A stretch of 64,000 nt of DNA, taken from a virus. The first letter of the stretch is position 1; each line of letters begins with the position of its first letter. The stretch is taken from positions 4,147 to 68,146 of the IMG/VR virus record IMGVR_UViG_3300035670_013168. One strand, given 5' to 3'. This document shows positions 1-64,000 of the stretch, piece after piece. Under the pieces are notes generated by a model. It did not search any database. It was given only the letters and a program-made list of their open reading frames with translations, and was not told the DNA's origin. The translations under genes and the position numbers were made by a program.

Positions 1-1884
1 AGTCACTAGCGACTTGCTGCCTAGCGTTGCCAGATCGATCTGGGACTTCTGGAGCTTCATGCGCAGGACCTCAAGGTCCTCCTCGATCCTCACACGATCC
101 TCAGTGTGCTTCTGCCTCTCGTCCGTGAGCTCCTTGATGATGACATCCCAGTCACGATCGGGAACATTGACCAGGTTCGCCTTGATGGCAGAAGCGTCCG
201 ACTTTGCCAGCGCGCTCATCTCATCGAAGATCTCAAGGTCGAGGAACTTGGTGAGTATGGTCTTTCTCGCTGAGGCCTTGTGCCTAATGAAGTTGTTCAT
301 CTCGCCCTGGGATGCGAGAGACGTCAGGAGGAAGTCATCTGAGGTTCCGACAACAGCGCGTAGGAACTTCTCAGTCTCACGACGCTGCTCACCGTTTAGG
401 TCCTTTGTGACGCTTCCATTCTCATCCAGCTCATAGAAGTTGAGATTTGTCACAGCGCTCTCGGTGCCGTTCTTGTTGTTCTTTCGAACAGACTGACGCT
501 CGAGTCGATAGAAGCTACCGTTGGCTGCGAGGTCGATCTTCGTCTCGCAGTGGCCCTTTCGCATGTTGATCACGTGGAGGTTGCTCATGGCTCCGCGGTC
601 TGTGGAGTTGTAGAGGCCGTACATGATCGTGCCTGGGATCGATGACTTGCCGGCCCTATTCCTTCCAAATATGCCGGTAATTCCCCTGAGGTTGTCGAAG
701 TTGATGATGTTTCCCTTGCCGTAGGAGAACATGTTGTCAAACTCTAATCTCTTGATGGACCACTTGATGTTCCTTATGCAGTCTCCGTGGGAGGCGGCGC
801 CGAAGTACTTCTGGGTCAGGGCCTCAAGCCGCTTCCACTCCTCCTCAGTGAGCTTTGCTCCCGAGTAGAAGTCGCGCATCAGCTTCGTGTGGGTCGAAAG
901 CGTTCGAAGGTCCTCGGGCTTGTACTGGTTGTCGGCGACAGAGATCGTGGAGATGTCCTGCTCCTGATCGTTCTTGAAGACGATCTCTGTGGCCTTCTTG
1001 ATGCCACGCAGCTCACCGAACAGCTGCTTCATCTCGGCGTGCGAGATAGGAGTTGTGGTCCGAATCCGGAACCTCGACATGTCAGGGTGCTTCATGGCAG
1101 CCTGAATCGTGGAGGGAATGTCACCGCCCCACTCGATTGTCACGTAGGGCTGCTTGTGGGGAATGACATGGAAGGTGGACTTGTAGGTGTCCCTATCGTC
1201 AATCTCCCAGAAGAGGAATCCCTTTCCTGTGGTCTCACCGAAGTTCTGCTGGATGGTGGATCCAGGATACGCCACGCGGTTCTCGGTGTCCATGTACTGG
1301 AACTTGTGGATGTCGCCGAGGAAGGTGAAGTCGTAGGGCTTAAAGAACTCTAGGTCAGTGTCGGCCTCGAGGTACCAGTCGACGTCCGTCCTCGATCCCC
1401 TAACAGAGCCGTGGAACGTGGCGATGTTTACCTCACCTGGAACGGGCTTCACGTTAGGCCACCCCTCCTCGTCAAAGCAGGAGAAGACGCACCAGTTGAA
1501 TCCAGGCACGCCAGTCGGATAGACGCCTGACTCCTTGTACAGGTGCAGCCTTGGATTTCCCAGCGCGTTCACAATGGGTGTGATGGCGTCCTGCCTGTCC
1601 TTGTTGAGGATCAGGCCGTCGTGGTTGCCCAGGATGATATGCGTGGGAGCGATCTTCGCCATCTCAGTGAACCACCAGTTGAGGCAGTCAATGAGCTCAG
1701 GCGATATGCCTTGCGTCTTGGAGTGCACAATGTCGCCGCCAATGAAGATGACGTTTGGGTCCATCTCGCGGACCATGTCGAACATGGCGCTAAAGGTCTC
1801 GCGGTACTCATCATGCCTAGAGAGGCCTCGCCAGTGTATGTCGCTTAAGTGAACGCAGCGTAGTTTCAAGTTGTCTCCTGTCAT
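1..1884 (-). CDS. Mre11/SbcD nuclease fused to Rad50/SbcC ATPase (T4 gp47-gp46-like), 3' partial
   Basis: Hand translation from ATG 1884 (or TTG 1869 after AGGAG): LRCVHLSDIHW...IGGDIVH...LGNHDG metallophosphoesterase motifs, then in the same frame KWSIKRLEFDNMFSY...GIFGRNRAGKSS (Walker A at ~640-670). Not in the ORF track, consistent with an open frame running off the edge. Confidence 0.92.
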   Translation of the reverse strand, partial: MTGDNLKLRCVHLSDIHWRGLSRHDEYRETFSAMFDMVREMDPNVIFIGGDIVHSKTQGISPELIDCLNWWFTEMAKIAPTHIILGNHDGLILNKDRQDAITPIVNALGNPRLHLYKESGVYPTGVPGFNWCVFSCFDEEGWPNVKPVPGEVNIATFHGSVRGSRTDVDWYLEADTDLEFFKPYDFTFLGDIHKFQYMDTENRVAYPGSTIQQNFGETTGKGFLFWEIDDRDTYKSTFHVIPHKQPYVTIEWGGDIPSTIQAAMKHPDMSRFRIRTTTPISHAEMKQLFGELRGIKKATEIVFKNDQEQDISTISVADNQYKPEDLRTLSTHTKLMRDFYSGAKLTEEEWKRLEALTQKYFGAASHGDCIRNIKWSIKRLEFDNMFSYGKGNIINFDNLRGITGIFGRNRAGKSSIPGTIMYGLYNSTDRGAMSNLHVINMRKGHCETKIDLAANGSFYRLERQSVRKNNKNGTESAVTNLNFYELDENGSVTKDLNGEQRRETEKFLRAVVGTSDDFLLTSLASQGEMNNFIRHKASARKTILTKFLDLEIFDEMSALAKSDASAIKANLVNVPDRDWDVIIKELTDERQKHTEDRVRIEEDLEVLRMKLQKSQIDLATLGSKSLVT

Positions 1885-2855
1885 AGTATAGACCCAGACT
1901 TGATATTGGATATCATGTGAAGGAGCCTATCTCTCTGCTCCCAGACTGTTGCGGTCTCAACGAGTCGGGTGAACTCATTCTTTGTCATATCACCAACGTC
2001 CCTTCCAGCTGGAACATCGACGCTCCTCACCCTTATGCCGTACGAGTAGAGCATCTTCGCAATGTTGTGCGACTTCTCACGGGCATCAGGATCAAGCGCG
2101 AGGAGCACCGGCGTCCTGTGCCTGATTATGCTGCCACCGAGGGCGCTGTCCTTCGATAGGTGGGATCCAAGGAGGCACGTCGAGTTGCCGGCGGCCTTGG
2201 TGAGGTCGAAGGGCCCCTCCACGAGGTTGAGCTCCCGGCTCCAGTCGATGTTGATCTCATTGAAGATGACCTCCTTCTTTGGGACCTTCGCGTTGATGTA
2301 CTTCATTGTCTTAATGGGGTCGATCGCGCGGGCCGTGAAGTAGTTCAGCGTGCCCTCAGCATCGAAGGATGGGAAGATGACTCGACGGCGGAATGATCCC
2401 GAGGTGCACGTCCCCAGCTTGAAGTACCACAGGTCCTTGTGAGAGAGGCCTCGATCGTAGCAGTACCTCACGGCGTCCTTGACATCAGGATCGTGCGAGG
2501 CCGTATTTGATGCCAGGAGTATGAAGCCGTCTGGTATCCGTGCTTCCTGGTGATCATCCGTGACATTCGTTTCAGTCAAATGGGTGTTTTCACCTTTGGT
2601 GAATCGAATGGATCTAGCCTCATCCAGATGACTCGGAGCGTACTTTCGAAACAGGTGCTCGATGTTCTGCCCCTTGAGGCCGCACACCCAGCAGTGAAAG
2701 ACACCGTCCTCGAGCCTGACGCTCAGCTTCTTCTTGGACTTGCCGCCCTTCTTACAGCTCGGGCAGACAATGACATAGTCATATCCGTCCCTAGATGAGT
2801 CTCCAGGTCCGAAAGCCTTTCGAAGCAAGTTTACTCGCTTGGTATTATCGCTCAC
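1881..2855 (-). CDS. dnaG: DNA primase (Zn finger + TOPRIM)
   Basis: CPSC...FHCWVC Zn finger, RRVIFP, YFTARAI, KYIN, TOPRIM VEGPFD and LALDPD; GTG start. Confidence 0.9.
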   Translation of the reverse strand: MSDNTKRVNLLRKAFGPGDSSRDGYDYVIVCPSCKKGGKSKKKLSVRLEDGVFHCWVCGLKGQNIEHLFRKYAPSHLDEARSIRFTKGENTHLTETNVTDDHQEARIPDGFILLASNTASHDPDVKDAVRYCYDRGLSHKDLWYFKLGTCTSGSFRRRVIFPSFDAEGTLNYFTARAIDPIKTMKYINAKVPKKEVIFNEINIDWSRELNLVEGPFDLTKAAGNSTCLLGSHLSKDSALGGSIIRHRTPVLLALDPDAREKSHNIAKMLYSYGIRVRSVDVPAGRDVGDMTKNEFTRLVETATVWEQRDRLLHMISNIKSGSIL

Positions 2856-2863
2856 TTAGGCTG

Positions 2864-2892
2864 ATTCTAGACATCAGTCCTCAGATTGTTCA
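2864..2892 (-). promoter_or_regulatory. Putative sigma70-like promoter for primase
   Basis: TGAACA-N17-TAGAAT ending 8 nt before the GTG start. Confidence 0.4.
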
Positions 2893-3458
2893 CTGGACAC
2901 GAGAGGCCCTGAGAGGGCTATGACAAACGCGTCTGACATGTCAAAGACGTGCGCCTCGAGCACTTCGACACCCTTTCGTGCGCCTGAGCTTATCACCCGA
3001 GTGGGCCACACGTAGTCCCTGAGCAGGGGGTGCTGCCGGACCCAGGTGTGAACCTGCTCCTTGGTCGGAATGCCGCACACCTTCTCCCGCTTGAGGTCTA
3101 TTCCAAGGGCCTTGCGAGCGTGGTTCACGTTCACGTTGATGGGTGCTGTGCCTGTCACCTGCTGCGCGAGGTAAGAGACGATCCCATTGAACTTTGCCAG
3201 CTTGACGAGTGTCTGTGCCGAGGAGGCGCCGGGTCGAAATGCCTGCATGTTCTCCTCGACGTACACCTGGGTGAGTCTGTGATCTCGGTGAATCAGGCTA
3301 ATCGCGTCCTTGACTGCGTTTGCCTTGTCGAATAGGCCCTCTATCTTGTCCAGCTTCACATGGCTCATCTCTACTGACACAACTTGTCCGCCGTCGACAG
3401 TAGACACACAGAGGCCTGTGCAGCTAGTTGAGATGTCTAGTCCGAGGTGCTTCTCCAT
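2874..3458 (-). CDS. ruvC: RuvC-like Holliday junction resolvase
   Basis: LGLDISTSCTG, VYVEE, LAKFNGIV, TKEQV, DMSDAFVIA match the RuvC acidic catalytic pattern. Confidence 0.82.
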   Translation of the reverse strand: MEKHLGLDISTSCTGLCVSTVDGGQVVSVEMSHVKLDKIEGLFDKANAVKDAISLIHRDHRLTQVYVEENMQAFRPGASSAQTLVKLAKFNGIVSYLAQQVTGTAPINVNVNHARKALGIDLKREKVCGIPTKEQVHTWVRQHPLLRDYVWPTRVISSGARKGVEVLEAHVFDMSDAFVIALSGPLVSSEQSED

Positions 3459-5956
3459 CAGTAGTCAATCTTGAGACGAATGAGAAACTTATCGTCGTCC
3501 CTCTTGACGAGGGGCTGGGCAAACGTTGCCTTGCCTATAATATTGAGGTTGTCGTCATGCAAGTTAACGTGAGAAATGTAGACAAACTTTCCTGCGTTCT
3601 CGTTCTCATTGTCCGATGGCTTCAGAGGAATCCAGTTGGGATTTGATGATGAGTTGACAGATCCTGCAGGAGCTAGAACATTTATCTCCTTGACAAAGAC
3701 AGGCCTCTCACCCTGCATCGTTAGCTCAAACTGATCCTTTCCGTAGAGCATTGCTGTGGGATCAGTGACAACTGCAATGCCCTCATCATAAATGATGCTT
3801 CCAACTGTGGACCACGTGGCGTGCTGAGAAAGTGAGTCTGCCCTGTATAGATTCCCATTGCCGTTGTCCAGGATTCTCATTGACACTCTTCCGTTTGAGC
3901 CTGTTAGAGAAGTGTCAAACAAGTTGAAAGATTCAGGCATTATCCTTCTACCATAGAAGAGGTTTGAGACATCGAAGAATGTCACCTCATTGGAAGAGGG
4001 GTCACGTGTCCTATCAAGGACTGTGAGAAGTGGCCCTTTCTCTAGGCCTGGATCTTCAGGCGGTGCACCTTGCAGCTCATAGGCAATTGATTCAGGACTA
4101 GGCAAAGCAACTGCATCAAACGGAAATATCTTTGAGAGATAGGATGATGTGAGCACAAGATCGTTCAAAGAGACGAGATCGTATCTAAGGGCGCCATCAT
4201 CTGACTGAAACTTATCTGTGAGCGTTCCTGACTTTGGAGGGCTTAGATCTGGATCAGACCCCGTTCTAAGAAGATTGAAATTAGGACTAAACTTTCCATT
4301 ATCATTTGGAAGTATCGTTAGATTTCCCTTCACCAACGATGGCTGCTGATAGAGAAAATTATTTGCCGTGTCTGCTGTGGTCGTGGTTGTTATCTCAGAC
4401 CCGGTTAGACTATAGAGCCTAGGATACTGTTTCTGAACAAACTCTCTGACAAAGTTTGGTAAGTTTATCTGCCTTCCTGCGACGCCAAATGAGAGCGCGA
4501 CATTGAATGGATCGTCCGTGTTTGTCCTTACAGACTTGAACGGCGTCTGGAGCACGTCTCTTACCGGTGACTCACGCACAAAAAAGACAGGAAGATAGAA
4601 TATGAGACTCTCATCTATCGACGTTGGCCCTGCTGCCATGTCTTCTTTAATCTCACCTATCGTTTTACACCTATTGTATATCCTCACATCGTGTATCTCA
4701 GCATTAAGAGGATGTGACAGGTTAAAGATCGAGCTATCTATGTCTGAGTAGTCTGGAGAGCTTCCTGGCGGCTGATATGCTGTTGTGTCATCAACGAATG
4801 TTGTCGGATAGTAGTTTGCAATTCCGTCGTGATAGCTTCTCCAGGCATTAAAGAATCTTGCGATAAGAGGTGTTCCTGCCAGTGAGCTGTTATTAGGGCC
4901 GTCATAGTAGTTTCCCACGAACAGTGCGTCAGGATCACCCTGGGGATTTGTAAAGTTCTGTGGCACTAGACTTGAAGACTGAACTACAAACATTTTATCC
5001 AACATGCCATTGATCACAAATGATCCTGTGTGCTTGTTGGCATTCTCAACTAGTCCTGTGCTAGTTGCCTCCCATCGAACTGCTACGTGTGTCCACTCAT
5101 TCCAAGGAATGTCTGAGGATGTGAAGACAAGATCGGGCATATAACCCGCTCCCAGAGAAGTTGTGAATCCTGTTCCTCCTGCGGCAATTGTTGACGGTGG
5201 TATGTCAGCGCTGTGGCTCAGCTGAAGCATCACCTTATACGTGTCAACAATTCCATTGATGTCTCTGTGTGTCCCCGTTATAAGCGACAAACAGTAAGAC
5301 GATGACAAGTGCAGGATAGAGCCGGCTCTAAACTCAGAGTCGGTGCTTGTAGTCTTATACCTAGGGTTTATGTAAAACTCAAATGTGAATGAGCCTGTGG
5401 GTGAGTAAGGAAAAGGATCCACTGTTGTTGACAGCGCTGATCCGGATCCTGCGGGATATATCAGCGCACTGTCAGATGGCACAGATGAAGCTGTGAAGAA
5501 ATTAATGCTGTGATAGTTTGTAAAGCACCAGTTCAGGTTGCTGTACAAGGGCCTGTAGAACGGAAACAGGACATTCTTTGTCACAGACTTTCTGAGAGTG
5601 TCTTTTGTGAACTTTGCGGAGGGAGAAAACTTTGTTACTTCAAGTCGCTTATTGTAAGCGGCAGAAGGAGGCGCAGTGTTGACAGCACTCATATACTGCA
5701 ATAGGCCGCCCTCAATATTGACGCTTGAAGTCGATAGGCCTATTGCAGATCTTCTAATTTCTTCAAGTTGCTGTGTGTCAAACGCTGTTGCAGCGTAGTC
5801 CTCATTGGGAACAGCGTCCTTAATAATTCTATTCTCTCTCGCAAAGAGAAGTACAGAACCCGTTATTCCTGATGATGATGAGACATATGTGCGAGAAGGA
5901 TACGTTTGTAACGTAAAGTTCTCAATATTGTCCTTCGTTATCCTCTGTATGGACAT
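3458..5956 (-). CDS. Virion structural protein, LamG-like domain plus conserved C-terminal domain
   Basis: SFTFEFYI, WTHVAVRW, AEIHDVRIYN (LamG-like); C-terminus NLHDDNLNIIGKATFAQPLVK...IRLKIDY paralogous to the next gene. Confidence 0.7.
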   Translation of the reverse strand: MSIQRITKDNIENFTLQTYPSRTYVSSSSGITGSVLLFARENRIIKDAVPNEDYAATAFDTQQLEEIRRSAIGLSTSSVNIEGGLLQYMSAVNTAPPSAAYNKRLEVTKFSPSAKFTKDTLRKSVTKNVLFPFYRPLYSNLNWCFTNYHSINFFTASSVPSDSALIYPAGSGSALSTTVDPFPYSPTGSFTFEFYINPRYKTTSTDSEFRAGSILHLSSSYCLSLITGTHRDINGIVDTYKVMLQLSHSADIPPSTIAAGGTGFTTSLGAGYMPDLVFTSSDIPWNEWTHVAVRWEATSTGLVENANKHTGSFVINGMLDKMFVVQSSSLVPQNFTNPQGDPDALFVGNYYDGPNNSSLAGTPLIARFFNAWRSYHDGIANYYPTTFVDDTTAYQPPGSSPDYSDIDSSIFNLSHPLNAEIHDVRIYNRCKTIGEIKEDMAAGPTSIDESLIFYLPVFFVRESPVRDVLQTPFKSVRTNTDDPFNVALSFGVAGRQINLPNFVREFVQKQYPRLYSLTGSEITTTTTADTANNFLYQQPSLVKGNLTILPNDNGKFSPNFNLLRTGSDPDLSPPKSGTLTDKFQSDDGALRYDLVSLNDLVLTSSYLSKIFPFDAVALPSPESIAYELQGAPPEDPGLEKGPLLTVLDRTRDPSSNEVTFFDVSNLFYGRRIMPESFNLFDTSLTGSNGRVSMRILDNGNGNLYRADSLSQHATWSTVGSIIYDEGIAVVTDPTAMLYGKDQFELTMQGERPVFVKEINVLAPAGSVNSSSNPNWIPLKPSDNENENAGKFVYISHVNLHDDNLNIIGKATFAQPLVKRDDDKFLIRLKIDY

Positions 5957-5975
5957 GTGTGGAGGACATCTCTCA

Positions 5976-7238
5976 TCAGAAGTCTAGTCGAACTCGAAAA
6001 GTTACATCTCTCTCGTCATTCTTCTCAACTGGCCTAGAAAGCTTGGCGACTGCGAGTAGGTTTCCTTGAGCGTCATGCAGGCCTATTGTCGTCGGGAAGG
6101 TGAAACTCCGCTGAGTTGCGCTCTGACCGTCTTCTATCACTCTAATTCTGCCTTCTGATGTCACATAGGTGGGATTAGTTGAGTAGTTGTATGAGTCAGC
6201 GGGAGCTCTGCAGAAATAGAGTGCAGAGTTGATGATCGTGTTGTTCTGGAACGTCATCGCTGTGAGCGATCCTGACTGGAACCTCGTTGAAGCGAGGTGA
6301 TCAACTATATTGTCAATTGAGGCAGACACAAGCAGATCAGGTATATACTTTGCGTCCCTATTGCCAGATCCAACGCCACCTATCACCATCGTTCCTGTCA
6401 TAAGCACGCCATCAGGTGAGCCGCCATTCATCGCGTTGATGACTCCTGACACGTGCTGACTGCCTGACATTATCTTTTTTAGGTCAAACACAGCTGTGCC
6501 ATGGTCGTAGAAGAGCAGCCCTACTTTATTTGCTGTGTTCGTGGCCTCGACGATATTGGACACCTCGCCGCCAAATATTCTTCTTGTGTTTGTGGCTGCA
6601 CCAATGTCAGTGAATATTGCAGAGCCGCTAGTGGATGTTACGTCTAGAGTTGTTCGCTCCGGACTCACGCCGTCCTCATAGGCTGACATGGTTCCGGTTC
6701 GATAGAACCTCATGGCAAAAGTCTCCTTCTTTATTGCGTCTCTAGAGAATAGACGCTTGAAGGAGATGAACATTGCCTCATCGATTCTATTGACCTCATC
6801 AGTCGAGTCAATAGGAGAAAAGAAAGAAGACTCAGCATTTCCAAGGAGAGTCTTTGCATACTGCTTGTAGACGTCAATCTTTTCTCTCATCATTACAGAC
6901 TCAGAAGGAAACAAAAGCTTTCCCGATGAGTCTTCAGTTATAAGAGCTTCGGACACAGTGTTTACAACAGTGGCATCTTCTGAATAAAACAGGCCTACGG
7001 TCATATCAAACACAGGATTCGAAGTCTGCAGAGTAAAATCCTGATCGTATACGGTCTGAAAGAGTGAGGATGTTATTCCTGGTCCTATGCCACCGGTGAC
7101 GAAGACCTGATATGCTCTTCTAGAGAGCGATCCAGAGACATCCTCTTGAATGACGTCAACAAGCTGATTTAGTACTGATCTCGAATTCTTCTGATCATCG
7201 TCATCGAGAGTTGTTAGACTTCCAACCGGTATGGGCAT
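5976..7238 (-). CDS. Virion structural protein
   Basis: C-terminus YNYSTNPTY...IGLHDAQGNLLAVAKLSRPVEK...VRLDF typical of large-phage tail-associated proteins; AAGGAG RBS. Confidence 0.68.
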   Translation of the reverse strand: MPIPVGSLTTLDDDDQKNSRSVLNQLVDVIQEDVSGSLSRRAYQVFVTGGIGPGITSSLFQTVYDQDFTLQTSNPVFDMTVGLFYSEDATVVNTVSEALITEDSSGKLLFPSESVMMREKIDVYKQYAKTLLGNAESSFFSPIDSTDEVNRIDEAMFISFKRLFSRDAIKKETFAMRFYRTGTMSAYEDGVSPERTTLDVTSTSGSAIFTDIGAATNTRRIFGGEVSNIVEATNTANKVGLLFYDHGTAVFDLKKIMSGSQHVSGVINAMNGGSPDGVLMTGTMVIGGVGSGNRDAKYIPDLLVSASIDNIVDHLASTRFQSGSLTAMTFQNNTIINSALYFCRAPADSYNYSTNPTYVTSEGRIRVIEDGQSATQRSFTFPTTIGLHDAQGNLLAVAKLSRPVEKNDERDVTFRVRLDF

Positions 7239-7302
7239 TATTTCTTCTCCTTAGACCTTTTCGCTATCTTCAGGTACTGAATATCAGACAGAGCTACAAA
7301 TT

Positions 7303-7995
7303 TCAGGTAGCTGTACTCTGAATAACAACTGGAATTGTGGTTCTCAGACCCGTGGCTGTTCCAATAACAGATATGACACAGTCTATTCTTGTCTTTTCAC
7401 TGTTAGTGCCAAATGTGTTGAAGACTGTTGCGTCTATGCCCTGCGTTGCAACTTTTAGCGTGACTGACGGCAGGGTGCCTGGGCTTGTTGAAGTTCCTGC
7501 GACTGTGTATATTGCAGTTTGTGTTCCCTGCTCAATTATAGAAGATGTGCCTCTGCCTGAGTCTAGCAGCTTAAGAAATCGATTTGGCAGTTCGACAAAA
7601 AACTCTGTATCTATAGGGAATGCAGAGAGATTAGTGATGCCTGTTATGGTCTGAGTGAGAGTTATTTCCTGATTCGATCCTGGAGTGAATGCCGTAGGAG
7701 CACGCTCCACAGACATGGTAGGCACATAGATAAAGGTCGCATCTGCAATTGTCAGAAGACGATGCTTCATTGCAAGAGTCGCAACAGTTTGAGCCTCAAA
7801 TATAGGAGTGTTCTTTATGATCTTCTCCTTGCCCACAGTCCTACCAAACTTCTCAATGAGAGTGTAGTCCACCTCATCATCAGCAAGACTAAAAGATGCC
7901 ACATTAAACGTTCCATTTGCCATGGCTTGGCGTCCTAGGTCTGTAAGGACAGCATCAACTATAATGTTGTTTGTAGAGTGATCTAAGAATCCCAT
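7303..7995 (-). CDS. Putative virion structural protein
   Basis: N-terminus MGFLD...VDAVLTDLGRQ...FSLADDEVDY shared with 16901..17881; AGGAG RBS and ATACTTA upstream. Confidence 0.65.
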   Translation of the reverse strand: MGFLDHSTNNIIVDAVLTDLGRQAMANGTFNVASFSLADDEVDYTLIEKFGRTVGKEKIIKNTPIFEAQTVATLAMKHRLLTIADATFIYVPTMSVERAPTAFTPGSNQEITLTQTITGITNLSAFPIDTEFFVELPNRFLKLLDSGRGTSSIIEQGTQTAIYTVAGTSTSPGTLPSVTLKVATQGIDATVFNTFGTNSEKTRIDCVISVIGTATGLRTTIPVVIQSTAT

Positions 7996-8014
7996 TTCTT
8001 ACTCCTGCACGGTC

Positions 8015-8021
8015 TAAGTAT
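8015..8021 (-). promoter_or_regulatory. Putative late promoter ATANTTA (ATACTTA)
   Basis: Recurring heptamer upstream of structural genes. Confidence 0.55.
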
Positions 8022-8051
8022 AAAACTGCGTGAGTTCTGGTAAACAATTTG

Positions 8052-9992
8052 CTAAAAGAGACTTGAAAGCCCCGCGTCTGTCTGAATTGCTATTGAGAGA
8101 TTTTTTGATATCTGCCTATCCAGATTGATAATCTGGATCTTGTAGACACCTTTTTCACTTGATAGAACAATTGGAGACTCATCAGTGACTGCTGTATCAC
8201 TGGTGACCTTGTAGGCGTCAGGATTGAAGTATATTCTCAGTCTGCCGTGCCCACTGTCCTTTATGACGTCCTCAATGAGCCTATCTGAGCCTATCTCATC
8301 GAGCTCCGTGGGGTCGATGTAGTAGTTTGGATACGCTCTAGGAGCGCCTGACTGTGAGATTTTTCTTGTCTCAATTTTGTTTGTGTACCTATTGAATTTG
8401 ACTTCCACTTGAGTCCCGTAGTTAGACAGAAATCCATGAGCGTCAACAGAGGCAACACAGTATATGTAAGATGACTCTCGATTGAACTCATCATCCATGT
8501 GAAAATACTGGGGCAGCGTTGATCTAGATACAAGGCTCGGATCGATGCTCTCGCTCTGAACAAATTGTGTGTAATTGGGATCAGTAAAGTCGTACTCTGC
8601 GATAATCTCAAAGGGATCTTTTATAGAAAGACGCCTAAAAATCTGGTATTTCTTAATGTCTCTGGCGGGATTTATAGGCGGTGCCCAGTCCAATCTGACA
8701 CCTCTCCCCCGATCGTACATAAATTTTGCAAAGAGAATGCTGGGCGGAGCGGGTGGCGTCTGCTCCTTTGCGACGCACATAGACGCCGCAGGTGTTCCGG
8801 ACGCAATTGCACACGTCAAGAACACATACTTAATTTCTGTTTCATCTGGAAATTCTGCTTCTTGAGGGAATGTTGCAATGTAAAGCTGCCTTGCCTTGTA
8901 GAAATAAGTGTGTCCGTACTTTACGCGCGTGTCTATGAACTGCGTTGTCGTGGTATTTAGGGATACAATTTGTGGAAAAGTTTCTAGGGAACCGTCCGGA
9001 GTCTTTGCGTACTTCTCAAGAATGTAGCCTATGTGTGTGAATCTCGGAAAATTAGGCTCTGTAGTTCCATCTGCATATGCTGTCTCACTAGAAAGATCTA
9101 ATCTTCTAATGGGCTCAGGATCAGTTGAGATCAGAACATTCATCACAGGCTTAAAGCTTTCTATCTCTCTAACAAGAGACGTCTCAGGAAGCTCAATAGG
9201 TGAGACAAGAAGTGGGTTTATATCAGCATCCTCAGCATGAGTTCCAAGTAGATCCCGCCTAAAATTTGATGAGAAAGGGTTAGATCTCTGCATCAGGGTT
9301 GTTATCTGCTTGTATGCACCCACATTTGTCTTTATTGGATAGGAAGCGTCTGCCTTTTGATCGACACGATTGTCATTCTTTGTTTTCACTTGATTGACAA
9401 ACTCAATGCCTTTTATCTCATTGTCCGAGAGCGCATCAAGTATTGCAGCGCCATCGATCTCATCGGACATCATGCGATTCAGCTGCAGTGCTATCTGCTC
9501 ATCTGATATTTCATCATAAATGCTTCCACTCTGCAGAAGAGCGTTTGAAATGCGGTATATCGATCTCTGCATCCTTCCTCTAAAACCTGAGTCGGTGTAC
9601 ACTGAGGATGCGTAATAGCTATTTTCTATCCTTCCCTCGATATTGTAGTTGCCGTCTATAATTCTCTCTCTTATGCTATTGGGAATTTCTCCAATATTGT
9701 CTGGCGTCACTCCTACTGTATTAGGCGTAATGTTTATGACAATATATCTAGGAACTCTTGCTCGAAGGGCCCCTCGTTCTCTGGCCTCAATAACATCAAT
9801 TGTAGACTTATCAAGAACACCTGATGCCGGGTCATACTCGGGTATCCTTGTGGGATGATACTCGACGTCCTCATTCTTGACATAAAAGTTGTAGATGAAC
9901 TTCGTCTCAATGCCAACTGGGTCTGGCACATTACAGACCGTCATTGGAATAGAAATTAGAGAAGTTATCTCTTCTAGTGTTGACTCAGGCAT
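8052..9992 (-). CDS. Hypothetical virion protein with Fn3-like segments
   Basis: 646 aa; FIDTRVKYGHTYFY, PPAPP...LDWAPP...DIKKYQIFRR, YIYCVASVD resemble Fn3 strands. Confidence 0.6.
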   Translation of the reverse strand: MPESTLEEITSLISIPMTVCNVPDPVGIETKFIYNFYVKNEDVEYHPTRIPEYDPASGVLDKSTIDVIEARERGALRARVPRYIVINITPNTVGVTPDNIGEIPNSIRERIIDGNYNIEGRIENSYYASSVYTDSGFRGRMQRSIYRISNALLQSGSIYDEISDEQIALQLNRMMSDEIDGAAILDALSDNEIKGIEFVNQVKTKNDNRVDQKADASYPIKTNVGAYKQITTLMQRSNPFSSNFRRDLLGTHAEDADINPLLVSPIELPETSLVREIESFKPVMNVLISTDPEPIRRLDLSSETAYADGTTEPNFPRFTHIGYILEKYAKTPDGSLETFPQIVSLNTTTTQFIDTRVKYGHTYFYKARQLYIATFPQEAEFPDETEIKYVFLTCAIASGTPAASMCVAKEQTPPAPPSILFAKFMYDRGRGVRLDWAPPINPARDIKKYQIFRRLSIKDPFEIIAEYDFTDPNYTQFVQSESIDPSLVSRSTLPQYFHMDDEFNRESSYIYCVASVDAHGFLSNYGTQVEVKFNRYTNKIETRKISQSGAPRAYPNYYIDPTELDEIGSDRLIEDVIKDSGHGRLRIYFNPDAYKVTSDTAVTDESPIVLSSEKGVYKIQIINLDRQISKNLSIAIQTDAGLSSLF

Positions 9993-10006
9993 CTACGGGC
10001 TCCAGA

Positions 10007-13000
10007 TCACGCGCCATAGGACACTCTAAACGCGAGAGTATAAATATCAAACTTCCTTCTCAATCTCTTTCTAGCAGTAGTGTCACCTGCAATTCTATTT
10101 CTAACTAGTGACTCGTCATAGAAAAAGTGATAAATCCTCTCATAATCGCGATTGGCAATAATTCTGTCGGTTGATGTCAGAGGCATCATTGACGCCATGA
10201 GCCCTGCAAATTTTGCATCATCACTAGTAAATCTTGGAGGAGATCCTACAGATCTAGGTGCCAGCAGAAGTCGAAGGTTCGCTCCAGTCCGCATTCTTCT
10301 TGTTGTGGCGTCAAACATATCAATAAAGCCTGTGGGGCAGAGAGAAAGTCGAGATAGGCTTTGATTAGAAGACACCTGCGCTGCCAAGTCAAGTCCCTGC
10401 GCGCTCATCGAGGGCTCGCCGTATGGGCTAAGTCCGTCTAGGTATCTCACACCTGCCGTCTCATAAACATAGAGGTCTAGAAGGTAGCTCACTAGTGCGT
10501 TTCTGTAGAGAACTAATTTCGATGTCTCAATTGTGTCAACTGTGGGCCTCTCAATAATCTCGCCTGACCTTATCTTATAGAATGTCGTTGACGAGAGAAT
10601 CCTATCTATCACACCTGTAGATGCAGTAACTGGAGCATCAGGATCATAGGCAATGGACCCGGGTAGAACAAATATTTCAGGATCAAATTCCATTATGTCT
10701 GAATCATTTAGTGCATCGACAAATATTCCGCTGCCTCTGTTCACATGAACATCGTCGTACCTGTCCACCTCGATGCGAACGATATTTCCTCTTTTTTGTC
10801 CCTCTGTGCCTCTTCTTGCAGTGTTAAAACCATCGACTCCTGAACTTCTAATTGCAGGTCTATAGAGTGACTCAATTATTCCTCGCCTTAGCCCTAGAGA
10901 TATCACTTGTAGGTCTTCTATTCCTGTGCTGCCATAGACCTCTCTGATAAAGTCTCTCAGAGCAAGTCTCTCAGACCTGCTAGGAACGATGTCTTTTCTC
11001 AAGAAGACAGGACTAGTTGAAAGATAGAGTTGCTCAGCAGCAGCATTTAGATTTGCTTGCTGTTCTGATAGCCCCTCTAGAACATCGGCGTACTTTTCCT
11101 TTTCAGTGACAAACATGTCGTATAGGGTCGCATCTGGCCCTTTTAGCTTGTCTCTCTTTATTGTACTAGAGTTGCTAAGAATGCTGAAGATTTGTGTCAT
11201 TGCAGCCGAAGACGCAGTGACTCCTGCCGCTATTGATTCAAGTATCTTCATCGATGACTTTATGTAGTATCTGTGTTTTGTGAGCCTTGAAATAGAGTCA
11301 CACATTGCGCCCAATGTTGTTATCAGGGTTTGATCGCCCACGACCCTATAATTTACAGACGTATTCGAATCTACACCTGTTAGCCGTTGAATTGCGTCTG
11401 ATGTTACTTCCGATCCATTGATGAGCGAATTAGAGATCGCTGTAACAACTGCGAGACCTCCACGAACTCTTTCTGTAGGCACATAAGTGTTGAATATATT
11501 GAGCCGCCGGTCTGCTTCTTGCTTAGTAACGCCTATGGGCAATATGAGGTACGCCAGCTTTGCGTATATGTCGCAGACAACGTCGATAAATCTATCGTCG
11601 TCACAGTTAGAAAGCATTGTTCTCTTTCCAATGTTCCTGTAGTCGGACTTTGCAGAGTTTCTCTGCGCGAGATTTAGGGCCTCCTTTTGCACTTCTCTTA
11701 TGAATCTCGCAACTAGATTTATGAGATTAGACTTTGAAGAAACGTCTTCATCGTACAGAGGGTACAGATTATTCGAACGCCTTACTCCAGAGAAAGTCCT
11801 GTAATATTTTTTCACGTAGTAAGGCTCAGGCTTGCGAAGACCTGCAGGTGAAGTGCTAAAAACATCGCTGTCTGTTGTGGGCTGATATTGAAACAAAAAC
11901 TCATCAAAATTTAGATCCGGATCATTTTGACTGTCGCCCTTCTCCCAAACGAGCTTTTCATTGGAAAGCTTTTGCTCAGATCCCTCTGCTCTTCTGTCAA
12001 ACTCCCTAAGCATTTGCACAACGGAAATTTTTAAGGCATCGGCAATTGTCACATTGTGTCCTGAAAATCCAGGAACATCTGTGGACCTTTTTGTGATTAG
12101 GCTGTTTGGCCGGCGACCCGCATCAACAAACATTCCGGCAACAAAACAAGACTTTGCTGACACATCACTTTCAGGCTTATCAAGCTCCCTTAAGACATCT
12201 GCAAAGTCTTGCAGGATCCTCGCAGTAAGCAAATGAGGTGCTAGCGGTGTGTCCTCTGATAGTGCTAGAAGCTCGGTCATGTAACTTGACATGTCACCGA
12301 AAAAGCTTCCTATGTCGTTAGAAAATCTCTTCAAAGCACCTCTCTGTGTTGCTGCACTTTCATCGCTAGACTGAATTGCGAGGTCTATGAAGTACTTTTT
12401 ACCAGAGACATAAGGCTTTGATCCATCCACAACAGTGTTGGTCTCAAAGGGCATCACAACAAGCTTTTCTTCTGGCACCTCCTCGCCTAGTGCAAGAAAA
12501 TCGAGGAGTGATCCGGCGCGATCGGGTCCTGTTGTCAAAAATGTTTCAACTCTCTCAGCCCGCTCATTTGGATTAAATCCAAGAACTCTTATGAAAGGGT
12601 TTAGGATAAATGGGTTTTCTGTGTCTCGCTCTATGAATCTATTTCCTAATGCAGACCCTAGAAGGCGGCCTAACCCAGCTGAAATGATCATTTCATTGGA
12701 AAGGCACGTGATCATGTGAACAGCAATATCCCAGGCCTCATCAACAGATGTGTCTTTCCCTGCGCTAATGGCACCTCTCAGCCTTCTTTTTCCGAGATCA
12801 TTCATTGACATCATGAACGCCTGAGGAATTGACTTTTCGTTTTGTAGAAACAGATCAGTTGTGGTAGGAATTTTTCCTATGTCATCTAACGATAACGCAT
12901 ATCCTGCCTTATAAGTTACAGTCTCTGGAATCCGAATTATTCGAGAGGATCTTGCCCGGGCGAGATACTTGCGATCAATATTCTTGAGAAGCGTAGGATG

Positions 13001-13708
13001 AACGCTTATCGCAGAAAAGAACATGTCCTGTGCGATCACAATTATTCTGCCTGTGTTAGTTAGATAGCCATCAACTCCATACCTTGTGTCGCTTGTAGGA
13101 AATGTGAGCGCAATGTAGTCATCAATGCTGAGTGGAAGCTGTTTGTTCGATGCCTCACTGAGCACAGTTATCTTTCCCAATGAATCTACAGCACGTTGCA
13201 TTATCTGAGGCGAGAGTCTCGTGATATCTAGACCTGTTGCAGCAATATCTGAGGTCTTCTGGATATAAGACACTGCCTGAATCTTGTCGCGCGCGCTCTT
13301 AAGGTCCTGCTTAGTCCTCTCCTTTGCCGCAGTTCCAGTTCCGCGAGGATCGCTGTTTAGAATCTCAGCGACACCCTTCACTAGGGCTTCATTAACAATC
13401 TGTTTCTCAAATTGACCGGTCTCTAGTAGTTTATCCATGTATGTGGAGCTAACTGTGGGCAGTCTAAGTGCTGATAGTACTACGGGCTGGGGCCCTAGGC
13501 TTGACTCAAGTATTCTACTGCTCATACTTGAGTCAGAAGAATCTAGAACTATACCCACTGTGGTGCTGGTGCTGTCTGATCTCGTGAGAACCGGAGTGCC
13601 GGTTGGAGTCAATACGATTCCATCCACACTTATAGAGTCAGGCCTGTCGCTATCCGTGCTAGAGAGGGGGCTAGTTGATGCAGAAGTATCTCTTATGTGA
13701 CTAGTCAT
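10007..13708 (-). CDS. Large hypothetical protein (1233 aa) in virion block
   Basis: Long uninterrupted ORF tightly packed with neighbours; no recognisable motif. Confidence 0.6.
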   Translation of the reverse strand: MTSHIRDTSASTSPLSSTDSDRPDSISVDGIVLTPTGTPVLTRSDSTSTTVGIVLDSSDSSMSSRILESSLGPQPVVLSALRLPTVSSTYMDKLLETGQFEKQIVNEALVKGVAEILNSDPRGTGTAAKERTKQDLKSARDKIQAVSYIQKTSDIAATGLDITRLSPQIMQRAVDSLGKITVLSEASNKQLPLSIDDYIALTFPTSDTRYGVDGYLTNTGRIIVIAQDMFFSAISVHPTLLKNIDRKYLARARSSRIIRIPETVTYKAGYALSLDDIGKIPTTTDLFLQNEKSIPQAFMMSMNDLGKRRLRGAISAGKDTSVDEAWDIAVHMITCLSNEMIISAGLGRLLGSALGNRFIERDTENPFILNPFIRVLGFNPNERAERVETFLTTGPDRAGSLLDFLALGEEVPEEKLVVMPFETNTVVDGSKPYVSGKKYFIDLAIQSSDESAATQRGALKRFSNDIGSFFGDMSSYMTELLALSEDTPLAPHLLTARILQDFADVLRELDKPESDVSAKSCFVAGMFVDAGRRPNSLITKRSTDVPGFSGHNVTIADALKISVVQMLREFDRRAEGSEQKLSNEKLVWEKGDSQNDPDLNFDEFLFQYQPTTDSDVFSTSPAGLRKPEPYYVKKYYRTFSGVRRSNNLYPLYDEDVSSKSNLINLVARFIREVQKEALNLAQRNSAKSDYRNIGKRTMLSNCDDDRFIDVVCDIYAKLAYLILPIGVTKQEADRRLNIFNTYVPTERVRGGLAVVTAISNSLINGSEVTSDAIQRLTGVDSNTSVNYRVVGDQTLITTLGAMCDSISRLTKHRYYIKSSMKILESIAAGVTASSAAMTQIFSILSNSSTIKRDKLKGPDATLYDMFVTEKEKYADVLEGLSEQQANLNAAAEQLYLSTSPVFLRKDIVPSRSERLALRDFIREVYGSTGIEDLQVISLGLRRGIIESLYRPAIRSSGVDGFNTARRGTEGQKRGNIVRIEVDRYDDVHVNRGSGIFVDALNDSDIMEFDPEIFVLPGSIAYDPDAPVTASTGVIDRILSSTTFYKIRSGEIIERPTVDTIETSKLVLYRNALVSYLLDLYVYETAGVRYLDGLSPYGEPSMSAQGLDLAAQVSSNQSLSRLSLCPTGFIDMFDATTRRMRTGANLRLLLAPRSVGSPPRFTSDDAKFAGLMASMMPLTSTDRIIANRDYERIYHFFYDESLVRNRIAGDTTARKRLRRKFDIYTLAFRVSYGA

Positions 13709-13712
13709 TCTT

Positions 13713-16700
13713 CTACCTCTTTGTGGGATTGAGCGACTTTTCTAAGTCAATTCTATCTGTTGAGAAAAGAGCGTTTCTGTCTGCAATGGTCTGGTCTACA
13801 GGATTACTGATTGTTGCGTCACCATAAGACAGCTCATCAACACTAGAGTTTAGAAGATTGTACTCTTCTGATCCAGGCGTCAATTGACTAATGTCGGTAC
13901 CTAGTCTCACAATAGACTGTCTTCTCACAGCCTCATCAAGTATCTTTATAGGCATTGTCGATCCCGCATACACTTGATTGCTTACAGCGTCATTAGACCT
14001 TGACATGTCCATGTAAATTGCTTTCACAGAATATCTAACTGGAACGATCTCATGCACAAATAACTCATCTGCTATTTCATACCTTTCGTCATCAGACGCA
14101 TTAACAGAAATTGATCTTAGAGGAAATGTATTTTCCTCTCCCACAGTAATGTCAACCTGATATGATAGCACATTTGATGTGTCACCTTCAGACTGCCAAC
14201 TTATGATGTTTGCTGCGCGACCACCTACGTTTCTAGTGACTGACACATTTCTTGGAGCACCGCTCTGTCCTGGTATTGTGACAAGTGCACTATACATGAT
14301 TCCAGTATATGAATTTTCGGCCTCATTTCTAAAGTTTAGCTCCTTTGATAGTGCCGTAGTGCCGACAACCACTCCGTTCTTAACTGCAAAATTCTCACCA
14401 AACTTTTTAGAAGAGACTCTTATGAAGTTAGGATCACCTGATTCGATGCTTTGCTGAGTGGCTGCCGGCAGCCTAGTAATGGCCTCTCTAAAAAATCTCT
14501 CAGCATTTACAATTAAGAGCTTAGCTGTGTAAAGATACTTGTTGCCTGGCTGAAGGTCGAGTGAAGTTTCACGTGGAAATCCAGATGTCGCCTTTAGCCT
14601 CGTTTTGGTGTTATCAACAAATTTTCCTGGTCTCTGTAGTGGCCATGTCACTATCTCTTTTGTTCTAATGTTCTTTCTTGAGACTGAGTACAGCAGCAAA
14701 TTCGATATGAGCGACCTATCTCTTCTAAGCTCCTCAATAAAGATGGGGCTCACACCTGCCTCTGAGAGAATTCTATTTAGTTCATCAAGCCCTTCGTCGC
14801 TTATAGAGGCGGACAGGTCAAATGAGACAGATGAGTTTGATGTCCTTGTTGTAACATCAATATTGCTTATCGATGAGACTATTGACTTTTTAGGAGGGAT
14901 TCTATATTCTAAAAACTCCTCTGAATTTGAGACGGTCCTCTGTCTATCCTTCCAATCAAATAGAACGTAATAGCGATATAGACCTCTATCGACAAGGTTA
15001 TATGAAAAGTCCTGAAATACTGCGACAGTGCTCTCATCTGTCACTGCGAAAAAATCCTGTCCCAGACCCTCATCGCTATCAATAGCACGTGTTCTCACCG
15101 TTAGATGATCCACAGCATTTCTCTTCAGCTGTGAAGTATTTATTAGCTGACGCTTTAGGAAGACTCGACTAACGCCCAGTGGTATATCACTCACCTCTAT
15201 AGAGATGTCTTTGTCATCCTGTCTTACAACAATAGTGCAGTCTCCATAAGTCTTTTTGTTTGAAATTACCGCAGCCCTCTTTATCCCCTCCTGGATTGCT
15301 CTAGAGGTTGAAGAGCAAATAGTTCCGTTGACACCGCTGCACCTTGCCTCATATATCACAATATTGGGACGAACGTTTGAGCCAATATTTCTGTCAACTA
15401 TTCTGATAGGCCCACTCTTGTTATTTGCTCTAACGTCTGCAATTCTTGACCATCTTGTCTGAGACATTGACTCAGGATTGACAACTGCTCTGTACACAGT
15501 TATATCTGTTGCTAAGGGATCATTTTGTCTAACAAGAATCTCAGTGCTGCCTAGAGCTTGTCTTGCTATCTTTATAGTTGGTGGCTCACTTGGTGTGAGA
15601 ATTGTCTTGAGTTGACGCCTATAAGAAATATTGTAGATTCGTCTGTGACTCACTCTATTGTCTCTATCCATGAGGCACATCTCGATCCAGATCTGGGGTG
15701 TTGCTGTGGGCTTAAGCGCACCAAAGCTCAAATCAAAGTCTGCTCTATACTGACGGAGGAATGATCTAAAGCTCACTCTTTGCACAGGAAACTTTACAAA
15801 TGGGCTTCCTCCTGCGCTTAGAGAAGAGATTGAGGCAGACTTTTTATACAGACGCTCTAAGAACTGATTTCCACCAAACGTCGCTTGTTTTTGAGTCTCA
15901 AAATTCTGCCTTCCGCTAGGAGCAACACTCACATACTCACTCACGTTTAGCCTTCCTGCCTTGCTCACTTCAACTTGACCTCCTACTGATTCTTCTGTCA
16001 TCGCTTGATATAAGACAGGATTTTTAGGAGAACCGGCGAGTGCAGTAGGTCCGGACGCATAGTAAAAGTTTGCGTGAACAGTAGGATCATCAAATTTGTC
16101 AAGTAGGGACTTTTGAGACAAGTATTGAAAACTATCCTTCTCAAGTCTATTGATGCTTGTTAGAAGCAGGCTGTCAACTTTACAACGCTGATTATTCACG
16201 CTGTTGTTTCCAACTCTATAGAGGCCTCTTACTTGCTCAGTCACGAGCACACTGTATTCCTGATCTAGTCCTAGGTCTTGAAGAACTTGTGAGACTGTCT
16301 TTGCCTTTAATCTGTCTCTTGCAGATGCGGCACCAGTAGCATAGACATCATTTACCGCTCTAACACTCGCATCAGATATGCCTATGTCAACGCTGAACTC
16401 CTTTATTAGTCCATCAGACCTCTCTCCTATCTTAAGCTCGTCTTTGCTTGAGCTCGCCTTACCTAGGACGCTGCTGGGGATCTTTGTAATAGCATCACCG
16501 TATCCAGAGACTCCGCCTCGAATTTTTGAAGTGCCAGTCATTGACACTGCAAATCTCTCATTAAAGTACTGACGTGTGCCTATCTTTGATGTTATTGTTG
16601 AGTTAGCTTTTAGAGTAGGATCTTTTCTGTATATCTTAAATCTGACTTTTCTAATGTTTGACCTATTGGCTGCCTCCATGTCTACATAAAAGTTGGTCTC

Positions 16701-16904
16701 AAAGGAAAAATAACCATCCCCATCAAAAATGTCGTCAATTGATGAGACAGACCCGGGTCTATACTGAATGTCGCGCAGGCTCACGAAATTCTGTGTTGAG
16801 TCAGTATCTGAGTCAATAGGAAACTTGACTATCCTGTCAAATTCCAGGTCCTCTTTTGCGCTCTTTCCTGTGGTTATTACAGGATCAACAACTTTAAACT
16901 TCAT
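13713..16904 (-). CDS. Large hypothetical protein (1063 aa), possible Fn3/Ig-like repeats
   Basis: Long ORF; APRNVSV...IISW...SYQV...YSVKAI Fn3-like segment; ATGA overlap with upstream gene. Confidence 0.6.
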   Translation of the reverse strand: MKFKVVDPVITTGKSAKEDLEFDRIVKFPIDSDTDSTQNFVSLRDIQYRPGSVSSIDDIFDGDGYFSFETNFYVDMEAANRSNIRKVRFKIYRKDPTLKANSTITSKIGTRQYFNERFAVSMTGTSKIRGGVSGYGDAITKIPSSVLGKASSSKDELKIGERSDGLIKEFSVDIGISDASVRAVNDVYATGAASARDRLKAKTVSQVLQDLGLDQEYSVLVTEQVRGLYRVGNNSVNNQRCKVDSLLLTSINRLEKDSFQYLSQKSLLDKFDDPTVHANFYYASGPTALAGSPKNPVLYQAMTEESVGGQVEVSKAGRLNVSEYVSVAPSGRQNFETQKQATFGGNQFLERLYKKSASISSLSAGGSPFVKFPVQRVSFRSFLRQYRADFDLSFGALKPTATPQIWIEMCLMDRDNRVSHRRIYNISYRRQLKTILTPSEPPTIKIARQALGSTEILVRQNDPLATDITVYRAVVNPESMSQTRWSRIADVRANNKSGPIRIVDRNIGSNVRPNIVIYEARCSGVNGTICSSTSRAIQEGIKRAAVISNKKTYGDCTIVVRQDDKDISIEVSDIPLGVSRVFLKRQLINTSQLKRNAVDHLTVRTRAIDSDEGLGQDFFAVTDESTVAVFQDFSYNLVDRGLYRYYVLFDWKDRQRTVSNSEEFLEYRIPPKKSIVSSISNIDVTTRTSNSSVSFDLSASISDEGLDELNRILSEAGVSPIFIEELRRDRSLISNLLLYSVSRKNIRTKEIVTWPLQRPGKFVDNTKTRLKATSGFPRETSLDLQPGNKYLYTAKLLIVNAERFFREAITRLPAATQQSIESGDPNFIRVSSKKFGENFAVKNGVVVGTTALSKELNFRNEAENSYTGIMYSALVTIPGQSGAPRNVSVTRNVGGRAANIISWQSEGDTSNVLSYQVDITVGEENTFPLRSISVNASDDERYEIADELFVHEIVPVRYSVKAIYMDMSRSNDAVSNQVYAGSTMPIKILDEAVRRQSIVRLGTDISQLTPGSEEYNLLNSSVDELSYGDATISNPVDQTIADRNALFSTDRIDLEKSLNPTKR

Positions 16905-17881
16905 ACATCAAGCTCCAGTGTAAAGATGTTGAAATACTTTAGCGATCCATCCTTCGCTCGAGTCATCTTTCCTAGGAAGAAAACATGCACTCCGGCGGAG
17001 GTACCCTTCTCATTTGGAAAGACACCGTAGTCAATAATTGACAGCTTCTTCACGGTTCCATCAAATCCACTGAACTCAAATGGCTGTAGAATGACATTAT
17101 TGTCCCTGCTTGTTGGATCAAATCTTACTTCCTTGACTTCCTTGCCTTTTAGCTCTTGTTTAAGAGAGTCGTAAGTGAGTATCTCAGGCTGATTTAGACG
17201 AGCATAGTTTCCTGTCTGCTTACCAGACAATGTGCCTGCTCCTTTTTTGTTTATTGGAGGAAGAAACTTATAGTTGGGGAAATGTGCAAATCTCCTATCA
17301 AAGACTATTGCATCAAATGATGAAAGAGCAGGCGCTCTAAATTCGCCTATGTCTGTTGTGTAAAGCCAAGTGTTTATAGGGTTATCAACAGACGCTCTAA
17401 ATGTTATGCTATCATTGGACAGCTCAAAACCTTGCTTATAGGAGAAGACATCCTCCTTCGATATGAGCTGATTGTCAGTAAAATTCTGTGTTATTCCTGT
17501 CAGAACATCGTCAGCGCTACTAACCACAGACGAGCCTGTAAATGTGAGATAAGAGCTAGCGCTCAGAGGCTGCTCAGACAAGAGTGCGACTTGCTCACCT
17601 GATAGTGTGTATGACCCTGATGACTCTGCAGTGTCAAAACTTGAGATAGATCCCAGGAATGACTCAACTACAATTCTATCCTGACACCTGCTTTGTGCCT
17701 CAAAGTGAATCCTTGATGAAGCATCAGTGGCAACACCATCAGCGTCCTCGCTGTAAAAATCTCCTAGATCAGAGAACGAAGCGTACGCTATTCTAAGATC
17801 TCCATCCCTCACCTGACGCCGTCCCTCGTCAGTTAGAATGAAGTCCATCACACGCGTTTTGGGATCAAGTATTCCTGCCAT
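16901..17881 (-). CDS. Putative virion structural protein, paralogue of 7303..7995
   Basis: MAGILDPKTRVMDFILTDEGRRQ N-terminus; GGAG RBS and ATACTTA upstream. Confidence 0.65.
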   Translation of the reverse strand: MAGILDPKTRVMDFILTDEGRRQVRDGDLRIAYASFSDLGDFYSEDADGVATDASSRIHFEAQSRCQDRIVVESFLGSISSFDTAESSGSYTLSGEQVALLSEQPLSASSYLTFTGSSVVSSADDVLTGITQNFTDNQLISKEDVFSYKQGFELSNDSITFRASVDNPINTWLYTTDIGEFRAPALSSFDAIVFDRRFAHFPNYKFLPPINKKGAGTLSGKQTGNYARLNQPEILTYDSLKQELKGKEVKEVRFDPTSRDNNVILQPFEFSGFDGTVKKLSIIDYGVFPNEKGTSAGVHVFFLGKMTRAKDGSLKYFNIFTLELDV

Positions 17882-17891
17882 CGCTCTCCAG

Positions 17892-17898
17892 TAAGTAT
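17892..17898 (-). promoter_or_regulatory. Putative late promoter ATANTTA (ATACTTA)
   Basis: Same heptamer as 8015-8021, 10 nt before the ATG. Confidence 0.55.
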
Positions 17899-17931
17899 TA
17901 CCCTAGCAAAGCTGTCACTACAACTGTGCTA

Positions 17932-20900
17932 CTATAGATTCTCAGGAAGCACGGTGTCGCGATCCCAGATCTGACCATAGTCAGCAAGTGCATCATCATA
18001 TGGGTGCTCAGAGGTGGCGAACTTTGATATGTTGGAAGAGTTTGTGTCTTCTCCTGAAGCAAGATTCAGTGTTCCTGCAGGCGCACTTCTATTAATGAAT
18101 ATCACATCAACCGAAGCTTCAGATAATGATGCAGATCTTCGTCTTCGAGATGCATCATAGCACTTAGTCAGCTGTCTTTGCTCTAACATGTCACGAAAGT
18201 GACCGAAGTGTCTTCCGCTAAATACTGATTTGGTGAACAAAGGGATTGGGTTGATAAGTCCGTGTTTTGTTCCTCTATACACCATGCCTTCTAAACCTAC
18301 AACAACTACTGCAAAGATATCACGTTGATACATTGGAAGCCTAAAGTATCCATCTCCAAAACAGCCCATGAATCTAGAGAGTTTTGGATTGTAAGATCCA
18401 AATATCGGACTGGAGATGTCCTTTGCAGATCCTGACACAAATCCTAATGGGCCACCTAGGTATGGTTCTGTGTCAAAATCGTCATCTGTTGTCGGAATTC
18501 CCATAATGCCATATCCAGTCACTGATGGTGATACTACTAGCGCTCTGTCGGCCGACAATTGATTGTCATATGTGTCTCTAAAGCCCAGATATGAAATTTT
18601 CTGTAAGCCATGACTTTCCTGGCTGGATGGAGTTAGGCTTGACTTGAATCTGTAAGTTTCTACAGGAGATCTAAGAATTAGCTTAGAATCAATTTTAGGA
18701 ACTCTTGGAATATTTCTATAAATCGAGTCAAAGGGAAAGCTTCCTATGAACACTCTATTTGCAAATAACCCAGTATTGTAGTACGGATCGCTTGGTAGTC
18801 CATCAACTGATCCGCTTGGAGGCATAATAAATGCCCATGCAATATCTTTGTCTGCATTTGTTGAAAGTGCTCTGGCAGTCGATCCCTCATATTCGAATAG
18901 AAGCTTAATTGGATTAGGCTGCATTGAGTCATAATATTGTTCACTTAAATCATAGGCAGACAAATTTCTAGAAAATGAATACCTCTGCTTAAGATTACCA
19001 TCACTGGCACGAGCACCTACTACACGAACGCCAAATGTTCCACTATTTAGAATGTTCTCATCAGTAACAATGAGCGCGCCGCGGCTGCCTTTTGTCACCA
19101 TTGATCCTGTGACATACTCCTCTCGCATGCTTCCAGAGAACACCATCGTAGGCTCCGAGTCAAACTGATCTAGAACCCATGGGCCACTCGGAATGGTCTC
19201 GTGGAGAGCCTCTGACGTGAGACACTCTTGAAATATATTGTGGACAGGCTTATTGTCCTTGAGGTAAGAGCCGTAGAGAGTGATCTTTCCTTTTCCAGCG
19301 AGAATGTTGAAAGTAGTTTCAGGATTGCTGGAAGTAATGTCATTTGAAATAGGAGACTGCCAACCAAACACAAGTTTGTCTCCTGGTCTTATGAGATACG
19401 GGGAAGGCTCACTGTCCTTTCCAGGATGTGGAGCGTCTACTGAATACTTCCCTAATAGACCGCCGAAAGGAATGTAATCATATTTGTAAGCTATTTCCGG
19501 TCCTAGGAACTCTGACCTATAAGCTCTTCCTGTTGGGATGTCTATGGAATTTCTTGTCGAAGAAAGCTTGGAGCTATACAGTCCTGTGTAGTTATCTGTT
19601 GGTGTATTTACTGCTTGGAAATTATAATACGAATTTGACTCACTGCTTGAAGGCGCACGAACAGGAGCTGCTAGAGTAAATGATCCACTAAATGTTCCAC
19701 TTGGTGGAACCTCAATTGCAAGATCCATAAAGTCTGCAGGATGTGGAAATTCTGGCTCTATGTCTGCGTCTATTTCCTCATCATAAGATGGCCAGACTGT
19801 TCCCACTCTTGCAAAAGTGACTAAGTCACGCACAGTGTCGACGTATACTTGCGGACCAGATCTTGAGAGCTGTAAGTTTCTAGGAATTCCGCCGTTGTTG
19901 TATGACTTTATGAGGTAATTACCACCTCTAGATGGAATAGAGTAAGCTGTAATTAGAATACCGTTGAGTCTTGAGTAAATGTAAGCTTTAGTGTAAGAGA
20001 TCTCTTGTCCCGGATTAGGATTTGCCTTCCTCTGGTTGAGAATGAAGAAAGTTCCTCCAGATCCCTCGTAGTCATTGCTTGTAAGACGACTCTGCAAATT
20101 TGGCATCGATGCCGAGAACTCATAGACAATTTTCTCAACAAGAAATGGCCTATCAACAATGTTTTCAGCATCTAGCTGCTGTGATCCAGTTGCATGATAT
20201 TTTGGGTGTAGAGGAAATCCAAAAGTGTCAGTTGGAGACGCCCATCCCGGTTCTGTGAAGACCTTTTTTTCACCAGTAAATGTAGATCTTAGCTGAGGAT
20301 CTATTATGTCCAAATCTATAGTAGTAGAAAAGAATGGCGCTGGTAAACTACCGACGCTATTTTGCTTTGAGTTCTTCCAGTTTGGTCCGAAGCCTATATA
20401 GCCTCTATCAAACACATCATCTAGAGTTGTTGCAGTACTTACTTGAAGACCTTTTCCAATCGGCTCCCATCGCCTACTGTCAAAGTTATAGTAGGCCATG
20501 GTGTAGTTAGGATCTCCGCCAGATAGATGAAGAGTTGTATCAACTGTCGGTGTGAGGTCGATAACAATCTTGTCCTTATTTCTCAGCGGCTCATCGAGAG
20601 GGCCTAAAGTCGATCCTCTAGTGAAGAACTCGTCATCCACCTCTGTCTGTGTGCCATAAAGTGATGAGCCTCCGGAGACGCCAAAAGCTGCCTGTGAATT
20701 TGTCTCATCGAACGGAGTGAACTCACAAACTGGATGCTGGTCTGACAGTACATTGACGAGGCCTCCCGCTCCGGCACCAGGTACCTCAAGTGTGCCGGCG
20801 TGAGGTGTGGCCATCATCTTCCTTACAATCGATCTTGCGGAAGAGAATGGATCGCCTGAATCATACGGCACACCAAACGGAAAATTTGCTGTACTTTCAG

Positions 20901-22086
20901 AGCCACCTACGAAATAGAAAGTCTCATACTTAGTCCTGGACTTTAGGCCTAGGCGGCGAGGCTGAGGAGTCGTGACGTATCCGTAGTTATCTGAGCCTTC
21001 TCCTAGGCCTGCATTTGACTTTGGAAGAGCGTATACGGGTGTGTTTCCGGAAGGTCCGGTTACCGCCTGCTGAACAACTACTGTGTTGGACTTCTTTCCT
21101 ATCCTAGCAGTTATCTTTAGCAGAGTGTTTGTATTAATTGCGTCCACAAGACGCTGAGCGACTCTTCTGAGTGTCACATCCTTGTTGGATGAGAATGCAT
21201 TATTTTCAGACAACGCTCCGGATCGCTTCTCCTGATCTGTAATGTTTTTAGGTCCGACACTGCCTAGCTGAACTACGTCTGATATATCGACTGGAAAAAC
21301 TCGTGATGTTCCACATCCAGGTGTTACTGTGGTAGAAGTCATACCACAGAGAGATATATCAGGATCAACAGGCAATACATTTGTGAGAATGAGTTGTCCG
21401 GCGCCAGCAATATTGTCTGTCGAATAGACACCGATTGAAATCCACTCGCCTTGTGAGAAAGTGATGCTCAGCTGTCCGGACTGTGGAGTGTTGATTGTTG
21501 GATTTCCTGACGCGAATGTATTGGGATAATTGCTTGGAAGTCCATTATCACCATCATCCGTTCCATATGGCTCCTGCTGATCGACAGAATAAAATGGCCA
21601 ATCAAAAGCTGTATTAGGCAACTGTTGATCACCTGGATCTGCTGAGGTCCATGTATAGTTTAAGTTGAGCGTTCCTGCGGCAGGCGCCTGTATCTTTATG
21701 TACGTCATTCGACCAGGCAATGGATTAAACTGTCTATTGCTGTTCGCTAAATCAGGGCCATCGATAATGTACGCACAGGGCGTAGAGATTTGACTTGGAG
21801 GAATAGTAGCGCCCGGGCCTGTTATAGATCCGGCAATTCCTATTGATGAAGTGTCTGGTGATGTGACCTTCACCCAATTCTCAGACACAGTGTTGGATGT
21901 TTCAGGTGCCGAGATCTCCTGAATACCTGTGGGAATTGGTCGAGTCCGATAGAAAGTGAATCCTATCTCATTACATGTCTGTTGCTGCTGATCATCCTTG
22001 TAGAACACCAGCTTCGATAGGTGCTCAGGTGTGTCAATAAACTCGAGAGTGACCTCGGCATTTGTCTTAGGTGTGATGAACGTCAC
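17932..22086 (-). CDS. Large virion/tail-associated protein (1384 aa)
   Basis: GTG start after GAAGGAG; S/T/G/P-rich beta-type composition; structural context. Confidence 0.6.
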   Translation of the reverse strand: MTFITPKTNAEVTLEFIDTPEHLSKLVFYKDDQQQQTCNEIGFTFYRTRPIPTGIQEISAPETSNTVSENWVKVTSPDTSSIGIAGSITGPGATIPPSQISTPCAYIIDGPDLANSNRQFNPLPGRMTYIKIQAPAAGTLNLNYTWTSADPGDQQLPNTAFDWPFYSVDQQEPYGTDDGDNGLPSNYPNTFASGNPTINTPQSGQLSITFSQGEWISIGVYSTDNIAGAGQLILTNVLPVDPDISLCGMTSTTVTPGCGTSRVFPVDISDVVQLGSVGPKNITDQEKRSGALSENNAFSSNKDVTLRRVAQRLVDAINTNTLLKITARIGKKSNTVVVQQAVTGPSGNTPVYALPKSNAGLGEGSDNYGYVTTPQPRRLGLKSRTKYETFYFVGGSESTANFPFGVPYDSGDPFSSARSIVRKMMATPHAGTLEVPGAGAGGLVNVLSDQHPVCEFTPFDETNSQAAFGVSGGSSLYGTQTEVDDEFFTRGSTLGPLDEPLRNKDKIVIDLTPTVDTTLHLSGGDPNYTMAYYNFDSRRWEPIGKGLQVSTATTLDDVFDRGYIGFGPNWKNSKQNSVGSLPAPFFSTTIDLDIIDPQLRSTFTGEKKVFTEPGWASPTDTFGFPLHPKYHATGSQQLDAENIVDRPFLVEKIVYEFSASMPNLQSRLTSNDYEGSGGTFFILNQRKANPNPGQEISYTKAYIYSRLNGILITAYSIPSRGGNYLIKSYNNGGIPRNLQLSRSGPQVYVDTVRDLVTFARVGTVWPSYDEEIDADIEPEFPHPADFMDLAIEVPPSGTFSGSFTLAAPVRAPSSSESNSYYNFQAVNTPTDNYTGLYSSKLSSTRNSIDIPTGRAYRSEFLGPEIAYKYDYIPFGGLLGKYSVDAPHPGKDSEPSPYLIRPGDKLVFGWQSPISNDITSSNPETTFNILAGKGKITLYGSYLKDNKPVHNIFQECLTSEALHETIPSGPWVLDQFDSEPTMVFSGSMREEYVTGSMVTKGSRGALIVTDENILNSGTFGVRVVGARASDGNLKQRYSFSRNLSAYDLSEQYYDSMQPNPIKLLFEYEGSTARALSTNADKDIAWAFIMPPSGSVDGLPSDPYYNTGLFANRVFIGSFPFDSIYRNIPRVPKIDSKLILRSPVETYRFKSSLTPSSQESHGLQKISYLGFRDTYDNQLSADRALVVSPSVTGYGIMGIPTTDDDFDTEPYLGGPLGFVSGSAKDISSPIFGSYNPKLSRFMGCFGDGYFRLPMYQRDIFAVVVVGLEGMVYRGTKHGLINPIPLFTKSVFSGRHFGHFRDMLEQRQLTKCYDASRRRRSASLSEASVDVIFINRSAPAGTLNLASGEDTNSSNISKFATSEHPYDDALADYGQIWDRDTVLPENL

Positions 22087-22087
22087 G

Positions 22088-23416
22088 TCAGTCTCCTTCC
22101 TTAAATGCCGTGCTAGTCATATTTGAGCCTGGTGAAAAATTGGAGGTGGGATACTGTCCTGCAGTGTTGTCTCGATCTCTTATGACTGATCGTGGTGGGT
22201 TATTGAGGTACCCAGACTGTGGGTCGTAGGCTCCTCGATGAGCGCTGTAGATTGCTGCAATCTCATCTCCTGATAGCCCTCTGTTCCATATTGCAACATC
22301 GTCCATATTACCTAGAAAGAATGATCCTACTACAGCTGACTTACTTATAGGCGCTGGTGGAAACCCTGTGAATATTATTTGGACAACTGCTTGTTCGCTA
22401 TAGTCGACATCTTCGACGCCTCCAATAGAATAGTCAATATCTGTCTCTATGATGTATTTGCTCTGAGCCGGCTGCACATCAAATTTAAATGACTTGAGGT
22501 ATCTACCGTCACAATAAAATCTTACACTGGTATCCGGTGTTAGATAGGAACTGTTATCCTGATCAACAGCAACAGCGACATGGTGCCACTCATCGTCAAT
22601 AGGTGCTTCTATGTACGACGTCCAAAGGCTAGGTGTTGTTCCGTATGTGTCCTTGTACCTAAAATAAAGGTGCTTGTGAAGACTCTCATGATAGTGACTA
22701 TTCGTTCCACTATTGAAAAGACTTACCATGTATCCAAATGATATTAGTGCTTCTTCATTTGACGGAAGTCCACTTGTTCTTCTTGATCGAAATATAGGCC
22801 TGAAGTGTAATGTGGTAGACTCATCTCCTGAGCCTTCAAAATTCGCAGTCAAATCATTTTTTCTTGTCTTGATCCAAGCAGCAGCTGTAAATCCTTTGAA
22901 TGGCAGTAATAAGTTATCTTTAAAATCCGAATTTTGAACATTTACAAAAATGTGGTCATCGCCTGTTCCATTTTCAACTATTGTTGTCGGTGAGACATTG
23001 TCAACTTTTGGATCAGATATCCCAAGACTCTGTGTGTAGGTTCCGGCATTCTGTCCAAACTCCACAGACCTTATCTGTCTAGACTCATCTGATGTTAGTC
23101 GACTGCCAGTGACAGAATTTGTGTATAGGTAAGGAGTCTCAGTGGAGTAGTTCGGATACAATGAGGAGTTACCTGTTCCTGCAGTGCTCTGAAATCTGGG
23201 TGATATATTCACCTGTGTGTCTGAGTAATACTGCTCATCACTAGTTAGATTTGTCCTTCTATTGTCTGGGTCCTCAAATCGAAGAAACAGCAGAGGTTTT
23301 CCGCCATGAGCAGGATCAATTATCTCTGCGGGATCGACATGATAAGAAAAGCCTCCCGCAACAAATGATGATGTCAGACTTAGCTCTCTTTGCGATCCTT
23401 TAGTTGCTCTAGGCAT
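22088..23416 (-). CDS. LamG/concanavalin A-like virion protein
   Basis: FTAAAWIK, DDEWHHVAV, FYCDG, FLGNMDDVAIWNRGLSGDEIAAIY. Confidence 0.78.
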   Translation of the reverse strand: MPRATKGSQRELSLTSSFVAGGFSYHVDPAEIIDPAHGGKPLLFLRFEDPDNRRTNLTSDEQYYSDTQVNISPRFQSTAGTGNSSLYPNYSTETPYLYTNSVTGSRLTSDESRQIRSVEFGQNAGTYTQSLGISDPKVDNVSPTTIVENGTGDDHIFVNVQNSDFKDNLLLPFKGFTAAAWIKTRKNDLTANFEGSGDESTTLHFRPIFRSRRTSGLPSNEEALISFGYMVSLFNSGTNSHYHESLHKHLYFRYKDTYGTTPSLWTSYIEAPIDDEWHHVAVAVDQDNSSYLTPDTSVRFYCDGRYLKSFKFDVQPAQSKYIIETDIDYSIGGVEDVDYSEQAVVQIIFTGFPPAPISKSAVVGSFFLGNMDDVAIWNRGLSGDEIAAIYSAHRGAYDPQSGYLNNPPRSVIRDRDNTAGQYPTSNFSPGSNMTSTAFKEGD

Positions 23417-24468
23417 TATCTAAGAAGTCCTCCAAACGCTAGCGAGTCAATTCCAACTACGTTATTATCATACACAAAACCGTGTCTAGGTGAAATATGA
23501 TCACGCGATAACTGATCGTGTGTGGGATATCTATTGCTTCCTGAGAGAGAGATCACGATGCTCTTCATCACAGAGTCATTCTGACTTCTCAAGAGTCCTG
23601 CTGTCAACTCACTGTCGTCTGATTCCTTGTAAGGAGATGTTCGTGACTCCTCAGGAAGAACATATCCTTCTGAATTAATGGGACCTATCTCAAGTGAGCC
23701 AGCAAGATCTTCAAGACCGAACTCATCACCTGCATCAAGAAATGGATCAGTGCTGTAAAGCGGTCCAATTCCAAAATTATCGATCTTAAATCTAGAGATG
23801 ACTGTGGGCACCTCATCCACAGTCAAAAATGATCGCCTATAGACGTTGTCATTGACGAGGTCTCCTCTTATGCCTTTGTACCTAAAAGGCACCTCAATAA
23901 AGCTTCTATCAGCTTCTTTTCTCACAGAGAACTGATCTATGACTCCATCAAGAGAGATCATCTCTGTGGAATTCATCATCTCTTCTGAGAGGTAATACGG
24001 TAGATTAAGCGGATCCTGCTCTATTATCCACAGTGGATCAATATTGGTGTTTTTGTCTAGATAACTTGTTCCGTCTTGAAAAGTGTCTGGCTGGCCAAAG
24101 TCATTGTCAAGAAGCTCATGTGAGGGTGCGACTGTTATGCCTGTCTTCTTTAGCGCAGCGTAATTTTCAGCGTACGGATCGAATAGAGCAAGGCTTATTT
24201 GCGCTCTCTCAACTCTCACAACACCAAGCGAATCAGTGTATGTCGATCCGCCTAGGTTGATCGGAGACTCTGTGTCGTCAAAGGATCCTACGGTGATGTT
24301 AACAGGACGACCATTCTTCAGCTTATAGAAGTCATTGATGGGTTTTAGCTTAGCTGATGCAGGGCTGTACATCGTGTTGATGTCATTTACATGCACACCC
24401 TGGTCAAACTGTGAGAGGTTTGATCCTGAAAATTCTTGAGGGAATACGACTGAACGTCTTGTTGACAT
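23416..24468 (-). CDS. Hypothetical virion protein
   Basis: 350 aa ORF translationally coupled on both sides; ends DSLAFGGLLR. Confidence 0.6.
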   Translation of the reverse strand: MSTRRSVVFPQEFSGSNLSQFDQGVHVNDINTMYSPASAKLKPINDFYKLKNGRPVNITVGSFDDTESPINLGGSTYTDSLGVVRVERAQISLALFDPYAENYAALKKTGITVAPSHELLDNDFGQPDTFQDGTSYLDKNTNIDPLWIIEQDPLNLPYYLSEEMMNSTEMISLDGVIDQFSVRKEADRSFIEVPFRYKGIRGDLVNDNVYRRSFLTVDEVPTVISRFKIDNFGIGPLYSTDPFLDAGDEFGLEDLAGSLEIGPINSEGYVLPEESRTSPYKESDDSELTAGLLRSQNDSVMKSIVISLSGSNRYPTHDQLSRDHISPRHGFVYDNNVVGIDSLAFGGLLR

Positions 24469-27400
24469 TAGTACCTCCTAATCACTCCCACAAGCTGCTG
24501 CAGTAGTAGCTGTCCTGCTGCCCTATCATTTGGTCCTAGGTACAGGTCAAATGTGTTGTACCTTATTTTTGGCCTTTCGAGCATGTGTGGCTCAACAACG
24601 AAGTTCACACCAAGGAACTTTGTTTTTTGAGGTATGAGGTTCTCAATCATCTGCGATATTGTTGAGTCAAACCACTTGAAGAATGAGAAGAAGGTCTTAA
24701 AATTGACCTTGTCATTGAGCCTATTGAAGTAAATATCTCTCAATGTCTGGAGGTCTGGATAGTCCTCTGAGAACTGTAACTCCGGCCGCCCTATGTAGTT
24801 GTCAAACGACTCCAACGTTGAGAATATTCTTATAATGTCCTCATTTAGAGCCTGCACAGCATTTATCTCTATGGAGAATCTCGTGTCATCTACGGGCTGC
24901 TCATCCTGTGGTATCTCATGCAGCGGTGCAAATACACCTCCAAATTTTTTGATATTCTGCTGGCTCTTCCATGATCTAACTCGAATCTTGTTAAAGTTCG
25001 TTGCTTGATCAAAGTATGGATTGACAGTCGAGTACGTGACTAACTCAGGGACCAGAACATTCTTATTTGACTCAAATCCTGTTCCAGTAAAGTGATAGAG
25101 ATTTTGTGACATGTCTATGACTCGTATATTTCCAAGTGCATCAGAATCACTTGTCTCCTGAATAAAGTCCAAATCGACTCGAACCTTTTCCCACGATCCT
25201 GAAACTGAATTGACAAAGTTAAAGTGTGTCTTTGCGTCCTCTGCACCAACTGAAAGAGGGTTCAAAGTGTGCTCTCTTTTCTCGGAGTCAGTCAGCGCCT
25301 TTGTCCAGAATCGTAGGTTCATCACTCTTCCACCGAAGAATGAGTCCCTCTCGAATGAGCCTACACTAGTGTGTGAGAGGCCTCGAAGGGATGATCCGAC
25401 AGGAATCGACTGTGAGCCAATATGAATCACTGTTCCTGACATATTGAGACGCTGAGTTCCTACACCTGTGCTTCCCCAAGTCGTTAGTATGCTTGTTCCT
25501 AGGCCTGCTGTGCCTGGAACTGAGTCGTCAAAGTACACAGAATTTTCATAATCATCTGACAAGTTTCCGCCCTGCTGCTTTGCGGCTCGAAGGAACCATG
25601 ATGACGAGACAACAGATCCTATGTCATCATTCCTTCTCCTTCCAAAGCATATGTGCCAGTAGTCACCATCAAATATGTTGACGCCTGTTAGCGGAAGGTA
25701 CAGAGTAGGTGCGGCTGTTGCGCTCCATGTGTCTCGAAACACTAGCATCAGAGATGATGTCGTGTTATTAAGCTCCGAGCCTGACAGTGCAATCAGATTT
25801 ATGTAGGTAGAGTCAAGTTGTCCGGAGATGTTCTCCGAGCCCGAGGTGGCGAATCGAACTAGAGAGCATGTTGCGGGTGTTTTTACGTTCAGATAAGAAG
25901 GCGCAGGGAGCTTATATGTGGCCTCATAGGTCCACGATCCAGACGTCAGAATTCTATCAAATGCGGGTGTAGCTCCAGGCAGAGGATATCCTGGCTCGTC
26001 ACGAACAACAGTGCTTATTTCAGAGAATGACAGTGTACCACTGTCAAGAAGCCCTGGAGACATGAGGTGAGGAAGAGAATTTGGAATGCCTTGAGGATTG
26101 AGAGTTACAGTTGCCTGAGAGTGTGACCCGGAGAACTCAATGGCCCTCAGCGTCGATGTCTTTCTGACTCTCTGATCTGATATTCTACCTGTTCTTGTTC
26201 CACCGAACTCTCGAAATCTAAAATTTGAGTCAGGATTTAGACCCATGTCTCTTATGAGAGACTTTATGCTGTGAAGAGTTCCCTTTGATCTAATGATCTC
26301 AACCATGTCGCTGAGAATTCTTCGCCAGATCTGATTCTGAACTTGTTGAAGACTAGAGACAGCAAGTGTTGGATCTGTCTTGATGGTGGCTCTTCCATAG
26401 AACTGATCCACAGATGAGTTGGGGAAGAGATCTGGGAGAGTGATGCCATACGTCTCGGCAAGGTAAGGAAGAAATGAGTTCGCAATTGTTCCTGCCTCTA
26501 TTGGATCAATTTTCCTCTGCTTGCCGAACTGATCGAGGAATATCTTGATCTCATCAAAGTGCTTTGCCCAAATGAACAGTAGCGAGGCAATTATCTGAGC
26601 AGATCCTAACTTTCCTCCACCAGGAAAGTCCTGTGTCTTGCCATACTCATCGGTTATTGTTCCAAAGTCCTTGTCAGGATCAAATCCTTCGAAAATGCTC
26701 GCTTCCTGCAGATAGTGTCTGGGTATTAGCTTAGATATGAGATTTGGATTATTTGCATCGTATTCAGACGCAGTAACAAGAAGAGACTCGTTGAGAGACA
26801 CTACGTCCGGATGACTTGGAAACAGCACGGGAGACGTCTCCTCGTGCTCATAGTGCAGAGGAGGAGATCCCACCAAGTCTCCTCTAACACTTGCCCATGT
26901 ATTTGTTACAGAGGTGTGCAGACCATTTCCGCTGGTGTCTATGATGCTGGAGTTTCCGGAAAATGATCCAGTTGGCTCGTTAAACTTATAGTAAAGTTTG
27001 AGATGTGGCTCTGCGTATATTGAAGTGTAAGCTGACCTCTTTTGCTCAGTAATATTCCTCGCTGAGTGAAAAACTCTCAGCTCATCAATCGATCCTGAAA
27101 ACGTTTGAGAGAAGCTGAGCCCTGCGCCTATTGATCCAAAGTTACCTACTTTGTGATTTGTTCCGCTTGCAATTGTTAGGCTCTCGTTTCCATATCCAAA
27201 AGCGCCCATCTCCAGCGGCGTTGAGGCAGCTTTAATCTCAAAGTCCTGATAGAGTCGAACTGCATTGACACCAGGTGTGGAATCATACACAGCACACACG
27301 TGGTGAAACTCTCCCTTGTTTATCGGCATCGAAGCGCTTATAAACGACGACCCTGAGGACACCAACATTAGAAAGTTCACAGAAGCGTCTGTGTTCAATG

Positions 27401-28028
27401 TTGAGCTCAGAGCCAGTGTTATCCCATGGTCCTGATTTCGAAGTCTCTGAAGAACAACCTGGTTACCCTGTGTCAATCCTGGCGGCACTCGTAGGTGCAT
27501 CTCAAAGCTTATAGGATCTTCTCCTTGATCGAGCACAGCTTTTCCGGTTGAAACCTTGGACAAAGAAGGCGCGTACGCACCTTGTCGATCTCTCACAATA
27601 AGGTGAGTGCCACCGGAAGGAGCACCGCTACCTGAAAAATTGAGATATCCTAGGCTCTTTGGGAATATGTCAAGAACATATTTCTCAAATCCCGTCAGGC
27701 TGTCTAGGAACTCTAAGACCTCTCTCTTAGAACCGTCAAACGGGTAGTTATTGATGATTAGATCAAACGTGGTGTTTATCTTCGCCTCAGCTGAGCTAAA
27801 GAATGTGTGATTCTCAAATTTTGACCAGTCAAGAGGTATTTGCTGTGTCGACTTAATTGGTGAACCAGGAGGATCATATCTAAATGATTGAGTAAATGAC
27901 TGAATCGATCCGCTAAGTGTGGCGGCATTTACATTGACAACAGCAGCAGCATCTCCCGTAAGTCCTCTTACTATGCTAGGCGTAAAGAGGCTCGATCCTG
28001 GCGCAAACGTGTTTCCCTGTCTTCTCAT
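24468..28028 (-). CDS. Baseplate/tail protein with two LamG-like domains
   Basis: EFHHVCAVYD, FSGSIDELRVFH, YWHICFGR, MNLRFWTKAL; IIRSKGTLHSIKSLI (tail-protein-I/gp7-like segment). Confidence 0.72.
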   Translation of the reverse strand: MRRQGNTFAPGSSLFTPSIVRGLTGDAAAVVNVNAATLSGSIQSFTQSFRYDPPGSPIKSTQQIPLDWSKFENHTFFSSAEAKINTTFDLIINNYPFDGSKREVLEFLDSLTGFEKYVLDIFPKSLGYLNFSGSGAPSGGTHLIVRDRQGAYAPSLSKVSTGKAVLDQGEDPISFEMHLRVPPGLTQGNQVVLQRLRNQDHGITLALSSTLNTDASVNFLMLVSSGSSFISASMPINKGEFHHVCAVYDSTPGVNAVRLYQDFEIKAASTPLEMGAFGYGNESLTIASGTNHKVGNFGSIGAGLSFSQTFSGSIDELRVFHSARNITEQKRSAYTSIYAEPHLKLYYKFNEPTGSFSGNSSIIDTSGNGLHTSVTNTWASVRGDLVGSPPLHYEHEETSPVLFPSHPDVVSLNESLLVTASEYDANNPNLISKLIPRHYLQEASIFEGFDPDKDFGTITDEYGKTQDFPGGGKLGSAQIIASLLFIWAKHFDEIKIFLDQFGKQRKIDPIEAGTIANSFLPYLAETYGITLPDLFPNSSVDQFYGRATIKTDPTLAVSSLQQVQNQIWRRILSDMVEIIRSKGTLHSIKSLIRDMGLNPDSNFRFREFGGTRTGRISDQRVRKTSTLRAIEFSGSHSQATVTLNPQGIPNSLPHLMSPGLLDSGTLSFSEISTVVRDEPGYPLPGATPAFDRILTSGSWTYEATYKLPAPSYLNVKTPATCSLVRFATSGSENISGQLDSTYINLIALSGSELNNTTSSLMLVFRDTWSATAAPTLYLPLTGVNIFDGDYWHICFGRRRNDDIGSVVSSSWFLRAAKQQGGNLSDDYENSVYFDDSVPGTAGLGTSILTTWGSTGVGTQRLNMSGTVIHIGSQSIPVGSSLRGLSHTSVGSFERDSFFGGRVMNLRFWTKALTDSEKREHTLNPLSVGAEDAKTHFNFVNSVSGSWEKVRVDLDFIQETSDSDALGNIRVIDMSQNLYHFTGTGFESNKNVLVPELVTYSTVNPYFDQATNFNKIRVRSWKSQQNIKKFGGVFAPLHEIPQDEQPVDDTRFSIEINAVQALNEDIIRIFSTLESFDNYIGRPELQFSEDYPDLQTLRDIYFNRLNDKVNFKTFFSFFKWFDSTISQMIENLIPQKTKFLGVNFVVEPHMLERPKIRYNTFDLYLGPNDRAAGQLLLQQLVGVIRRY

Positions 28029-29569
28029 TTGACATTTACTCTAAATTCAGGACTCTTCTGCGCCACCTGCAACTCTACTCCCCTGTCAATGACAAGAAAC
28101 TCAAAGTGATAAACTCTTCCAGGAGGAAGTGCACTTGTCTTGAAGTTAAAGAACATGCCATCAGAGTCTGTTGAGCATCGAGTCCCATACGAGCTCCTCT
28201 CGTATGGAATTACAACTCTACCTGTGTCAGAGTCTACGACTCGATAGTACACTTCCTCAAACATTTCACTCTTGACATTCCTGTAAGACTTTGCGGGTTT
28301 GTTCTGGACATTGTTTGTGTCTAATCCAAACACTCTCACTTTGACGGTGTCACTGAGAGAGTAATCTCCCAGGAGATTGACGACCTTGAGCACAGGGTTC
28401 CTCGGGATGTATGTCAGAGATGTTCTCGTTGGAGATGTGACCACAAGTGAGGACGTGTGGTAGCCTATTGTTCCATCATTTGACGACCAGATCTCACTGA
28501 AGGTTATTGACCCACTGCTTCTCACTACATCGCCTATCGTTGTAGTTCCACTTATGACTGAAGTGTCGACAGATGAGAGAGCAAATGTTGTATAATAGAG
28601 GCCAGATATCCCTGTTCCATCCGTGCTTATGTTGTATTGGCTCACATCAATTGTCTTTGAGAAAGATCCTGTCTCAATTCTCAGCTTCATACATGAGTCA
28701 CCAACAACAGGAACGAGTGATGATCCTGATACTATATTGGCTGGAAGGCCTCGATGGTAGTTGGACAAGAAAAGTGATCCTGAGACATCAAATATAAATG
28801 ACTCATGATAGTCCTGTATTGTGTCATTAAACGTGACATGAATTGACGGCCGAAGAAACACATTCTTCGAGTGCCTTGATCCAAATCTCTTGACAAATCT
28901 TGTCTTTTGATCTTCCTCCTCCGAGCCTGTGAAGGAGAGCCTAAAGCCACAGTCAGGAAGGATTCCGGCGAGAGTCGCAGACACAATTTTTGTGACGTCT
29001 ACCGATAGATCCTCTGTGCCTATGGAAAAGTGCTGCGTTACGCCTAGCTGGACAATACCGGCGCCAAGTGTTCCAGATCCTATGACATCAATATCGCTCG
29101 ATCCTAGCAGGCCTATGCTGTTGGCACCGGTTGTGAACCAAGGATAAACAGTTCCGTCTCGATACGATGCAGTCACAAAGTTTGTGACATCGATGTCGGA
29201 GAAGGATCCCACATCTCTTCCGTCACCCTCATCGAATGACTGTGACAGTGGGTAAACTGAGAGCCTAAAATTACGAGGAACAGTCTGCGTTCCTAAAGCA
29301 TCATAGAGTTTTAGAGTGCATCGAAAGCTAGGATCATTTATGTCAAGTATGGAGGACGTGAGAGCACGAATTGTGTCATACTCAAACTTAAGTAATCCTC
29401 TAGAGACCTCTATTGGCGCTGTCTCTCCTGATACTCTTGACTCATCGTAGAGCTTAAAAATGTCTATTGTACCTGCTCGACCCACATTTGCATCTGTCGC
29501 TCGAAAATCATTTGCAATGATTTTGTTGGTGATGTATGTGTCCTTGCTAGCTGTAAGAATGAGGTACAC
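28025..29569 (-). CDS. Putative virion protein
   Basis: Likely GTG start at 29569 after GAGGAG (ORF track extends to 29605); ASKDTYI...SRGLLKF N-terminus; lies between baseplate genes. Confidence 0.62.
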   Translation of the reverse strand: MYLILTASKDTYITNKIIANDFRATDANVGRAGTIDIFKLYDESRVSGETAPIEVSRGLLKFEYDTIRALTSSILDINDPSFRCTLKLYDALGTQTVPRNFRLSVYPLSQSFDEGDGRDVGSFSDIDVTNFVTASYRDGTVYPWFTTGANSIGLLGSSDIDVIGSGTLGAGIVQLGVTQHFSIGTEDLSVDVTKIVSATLAGILPDCGFRLSFTGSEEEDQKTRFVKRFGSRHSKNVFLRPSIHVTFNDTIQDYHESFIFDVSGSLFLSNYHRGLPANIVSGSSLVPVVGDSCMKLRIETGSFSKTIDVSQYNISTDGTGISGLYYTTFALSSVDTSVISGTTTIGDVVRSSGSITFSEIWSSNDGTIGYHTSSLVVTSPTRTSLTYIPRNPVLKVVNLLGDYSLSDTVKVRVFGLDTNNVQNKPAKSYRNVKSEMFEEVYYRVVDSDTGRVVIPYERSSYGTRCSTDSDGMFFNFKTSALPPGRVYHFEFLVIDRGVELQVAQKSPEFRVNVK

Positions 29570-29579
29570 TTTGATCTCC

Positions 29580-31427
29580 TCAGATTGACGTGCCTGTGAT
29601 GTCAAAGTCAGGGTATTTTAGCTCAAATATTGTTCCCCGAGGTGCCGTGATTAGCTTATTTCTAGTGGAGTTCTCGTAGTCAAAATAGAAGTCAGAGTAG
29701 ATTCTATCCTGGTCTGTTCCGTTCTTTGGAAGAATGTCTAGACTTATCAGTGAGACAACACCTGGTGTATTTATGATCACATTGATGATGTCATCAATAA
29801 CAATCGGCTGATCTATCTGAAAATTGTCTACCTTGAGAATGTCTCTCAGACGGGATATAACTGTCTGTATTGTTCCATTCTTATTCGCTGTTGGTGAGGT
29901 CATTATTCCAAATCGCACTTCAAAATTAGACACTCTTGCATCTAGAATATCCAGTGAGTCAGATATTAGACGGAACTCGTTCAAGTATGTGCTCAAATTT
30001 CTCTTAAGCGAGTCAGGCGAAACAGACAGGTTCCCAAATCTATCCTTGCTGATAATGTAGAGTTGGGCTGCGAGAGGATTTACAGGATTGTCAGAAATTC
30101 CTGCTCTAAATACTCTGCCAAAGCTATTAGGCATTGTGTATATTCTTGCAAGTAGATCCTGACGGCTCACAATTCTTGACTGCATCTGTCTAGAGCTTGG
30201 TATTCTTGACCTGAGATCTTCCAGTGTAGGAGCGGCATCTCCGCCTCTCGCAGGATCTGCGTTGCGAAGCTCTAGGCTACCACGAACCTGAGCAGCTTCT
30301 GATGCGCTGGGCTTATTGGGGAAGGATATGTTAAGTGAGCTGAGCACTCGAATCGATCCTGCAGCTACATTGTGCGAGAGGCCACCTCCATATCGATATC
30401 TTATTGACAGAGTTGTTCCCTTGGGACTTATGCCAAGTGTCTGCGTCTGAAGAAGTGAATTGGGATCTATTGAGAACCTAGAGAATTGCTTTTTCCCATA
30501 GAGGGGTAGGGCTAACTCACTTGGGTCAGGAACAATATCATCATCGAGAGTGTCAGCATTTCCTGCACCGAAGCGCATTGTTGTGAGACGAGTAGTTGGA
30601 TCAAATGTTGAGATGAACCTCCTGGGTGCAGATATCACCTCTAGGTTCATTGGAACAGAATTTCCATCTTCATCATAGTTTGTAATTGCTCTAAAGACAG
30701 TGTCCTGTGAAAGGCTCTCTACCTGATAGTACTCATTCCCCTCACTGTCTGACACGGCGATAATGTCGCTGATGTCTGCATTGCTCAGAACTATCTCTCT
30801 AAATGGAACATGCTGATTGCTCAATATGAGTCTCTCAGTCGTCTCATTACCTGAGACACATAGACCTGACATTGTCACAACATACTGTGTTGGATTTCCC
30901 GAGTCATTTGTTGAAAATACCGTTGTGCTGTGAATAAAGTTTCCATCCGGATCTGTCTCTGAAAAGTCCAAATCCTCCACGAGATTGAAGGTCACACCTG
31001 AGGCTGACTTACAGACAGTTCCACTCTTTATGATCGGCAGTGCTGTAAGCTTTGGTCTATAGGATCCGTCTGCAACCTGTTCGGCAGGAGCTTTTATGTA
31101 AAATTTCACCTGGACGGATGCAGGAGAGGATCCTACAGCCTTCACTCCTGCATTTCTCAGGTGAAGTATTATGTTCTTTCTCTCAACTGCTGTGAGAGGA
31201 TTTAGTTCTGTGAACTGATGATCTAGGTAGAATGAGAGGCTGTCACCAACAAAAGAGGCCATGTCGAGAAACAGGCCGCCGAGCGATGACTCTGAGAAAT
31301 CCTGAATCTTGTCAGGGAAGTAAGTTCGTGCGTAGCTCAGAATTTCTGCGCGAAATGCATCAAAGTCCTTGGAAAGGAATGTCCTGCTTCTCTCCTTGCG
31401 TAGTTGATTCTTGACATTGACTGGCAT
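29580..31427 (-). CDS. Baseplate wedge subunit (T4 gp6/baseplate J-like)
   Basis: KDFDAFRAEI...DFSESSLGGLFLDMASFVGDSLSFYLD, RFGAG, YRYGGG, GGDAAPTLEDLR...QSRIVSRQD. Confidence 0.88.
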   Translation of the reverse strand: MPVNVKNQLRKERSRTFLSKDFDAFRAEILSYARTYFPDKIQDFSESSLGGLFLDMASFVGDSLSFYLDHQFTELNPLTAVERKNIILHLRNAGVKAVGSSPASVQVKFYIKAPAEQVADGSYRPKLTALPIIKSGTVCKSASGVTFNLVEDLDFSETDPDGNFIHSTTVFSTNDSGNPTQYVVTMSGLCVSGNETTERLILSNQHVPFREIVLSNADISDIIAVSDSEGNEYYQVESLSQDTVFRAITNYDEDGNSVPMNLEVISAPRRFISTFDPTTRLTTMRFGAGNADTLDDDIVPDPSELALPLYGKKQFSRFSIDPNSLLQTQTLGISPKGTTLSIRYRYGGGLSHNVAAGSIRVLSSLNISFPNKPSASEAAQVRGSLELRNADPARGGDAAPTLEDLRSRIPSSRQMQSRIVSRQDLLARIYTMPNSFGRVFRAGISDNPVNPLAAQLYIISKDRFGNLSVSPDSLKRNLSTYLNEFRLISDSLDILDARVSNFEVRFGIMTSPTANKNGTIQTVISRLRDILKVDNFQIDQPIVIDDIINVIINTPGVVSLISLDILPKNGTDQDRIYSDFYFDYENSTRNKLITAPRGTIFELKYPDFDITGTSI

Positions 31428-31432
31428 GTTTA

Positions 31433-31924
31433 TTATCCCGCAGTGTATACTATCGCTTCTATTATACGCTCTCGCTGAGAGAGTGCTGAGACTTTGTAAG
31501 TAATACGCACTCCTACTTTTGCGACATCCTTATTATCTCTTCTATCAACTAGTGGTTCAAATGTGAGAAGCTGCACAAACGGCATGTACTTCTCTGTGGT
31601 TCGTCTAATTCTTCTTACGGCTTCCTCATCAAATCTATCAGTTCCGAGCTCAAATGCCAGCTCAGTTAAATTTGCTCCAAAGTCATAGAGTCCTAGACGC
31701 TCACCATGATTTGTCATGATCATGTTTCGAAAGTTGTCTGCGATGTTGTTGTCGATGTCCGTGTGCATCTTCAGCAGGCCATCGCTTCCTACTCCGAGCT
31801 CAACAGGAACTTTTATTCCAATGGGAATAAGAACTCTGTCAGAAAGTGTCTTTGAGCTACGAGCATCAAAGTCCTCTTTAGACTCTCCAACAGAAGAAAA
31901 GTCGTACTTTTTTCTAATGGCCAT
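31433..31924 (-). CDS. Baseplate wedge subunit, gp25/GPW family
   Basis: NFRNMIMTNHGERLGLYDFGANL...KYMPFV matches gp25 pattern; adjacent to gp6-like gene. Confidence 0.85.
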   Translation of the reverse strand: MAIRKKYDFSSVGESKEDFDARSSKTLSDRVLIPIGIKVPVELGVGSDGLLKMHTDIDNNIADNFRNMIMTNHGERLGLYDFGANLTELAFELGTDRFDEEAVRRIRRTTEKYMPFVQLLTFEPLVDRRDNKDVAKVGVRITYKVSALSQRERIIEAIVYTAG

Positions 31925-31945
31925 TGATGCTAACTTCCTCCTCTC

Positions 31946-31952
31946 TAACTAT
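31946..31952 (-). promoter_or_regulatory. Putative late promoter ATANTTA (ATAGTTA)
   Basis: Precedes GAGGAGG RBS of the gp25-like gene. Confidence 0.55.
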
Positions 31953-31984
31953 GCTCAGAGATGAAGATGACAACTCAGTCTTTT

Positions 31985-32290
31985 TCAGGAGAGGCTTCCA
32001 AAGCCCTCGTGCTTTGCAGATGCAGAACTTGATGTTGCTCCTGAAGCTGTCAATGATCCACTTGTAAACGTGGTGGACACAGATATCCCTGCAGCAATTG
32101 TAGAGACTACTTGTGTGATGTCTACATCTGCAGAGGACACGTACTCGTGTATAGCGGCGGCAAGCATTTTAGCAAATGCACTAATGTTGTCTTCTGGGTT
32201 TGTCCCTTCTTGTGTGCCTCTGTTGGCTGAGTCCTGAACTGCCTGCCTTATGTCTTTTTCAAGTTTTTCTCTGGCGACCTTTAGAGACAT
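31985..32290 (-). CDS. Small baseplate-associated protein
   Basis: Likely ATG 32290 after GGAG; LAAAIHEYV motif and T/G/S-rich end; follows the spike gene. Confidence 0.55.
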   Translation of the reverse strand: MSLKVAREKLEKDIRQAVQDSANRGTQEGTNPEDNISAFAKMLAAAIHEYVSSADVDITQVVSTIAAGISVSTTFTSGSLTASGATSSSASAKHEGFGSLS

Positions 32291-32291
32291 A

Positions 32292-33968
32292 TTACTCTCC
32301 AAATACTCTTGTTGATTGAAGGTTTGTTATCTCCTGCTTTCTCTGCAGTATATCGGTTTGAAGCATTGTTGCACCCTGTGTAATTTGAGGAGACGGCAGT
32401 CCATATCCAGGAGTTGTGTGTGTCAACAGTTTTTGACAAAATTGATCTATGGCATCATACGTCTTTGTTAGAAGCTTCTCAAGTTCAGAATACTTTACAT
32501 AGGGTTCTGAGCCCTTCTCTCCCGGGCCTGCTCCTTGATCAGGCTGTCCTAGATAGATCTTGTTTCCACTTATCTGAACTATTCCTGAGGGCAGCAAATA
32601 TACTGACGCAGCATCATCATTCAACGCTCCCTCTTTGATTATTCGAATTCCTCCGTTAATTGTTCCTCGATCGGTCTCTTTTCTTGCTATGATTCGAATT
32701 TCATCTGACTTCATAACAATGAAAGGACTGTCTACAATGTTCTCTATGTCACCCTCAAACGCGGGATAAATTAGATCACTAGTAACATTAAAATTTGCGT
32801 CTCCATTTGTTCTCATGGAGACGTATATCCTACTAGCGTCTGCTAAAAAGTCAGGATCTCCTTCTTGAGGCCTGTCGAGCCTGTTCCACTCTATAGAGGA
32901 CCTTACTGAGTCATTGACATATACAGCGGCATTCTTATCAACCTCAAGCTTACCTCTCGTGTTCTGAATCACACGCGGCTGCGTGTCCTTTACTGTTCTG
33001 TTGTCCTGCTCAGGCTGTGACTGCTCATAAAATCTTCCTCTTCCGGAAACTATGTCTATGGTCCCACAGAAGTCAGGAATTGGAGTTGTTGCAACATTCG
33101 AAGAGTCGACATCAACATAAGCATTGCTGTTGACAGCGCTGTCAGGCCTATTTGTTGCGCTCCAGCCTCTATCTTGTCCTAGACATATGAGTGTATTGTT
33201 AGACCCCTGCAAAACCAGATCACCTGGTCGCTTTGTGAACCTTGGAACAGGCTCTAGAACAAATGACTGCATTGCAAGAGAGCCTGTGTAGATCTGATCG
33301 AATGGATTTACAGTGGGAGACTCTTCTGATGGTCTTATAGTTGGTGAAGACTCTTCGTCTGTTTCTGCACCGTTAGGATATCCAGGAGGACCGGGGTTCT
33401 TACCTGCATCCTTAACGCCATCAAACGGATTAGTCTCTTCAGCGTCATCATCATCACCTGCCGCACGCACCAATGTGTCAGTCGTGACCTTGTCAAAATA
33501 AAGAGCGTGTCTTCTATCAGCGTGCGTAAAGTTTATATCATCAACAAAGTCTGACTCCGATATGCGACAAAGCCAGTATCCTACTTGTGCGCCTGACTCT
33601 TGCATTATCCACACAGTCTCACCTGGTTTTAGAGGCATTGAGAAATGTGGGGGAAAGAATGGAAAACAGAGTAAATTCTGCGCGGCAGCAGATGCGCCAG
33701 GTGAGCTTGTCATCTGAACGATTATGCTGTTTCTAGGTGCGGTTCGAAGTACAGTTATTCCGCCAAGAACAGAGGATGCTATGCTCTGAAGTTCATCATT
33801 AGAGCGTCTTGAAATGTCTCCTAACACTTCTGTAACTGTCGCTCTAGTAAAGGGTCCTCCTGCACCTGCAGAAGTTGCTCTCATTGAGGCGAGCTCGGAC
33901 CCTATGGTTGCTGTACCAGGACCACCTGCTGCAGTTCTAATCGGATCTATTCTTGCTGACCTAGGCAT
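32292..33968 (-). CDS. Baseplate hub/central spike protein (gp5/VgrG-like)
   Basis: PLKPGETVWI (OB-fold-like), PGDLVLQGSNNTLICLG, SDEIRIIAR, ISGNKIYLG, C-terminal LTHT; upstream of gp25/gp6. Confidence 0.62.
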   Translation of the reverse strand: MPRSARIDPIRTAAGGPGTATIGSELASMRATSAGAGGPFTRATVTEVLGDISRRSNDELQSIASSVLGGITVLRTAPRNSIIVQMTSSPGASAAAQNLLCFPFFPPHFSMPLKPGETVWIMQESGAQVGYWLCRISESDFVDDINFTHADRRHALYFDKVTTDTLVRAAGDDDDAEETNPFDGVKDAGKNPGPPGYPNGAETDEESSPTIRPSEESPTVNPFDQIYTGSLAMQSFVLEPVPRFTKRPGDLVLQGSNNTLICLGQDRGWSATNRPDSAVNSNAYVDVDSSNVATTPIPDFCGTIDIVSGRGRFYEQSQPEQDNRTVKDTQPRVIQNTRGKLEVDKNAAVYVNDSVRSSIEWNRLDRPQEGDPDFLADASRIYVSMRTNGDANFNVTSDLIYPAFEGDIENIVDSPFIVMKSDEIRIIARKETDRGTINGGIRIIKEGALNDDAASVYLLPSGIVQISGNKIYLGQPDQGAGPGEKGSEPYVKYSELEKLLTKTYDAIDQFCQKLLTHTTPGYGLPSPQITQGATMLQTDILQRKQEITNLQSTRVFGE

Positions 33969-34339
33969 TATCCCCTGCTTATGGTGTCAAAGACATCGTC
34001 CGGACTTATTTTCTGATCCTGCTTCTCAGCATCGCTTATCATCTCAGCAAGTCTGAGAATCTGCTCGTTTGACTTGCTCATTCTCTCGAGGTACTTTGTG
34101 AGTGTGGCACCTAGTGACACATGCTCAGCAGTGCCAGCAGACATTCTCGACCAGGCATCTGTGAAGAGCATGGCAGCGTTCTCACGGTCGACCAGGGCAT
34201 TCTCATACACTTCCTTCCACAGGAGCTTCTTCTTCTCCTCTGTGGATGTAAGCTCATCTAGAATGTCAGAGAATGCCTCAAGCTTCTTCTTGAGCTTCTC
34301 TGTGCTGTCCATCACTTTTTCCAGCTTTTCAGTTGACAC
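33968..34339 (-). CDS. Hypothetical helical protein
   Basis: 123 aa ORF coupled to both neighbours. Confidence 0.6.
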   Translation of the reverse strand: MSTEKLEKVMDSTEKLKKKLEAFSDILDELTSTEEKKKLLWKEVYENALVDRENAAMLFTDAWSRMSAGTAEHVSLGATLTKYLERMSKSNEQILRLAEMISDAEKQDQKISPDDVFDTISRG

Positions 34340-35083
34340 TTAGAACATCCCTCCCATGCCACCGTCATCATTCGTGAGACGCTTATAGTGCTTTCGTATT
34401 GAGGACATTGCAACTGATAGCCGCTTAGAGGAAAGTCCTGAAATGTCCCTCACGTATATGAGCACAGCGCGCTTGTTTAGAAAGTCTAGGTCGTCGATCT
34501 TGTCAAAGACTGTAATTATTGCCCTTATGCATGTGAGCTCAGTCTCGCTGGTGACAGACTTTTCAATCTCTCTAAGCATTGACTGTATCTCACTTCGAGC
34601 ATTTCTATTGATCAGCACCTCGTCAGGGGCCGGAGCGACATCATACGACTCTATTGCATGAAGCTGCTCCCTGGTGAGGCTCTCAGGAGCGTCAATAGAT
34701 ATGTGACGCTTATTCTGCTTCTGGTGCTTCCTGGATCGAATAATGAGCCAGTTCTTTGCCACAACGTTAAAGTAAGAGAACGCCTTTGTGCCCTTGTCAG
34801 GGGACCACTTATTGAGCGACTCATACAGGAATGAAACGCAGTCAGACTTTAGCTCCTCAAATGTGTCGTGCTGAGTCTTAAATCCGTAGACCAAGATGAG
34901 ATTTTCAACGAGTGAGTCGAATGCAGGTTGAATTTGCTGCAGGTACAGGGCACGCTTATCGTCATCACACGATGCCACCTGAAACCTTGTTATCGCTTCC
35001 TGTGTGACATCTGTGAAGTACATCGATGTCGATGGTGACTCACCTGGGCGTCGCTTGATTCTCTTCTTAACTCTCTTGATCAT
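34340..35083 (-). CDS. Phage RNA polymerase sigma factor (likely late)
   Basis: EELKSDCVSFLYESLNKWSPDKGTKAFSYFNVVAKNWLI resembles sigma region 2; HISID; likely start MIKRVKK (ORF track extends to 35116). Confidence 0.78.
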   Translation of the reverse strand: MIKRVKKRIKRRPGESPSTSMYFTDVTQEAITRFQVASCDDDKRALYLQQIQPAFDSLVENLILVYGFKTQHDTFEELKSDCVSFLYESLNKWSPDKGTKAFSYFNVVAKNWLIIRSRKHQKQNKRHISIDAPESLTREQLHAIESYDVAPAPDEVLINRNARSEIQSMLREIEKSVTSETELTCIRAIITVFDKIDDLDFLNKRAVLIYVRDISGLSSKRLSVAMSSIRKHYKRLTNDDGGMGGMF

Positions 35084-35384
35084 CAGAGGCCTCTCCGTCC
35101 TCGACCGCCCTGTCATCTATTGAGGCAAAACGATTTGCAATTAGCAAAAGCGTGTCCCTTGTTGCCTTTATGTCGTTGACAACTTGCCTGATTTGAGGAC
35201 TATCGTAGAATATAGGTATCTCGAGCACCTTACTCATTGATCGATACCTCTCATCAAGGGCATCAAGAGACTGCTCAATCGCGTCCTCTATCCTGAGGAT
35301 TATGCGTGCGAACTTGTAGACGTAGTACAAGCTCACTGCGAGGCACAGGAGTAGGAAGACAATTGTGATCAGCGCAAAGGTCAT
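35067..35384 (-). CDS. Small membrane-anchored coiled-coil protein
   Basis: N-terminal hydrophobic helix FALITIVFLLLCLAVSLYYVY. Confidence 0.6.
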   Translation of the reverse strand: MTFALITIVFLLLCLAVSLYYVYKFARIILRIEDAIEQSLDALDERYRSMSKVLEIPIFYDSPQIRQVVNDIKATRDTLLLIANRFASIDDRAVEDGEASDDQES

Positions 35385-35385
35385 A

Positions 35386-36546
35386 TCATATAAAGCTTGC
35401 TAGCTTCTCATCGTACATCTTACAAATGGACGAGAAGCTGTAATCTTTTCTAATTCTCTTTGCAGCCTCTGATGCTCGGTGCTTCGGCATCACTGACTTC
35501 TCATAGAACTTTCTCAGCTTCTTCTTGGCGTCGGCTTCGTGTGGGGCGGCCCACCTTGTGCCCTTCATGAAGATCTTGTTGTCCACCCTGGAGTCGTGAA
35601 TCTCAGACAGCGTGTAGTCTACAGAGACAAAGTCCTCCTTGAGGAAGTCGAGGTGGCCTGACCAACCCGTAGCTATGACTGGCACTCCTGCAGCAGCAGC
35701 CTCTAGCGTTGGAAGCCCATATCCCTCTCCCCTAGTAAGGGAGACAAGGGCCTTGACTGATGGGTGTCGCATGAGTGAAACCATCTCCCTGTCTGACATC
35801 TTGCCGTGAAGAAAATGGACTCTCGGATAGGGAGACTTCCTCGCCTCCTTCACGATCTGTGACACAAAGCGCTCAGTGACAAGCCTATCAATTCTAGTTG
35901 TCTTTCCTGAGTTTGTCTTTAGAATGAGCCCTACATCCTCGTTATTCTTAAACTCCTCAAACATCCACTTGAGAGTGTAGAAGAGGTTCTTCCTGTCATT
36001 CTCCGGGTTGTTTCCTGTGAGCTGTCCGAACAAAAGGAAATTGAATGAGGTGCTGAAATTGTGAGGAAATTCCTCGATATTGTCGTTTAGGATCTCATCG
36101 TAGAATGACTCAGCAATAACAATGATTGGCACTCTTAGTAGGCCTGATGCCTCAAGTGTTCGCTTAGTGTGACTCGATGGGACAACGACAGCGGACATTC
36201 TATTGCATGCCTCGATCCACTCAGGGTTGCACCTGTCTGTCTCAACTGCAGCTGTCACTCCAATGTTGACTCTCGCGACTCGAGGATCCCACTCATTTGG
36301 AAGCTGCACCTGTAGTGAGAGATCAAACACAGAGACATTTTCCATATGACCTGTTCTCATCATTATCTTGCCAATGAGACCTTCCTCCTCGTTGGCGTCA
36401 ATAATCCAAGGTGTGACACCCCACGGAAGTGTCTGAATCTTCACGTCCCAGTCTGGCTTCGAAATTGCCCACCTGGCAACCTGCCTTGCGTGGACTCCAT
36501 AGCCTGAGCTGGTGAGAAATGGCCCTCTAAGTAGTACTCTCTTCAT
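35386..36546 (-). CDS. Glycosyltransferase, GT4-like (GT-B)
   Basis: SGYGVHAR, DRKN, RGEGYGLPTLEAAAAGVPVI (EX7E). Confidence 0.88.
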   Translation of the reverse strand: MKRVLLRGPFLTSSGYGVHARQVARWAISKPDWDVKIQTLPWGVTPWIIDANEEEGLIGKIMMRTGHMENVSVFDLSLQVQLPNEWDPRVARVNIGVTAAVETDRCNPEWIEACNRMSAVVVPSSHTKRTLEASGLLRVPIIVIAESFYDEILNDNIEEFPHNFSTSFNFLLFGQLTGNNPENDRKNLFYTLKWMFEEFKNNEDVGLILKTNSGKTTRIDRLVTERFVSQIVKEARKSPYPRVHFLHGKMSDREMVSLMRHPSVKALVSLTRGEGYGLPTLEAAAAGVPVIATGWSGHLDFLKEDFVSVDYTLSEIHDSRVDNKIFMKGTRWAAPHEADAKKKLRKFYEKSVMPKHRASEAAKRIRKDYSFSSICKMYDEKLASFI

Positions 36547-37793
36547 CAGTGCTCCGTAATTCTCCAGGTGGACTTATTGCTACGCCAATTCTCTGTGAGA
36601 TCAGTTAGCGTAGCGTCCCAGTCGTCTATCGTCTTCTGTAAGCTGAACTCTGAGAGGGCGTAGCTTCTGGCTTTCTGTCCTAGTGCTTCACGCTCATTTG
36701 GGCTCATCTCGTACAGCTTCAGAATTGCATTTGCTGTGGTCTCTGCAGAGCAGTAGTCCTCGTAGATATAAGGCACCTGCTGTGATCCCACCAGGGACTG
36801 CATCTCAACAGGAAGGGCGACGCCGTTCTCAGTTCCATCTCGGTGATCAACCACCTGTCGCGTGAGTCCGCCTGTCTTGAGGGCGACGATTGGCTTGCCG
36901 CACTGCATTGCCTCTAGGGTTGCGAGGCCAAATCCCTCAGCATAGGAGATGTTGATGCATGCGTCTGAGATGTTGTGCAGGACATTCATCTTTGCAAAGT
37001 CAATTCGCTCCGGAGAGAAGACGACTGTATCCTGTATTCCCATCATCTCAGATGTCGCGTAGAGGTTTGGCCCCTCCTGATCGTCCGGCTGTGTGTGCAT
37101 GAGGAGGCACACGTCTTTCTTGCCGTACTTCTCCTGGACCTTTTGCGTGAAGAGCTGCCAGGCCCAGAGGATGTCATTGGGGCGCTTTCTCTTAGCGTTC
37201 CTATTGACCCAGAAGAGGACGAACTGGTCCTTGCGTGGCTCACCTAGCACCTGCACTTTAAGACGCTTCACCTCATCCTTGTTTGGAATTTGGTGGAATA
37301 TCTCCTCTGGAAGAGCGTGAGGAATGAAGTTCGTCTTTCCTGGACACATGTCCTTGACGTAGCTGTAGGTCGCGTGCGAGTGGCAGTTGATCAGGTCAGT
37401 TGAGTCGTATAGGACCTGATTGAACTTTGGAACAGGAAGATTGTCCCACACATGCCAGTATGCAATTGGGCAGATCTGGTGAATCTCGTCCTCCATCTCC
37501 CACACCCAGATGAAGAACCTTGGATCAGTGAACAGAAGGAGGACGTCAGGGCGCTCAACGGCAAGAGTCTGCCTGAGCATATCAGGGGTGCCAAATCCAT
37601 CGACAGGCTTGATGATGAAGTCATCGCTGAGACGAACGACGTCGTAGTTCGTGTGCTTGATGGCTGCACCAAACTGGCGCACCGACCACTTGCCCTTCTT
37701 GATCAGACCGTCTATCAGGTATCTGCTCTGGCAGCCGACTCCGGATGTGGAGAGGGCGTGGTCGGATAGCATTAGGATCTTCTTCTTGGCCAT
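36546..37793 (-). CDS. Glycosyltransferase, GT4-like (GT-B)
   Basis: NRNAKRK, AEGFGLATLEAMQCGKPIV (EX7E). Confidence 0.9.
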   Translation of the reverse strand: MAKKKILMLSDHALSTSGVGCQSRYLIDGLIKKGKWSVRQFGAAIKHTNYDVVRLSDDFIIKPVDGFGTPDMLRQTLAVERPDVLLLFTDPRFFIWVWEMEDEIHQICPIAYWHVWDNLPVPKFNQVLYDSTDLINCHSHATYSYVKDMCPGKTNFIPHALPEEIFHQIPNKDEVKRLKVQVLGEPRKDQFVLFWVNRNAKRKRPNDILWAWQLFTQKVQEKYGKKDVCLLMHTQPDDQEGPNLYATSEMMGIQDTVVFSPERIDFAKMNVLHNISDACINISYAEGFGLATLEAMQCGKPIVALKTGGLTRQVVDHRDGTENGVALPVEMQSLVGSQQVPYIYEDYCSAETTANAILKLYEMSPNEREALGQKARSYALSEFSLQKTIDDWDATLTDLTENWRSNKSTWRITEH

Positions 37794-37858
37794 CTAAACT
37801 CCACTCCTAGGTAACCATGGAAAACTAACTTGGATGTCACAGAAGTAAACGTGGTGTC

Positions 37859-38713
37859 TCAGGGACAGTGCTTTGTGCCCTTGTAGGGACAAAAACCACA
37901 GGAGTCGCGATTCTTCAGGAACATGCCCTTTCGGACTGAGGACACCATACTGCGCACAATCTTGTTTGCCTTCTCGATTGATCCTGGGCCAACTGACACG
38001 GGCACAAGCTCGCAGATCTTGCCTGGTTTCGCGGCGCGCTTGAGGAGAATGAAGCCACAGCGTATGTCCTTGAGGGGTACACCGTGCTTCTTGGCCCAGA
38101 AGTGCTTGTAGAGGATGAGCTGAGCGGTCATTAGAATGTCCTGCTTCTTCTCGCGCTTCCAGCCATATGACTGCGCTGTCTTCCAGTCAATGATCCAGTA
38201 GATGTGTCCATCGCCCTTCTTGTTTGGAACCTTTAGAACACCGTCCACGAATCCCTTGAACTTGACGCCGAGGTCATCGATGTCCTCGTAGAGATCCTCC
38301 TCCGCCTTGAAGATCTCCCATCCTGGAAACTCCTCATCGAGGAATCCTAGGACATCATCCCACATCTCATTGGCCCACTTTGACCACGTCTCAAAAGGAG
38401 CGTGCTTGTACCACCCAGGCTGGCGTGCGATCCACTCAGGGTCGTCAAAGTTGCACTTGTCCCACTCAGACTTGAAAGCAGTTATGAGCTCCTCCCTATT
38501 CACCTGCTTTGTCTCAATGAGCGACTCACATCCGGCGTGGACAGCAGTTCCAAAAGGGAGGAAGGGAGACGGCTCGCCCATCTCAATCTTATCAATGTGC
38601 ATCAGCTTGTGACGGTAGGAGCACTCCTTCCAACACTTCACCTCCGAGAAGGAGATGTGTGGCTTGCCGGTTGGTAGTAGTGGTAGAGATACTTTTTCAG
38701 TCTGTTCTGTCAT
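37859..38713 (-). CDS. PD-(D/E)XK exonuclease, Cas4/AddB-like with Cys cluster
   Basis: HISFS...ECSY, FGTAVH, FKGFVDG, IIDWKT, QLILY, C-terminal CGFCPY...HC. Confidence 0.85.
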   Translation of the reverse strand: MTEQTEKVSLPLLPTGKPHISFSEVKCWKECSYRHKLMHIDKIEMGEPSPFLPFGTAVHAGCESLIETKQVNREELITAFKSEWDKCNFDDPEWIARQPGWYKHAPFETWSKWANEMWDDVLGFLDEEFPGWEIFKAEEDLYEDIDDLGVKFKGFVDGVLKVPNKKGDGHIYWIIDWKTAQSYGWKREKKQDILMTAQLILYKHFWAKKHGVPLKDIRCGFILLKRAAKPGKICELVPVSVGPGSIEKANKIVRSMVSSVRKGMFLKNRDSCGFCPYKGTKHCP

Positions 38714-38719
38714 GTCCTG

Positions 38720-38748
38720 ATTATAGACACGACAGAAGAGATCTTCAA
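38720..38748 (-). promoter_or_regulatory. Putative sigma70-like promoter, near-leaderless transcript
   Basis: TTGAAG-N17-TATAAT, 6 nt before the ATG at 38713. Confidence 0.55.
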
Positions 38749-38755
38749 AATATTC

Positions 38756-39634
38756 TCACTGTTTAAGATCACGGAGGAAGCCAGAAACATAGTCTTCAAG
38801 TCTTATTCTAGGCGACCAACCTGTCTCAGCTGATGTCTTAGAGATGTCTGCCAGCGTCACTCTTGCTTCTCCTGAGCGTGCTGGGATATAGGTTATCTCG
38901 TTGGGATTAAAAAGTTTCGCAAGCTCATTGATGGAGTAATTTCTACCGGTTCCAAGATTGTAGACTTCGCCTCTGTGATCGCCTTGAGAAAGAGTGTATA
39001 GTCCTCGTACGATGTCAGTCACATGTATAAAGTCACGACGTTGCTCGCCGTCTCCTGTGACAGTGAGAGGTGCGGCCGCCTTCTTTTGTCTCTCAAAGAT
39101 TCCGACAACAGTTGCATAGGGTCCTACAATAGGCTGCCTCACACCATACACGTTAAAGAACCTCGATACCGCCGTGTTCATTGAGTAAACGCTCGAGTAC
39201 ATCTCACAGAGCTGTTCACCTGTGTACTTTGCGTACGCGTATGGATTGAGCATTGGGCCTGCATAGGCAGAGCTGCTTCCTGCGTACACAACATTTGCGC
39301 CGAGGCGTCGAGCATACTCTAGAACATTGGCAGTGCCATGAACATTCGTTGAGAGACAAGTAAGAGGATCAGTAAAGCTGGGCTGGATCCTAGAGAACCC
39401 GGCAATATGGAACACAGTGTCGAACTTGCTATCTGCGTACTTGTAAGTGTTGATGTGCTGGATGTCATCAATCCAGTACTCAACACCCTCTCTCATATTG
39501 CTGCGAGATGAGCTCTCTGACGATAGATTGTCCATCACAGTCACTTCGAACTGTTCGCCCTCACTCAGGAGTAGATCTACCATGTGCGAGCCGATAAACC
39601 CTAGTCCGCCTGTTACTAGTACTCTCTTCTTCAT
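38756..39634 (-). CDS. NAD-dependent nucleotide-sugar epimerase/dehydratase (extended SDR)
   Basis: TGGLGFIGSH, SSSAY, YAYAK, FFNVYG, GDGEQRRDFIHV. Confidence 0.92.
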   Translation of the reverse strand: MKKRVLVTGGLGFIGSHMVDLLLSEGEQFEVTVMDNLSSESSSRSNMREGVEYWIDDIQHINTYKYADSKFDTVFHIAGFSRIQPSFTDPLTCLSTNVHGTANVLEYARRLGANVVYAGSSSAYAGPMLNPYAYAKYTGEQLCEMYSSVYSMNTAVSRFFNVYGVRQPIVGPYATVVGIFERQKKAAAPLTVTGDGEQRRDFIHVTDIVRGLYTLSQGDHRGEVYNLGTGRNYSINELAKLFNPNEITYIPARSGEARVTLADISKTSAETGWSPRIRLEDYVSGFLRDLKQ

Positions 39635-40593
39635 GATAATTTCTCCTTCTTCGATGAAACAGCTCTTCCCACTTGACGCTCCCAGTCTCTATCATCGGGG
39701 CCTCTTACCTCGAGATTCTTTCTCCAGGCAGCCTCTAGAACCATAGGATCAACTCCATGCGTCCTGGCCAGACACATCATTGCGTTAATGTCCTTGGGAA
39801 AGCAGTGACCTCCATAACCACGTTTGCCATCAGGACCAGGAACTGCCCAGTGACTTTCTCCTAGACGGAGATCATACTTGGCATACTCAACGACCTTATC
39901 ATAGTCAATATCTAGCCCGGACTTATCTAGTGACTCGCACACCTGTGCCATCTCATTGGCAAAAGCAACCTTGACAGTGAGAAAGTTGTTGGTGATATAC
40001 TTGACCATCTCGGCAGTTGTGGAGGAAGTCTTGATAATTGGTACCTTTGGAAATACAGACTGAAAGACTTGCTTCACTTGATTGATCCACGGGCTCGGAC
40101 CACCTAGGATAATTCTGTTTTGTCCCCGCATATCATTCAGAGCATTTGCTTCTGTCAAGAACTCGGGATTGAAAATGACGTGCAGTCCTTGAGAACAATA
40201 CTTCTTATTCCACGTCTCTGTTGAGCCTGGTGGAATTGTCGACTTCACAACAGCCACCCTCTCACCAGGAACAGATGCTAGTTCAGATAGCACACTTTCA
40301 ACAATTGATAGATCGGATGATCCATCTTCGTACATTGGTGTAGGCACACAGACAAAGTACACCTTCGTAAAGTCACTCATGCTCTCAGCTGCACGTACTA
40401 ATTCAGCAATACTGTCAGGAGTGAAGAAACTATCAGGTCTGTTTGGATTGTCACTTTTTAGCGCAAATATCCTGATTCCTCCTGGAGCCAGTTTCATTGC
40501 CTTGTCATAGACATAAACAGCTGTTCTTCTCTCGGAGAAAACTGTCGTTAGTGAACCACCTACAAATCCCTGACCTATCACTGCAATAGACAT
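39631..40593 (-). CDS. ugd: UDP-glucose/GDP-mannose 6-dehydrogenase family (short form)
   Basis: IGQGFVG, FVCVPTP, KSTIPPG, NPEFL, AEMVKY, GYGGHCFPKD; likely start MSIAVIG (ORF track extends to 40623). Confidence 0.88.
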   Translation of the reverse strand: MSIAVIGQGFVGGSLTTVFSERRTAVYVYDKAMKLAPGGIRIFALKSDNPNRPDSFFTPDSIAELVRAAESMSDFTKVYFVCVPTPMYEDGSSDLSIVESVLSELASVPGERVAVVKSTIPPGSTETWNKKYCSQGLHVIFNPEFLTEANALNDMRGQNRIILGGPSPWINQVKQVFQSVFPKVPIIKTSSTTAEMVKYITNNFLTVKVAFANEMAQVCESLDKSGLDIDYDKVVEYAKYDLRLGESHWAVPGPDGKRGYGGHCFPKDINAMMCLARTHGVDPMVLEAAWRKNLEVRGPDDRDWERQVGRAVSSKKEKLS

Positions 40594-40600
40594 CTCAACC

Positions 40601-41584
40601 TCACAGCTTGAGTGCCAAATCAAAATCTTCTCTATACATCATCTCGACAAGCTGCTCAAAGTTGACCTTTGGCTTCCAGCCTAGCACGCTTCGAGCCTTT
40701 GATGAGTCACCCTCGAGGTGAGGCACCTCATGTGGCCTAAAGAGGCGCGGATTAATTCGAACATGGTCCTCAACCTTGAGACCTGCAATCTCAAATGTCT
40801 TATCGAGAAACTCCTGTACTGTGTGTGTCTCTCCAGTTGCAATTACATAGTCATCAGGAGTTCTCTGCTGAAGCATCAGCCACATCGCCTCAACATAGTC
40901 ACCTGCAAAGCCCCAATCCCTCTTGGCGTCCAGGTTCCCGAGCTCGAGGATGCTCTGGCGCCCCAGCTTGATGTTGGCCGCGGCCATCGTAATCTTGCGG
41001 GTGACGAAGGTCTCACCGCGGAGGGGCGACTCGTGGTTGAACAGGATGCCCGAGGAGGCGTGCATTCCGTAGCCCAGCCGGTAGTTTCTGACGAGACCGT
41101 GCGAGAAGAGCTTGGCACAGGCATAGGGGGAGGCCGGGGTCATTCGGGTCTCCTCGTTCTGGGGTACCTCGGGATTGTCCCCGTACATCTCGGAGGAGCT
41201 TGCCTGGTAGAAACGGGCCCCCTTACCCTTCACATCTCTGAGAAGGCGGATGGCCTCGAGCAGGCGCAGGGTTCCAACCGCCACGGCATCAACCGTCTCC
41301 TCCGGCACCTCGAAGGACACCTTGACGTGCGACTGGGCGCCCAGGTTATAGACCTCGTCAGGCTCGAGCTCGAGGACAAGGCGATTGAGGCCTGGTCCGT
41401 CGTGCAGGTTGCCATAGTGGAGGTGGAAGTTGGGATGGTCAAAAAACTCATTGACCCGGTCCGTGTTGATGAGGGACGTGCGGCGCTTGACGCCGTGAAC
41501 CTCATAGCCCTTATCTAGTAGAAGACGGGTCAGGTAGGCTCCATCCTGCCCTGTCACACCGGTTATCAGAGCCCTCTTGCTCAC
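40601..41584 (-). CDS. gmd: GDP-mannose 4,6-dehydratase
   Basis: [58 protein letters not shown]. Confidence 0.97.
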
Positions 41585-42573
41585 TCCACACCTCTCACAT
41601 TGGGATATTGTAGCATGAACCAGTCGGATGTTTCCCTTATTGCAATATCGAAAGGTGTGTAGTCCTCTTCCTGCCAGGAGGTGAGATCGAAGAGGCGCCG
41701 ATTGGATGACGGTTTCCGGTGCTGTCCCATCGGCTTGGTGGTGTCATAGGATATCTGTCCCTCATACCCCAGAGCGTCACGCAGGGTCTCTGCGACCTCG
41801 CGGATGGATCTCTCCTCGGTGCAGCCGATGTTGAGGGGCAGGTCATCGTCATACTCATCCGCGACAACCTTGAGGATGCGCGCGGCGTCTGGGGCATAGG
41901 TGAATTCCCTCAGGGGGGAGCCATCGCCCCACACCGTCACGCTGGGGGCACCTGAGAGCTTGGCCTCCCAGATGCGCCTCATTAGGGCCGGAATAACATG
42001 CCCGTCCTCAAGGTGGAAGTTGTCGCCCGGGCCAAAGAGATTGTTTGGAATGACTGTGATGTACGGGAGGCCTAATTGGGCGCGAATGGCACGGGTGTGC
42101 ACGTCCAACATCCTCTTGGCATAGGCATACCCAAAATTGCTCGGATGCGGAGGGCCCAGGTGGAGCTGGTCCTCCGTCAGCGGCAGGGTCACGTAGGGAG
42201 TGTCGGGATAGACACAGGTCGAGAGGACTGATACTACCTTGGGCACCCGACTCCGGGAGCAGGCATCTAGCAGGTTCAGCCCCATCTGGGCGTTCTGGTG
42301 GAAGAAGGTTGCCAGGCGCTCGCTGTTCGCCTTGACCCCGCCAACGTAGGCCGCCAGGTGATAGACGGTGTCGAGCCCACTCGACCACGTGGGATTGGCA
42401 TCAGGATTGCGGATATCGAATTGCTCAACATACTCCCTGACCGATGTCTCATCGGAAATATTGAGCTCGCGGCGGGATGGGGCCAGGACTTTGGAGCCGG
42501 TGCTCTCGAGATAGGAGCGCAGTGAGCTGCCCAGCATTCCTCCTGCACCGGTAATTGTGATGAGGTCAGTCAT
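41581..42573 (-). CDS. fcl: GDP-L-fucose synthase
   Basis: [55 protein letters not shown]. Confidence 0.95.
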
Positions 42574-42584
42574 AAAGTCATGCC

Positions 42585-42613
42585 ATTATAGTTGGGGTGT
42601 ACACCCATGACAC
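42585..42613 (-). promoter_or_regulatory. Putative sigma70-like promoter for fcl-gmd-ugd
   Basis: GTGTCA-N17-TATAAT; spacer contains the palindrome GGGTGTACACCC. Confidence 0.45.
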
Positions 42614-42655
42614 TATCCTGGTTAGGCAATCACTAGCTCTGCGGCTGCTGTGTCT

Positions 42656-43351
42656 TTACTTGCTAGAAATTGAACTTGCAAAGTCCTCAGAGAGAAAGAA
42701 AAAGTTTGTATGTTCGTATGTGTCATACTGATACTGAAGAGAAGATAGGATAATGCCTGACGGGGTCATAACCGGTTGAAGTGGAACTAACCCTAGAGAA
42801 CTTAGCTTTTCTATCATCGTCAATAATGAAATATTTCTTTCTCTCCAACATCCCCCATATTCGAACTGACCCCCTACTATCCTCTTAGAAAGGTTAGAAT
42901 CGATGGTGTCAATGGCGTCTAGCTCATATCCTTCAACGTCCATCTTTAGATACCAAAGTTTCTTATCATACTTCTGGTTTTTGACCAGGATATCTTTCAA
43001 CGTATTCTTCACAACCGGTGTTTCTAGAATTTGCTTTGACTTAAGCTCATTCGTGAAAGCAGGACGATTATTCAGAGATGTCTTAGAGTATTGTCCGTCC
43101 GGCGTATATACCTTGCCTACCCCCGTGTCTTTGCAAACAGCAAAGTTGTATATCTCAAAATGAGGAAATGCAATAGATAAACTTTCACACAAGGTTGGGA
43201 TGGCCTCAATTAGAATTGCACTGTCTATCAGGTCAGAAACACTAGAGGTGAACTTACCTTCGTTTGCTCCGCAGTCTATCAATGAGACTTTATCACCATA
43301 TCTGTCGGACATTTTTTTGAGGATGCCCCTAGCAATTGCAGTTTCTAACAT
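42656..43351 (-). CDS. FkbM-family methyltransferase
   Basis: IDCGANEG, LKMDVEGYE, QFEYG. Confidence 0.88.
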   Translation of the reverse strand: MLETAIARGILKKMSDRYGDKVSLIDCGANEGKFTSSVSDLIDSAILIEAIPTLCESLSIAFPHFEIYNFAVCKDTGVGKVYTPDGQYSKTSLNNRPAFTNELKSKQILETPVVKNTLKDILVKNQKYDKKLWYLKMDVEGYELDAIDTIDSNLSKRIVGGQFEYGGCWRERNISLLTMIEKLSSLGLVPLQPVMTPSGIILSSLQYQYDTYEHTNFFFLSEDFASSISSK

Positions 43352-43367
43352 TACACACCTATATAAT

Positions 43368-44069
43368 TCAACGTTTTATGAAAAAAGCCCCAGTATAATC
43401 AACCATGGTAATGTCAAACTTAAGATTTCTAGACTCCTCAAATTCATGAATGGCTTTTTTGAACCCCATCCAGTGTCCATAATCATCTAAAAAAATATAT
43501 CCACCTGGTGCAACAAGATCATAAAGGTTTTCTATCACATGCTTTGTAGGGTAATAAAAGTCGACATCTATTCTCAGCATTGATATTGTTGCCGGTCTTG
43601 TTTTTTCATCTAGTATGCTAATAGTATCCTCAACCTTGCCATTTATGATGCGCAGTTTTTCTTCAAGAACGCCAGTCTGTAGCATCTTTTCCTTTACCCA
43701 CTCATCTGATACAAGATACTCTAAATTCTTTTTCAATGATTGATTGTCCCACAAGTCGACTGCTTTTACACCTGTATACGACACGTCATATTCTTCGTGT
43801 GGTCTATCCCAACCGGCAACCTGGTCATTTGTTCCCGCATATGTGTCATATAACCAAAAATTTCTATTTGAGCAATCATTCTCCATGGACATATATGAAG
43901 ATATCGCTATGAAAGAAGACTTACCAGATGCTACACCACATTCGACATAATCCCCGGGTATACCTTTTCCTACAATGTCTTTGATGCAATTATAAAGCCC
44001 TAGGCCTCTTTGTTGATGATGACCGCTACCATAGACTCGAGACATTTTATTGAATATTATACTATACAT
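43368..44069 (-). CDS. TylF/MycF-family sugar O-methyltransferase
   Basis: IPGDYVECGVASG, LYDTYAG, GKVEDT, LRIDVDFY, LDDYGHW. Confidence 0.92.
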   Translation of the reverse strand: MYSIIFNKMSRVYGSGHHQQRGLGLYNCIKDIVGKGIPGDYVECGVASGKSSFIAISSYMSMENDCSNRNFWLYDTYAGTNDQVAGWDRPHEEYDVSYTGVKAVDLWDNQSLKKNLEYLVSDEWVKEKMLQTGVLEEKLRIINGKVEDTISILDEKTRPATISMLRIDVDFYYPTKHVIENLYDLVAPGGYIFLDDYGHWMGFKKAIHEFEESRNLKFDITMVDYTGAFFIKR

Positions 44070-44095
44070 TTATTTTCTCCAAAACTATACGTCTG

Positions 44096-44674
44096 TCATG
44101 TCTTTGAGGACATAATAAAAAGCACTAAAGAGTTCTCAATATCTTGCAAGACAACATTAATACCACAGCCATTTTTTCTTGCTAACTCATAAAAATCATG
44201 TGTGAATACATGTAAAGCTGATGTCCGATAATCAGGACAAACATCAATGACTATCAATCGATCAGTTACTCTAAGCACTTCTCTTATGACACCTTCTATG
44301 TCTTTATGAGGTACATGCAACAAAACCAAAGATAGCACAATAGCATCAAAAGAGTTATCACCATAAGGTAGATTAGACAAATGTTCAATTAACTTAAAAG
44401 AATAGCTTACATTATTTCTTTTACATGATTCATAAAGTCTGGATCTAAATCCTTCATGGATATCCATGAAGGTTACATCTTTGCCTGCATAAGATTCAAC
44501 TAATCTTCCAGTACCAGGTCCTAAATCGCATATTTTCTGACAATCTGAAATGTTATCCTTTATAAAATTCACATGCAAATTTTTCATCTTTTCATCTTTA
44601 GTCGACTCTTCACTATTGGGTTCTAGTCGTTGTGACCAGTAGTTCCTGGGCTCGTATACATTGCTCTTAGACAT
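44096..44674 (-). CDS. Class I SAM-dependent methyltransferase
   Basis: ICDLGPGTGR, LPYGDNSFDAI, VLLHVP, EVLRV. Confidence 0.88.
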   Translation of the reverse strand: MSKSNVYEPRNYWSQRLEPNSEESTKDEKMKNLHVNFIKDNISDCQKICDLGPGTGRLVESYAGKDVTFMDIHEGFRSRLYESCKRNNVSYSFKLIEHLSNLPYGDNSFDAIVLSLVLLHVPHKDIEGVIREVLRVTDRLIVIDVCPDYRTSALHVFTHDFYELARKNGCGINVVLQDIENSLVLFIMSSKT

Positions 44675-44698
44675 TATGTTGTCCTTATATCCCGCATG

Positions 44699-45448
44699 CT
44701 ATAGTATGTCGAACCTAAAATGTGTCGCAGGTGGTCTCTGATATCCTAAACTTTCTAGAAACTTGCACATATGAAATCTCTTGTCCAGGTGCCCGGGATC
44801 CATGGTGCTAATTCCATTATTGGAAATACGCCTCCAGGTCTTGACCTTGTCATCATGATGCACATAAAACCTAGGGGCTGACGAATGTCGAAAGTGCATA
44901 TAGTTGAAGTATATGTCTTCGGCGTTCATTTGTTTGTCGACTAGGCTTTTTGCGTTAGTATTTTCATTGTATAAATCCAAGTATTTTCTATGAAACATTG
45001 CATATCCAGTTAAAAGAAAGTTGTATGGAATATTGCTCTTGTAGTGAGCTGCGTCTCCAGTATACAGCCTTTTACTTGGATCGATCAGCCTAGGAACACA
45101 ACCGACCAGAGAATCCGTTGAGCTTGACCAGAACTTATACATCTCGACTATTGACTCTTTGGTGCAGGTATAATCATCATCTATAGAAACTATGCAATCA
45201 GTCTTTATCTCCTCAAAGTTCATGAATCGATTGTTTAGAGAATTAACCTTGGGACATACCAACACTATCTTTTTATTGCCAATAGATTCGATATGCTTTA
45301 AAAGCTCACTTGAAGGCTCTCTATCGACATTCTGCCATACGATTATGAGTCTGTCTATTGTATCATTGTTAGCAATCCTAAGTGTTGGATGCTCGCTATC
45401 CAATAGGAAAACATCTCTATTGTAAGATGGCATTATGATCGTGATCAT
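44699..45448 (-). CDS. GT64 glycosyltransferase (exostosin C-terminal/EXTL2-like)
   Basis: SYNR, IIVWQN, NSLNNRF, IKTDCIVSIDDD, LVGCVPR, YNFLLTGYAMFHRKYL, MNAEDIYFNY, HLDKRFHMC follow the EXTL2 motif order. Confidence 0.85.
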   Translation of the reverse strand: MITIIMPSYNRDVFLLDSEHPTLRIANNDTIDRLIIVWQNVDREPSSELLKHIESIGNKKIVLVCPKVNSLNNRFMNFEEIKTDCIVSIDDDYTCTKESIVEMYKFWSSSTDSLVGCVPRLIDPSKRLYTGDAAHYKSNIPYNFLLTGYAMFHRKYLDLYNENTNAKSLVDKQMNAEDIYFNYMHFRHSSAPRFYVHHDDKVKTWRRISNNGISTMDPGHLDKRFHMCKFLESLGYQRPPATHFRFDIL

Positions 45449-46101
45449 CGCATATTTTCTTCCAACATACTGTAGGGAACAATGCGTTCAATCCAGCCCC
45501 CATTACCATCCTCTCTATAGACATTATACAGATAAAATGGAAATTTGACTAAGTTATGATCATCGCTTAAATCATGGTTGCAATCATAAGTCATTTCAAA
45601 AAGATTCTTTTTGTTATCAGGTATACTTGCTCTATCTTTTTTCTGAGGGTCAAAAACATATAACTTTTGTATTAATGACATATCACTGCAAATGTTTTTC
45701 ACTATTTCATGAACTTGCCTGTGATGCATATGTCCATACTCCCCAATGCGACCATGTGTTACTATCATTTCCCATCGTTGAGAAGAAATAATACGAGATA
45801 TATCTGGTTCAATATTTTCTTGGATTCTATTTTTCTTTCCACTGTCGATACAGTTTAGCATTAAAGAATCACAACCTAAGACACTGGGGAGCCTCTCTAG
45901 AAAAGCATTTCTTCTTCTGTCTCCAACAAAACTAGGCTGTGGCGTTGTTACTGAGACTATCAACCACTTTTTATCTCTATTTTGTAAAAGAAATGATCCT
46001 GCAAAAACTATTTCATCATCTGGATGCGCAACAAACATGACACAGCTGCTAGCAATATCATTTGTTGAACCAAAGGACCAAGACTCTTTAATAAAAAGCA
46101 T
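45445..46101 (-). CDS. PIG-L/LmbE-family N-acetylhexosamine de-N-acetylase
   Basis: VAHPDDE and THGRIGEYGHMHH metal motifs. Confidence 0.85.
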   Translation of the reverse strand: MLFIKESWSFGSTNDIASSCVMFVAHPDDEIVFAGSFLLQNRDKKWLIVSVTTPQPSFVGDRRRNAFLERLPSVLGCDSLMLNCIDSGKKNRIQENIEPDISRIISSQRWEMIVTHGRIGEYGHMHHRQVHEIVKNICSDMSLIQKLYVFDPQKKDRASIPDNKKNLFEMTYDCNHDLSDDHNLVKFPFYLYNVYREDGNGGWIERIVPYSMLEENMR

Positions 46102-46650
46102 TTATAGCTTTCTATACCCAACTATGGACTCATAGTCGATAGATTTTTGTATATTGTCAAATCGACAAATAATCTTATTTGCTTTTGAAAAGGCTGAACT
46201 CTTTTTGTAGAAAAAAATAAGCCCATCTCTATTTAGAAGACTAATAAAAAGATTTAGAGCACTAGCGTCGTTCAATATGTGATATGGCATGCCCTCAACA
46301 TAGTATTCGCACAAATGAAATAAATTAACAATATCAAAATGAGGTAAAAAGTTTTCACTTAAAGTATAGAAATCGGCAAACATTACTTTGTAGTTTTTTG
46401 CTAAATTAGGATCTTGTCTCAACAGATCAATATAGGCATTATGCTCTTCATGCTGTAATGTTATTCCCAGTATATTGTTTGGAATAGGCAGTGTTTTATT
46501 CTTCAATCCAATGTAGTGATGGCCGCCGGTACCATAGTGAAATATATTTTTACCATAAAAATTTTTCTCCATATACTCGGCAAAGTGTAAATCACACGGA
46601 CATTCATGCGGTTGAAAGCTATAGAACTTTCTATACTCGTTTAGCTTCAT
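46102..46650 (-). CDS. Hypothetical protein, possibly divergent SAM methyltransferase fold
   Basis: NIFHYGTGG and FDIVNLFH weakly resemble class I MTase motifs. Confidence 0.5.
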   Translation of the reverse strand: MKLNEYRKFYSFQPHECPCDLHFAEYMEKNFYGKNIFHYGTGGHHYIGLKNKTLPIPNNILGITLQHEEHNAYIDLLRQDPNLAKNYKVMFADFYTLSENFLPHFDIVNLFHLCEYYVEGMPYHILNDASALNLFISLLNRDGLIFFYKKSSAFSKANKIICRFDNIQKSIDYESIVGYRKL

Positions 46651-47414
46651 AGGCTCATTCCCTCATATCCATATCGTGACATTCCTTCTACAAGATTTAT
46701 TTCTGGTTTATTACTTAAGCCCCATGCTCCCATATTGTGGGTGATTGGATATACGACTCTATTGGCATTTGAAAAAAAGGAGGCCCACCAACTATAGGAA
46801 CTCTGGGATATAATCATGTTTCGAAACTTTGAGAAGTAATACCAGTCCAAGATATAATTGTCTGTACAGACTATAGTTGGTCTTAAATGAGAAAAGTAGC
46901 TTATGAATGGGTCGTTAGGAGAATCTGTGAATATCCATATTCGTTCATGATTAAAAGAGTTGATCATTTTCATGTAATGATCAGTTGTTATTGTGTATCC
47001 ATGAGAGTGATAATCACCCAATCGAATATGCACTCCTAGGTCGGACTCATCTGGCATATCGATATATCTAGAACTTACCATATGGTCGAATAGCAGCTTA
47101 ATCTCCTCAGAAACGCCAATCCATTCCTGGGTTAATTTTTCTCTATATGGAAGATAGTATGAAGATCTCTGAAAGTACCCCTCAAGGTGTATTGGCCCAT
47201 TATGTTTTAGGGCTGACTCAATATCAATAATGTGTCTCTTTAGCGTTAATACACTATTTCCTTGTGGGTTTCTTCCTGTGATATTCTCCTGTATATCAAA
47301 ACCGTATATGGGAGGACACGACATACTCATGCCCGTTTCTTCTGATAAAATTCTGGCCATCGCATATTGGAAAAGCTGATTGCCAGTTCTTCCCAGGTAT
47401 TTTACGGTTATCAT
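46647..47414 (-). CDS. GT11 alpha-1,2-fucosyltransferase-like
   Basis: GRTGNQLFQYA, LEGYFQ, GVHIRLGDY, IFTD, SSYSWWAS; likely start MITVK with ATGA overlap (ORF track extends to 47435). Confidence 0.9.
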   Translation of the reverse strand: MITVKYLGRTGNQLFQYAMARILSEETGMSMSCPPIYGFDIQENITGRNPQGNSVLTLKRHIIDIESALKHNGPIHLEGYFQRSSYYLPYREKLTQEWIGVSEEIKLLFDHMVSSRYIDMPDESDLGVHIRLGDYHSHGYTITTDHYMKMINSFNHERIWIFTDSPNDPFISYFSHLRPTIVCTDNYILDWYYFSKFRNMIISQSSYSWWASFFSNANRVVYPITHNMGAWGLSNKPEINLVEGMSRYGYEGMSL

Positions 47415-48250
47415 GGCATACCACCTAGATGACAAAGGATGTTTTCATGAAAGTTATCAGGCATCAAAAACCCCTGATAGAAAGTAAAGATCTTTTCTTG
47501 CGCTTCTTTTATCCACTTTTCATCTAGATTCAAAAAGTCTGATGCATGCGAAGCATGCTTTTCATCAACTAGAATATAACTGTCTTTTGGAAGTGTACTG
47601 GGGACTTTGAATCCATCTGAAATAATGACCGGTATGCAGCCAGAAGATATCGACTCCCACAATCTTATTGTGCCATATCCAGTGCCGCGTGGGCATATTG
47701 AATAGATCGACCTAGACAATAAATCTTTGTAGTCGTTTTCATTCGACGCGCTCGGGGACTCAAAGTGCCATTTGCCAGTGTCTATAGAAAGAACCCTAGG
47801 ATCACGAGATATCTCTTTTCTAGTTTTGTGTGTCTCATAACTTCCCATAAAGCTGGCCAGTATGTCTCTTCCAAACGCTTGATTGACATTTTTGGTCTCA
47901 CAATTAATCGGCCAGTGAGGTATAGATACGTGGTTAACATGACTCGAAGCATGACAAGAAAAAACGGAGCATTCATACCATTGCAACATATCACAGTTAA
48001 TATGCTGGGATATCATGATACATCTCGAATATTCTTCGCCTAGATGCCTTCTAATGCCATCGATAATTTGCTGAGTTGATCCTACACCATATTTTTTAAT
48101 AACTCTGACCCAGCTAACATCTATTAGAGTTCTGTCTATTGAAGAGTATGAATCAATATTTTTTTTTATGAGATTGTGATAGTTTTCCTCAGTCGGAACA
48201 CTGCAAGAAACACCCGACACATCTAGATTTTCTATGGCAAGTATTTTCAA
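47411..48250 (-). CDS. GT47 exostosin-family glycosyltransferase
   Basis: RDILASFMGS, Y..LLSRSIYSICPRG.G..TIRLWESISSGCIPVIISD...P. Confidence 0.85.
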   Translation of the reverse strand: MKILAIENLDVSGVSCSVPTEENYHNLIKKNIDSYSSIDRTLIDVSWVRVIKKYGVGSTQQIIDGIRRHLGEEYSRCIMISQHINCDMLQWYECSVFSCHASSHVNHVSIPHWPINCETKNVNQAFGRDILASFMGSYETHKTRKEISRDPRVLSIDTGKWHFESPSASNENDYKDLLSRSIYSICPRGTGYGTIRLWESISSGCIPVIISDGFKVPSTLPKDSYILVDEKHASHASDFLNLDEKWIKEAQEKIFTFYQGFLMPDNFHENILCHLGGMP

Positions 48251-49023
48251 TGTTTTGCCCCTACTTCTTTTTCATAAGTTTCTTTATATTTTGTGTATAT
48301 TGGACAATTGATATTCCATGGCTTGGCATTATTCCAATAGTGATTTAGATACACCGGGTGTTCAACAGGCAGCCCTTTGCAATATGCGCTTTCCCCATCA
48401 AAGACCGTATATCGGGCCCAACTATTCCATTCATAGCCCACGTCTTGATGTGTATAATCATAATTGGCTTCTTTAAAAAAGCTATTGATGAGAGACTGAT
48501 CAGTTCCTGGATGGACAAATCTTCTATCTCGAAAAAGAATTGCCATAAAGTCATTCCAGGAAAAAAGCTTTTGATCAGAGACCAACATTACCCCGGAGTT
48601 TAAGACTGGCTCTGTCAGGTGATCAGTTTGACCAGGGATCACCTGGTGATTGACGGCTATGAATGGCTTTTGCTTTGACGCATTGATCAAAGCCTTAGTA
48701 TCGTGGATTACAAAGGCATCGGCATCGATGAAAATAAATGGCTCATCAATCAAACAAAGGTTGTACAGTTTAAACAATACATTGTGACTGGCCTTCTTTT
48801 CATCAGGGTGTCCTGAAAAAGATATATCTGTATTGCGATGCCGAATTTCATTTCGAATATTCAAGCTAGAACACTTCGTCTCTAGATATTGAGGCAAAGG
48901 TTTTTCACTAAGAACTAGAATATCATTATCTGGAAAATATTTTCTAACCTGATGCATCCAGGCTGAGCACATGATATTGTAGTTTTCATTATCCGGATAA
49001 TTGAAGACAGACGTAATCAACAT
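48247..49023 (-). CDS. GT8-like glycosyltransferase
   Basis: KLY, FIFIDAD (DxD), LNSGVML, DQSLIN, WN, HYWNNAKPW. Confidence 0.82.
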   Translation of the reverse strand: MLITSVFNYPDNENYNIMCSAWMHQVRKYFPDNDILVLSEKPLPQYLETKCSSLNIRNEIRHRNTDISFSGHPDEKKASHNVLFKLYNLCLIDEPFIFIDADAFVIHDTKALINASKQKPFIAVNHQVIPGQTDHLTEPVLNSGVMLVSDQKLFSWNDFMAILFRDRRFVHPGTDQSLINSFFKEANYDYTHQDVGYEWNSWARYTVFDGESAYCKGLPVEHPVYLNHYWNNAKPWNINCPIYTKYKETYEKEVGAKH

Positions 49024-49913
49024 GATATTTTCTCATCGATAGAAATTTTTCCGGTTTCCTTCTCTACTTTTAGATCGATCAAGAAGTCATCTTGCAAAAA
49101 ACAGTTACTGTTGATATTTTCATCTCCAATATTTTCGAATGAAACAACTCTGTTTTTTGAATCTTCGATATTGAAGCCATCCCTAGATCTTCTATAGTAG
49201 ATCAGGTGATTTCCATATGGCAGGTCCATATCCTGACCCTTTTTTTCAGTCTGATTTTTTGGTAACCACGGATACATACAGGCTCCCCATGGATTGATAG
49301 GGTCCGGCCCAAACCTGATTTCTCCAGAAGTCTTTATGCAACAAAAGGTCCAGTCTCCAGCATTTTCGTATAGTTTTCTTCTTTTCATCCCAGGATTTTG
49401 AAGACCAACTCGAACATACTTTCTATTGACTACATTTACAAGGTTAAAATACTCACAGTCAGTGTCTGGTTCTTCCCACGCAGATATTCTGTCCAATATC
49501 CTGTCCTTGATACCGTCATATAGCATGACATCATCTTCTAGTGAGAAGTAGATCGATTCAGGGTATAGATTTCTACAAACTTCCAAGCTTTTGATTTGAG
49601 CTTTTGAGTGTGTCTTTGAGACGGGGTGCGTGTCTATTGTGTTTCCGTGGTCTCTTTTTAGCTTCAAGCTTGGGATAGGATCCCATTCACTGACATCAAT
49701 ATACGATATTTTTACACTTTCTTGACTTTGGCGCCTGTATCTCTCTACTTCCTTCGATGTCTCATCAGTAGATCCGTCGTCGGTTACAATAATGTGATCG
49801 AATATTTTTGCAGCGTGTCTTAGACATGAGTAAATTGTTGGCCCAGAGTTGTATGTCTTAATGCAACAAACCCAAGGAACGGTTCTACAATATTGTTTCC
49901 ACAAAATGCTCAT
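49017..49913 (-). CDS. GT2-like (GT-A) glycosyltransferase
   Basis: KTYNS, IIVTDDGSTDET, FSLEDD. Confidence 0.78.
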   Translation of the reverse strand: MSILWKQYCRTVPWVCCIKTYNSGPTIYSCLRHAAKIFDHIIVTDDGSTDETSKEVERYRRQSQESVKISYIDVSEWDPIPSLKLKRDHGNTIDTHPVSKTHSKAQIKSLEVCRNLYPESIYFSLEDDVMLYDGIKDRILDRISAWEEPDTDCEYFNLVNVVNRKYVRVGLQNPGMKRRKLYENAGDWTFCCIKTSGEIRFGPDPINPWGACMYPWLPKNQTEKKGQDMDLPYGNHLIYYRRSRDGFNIEDSKNRVVSFENIGDENINSNCFLQDDFLIDLKVEKETGKISIDEKISC

Positions 49914-50783
49914 TTAGATATCTACTCCAATTGATCTCATTCTGGCGCTTAAGCAGTTTTCCTCAAATAGTGATGCACTATCATCCACAACAACACTTCT
50001 CACAGAGCCTATTTTTCTCTTTAGTTCGCTGGGGCTTTTGAAAAATATCACCGCTGATTTATCTCTCAACATCTCCTCGTGCCTCCTGTAGGAACCAACT
50101 GTGTGCTGTAGCAATAGCCGACCAGAATACATGACCTCGTAGGCCCTTGTATTGAGGGCCCGGAGGACACCGATGGGATTAATCACGGTTCGATATGACA
50201 TTAGGTTTAGTATGTAATCATCCCAACCTAACGACCTTGAGGTGTTGGTGATGACAATACGGTCCTTCAAATCCGGATCCTGCAGTATCGATGACAGGAG
50301 CTCATTGCGCATCTGATACTCGGGCTTTCCTGCCTGGCCACTGAAGAGAAGTTTATCCGTCTCAGGAAGAGGGGTTCTCTCATTGTAGAACCGGCACGAG
50401 GCCCACTGGGGAAGCCAATCGAAGCCATACTTGTCACAGTCGTCCTCGTCACAGGCCAGCACCCTCTTGCAGAACTTGGACGCCCTCAACAGTGATAGGT
50501 GGCTCTTGTATTGCCAGGCTGGGACAATGGCATCGATCCTCTCGAAGCACCAGACCCAGTGCTCCCATTTTTCCTTGCGCGCGATCCAACGTGTAAGCTT
50601 CTCATCCGTGTCCCAGAGAAAGAAGAGGAAATCATGCCCGATGAAGAGCAGGTCATCCTCGACTTCAAAGACGTGCTCATAGTCCTGCTCGGAAACGACC
50701 ACTACATCCTGTATTCCATAGTCGAGAATCGAGGATGAGGTGCCGCAGCCATAGTCCTGTGTGACCAGCTTCACTCTTCCCAC
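49914..50783 (-). CDS. Putative GT-B glycosyltransferase (CgeB-like C-terminus)
   Basis: LLFSGQ...Y..R, DYILNL, INP...NTRAYEVMYSGRLLL; glycan-locus context. Confidence 0.62.
   Translation of the reverse strand: MGRVKLVTQDYGCGTSSSILDYGIQDVVVVSEQDYEHVFEVEDDLLFIGHDFLFFLWDTDEKLTRWIARKEKWEHWVWCFERIDAIVPAWQYKSHLSLLRASKFCKRVLACDEDDCDKYGFDWLPQWASCRFYNERTPLPETDKLLFSGQAGKPEYQMRNELLSSILQDPDLKDRIVITNTSRSLGWDDYILNLMSYRTVINPIGVLRALNTRAYEVMYSGRLLLQHTVGSYRRHEEMLRDKSAVIFFKSPSELKRKIGSVRSVVVDDSASLFEENCLSARMRSIGVDI

Positions 50784-64000: not shown

Follow-up and report, generated by a model that had tools for sequence, protein, structure and literature searches.

Animal heparan-sulfate polymerase has two catalytic halves, and relatives of both are encoded by separate genes in a large tailed marine phage. 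They lie within a gene run that probably encodes a pathway of mosaic origin, whose product would be a defined hetero-oligosaccharide with fucose and O-methyl groups rather than a two-sugar repeat polymer. The DNA analyzed, a stretch of 64 kb (hereafter, the window), belongs to a 68-kb record fragment with a CheckV completeness of 17 in its IMG/VR record. Phage origin was assigned on the basis of that record, together with PHROG matches to baseplate wedge, DNA primase and PhoH. The run comprises 20 same-strand genes (-) over 18 kb (34340-52663), is operon-like as had been predicted for the segment with both exostosin-type genes, and has exclusively soluble products. It adjoins structural genes, amongst which are a baseplate wedge gene (29580-31427) and giant ORFs with Laminin_G_3 domains. 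From the upstream end, the genes are as follows.

Within 49017-52663 (upstream end), -, 630-aa protein with a GT2 domain (PF00535; E 7.4e-8 and 7.4e-10 for the two GT2-domain proteins)
Within 49017-52663, -, 289-aa protein (Glyco_trans_1_2 match, sub-threshold only)
Within 49017-52663, -, GT2, 298 aa (PF00535; the other of the two GT2-domain proteins)
48247-49023, -, GT8-like protein, 258 aa (PF01501, E 2.7e-4; 21.0 bits against a cut-off of 24.3; profile 7-250 of 253)
47411-48250, -, stand-alone GT47-fold enzyme, inverting GT-B, 279 aa, TTG start (PF03016, E 2e-14)
46647-47435, -, GT11-like protein (alpha-1,2-fucosyltransferase family), 262 aa (Pfam E 0.0024, under cut-off)
46102-46650, -, class I SAM-methyltransferase-like fold, 182 aa (ESM Atlas structure search)
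45445-46101, -, PIG-L family de-N-acetylase, 218 aa (PF02585, E 6.5e-13)
44699-45448, -, stand-alone GT64, UDP-sugar dependent, retaining GT-A, 249 aa (PF09258, E 1.6e-34)
44096-44674, -, Methyltransf_11 protein (Pfam E 4.9e-13)
43368-44069, -, TylF-type sugar O-methyltransferase (Pfam E 3.2e-32)
42656-43351, -, FkbM methyltransferase (Pfam E 2.5e-9)
41581-42573, -, GDP-L-fucose-synthase-like SDR, Fcl (NF047922, E 6.7e-65; 219.5 bits, under the cut-off of 500)
40601-41584, -, GDP-mannose 4,6-dehydratase, GMD (TIGR01472, equivalog-level; 458.5 bits, cut-off 415)
39631-40623, -, short Ugd-like nucleotide-sugar dehydrogenase, 330 aa (TIGR03026, profile 1-294 of 413)
38756-39634, -, SDR, epimerase/decarboxylase-like, overlapping the Ugd-like gene (PDB matches)
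37859-38713, -, PD-(D/E)XK nuclease (PF12705, E 2.3e-20)
36546-37793 and 35386-36546, -, two GT4 glycosyltransferases (PF00534, E 1.4e-15 and 2.1e-8)
Within 34340-38713 (downstream end), -, 258-aa protein, no family given

Six glycosyltransferases in the run exceeded their Pfam cut-offs (two GT2, GT47, GT64 and two GT4), and the GT8-like and GT11-like candidates fell below theirs. The GT11 assignment was aided by a homologue in the related viral locus L007, which passed at E 2.6e-14. Three methyltransferases were identified by Pfam; the 182-aa protein, for which the Pfam scan returned no match, is a fold-level lead to a fourth (TM 0.67-0.76 to methyltransferase clusters). Together with the PIG-L and GT11-like genes, it separates GT64 from GT47.

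The original prediction had recognized a stand-alone, EXTL2-like GT64 by the motifs NSLNNRF, SIDDD and NAEDI, all present in the translation, and the Glyco_transf_64 profile bore this out (119.8 bits against a cut-off of 21.3, over profile positions 2-226 of 245). As with GT47 and PIG-L, whose profiles were likewise matched above cut-off, the match is far stronger than chance would give. By phmmer against PDB, EXTL2 was the best solved relative (8.8e-20), followed by EXTL3 (1.9e-17), EXT2 (3e-14) and EXT1 (1.2e-11). Residues DDD 90-92, R11, N40 and N69 are invariant in 11/11 clade members, with position 9 being Y or F. The UDP/Mn contacts described for EXTL3, i.e., Y670, R672, N697, N723, D745 and D746 (PMC9178029), align with phage Y9, R11, N40 (gap-adjacent), N69, D91 and D92. 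By its likeness to EXTL2 and EXTL3, the protein is likely an alpha-HexNAc transferase. It is also the novel part of the run, GT64 having had no match in deposited phage records.

The predicted overlap of a PIG-L gene (49.7 bits, cut-off 28.2) with the GT64 start was read directly in the sequence, where the TGA stop and the ATG share ATGA, an arrangement of translational coupling. The PIG-L translation contains AHPDDE and a His cluster. Pairing of PIG-L with a retaining GlcNAc transferase is the family logic of GPI, mycothiol and bacillithiol synthesis, and the two phage enzymes probably add, then de-N-acetylate, an alpha-HexNAc.

The GT47 gene, originally picked out by CPRG...RLWE...GCIPVIISD, was likewise confirmed, with a match to Exostosin_GT47 (54.1 bits, cut-off 33.4) that covers only profile positions 137-274 of 293. 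The PRG.G..R..E pattern is invariant in 20/20 sequences. A Foldseek search with the AlphaFold2 model (pLDDT 88.6) placed the GT47 domains of EXT1 and EXT2 nearest (E 1.8e-10 to 9e-9; TM by query 0.66-0.69), then EXTL3, and then chlorovirus A075L (E 1e-5; TM by query 0.39), the first non-exostosin neighbor.

With the catalytic families of EXT1/EXT2 both present and apparently intact, and EXT1/EXT2 themselves the nearest solved structures to the GT47 model, the pair might act as a split exostosin co-polymerase. GT47 (beta-GlcA) and GT64 (alpha-GlcNAc) would alternate to build a heparosan-like chain, PIG-L would partly de-N-acetylate it, and the Ugd-like gene, with its catalytic GGHCFPKD stretch, would provide UDP-GlcA. 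Exostosins build alternating GlcA/GlcNAc, and in the EXTL3 study their sites are argued to lie >45 A apart and to act dissociatively (PMC9178029), so that separate proteins could in principle alternate. Both GT64 loci with enough flank, L005 and L007, also carry GT47-like genes by sequence (2/2). Co-occurrence in two further contigs (76921 and 3207 bp) was deduced from equal lengths in bp only. The original prediction counted independent distribution of the two genes against itself, and such independence was found in part. By profile search (E<=1e-3), GT64 was absent from 19/19 other viral GT47-like loci in IMG/VR, as it was from the four deposited phage records (from two phages) that have a GT47-like gene, which is unlike the behavior of an obligate pair. 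Moreover, PIG-L was found in 0/26 related loci and was also absent from phage records, and Ugd-like genes were found in 0/7 GT64 loci, including L007, which is apparently bounded by dUTPase and PhoH and yet lacks one. In a tree of 125 rows, one clade (SH-aLRT 97) holds all 39 two-domain exostosins, and the phage clade of GT64 lies outside it. Neither an exporter nor a membrane anchor was found: the Pfam scans revealed neither Wzx/Wzy nor an ABC exporter or a priming transferase, and 0/20 proteins had a transmembrane-grade hydrophobic window. The sole window of at least 1.6 in the hydrophobicity scan was the Rossmann N-terminus of the SDR. Finally, a polymer of two sugars would not require at least eight glycosyltransferases together with three or four methyltransferases; the set of 20 genes is indicative of a complex fucosylated, methylated glycan. 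The heparan-like reading of the cluster is thus weakly supported, and co-polymerization by the pair appears very improbable.

The Ugd-family gene that had been assigned to the same chain was recovered, scoring above the TIGR03026 subfamily cut-off (200.7 vs 189.8 bits). However, it lies 4 kb downstream, beyond the three methyltransferase, fucose-synthase-like and GMD genes, and encodes a short form (330 aa vs 393-495 aa in 28 PDB relatives) without the C-terminal UDP-binding domain. Across the entire record, UDPG_MGDP_dh_C (PF03720) had no match at E<=1, with the control positive in 14/14 genomes. The overlapping SDR gene may, in addition, consume the product. Similarly short forms (267-291 aa) occur in four other viral loci, with an SDR match directly adjacent in L011, L015 and L016 and 2.3 kb off in L023.

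In one reading, the short Ugd-like enzyme and its overlapping SDR would yield first UDP-GlcA and then UDP-Xyl. The GT47-fold enzyme would then transfer xylose in beta linkage to an acceptor that contains fucose, and GT64 and PIG-L would perform unrelated add-on steps. RXYLT1 is a xylosyltransferase, and phage GT47-like proteins also matched Pfam RXYLT1_C, which in L011 scored above GT47 (49.5 vs 41.5 bits). A075L, the structural neighbor mentioned above, is cytosolic, was once annotated as exostosin/GT47, and is described as transferring Xyl from UDP-Xyl in beta linkage to fucose of a capsid N-glycan (PMC11571054). The SDR matched human UDP-glucuronate decarboxylase (8.6e-33), genes for short Ugd and SDR occur with GT47-like genes in the window as well as in 4/19 viral loci, and fucose genes likewise lie with GT47-like genes. 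Nevertheless, the best PDB match of the SDR was UDP-glucose 4-epimerase (5.8e-39), so a decarboxylase role is not established; the Ugd-like enzyme, lacking its UDP-binding domain, has a candidate activity only; fetched flanks of 15/19 GT47-bearing loci held no Ugd-like gene; and the model is far nearer to EXT1/EXT2 than to A075L. On balance, we consider a xylose route unlikely.

A second proposal that draws on UDP-GlcA is a GlcA-HexN unit within a larger glycan. GlcA would be added either by the GT47-fold enzyme (beta, as EXT1) or by the GT8-like protein (alpha, as IPUT1), GT64 would cap it with alpha-GlcNAc, PIG-L would yield GlcN, and other genes would add fucose and methyl groups. The coupling of PIG-L to a GlcNAc transferase fits this scheme. 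In plants, the GT8 enzyme IPUT1 is a GlcA transferase acting before GT64 in its pathway; there, GlcA-IPC receives Man from the GT64 enzyme GMT1, and GlcA also carries GlcN(Ac) (PMC7980081). All characterized GT64s cited here use GlcA-terminated acceptors; given the Ugd-family gene in the run, a GlcA-HexN unit is therefore a reasonable expectation. The GT8-like protein, although sub-threshold and with neither PDB nor phage-record matches, is conserved in L005 and L007 (36-37% identity) and kept together there with GT47 and GT64. Two genes upstream of the L007 GT64 lies a separate GINT1_N-domain protein (PF24793, E 3.4e-30). The window, however, has no GINT1_N, and in a 72-row tree the single GINT1-type representative did not lie near the phage clade; its branch was long and joined no group with support. 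Since GT64 relatives occur without Ugd, the host would have to supply UDP-GlcA in those cases. Such a unit is possible, if rather doubtful.

The accompanying genes indicate what else the glycan may contain. GT47-like genes associate with fucose genes, usually adjacent ones: GT11-like genes were near them in 7/19 viral loci and GMD or Fcl (>=35% identity) in 6/19, and the copy in phage S-SKS1 adjoins GMD, GDP-L-fucose synthase and a fucosyltransferase. GT11-like homologues adjoin GT64 in L003, L004, L005 and L007, and homologues of the 182-aa protein (45-52% identity) abut it in L004, L006 and L007. L005 and L007 share the GT8-like protein, two GT47 paralogues, methyltransferases, GT64, GT11, FkbM and GMD, with L007 having homologues of all three Pfam methyltransferases.

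Base composition divides the run. Ten genes at 42656-49913 (GT2, GT8-like, GT47, GT11-like, methyltransferase-like, PIG-L, GT64 and three methyltransferases) have a GC content of 0.32-0.40, and AT-rich marine phage contigs have most of this cassette in common; related loci range from 0.26 to 0.30. GMD and Fcl, by comparison, are at 0.57-0.585 and the 630-aa GT2 protein at 0.55. The run is best read as a mosaic of a low-GC cassette, joined high-GC GMD and fucose-synthase-like genes, and further GT2/GT4 genes, with GMD and Fcl looking to have been acquired from another source than the cassette.

That apparent origin is also consistent with a cluster directed at the host, which would remodel lipopolysaccharide, capsule or S-layer glycan through host membrane machinery, for example for superinfection exclusion. 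Both GT4 proteins matched PHROG glycosyltransferase family 2170, categorized under moron, auxiliary metabolic gene and host takeover, and other phage records, e.g., S-SSM7 and S-SKS1, have annotated sugar-nucleotide and glycosyltransferase genes. Against this stand the adjoining structural genes, the lack of any membrane segment amongst the 20 proteins, and the failure to find a priming transferase, flippase, polymerase or ligase for the run. We regard a host-directed role as a real but minority possibility.

What the analysis established is membership in families and folds, the residues that bind UDP, the order and coupling of the genes, and their distribution and composition; taking the family names as a guide, we infer the sugars, linkages, order of steps and acceptor. 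Soluble enzymes would build the favored hetero-oligosaccharide in the cytoplasm of the host. GT64, using a UDP-sugar and a DxD-bound metal as in EXTL2/EXTL3, would form an alpha-linked hexosamine, from which the coupled PIG-L would strip the N-acetyl group to leave a free amine. The GT47-fold enzyme would make a separate, inverting (beta) linkage, with UDP-GlcA and UDP-Xyl as candidate donors. A GlcA-HexN unit, if present, would be closer to the head group found in plant GIPC lipids, GlcN(Ac)-GlcA, than to a polymer. The acceptor may most plausibly be virion proteins, or otherwise a host envelope glycan; the former is our guess from gene position and precedent, and would liken this phage to chloroviruses and mycobacteriophages.

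The GT64, GT47, PIG-L and Ugd-family genes on which the original prediction was built are all present in the window. The genes that it flagged make up five of 20 consecutive minus-strand genes, running from 52663 down to 34340, consistent with the operon-like run that it described. From 52663 downwards, the run comprises:

Gene 1, within 50771-52663 (-): 630-aa protein with a GT2 domain
Gene 2 (-): uncharacterised 289-aa protein
Gene 3 (-): GT2
Gene 4 (-): GT8-like, sub-threshold
Gene 5, 47411-48250 (-): GT47
Gene 6 (-): GT11-like, sub-threshold in the window
Gene 7 (-): 182-aa protein, putative methyltransferase-like fold (Atlas lead only)
Gene 8, 45445-46101 (-): PIG-L
Gene 9, 44699-45448 (-): GT64
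Gene 10 (-): Methyltransf_11
Gene 11 (-): TylF-type O-methyltransferase
Gene 12 (-): FkbM methyltransferase
Gene 13, within 40601-42573 (-): GDP-L-fucose-synthase-like SDR (Fcl)
Gene 14, within 40601-42573 (-): GDP-mannose 4,6-dehydratase (GMD), equivalog level, 458.5 bits vs. 415
Gene 15, 39631-40623 (-): Ugd-like
Gene 16 (-): SDR, epimerase/decarboxylase-like
Gene 17, 37859-38713 (-): PD-(D/E)XK nuclease (PF12705, E 2.3e-20)
Genes 18-19 (-): two GT4 genes
Gene 20 (-): uncharacterised 258-aa protein

None of the 20 proteins possesses a transmembrane-grade hydrophobic stretch, and Pfam scans detected no family of exporters, flippases, polymerases or priming transferases. A promoter/terminator consensus scan of 34000-53400 yielded 41 and 20 matches, close to the shuffled expectations of 29.9 and 13.9, respectively, and revealed no clear operon break. 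The nuclease gene lies mid-run, with the SDR gene on one side and the two GT4 genes on the other. Ten genes at 42656-49913 form a low-GC cassette (GC 0.32-0.40), flanked by genes (40601-42573 and 50771-52663) with a GC of 0.55-0.585 and a GC3 of 0.70-0.72; GMD and the fucose-synthase-like gene lie at 0.57-0.585 and the 630-aa GT2 gene at 0.55. Given these sharp differences between the cassette, the sugar-nucleotide genes and the GT2 gene, we regard the run as a mosaic, which suggests that the cassette and the sugar-nucleotide genes came from different sources. The related loci described below have a GC of 0.26-0.30. A two-sugar repeating polymer needs none of the extra glycosyltransferases and methyltransferases. 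The inventory reads as one for making, in the cytoplasm, a defined hetero-oligosaccharide that contains fucose and is methylated.

The record containing the window (68,146 bases, of which the window is bases 4147-68146) has a CheckV completeness estimate of 17 and is thus a fragment of a much larger genome. Its identity as a phage is supported by several gene matches, amongst them the following PHROG matches:

1881-2855: DNA primase
29580-31427: baseplate wedge subunit
57957-59255: PhoH

By megablast, the region 38000-53000 matched nothing in 50,697 phage records. At the window edge (1-1884, minus strand), Metallophos (Mre11/SbcD-like) and AAA_23 (Rad50/SbcC-like) domains are fused in a single open frame that extends past the edge; this ORF also supports phage identity, as its closest phage matches are Microcystis phage Mel-JY01, at 34% identity, and uncultured huge phages with sizes of 484-735 kb. 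A phage-borne tmRNA gene was found at 61063-61421(-) (Rfam RF00023, 115.5 bits, cut-off 47, full model covered), for which ARAGORN gave the tag peptide ANDNSYSDLALAA; a permuted-tmRNA match (61295-61609, 58.7 bits) overlaps it. As further support for a phage, the minus strand at 3458-28028 carries a series of giant ORFs of 420 to 1384 aa, three of which have Laminin_G_3 lectin-like matches and none of which, amongst those scanned, has a PHROG match. These ORFs probably encode fibre or baseplate-associated proteins, candidates for the glycan acceptor or for receptor-binding parts.

The stand-alone GT64 gene encodes a 249-aa protein that matches Pfam PF09258 (Glyco_transf_64) with an E of 1.6e-34 and a score of 119.8 bits (cut-off 21.3), covering profile positions 2-226 of 245; a six-frame search of the whole record gave a concordant 119.2 bits. 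Amongst solved structures, it matched EXTL2 (8.8e-20), EXTL3, EXT2 and EXT1. According to excerpts of PMC9178029, EXTL3 contacts uracil, phosphate, ribose and Mn through Tyr670, Arg672, Asn697, Asn723, Asp745 and Asp746. With a numbering offset derived from the alignment, these correspond to Y9, R11, N40 (next to a gap of one residue), N69, D91 and D92 of the phage protein. The DDD at 90-92 (the GT-A DxD), R11, N40 and N69 are invariant in 11/11 members of the phage clade, with position 9 being Y or F. Because the UDP/Mn contact residues of EXTL3 are kept across the clade, a UDP-sugar is well supported as the predicted donor. The excerpted text of the EXTL3 paper names no acceptor-binding residues (PMC9178029).

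Relatives of this protein are few. A collection of 5.8 billion clusters contained 11 others, all metagenomic, and a profile search of 1.84 billion representatives returned 2159 matches at E<=1e-3, of which only four exceeded 200 bits before a drop to 131. No match was obtained by tblastn against the 50,697 phage records (E<=1e-3), nor was Pfam GT64 found in any of 14 control genomes. IMG/VR scans with the single protein and with the GT64 alignment, as well as a scan of 185,579 species genomes, revealed no relatives, an absence that is weak evidence since short peptide patterns underlie these scans. Our literature search returned no paper describing a phage or prokaryotic GT64; the searchable literature treats it as an animal and plant family, and the one exostosin mention in PMC9716671 refers to a host gene close to a retron. 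Here, in marine phage-like contigs, GT64 constitutes a clade that is small, deep and stand-alone. Two fusions were observed in the collected sequence set: P0035, a 465-aa protein inside the phage clade, joins GT64 to a C-terminal GT25-like domain (PF01755, E 2.3e-8), and P0079, from the nearest group outside the clade, is a GT92+GT64 protein. GT64 thus pairs with several different partner modules.

The GT47-like gene encodes a 279-aa protein that matches Pfam PF03016 (Exostosin_GT47; E 2e-14, 54.1 bits, cut-off 33.4) over profile positions 137-274 of 293 only, i.e., the C-terminal half. An AlphaFold2 model from a 20-sequence alignment exhibited a complete two-lobed GT-B fold (pLDDT 88.6). In a Foldseek search with this model, EXT1/EXT2 chains took the ten top places among PDB neighbours (E 1.8e-10 to 9.3e-9, TM by query 0.66-0.69), followed by EXTL3 and then chlorovirus A075L. 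A PRG.G..R..E stretch, including E199, is invariant in 20/20 relatives; E199 aligns with the Glu in the RFLE stretch of EXT1 and may correspond to the conserved acid residue on helix C-alpha-4 of PMC9178029. A second, weaker match to Pfam RXYLT1_C (22 bits) fell below the cut-off of 27 in the window protein; phage GT47-like proteins match this family, which outscores GT47 in L011, one of the GT47-bearing IMG/VR loci. Donors vary amongst GT47 members and look-alikes. Adjacent pairs of GT47-like paralogues were observed at 2683-4384 of L005 and 3889-5569 of L007, both loci with GT64 relatives, and at 6572-8276 of L011, vs. the single copy in the window.

The stop codon of the PIG-L gene overlaps the GT64 start as ATGA, as originally described, and its product matches Pfam PF02585 (E 6.5e-13, 49.7 bits, cut-off 28.2). 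The translation contains AHPDDE and HMHHRQVH, the HPDD and HxxH motifs of which we take to be the metal-binding zinc site. PDB sequence searches gave no significant match for this protein (E<=0.1) or for the GT8-like protein, and neither had a tblastn match at E<=1e-3 in the 50,697 phage records. PIG-L is likewise absent from all seven metagenome loci with GT64 relatives and from all 19 GT47-bearing IMG/VR loci. In two of the former (L006 and L007), the 182-aa gene abuts GT64 directly, whereas in the window PIG-L sits between them. The coupling of PIG-L to GT64 is real, but its absence from related loci and phage records marks it as particular to this phage.

Flanking sequence sufficed for a synteny check in two of the seven GT64 loci, L005 and L007. 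Both possess a cluster of GT8-like, two GT47-like paralogues, Methyltransf_11, GT64, GT11 (E 2.6e-14 in L007), FkbM and GMD genes; TylF and the 182-aa protein were present in L007 but not L005, and L007 is flanked by dUTPase and PhoH genes. Neither locus has GT64 without a GT47-like neighbour (0/2). Two more contigs probably carry both genes, as judged from matching sizes alone (76,921 bp and 3,207 bp). In L007, a stand-alone GINT1_N protein (PF24793, E 3.4e-30) is encoded at 7508-8314(+), two genes upstream of GT64. GINT1_N and GT64 domains form one fused protein in plant GINT1, and no GINT1_N was found in the window.

These loci bear on one way of retaining part of the original prediction, namely that a GlcA-alpha-HexN(Ac) unit is built within a larger glycan. 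GlcA is the acceptor for all characterised GT64 enzymes considered here. In plants, the GT8 enzyme IPUT1 places GlcA before the GT64 step, and GMT1 adds mannose to GlcA-IPC, to which GlcN(Ac) is also attached (excerpts of PMC7980081). The conserved GT8-like/GT47/GT64 trio, the GINT1_N gene of L007 and the coupled deacetylase are all compatible with such a unit, which we nevertheless consider unlikely.

The GT47-like gene is more widely distributed. As originally noted, it occurs in other viruses: an IMG/VR scan with the GT47 alignment identified 19 loci, two of them giant-virus bins, and GT47-like matches in four phage records trace back to two phages, S-SKS1 and an uncultured phage of 735 kb. 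When six-frame ORFs from the 19 loci were searched with a GT64 profile, none matched (0/19), nor did any of the four phage records have a GT64 match. GT47-like genes therefore occur independently of GT64 (19/19 loci), but independence in the other direction was not observed at the two testable GT64 loci. Near the GT47-like genes of the 19 loci, GT11-like genes were found in seven and GMD or Fcl (>=35% identity) in six; the S-SKS1 copy is accompanied by GMD, GDP-L-fucose synthase and an annotated fucosyltransferase. Since the GT47-like gene recurs without GT64 and near fucose genes, the latter are its stable companions and GT64 is an occasional addition.

The GT64 and GT47 genes were proposed to be a split exostosin pair that polymerises alternating GlcA and GlcN(Ac). 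They are separate genes 2 kb apart and so lack the two-domain architecture of a co-polymerase. Amongst 161 GT64 sequences labelled by architecture, the phage GT47 profile matched upstream of the GT64 domain in 41 proteins (52 match lines) and GINT1_N was found in one. A tree restricted to sequences with at least 200 matched positions (125 kept, 36/161 dropped for short coverage) placed all 39 retained two-domain proteins in a single clade (SH-aLRT 97). The 14 phage-clade rows fell outside it and grouped with two other short proteins (SH-aLRT 93). No GT47+GT64 fusion was found in the phage clade and no close one amongst longer proteins; the sole longer relative retrieved with the GT47-like query was a weak GT47+GT2 protein. 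A GINT1-type origin was also considered and rejected, as the single GINT1-type representative lay on a long branch without supported grouping with the phage clade. Within the limits of two quick, unrooted GT64 trees with several long branches, the phage GT64 is an independent deep lineage joining various partners, and not a recent exostosin fragment. Taken together, the frequent occurrence of GT47 without GT64, the position of GT64 outside the two-domain clade and the complex gene inventory argue against a true alternating GlcA/GlcNAc polymer, which we judge to be very improbable even though both catalytic families are present. The heparan-like interpretation as a whole is only partly supported.

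The Ugd-family gene is present and passed the subfamily cut-off of TIGR03026; its proposed role as the source of UDP-GlcA fared less well. The protein contains the N-terminal NAD-binding and central domains (TIGR03026 positions 1-294 of 413) and a GGHCFPKD stretch, the GGxCxxKD of which is presumably the catalytic cysteine motif, but it lacks the UDP-binding C-terminal domain and missed the equivalog cut-offs (139.8 bits vs. 670). PF03720, the UDP-binding domain, was not found anywhere in the record at E<=1, with the control being positive in 14/14 genomes. Solved Ugd relatives (28) are 393-495 aa long and that of cyanophage S-SSM7 is 383 aa, vs. 267-330 aa for the window and viral short forms. 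Four further forms with N-terminal and central domains only, of 267-291 aa, were found in GT47-bearing viral loci:

L011, 15123-15944: short Ugd-like form
L015, 18556-19359: short Ugd-like form
L016, 18032-18856: short Ugd-like form
L023, 3815-4690: short Ugd-like form

Together with the window, 5/5 phage contigs examined thus have the short form and all five keep the G-x-C-x-PKD stretch; 0/7 GT64 loci carry a Ugd-like gene. We rejected the possibility of a broken gene because the record contains no C-terminal domain at all, the next gene starts at its own profile position 1 and four loci share the short form. Judged from sequence, the gene represents a conserved short form rather than a pseudogene. 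Its immediate neighbour in the window, L011, L015 and L016 is an SDR gene; in L023 the SDR gene is at a distance of 2.3 kb. The top solved relatives of the window SDR are a UDP-glucose 4-epimerase (5.8e-39) and the human UDP-glucuronate decarboxylase (8.6e-33), so that UDP-GlcA, if made, may be converted onward. This is relevant in view of chlorovirus A075L, a former exostosin/GT47 annotation that turned out to be a beta-xylosyltransferase. With a GC of 0.455, near that of the phage backbone, the Ugd-like gene lies compositionally outside the cassette containing GT64 and GT47.

In the pathway that we propose, GT64 would transfer alpha-HexNAc from a UDP donor, and PIG-L would take the acetyl group off the residue so added. 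The GT47-fold enzyme would make a beta linkage using UDP-GlcA or UDP-Xyl, the GT11-like enzyme would attach fucose, with GMD and Fcl providing the GDP-fucose, and the methyltransferases would O-methylate the sugars. The acceptor would be either a virion protein or a host envelope glycan, with the former preferred given the soluble enzymes, the structural-gene neighbourhood and viral precedents. That the stand-alone GT64 and GT47-fold modules, with the coupled PIG-L and short Ugd, instead build a GlcA-GlcN(Ac) structure, be it a short segment resembling heparosan or a virion glycan capped with GIPC-like GlcN-GlcA, strikes us as decidedly unlikely; if true, it would place glycosaminoglycan-type chemistry outside animals, performed by soluble enzymes. 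A heparan-like polymer would be a remarkable product, but the available evidence weighs against one.

Phage-encoded glycan pathways are already known, and the window cluster is a phage glycan cluster. Its unusual components are a GT64 without counterpart in the deposited phage records, the coupled PIG-L and the conserved domain-truncated Ugd. If expressed, the cluster would offer soluble, easily produced forms of GT64, GT47, a PIG-L partner and a domain-truncated Ugd, the eukaryotic counterpart families being membrane-bound and hard to study. It also provides one more case with which to ask why large phages glycosylate, and which targets.

Prokaryotes are known to make a GlcA-GlcNAc polymer, the product originally proposed here, by means of bacterial heparosan synthases (E. 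coli K5 KfiA/KfiC, Pasteurella PmHS1/2). However, these enzymes are of different glycosyltransferase families (GT45/GT2) and function together with capsule export systems, the genes for which are absent from the window. The animal exostosins (EXT1/EXT2/EXTL3 and EXTL2), which form the heparan sulfate backbone, share both GT47 and GT64 with the window. The phage GT64 keeps the UDP/Mn-binding residues of EXTL2/EXTL3, and the GT47 model is nearest to the EXT1/EXT2 GT47 domains, with the PRG...R..E acid residue kept. In contrast, the phage genes are separated by three others, their products lack transmembrane and stem regions, GT64 falls outside the clade of all 39 two-domain proteins and GT47-like genes commonly occur without GT64. 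N-deacetylation in animals is performed by NDST, not a PIG-L enzyme. Exostosins build alternating GlcA/GlcNAc, according to excerpts of PMC9178029. The plant GIPC head-group pathway (IPUT1 GT8, then GINT1/GMT1 GT64) resembles the phage loci in that GT8-like and GT64 genes are conserved together and L007 has a separate GINT1_N-domain gene near GT64; a GlcN(Ac)-GlcA product would also fit GT64 plus PIG-L. Nevertheless, the window has no GINT1_N, the GINT1-type representative and the phage clade do not group together and the plant acceptor is a membrane sphingolipid in the Golgi.

Amongst phages, a GT47-like gene is likewise found next to GMD, GDP-L-fucose synthase and fucosyltransferase genes in Synechococcus phage S-SKS1, and cyanophage S-SSM7 has a Ugd with glycosyltransferases and a methyltransferase, although the window Ugd is a short form. 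Virion glycosylation in mycobacteriophages was reportedly described by Freeman and colleagues in 2023. The GT64, PIG-L and GT8-like proteins of the window, however, are unmatched in the 50,697 phage records. The capsid glycan machinery of chlorovirus PBCV-1 (A075L/GT114, A064R, A111/114R, GMD) likewise consists of virus-encoded cytosolic glycosyltransferases. It shares GMD and methyltransferase functions with the window, A064R having a methyltransferase domain, as well as fucose as a glycan component. Its host is a eukaryotic alga, however, and the similarity of A075L is modest (TM by query 0.39). Exostosin-annotated A075L (PDB target of 279-280 residues) is nonetheless a structural neighbour of the GT47 model. 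Excerpts of PMC11571054 describe A075L, once annotated as exostosin/GT47, as a cytosolic beta-xylosyltransferase that acts on fucose with UDP-Xyl as donor and founds family GT114.
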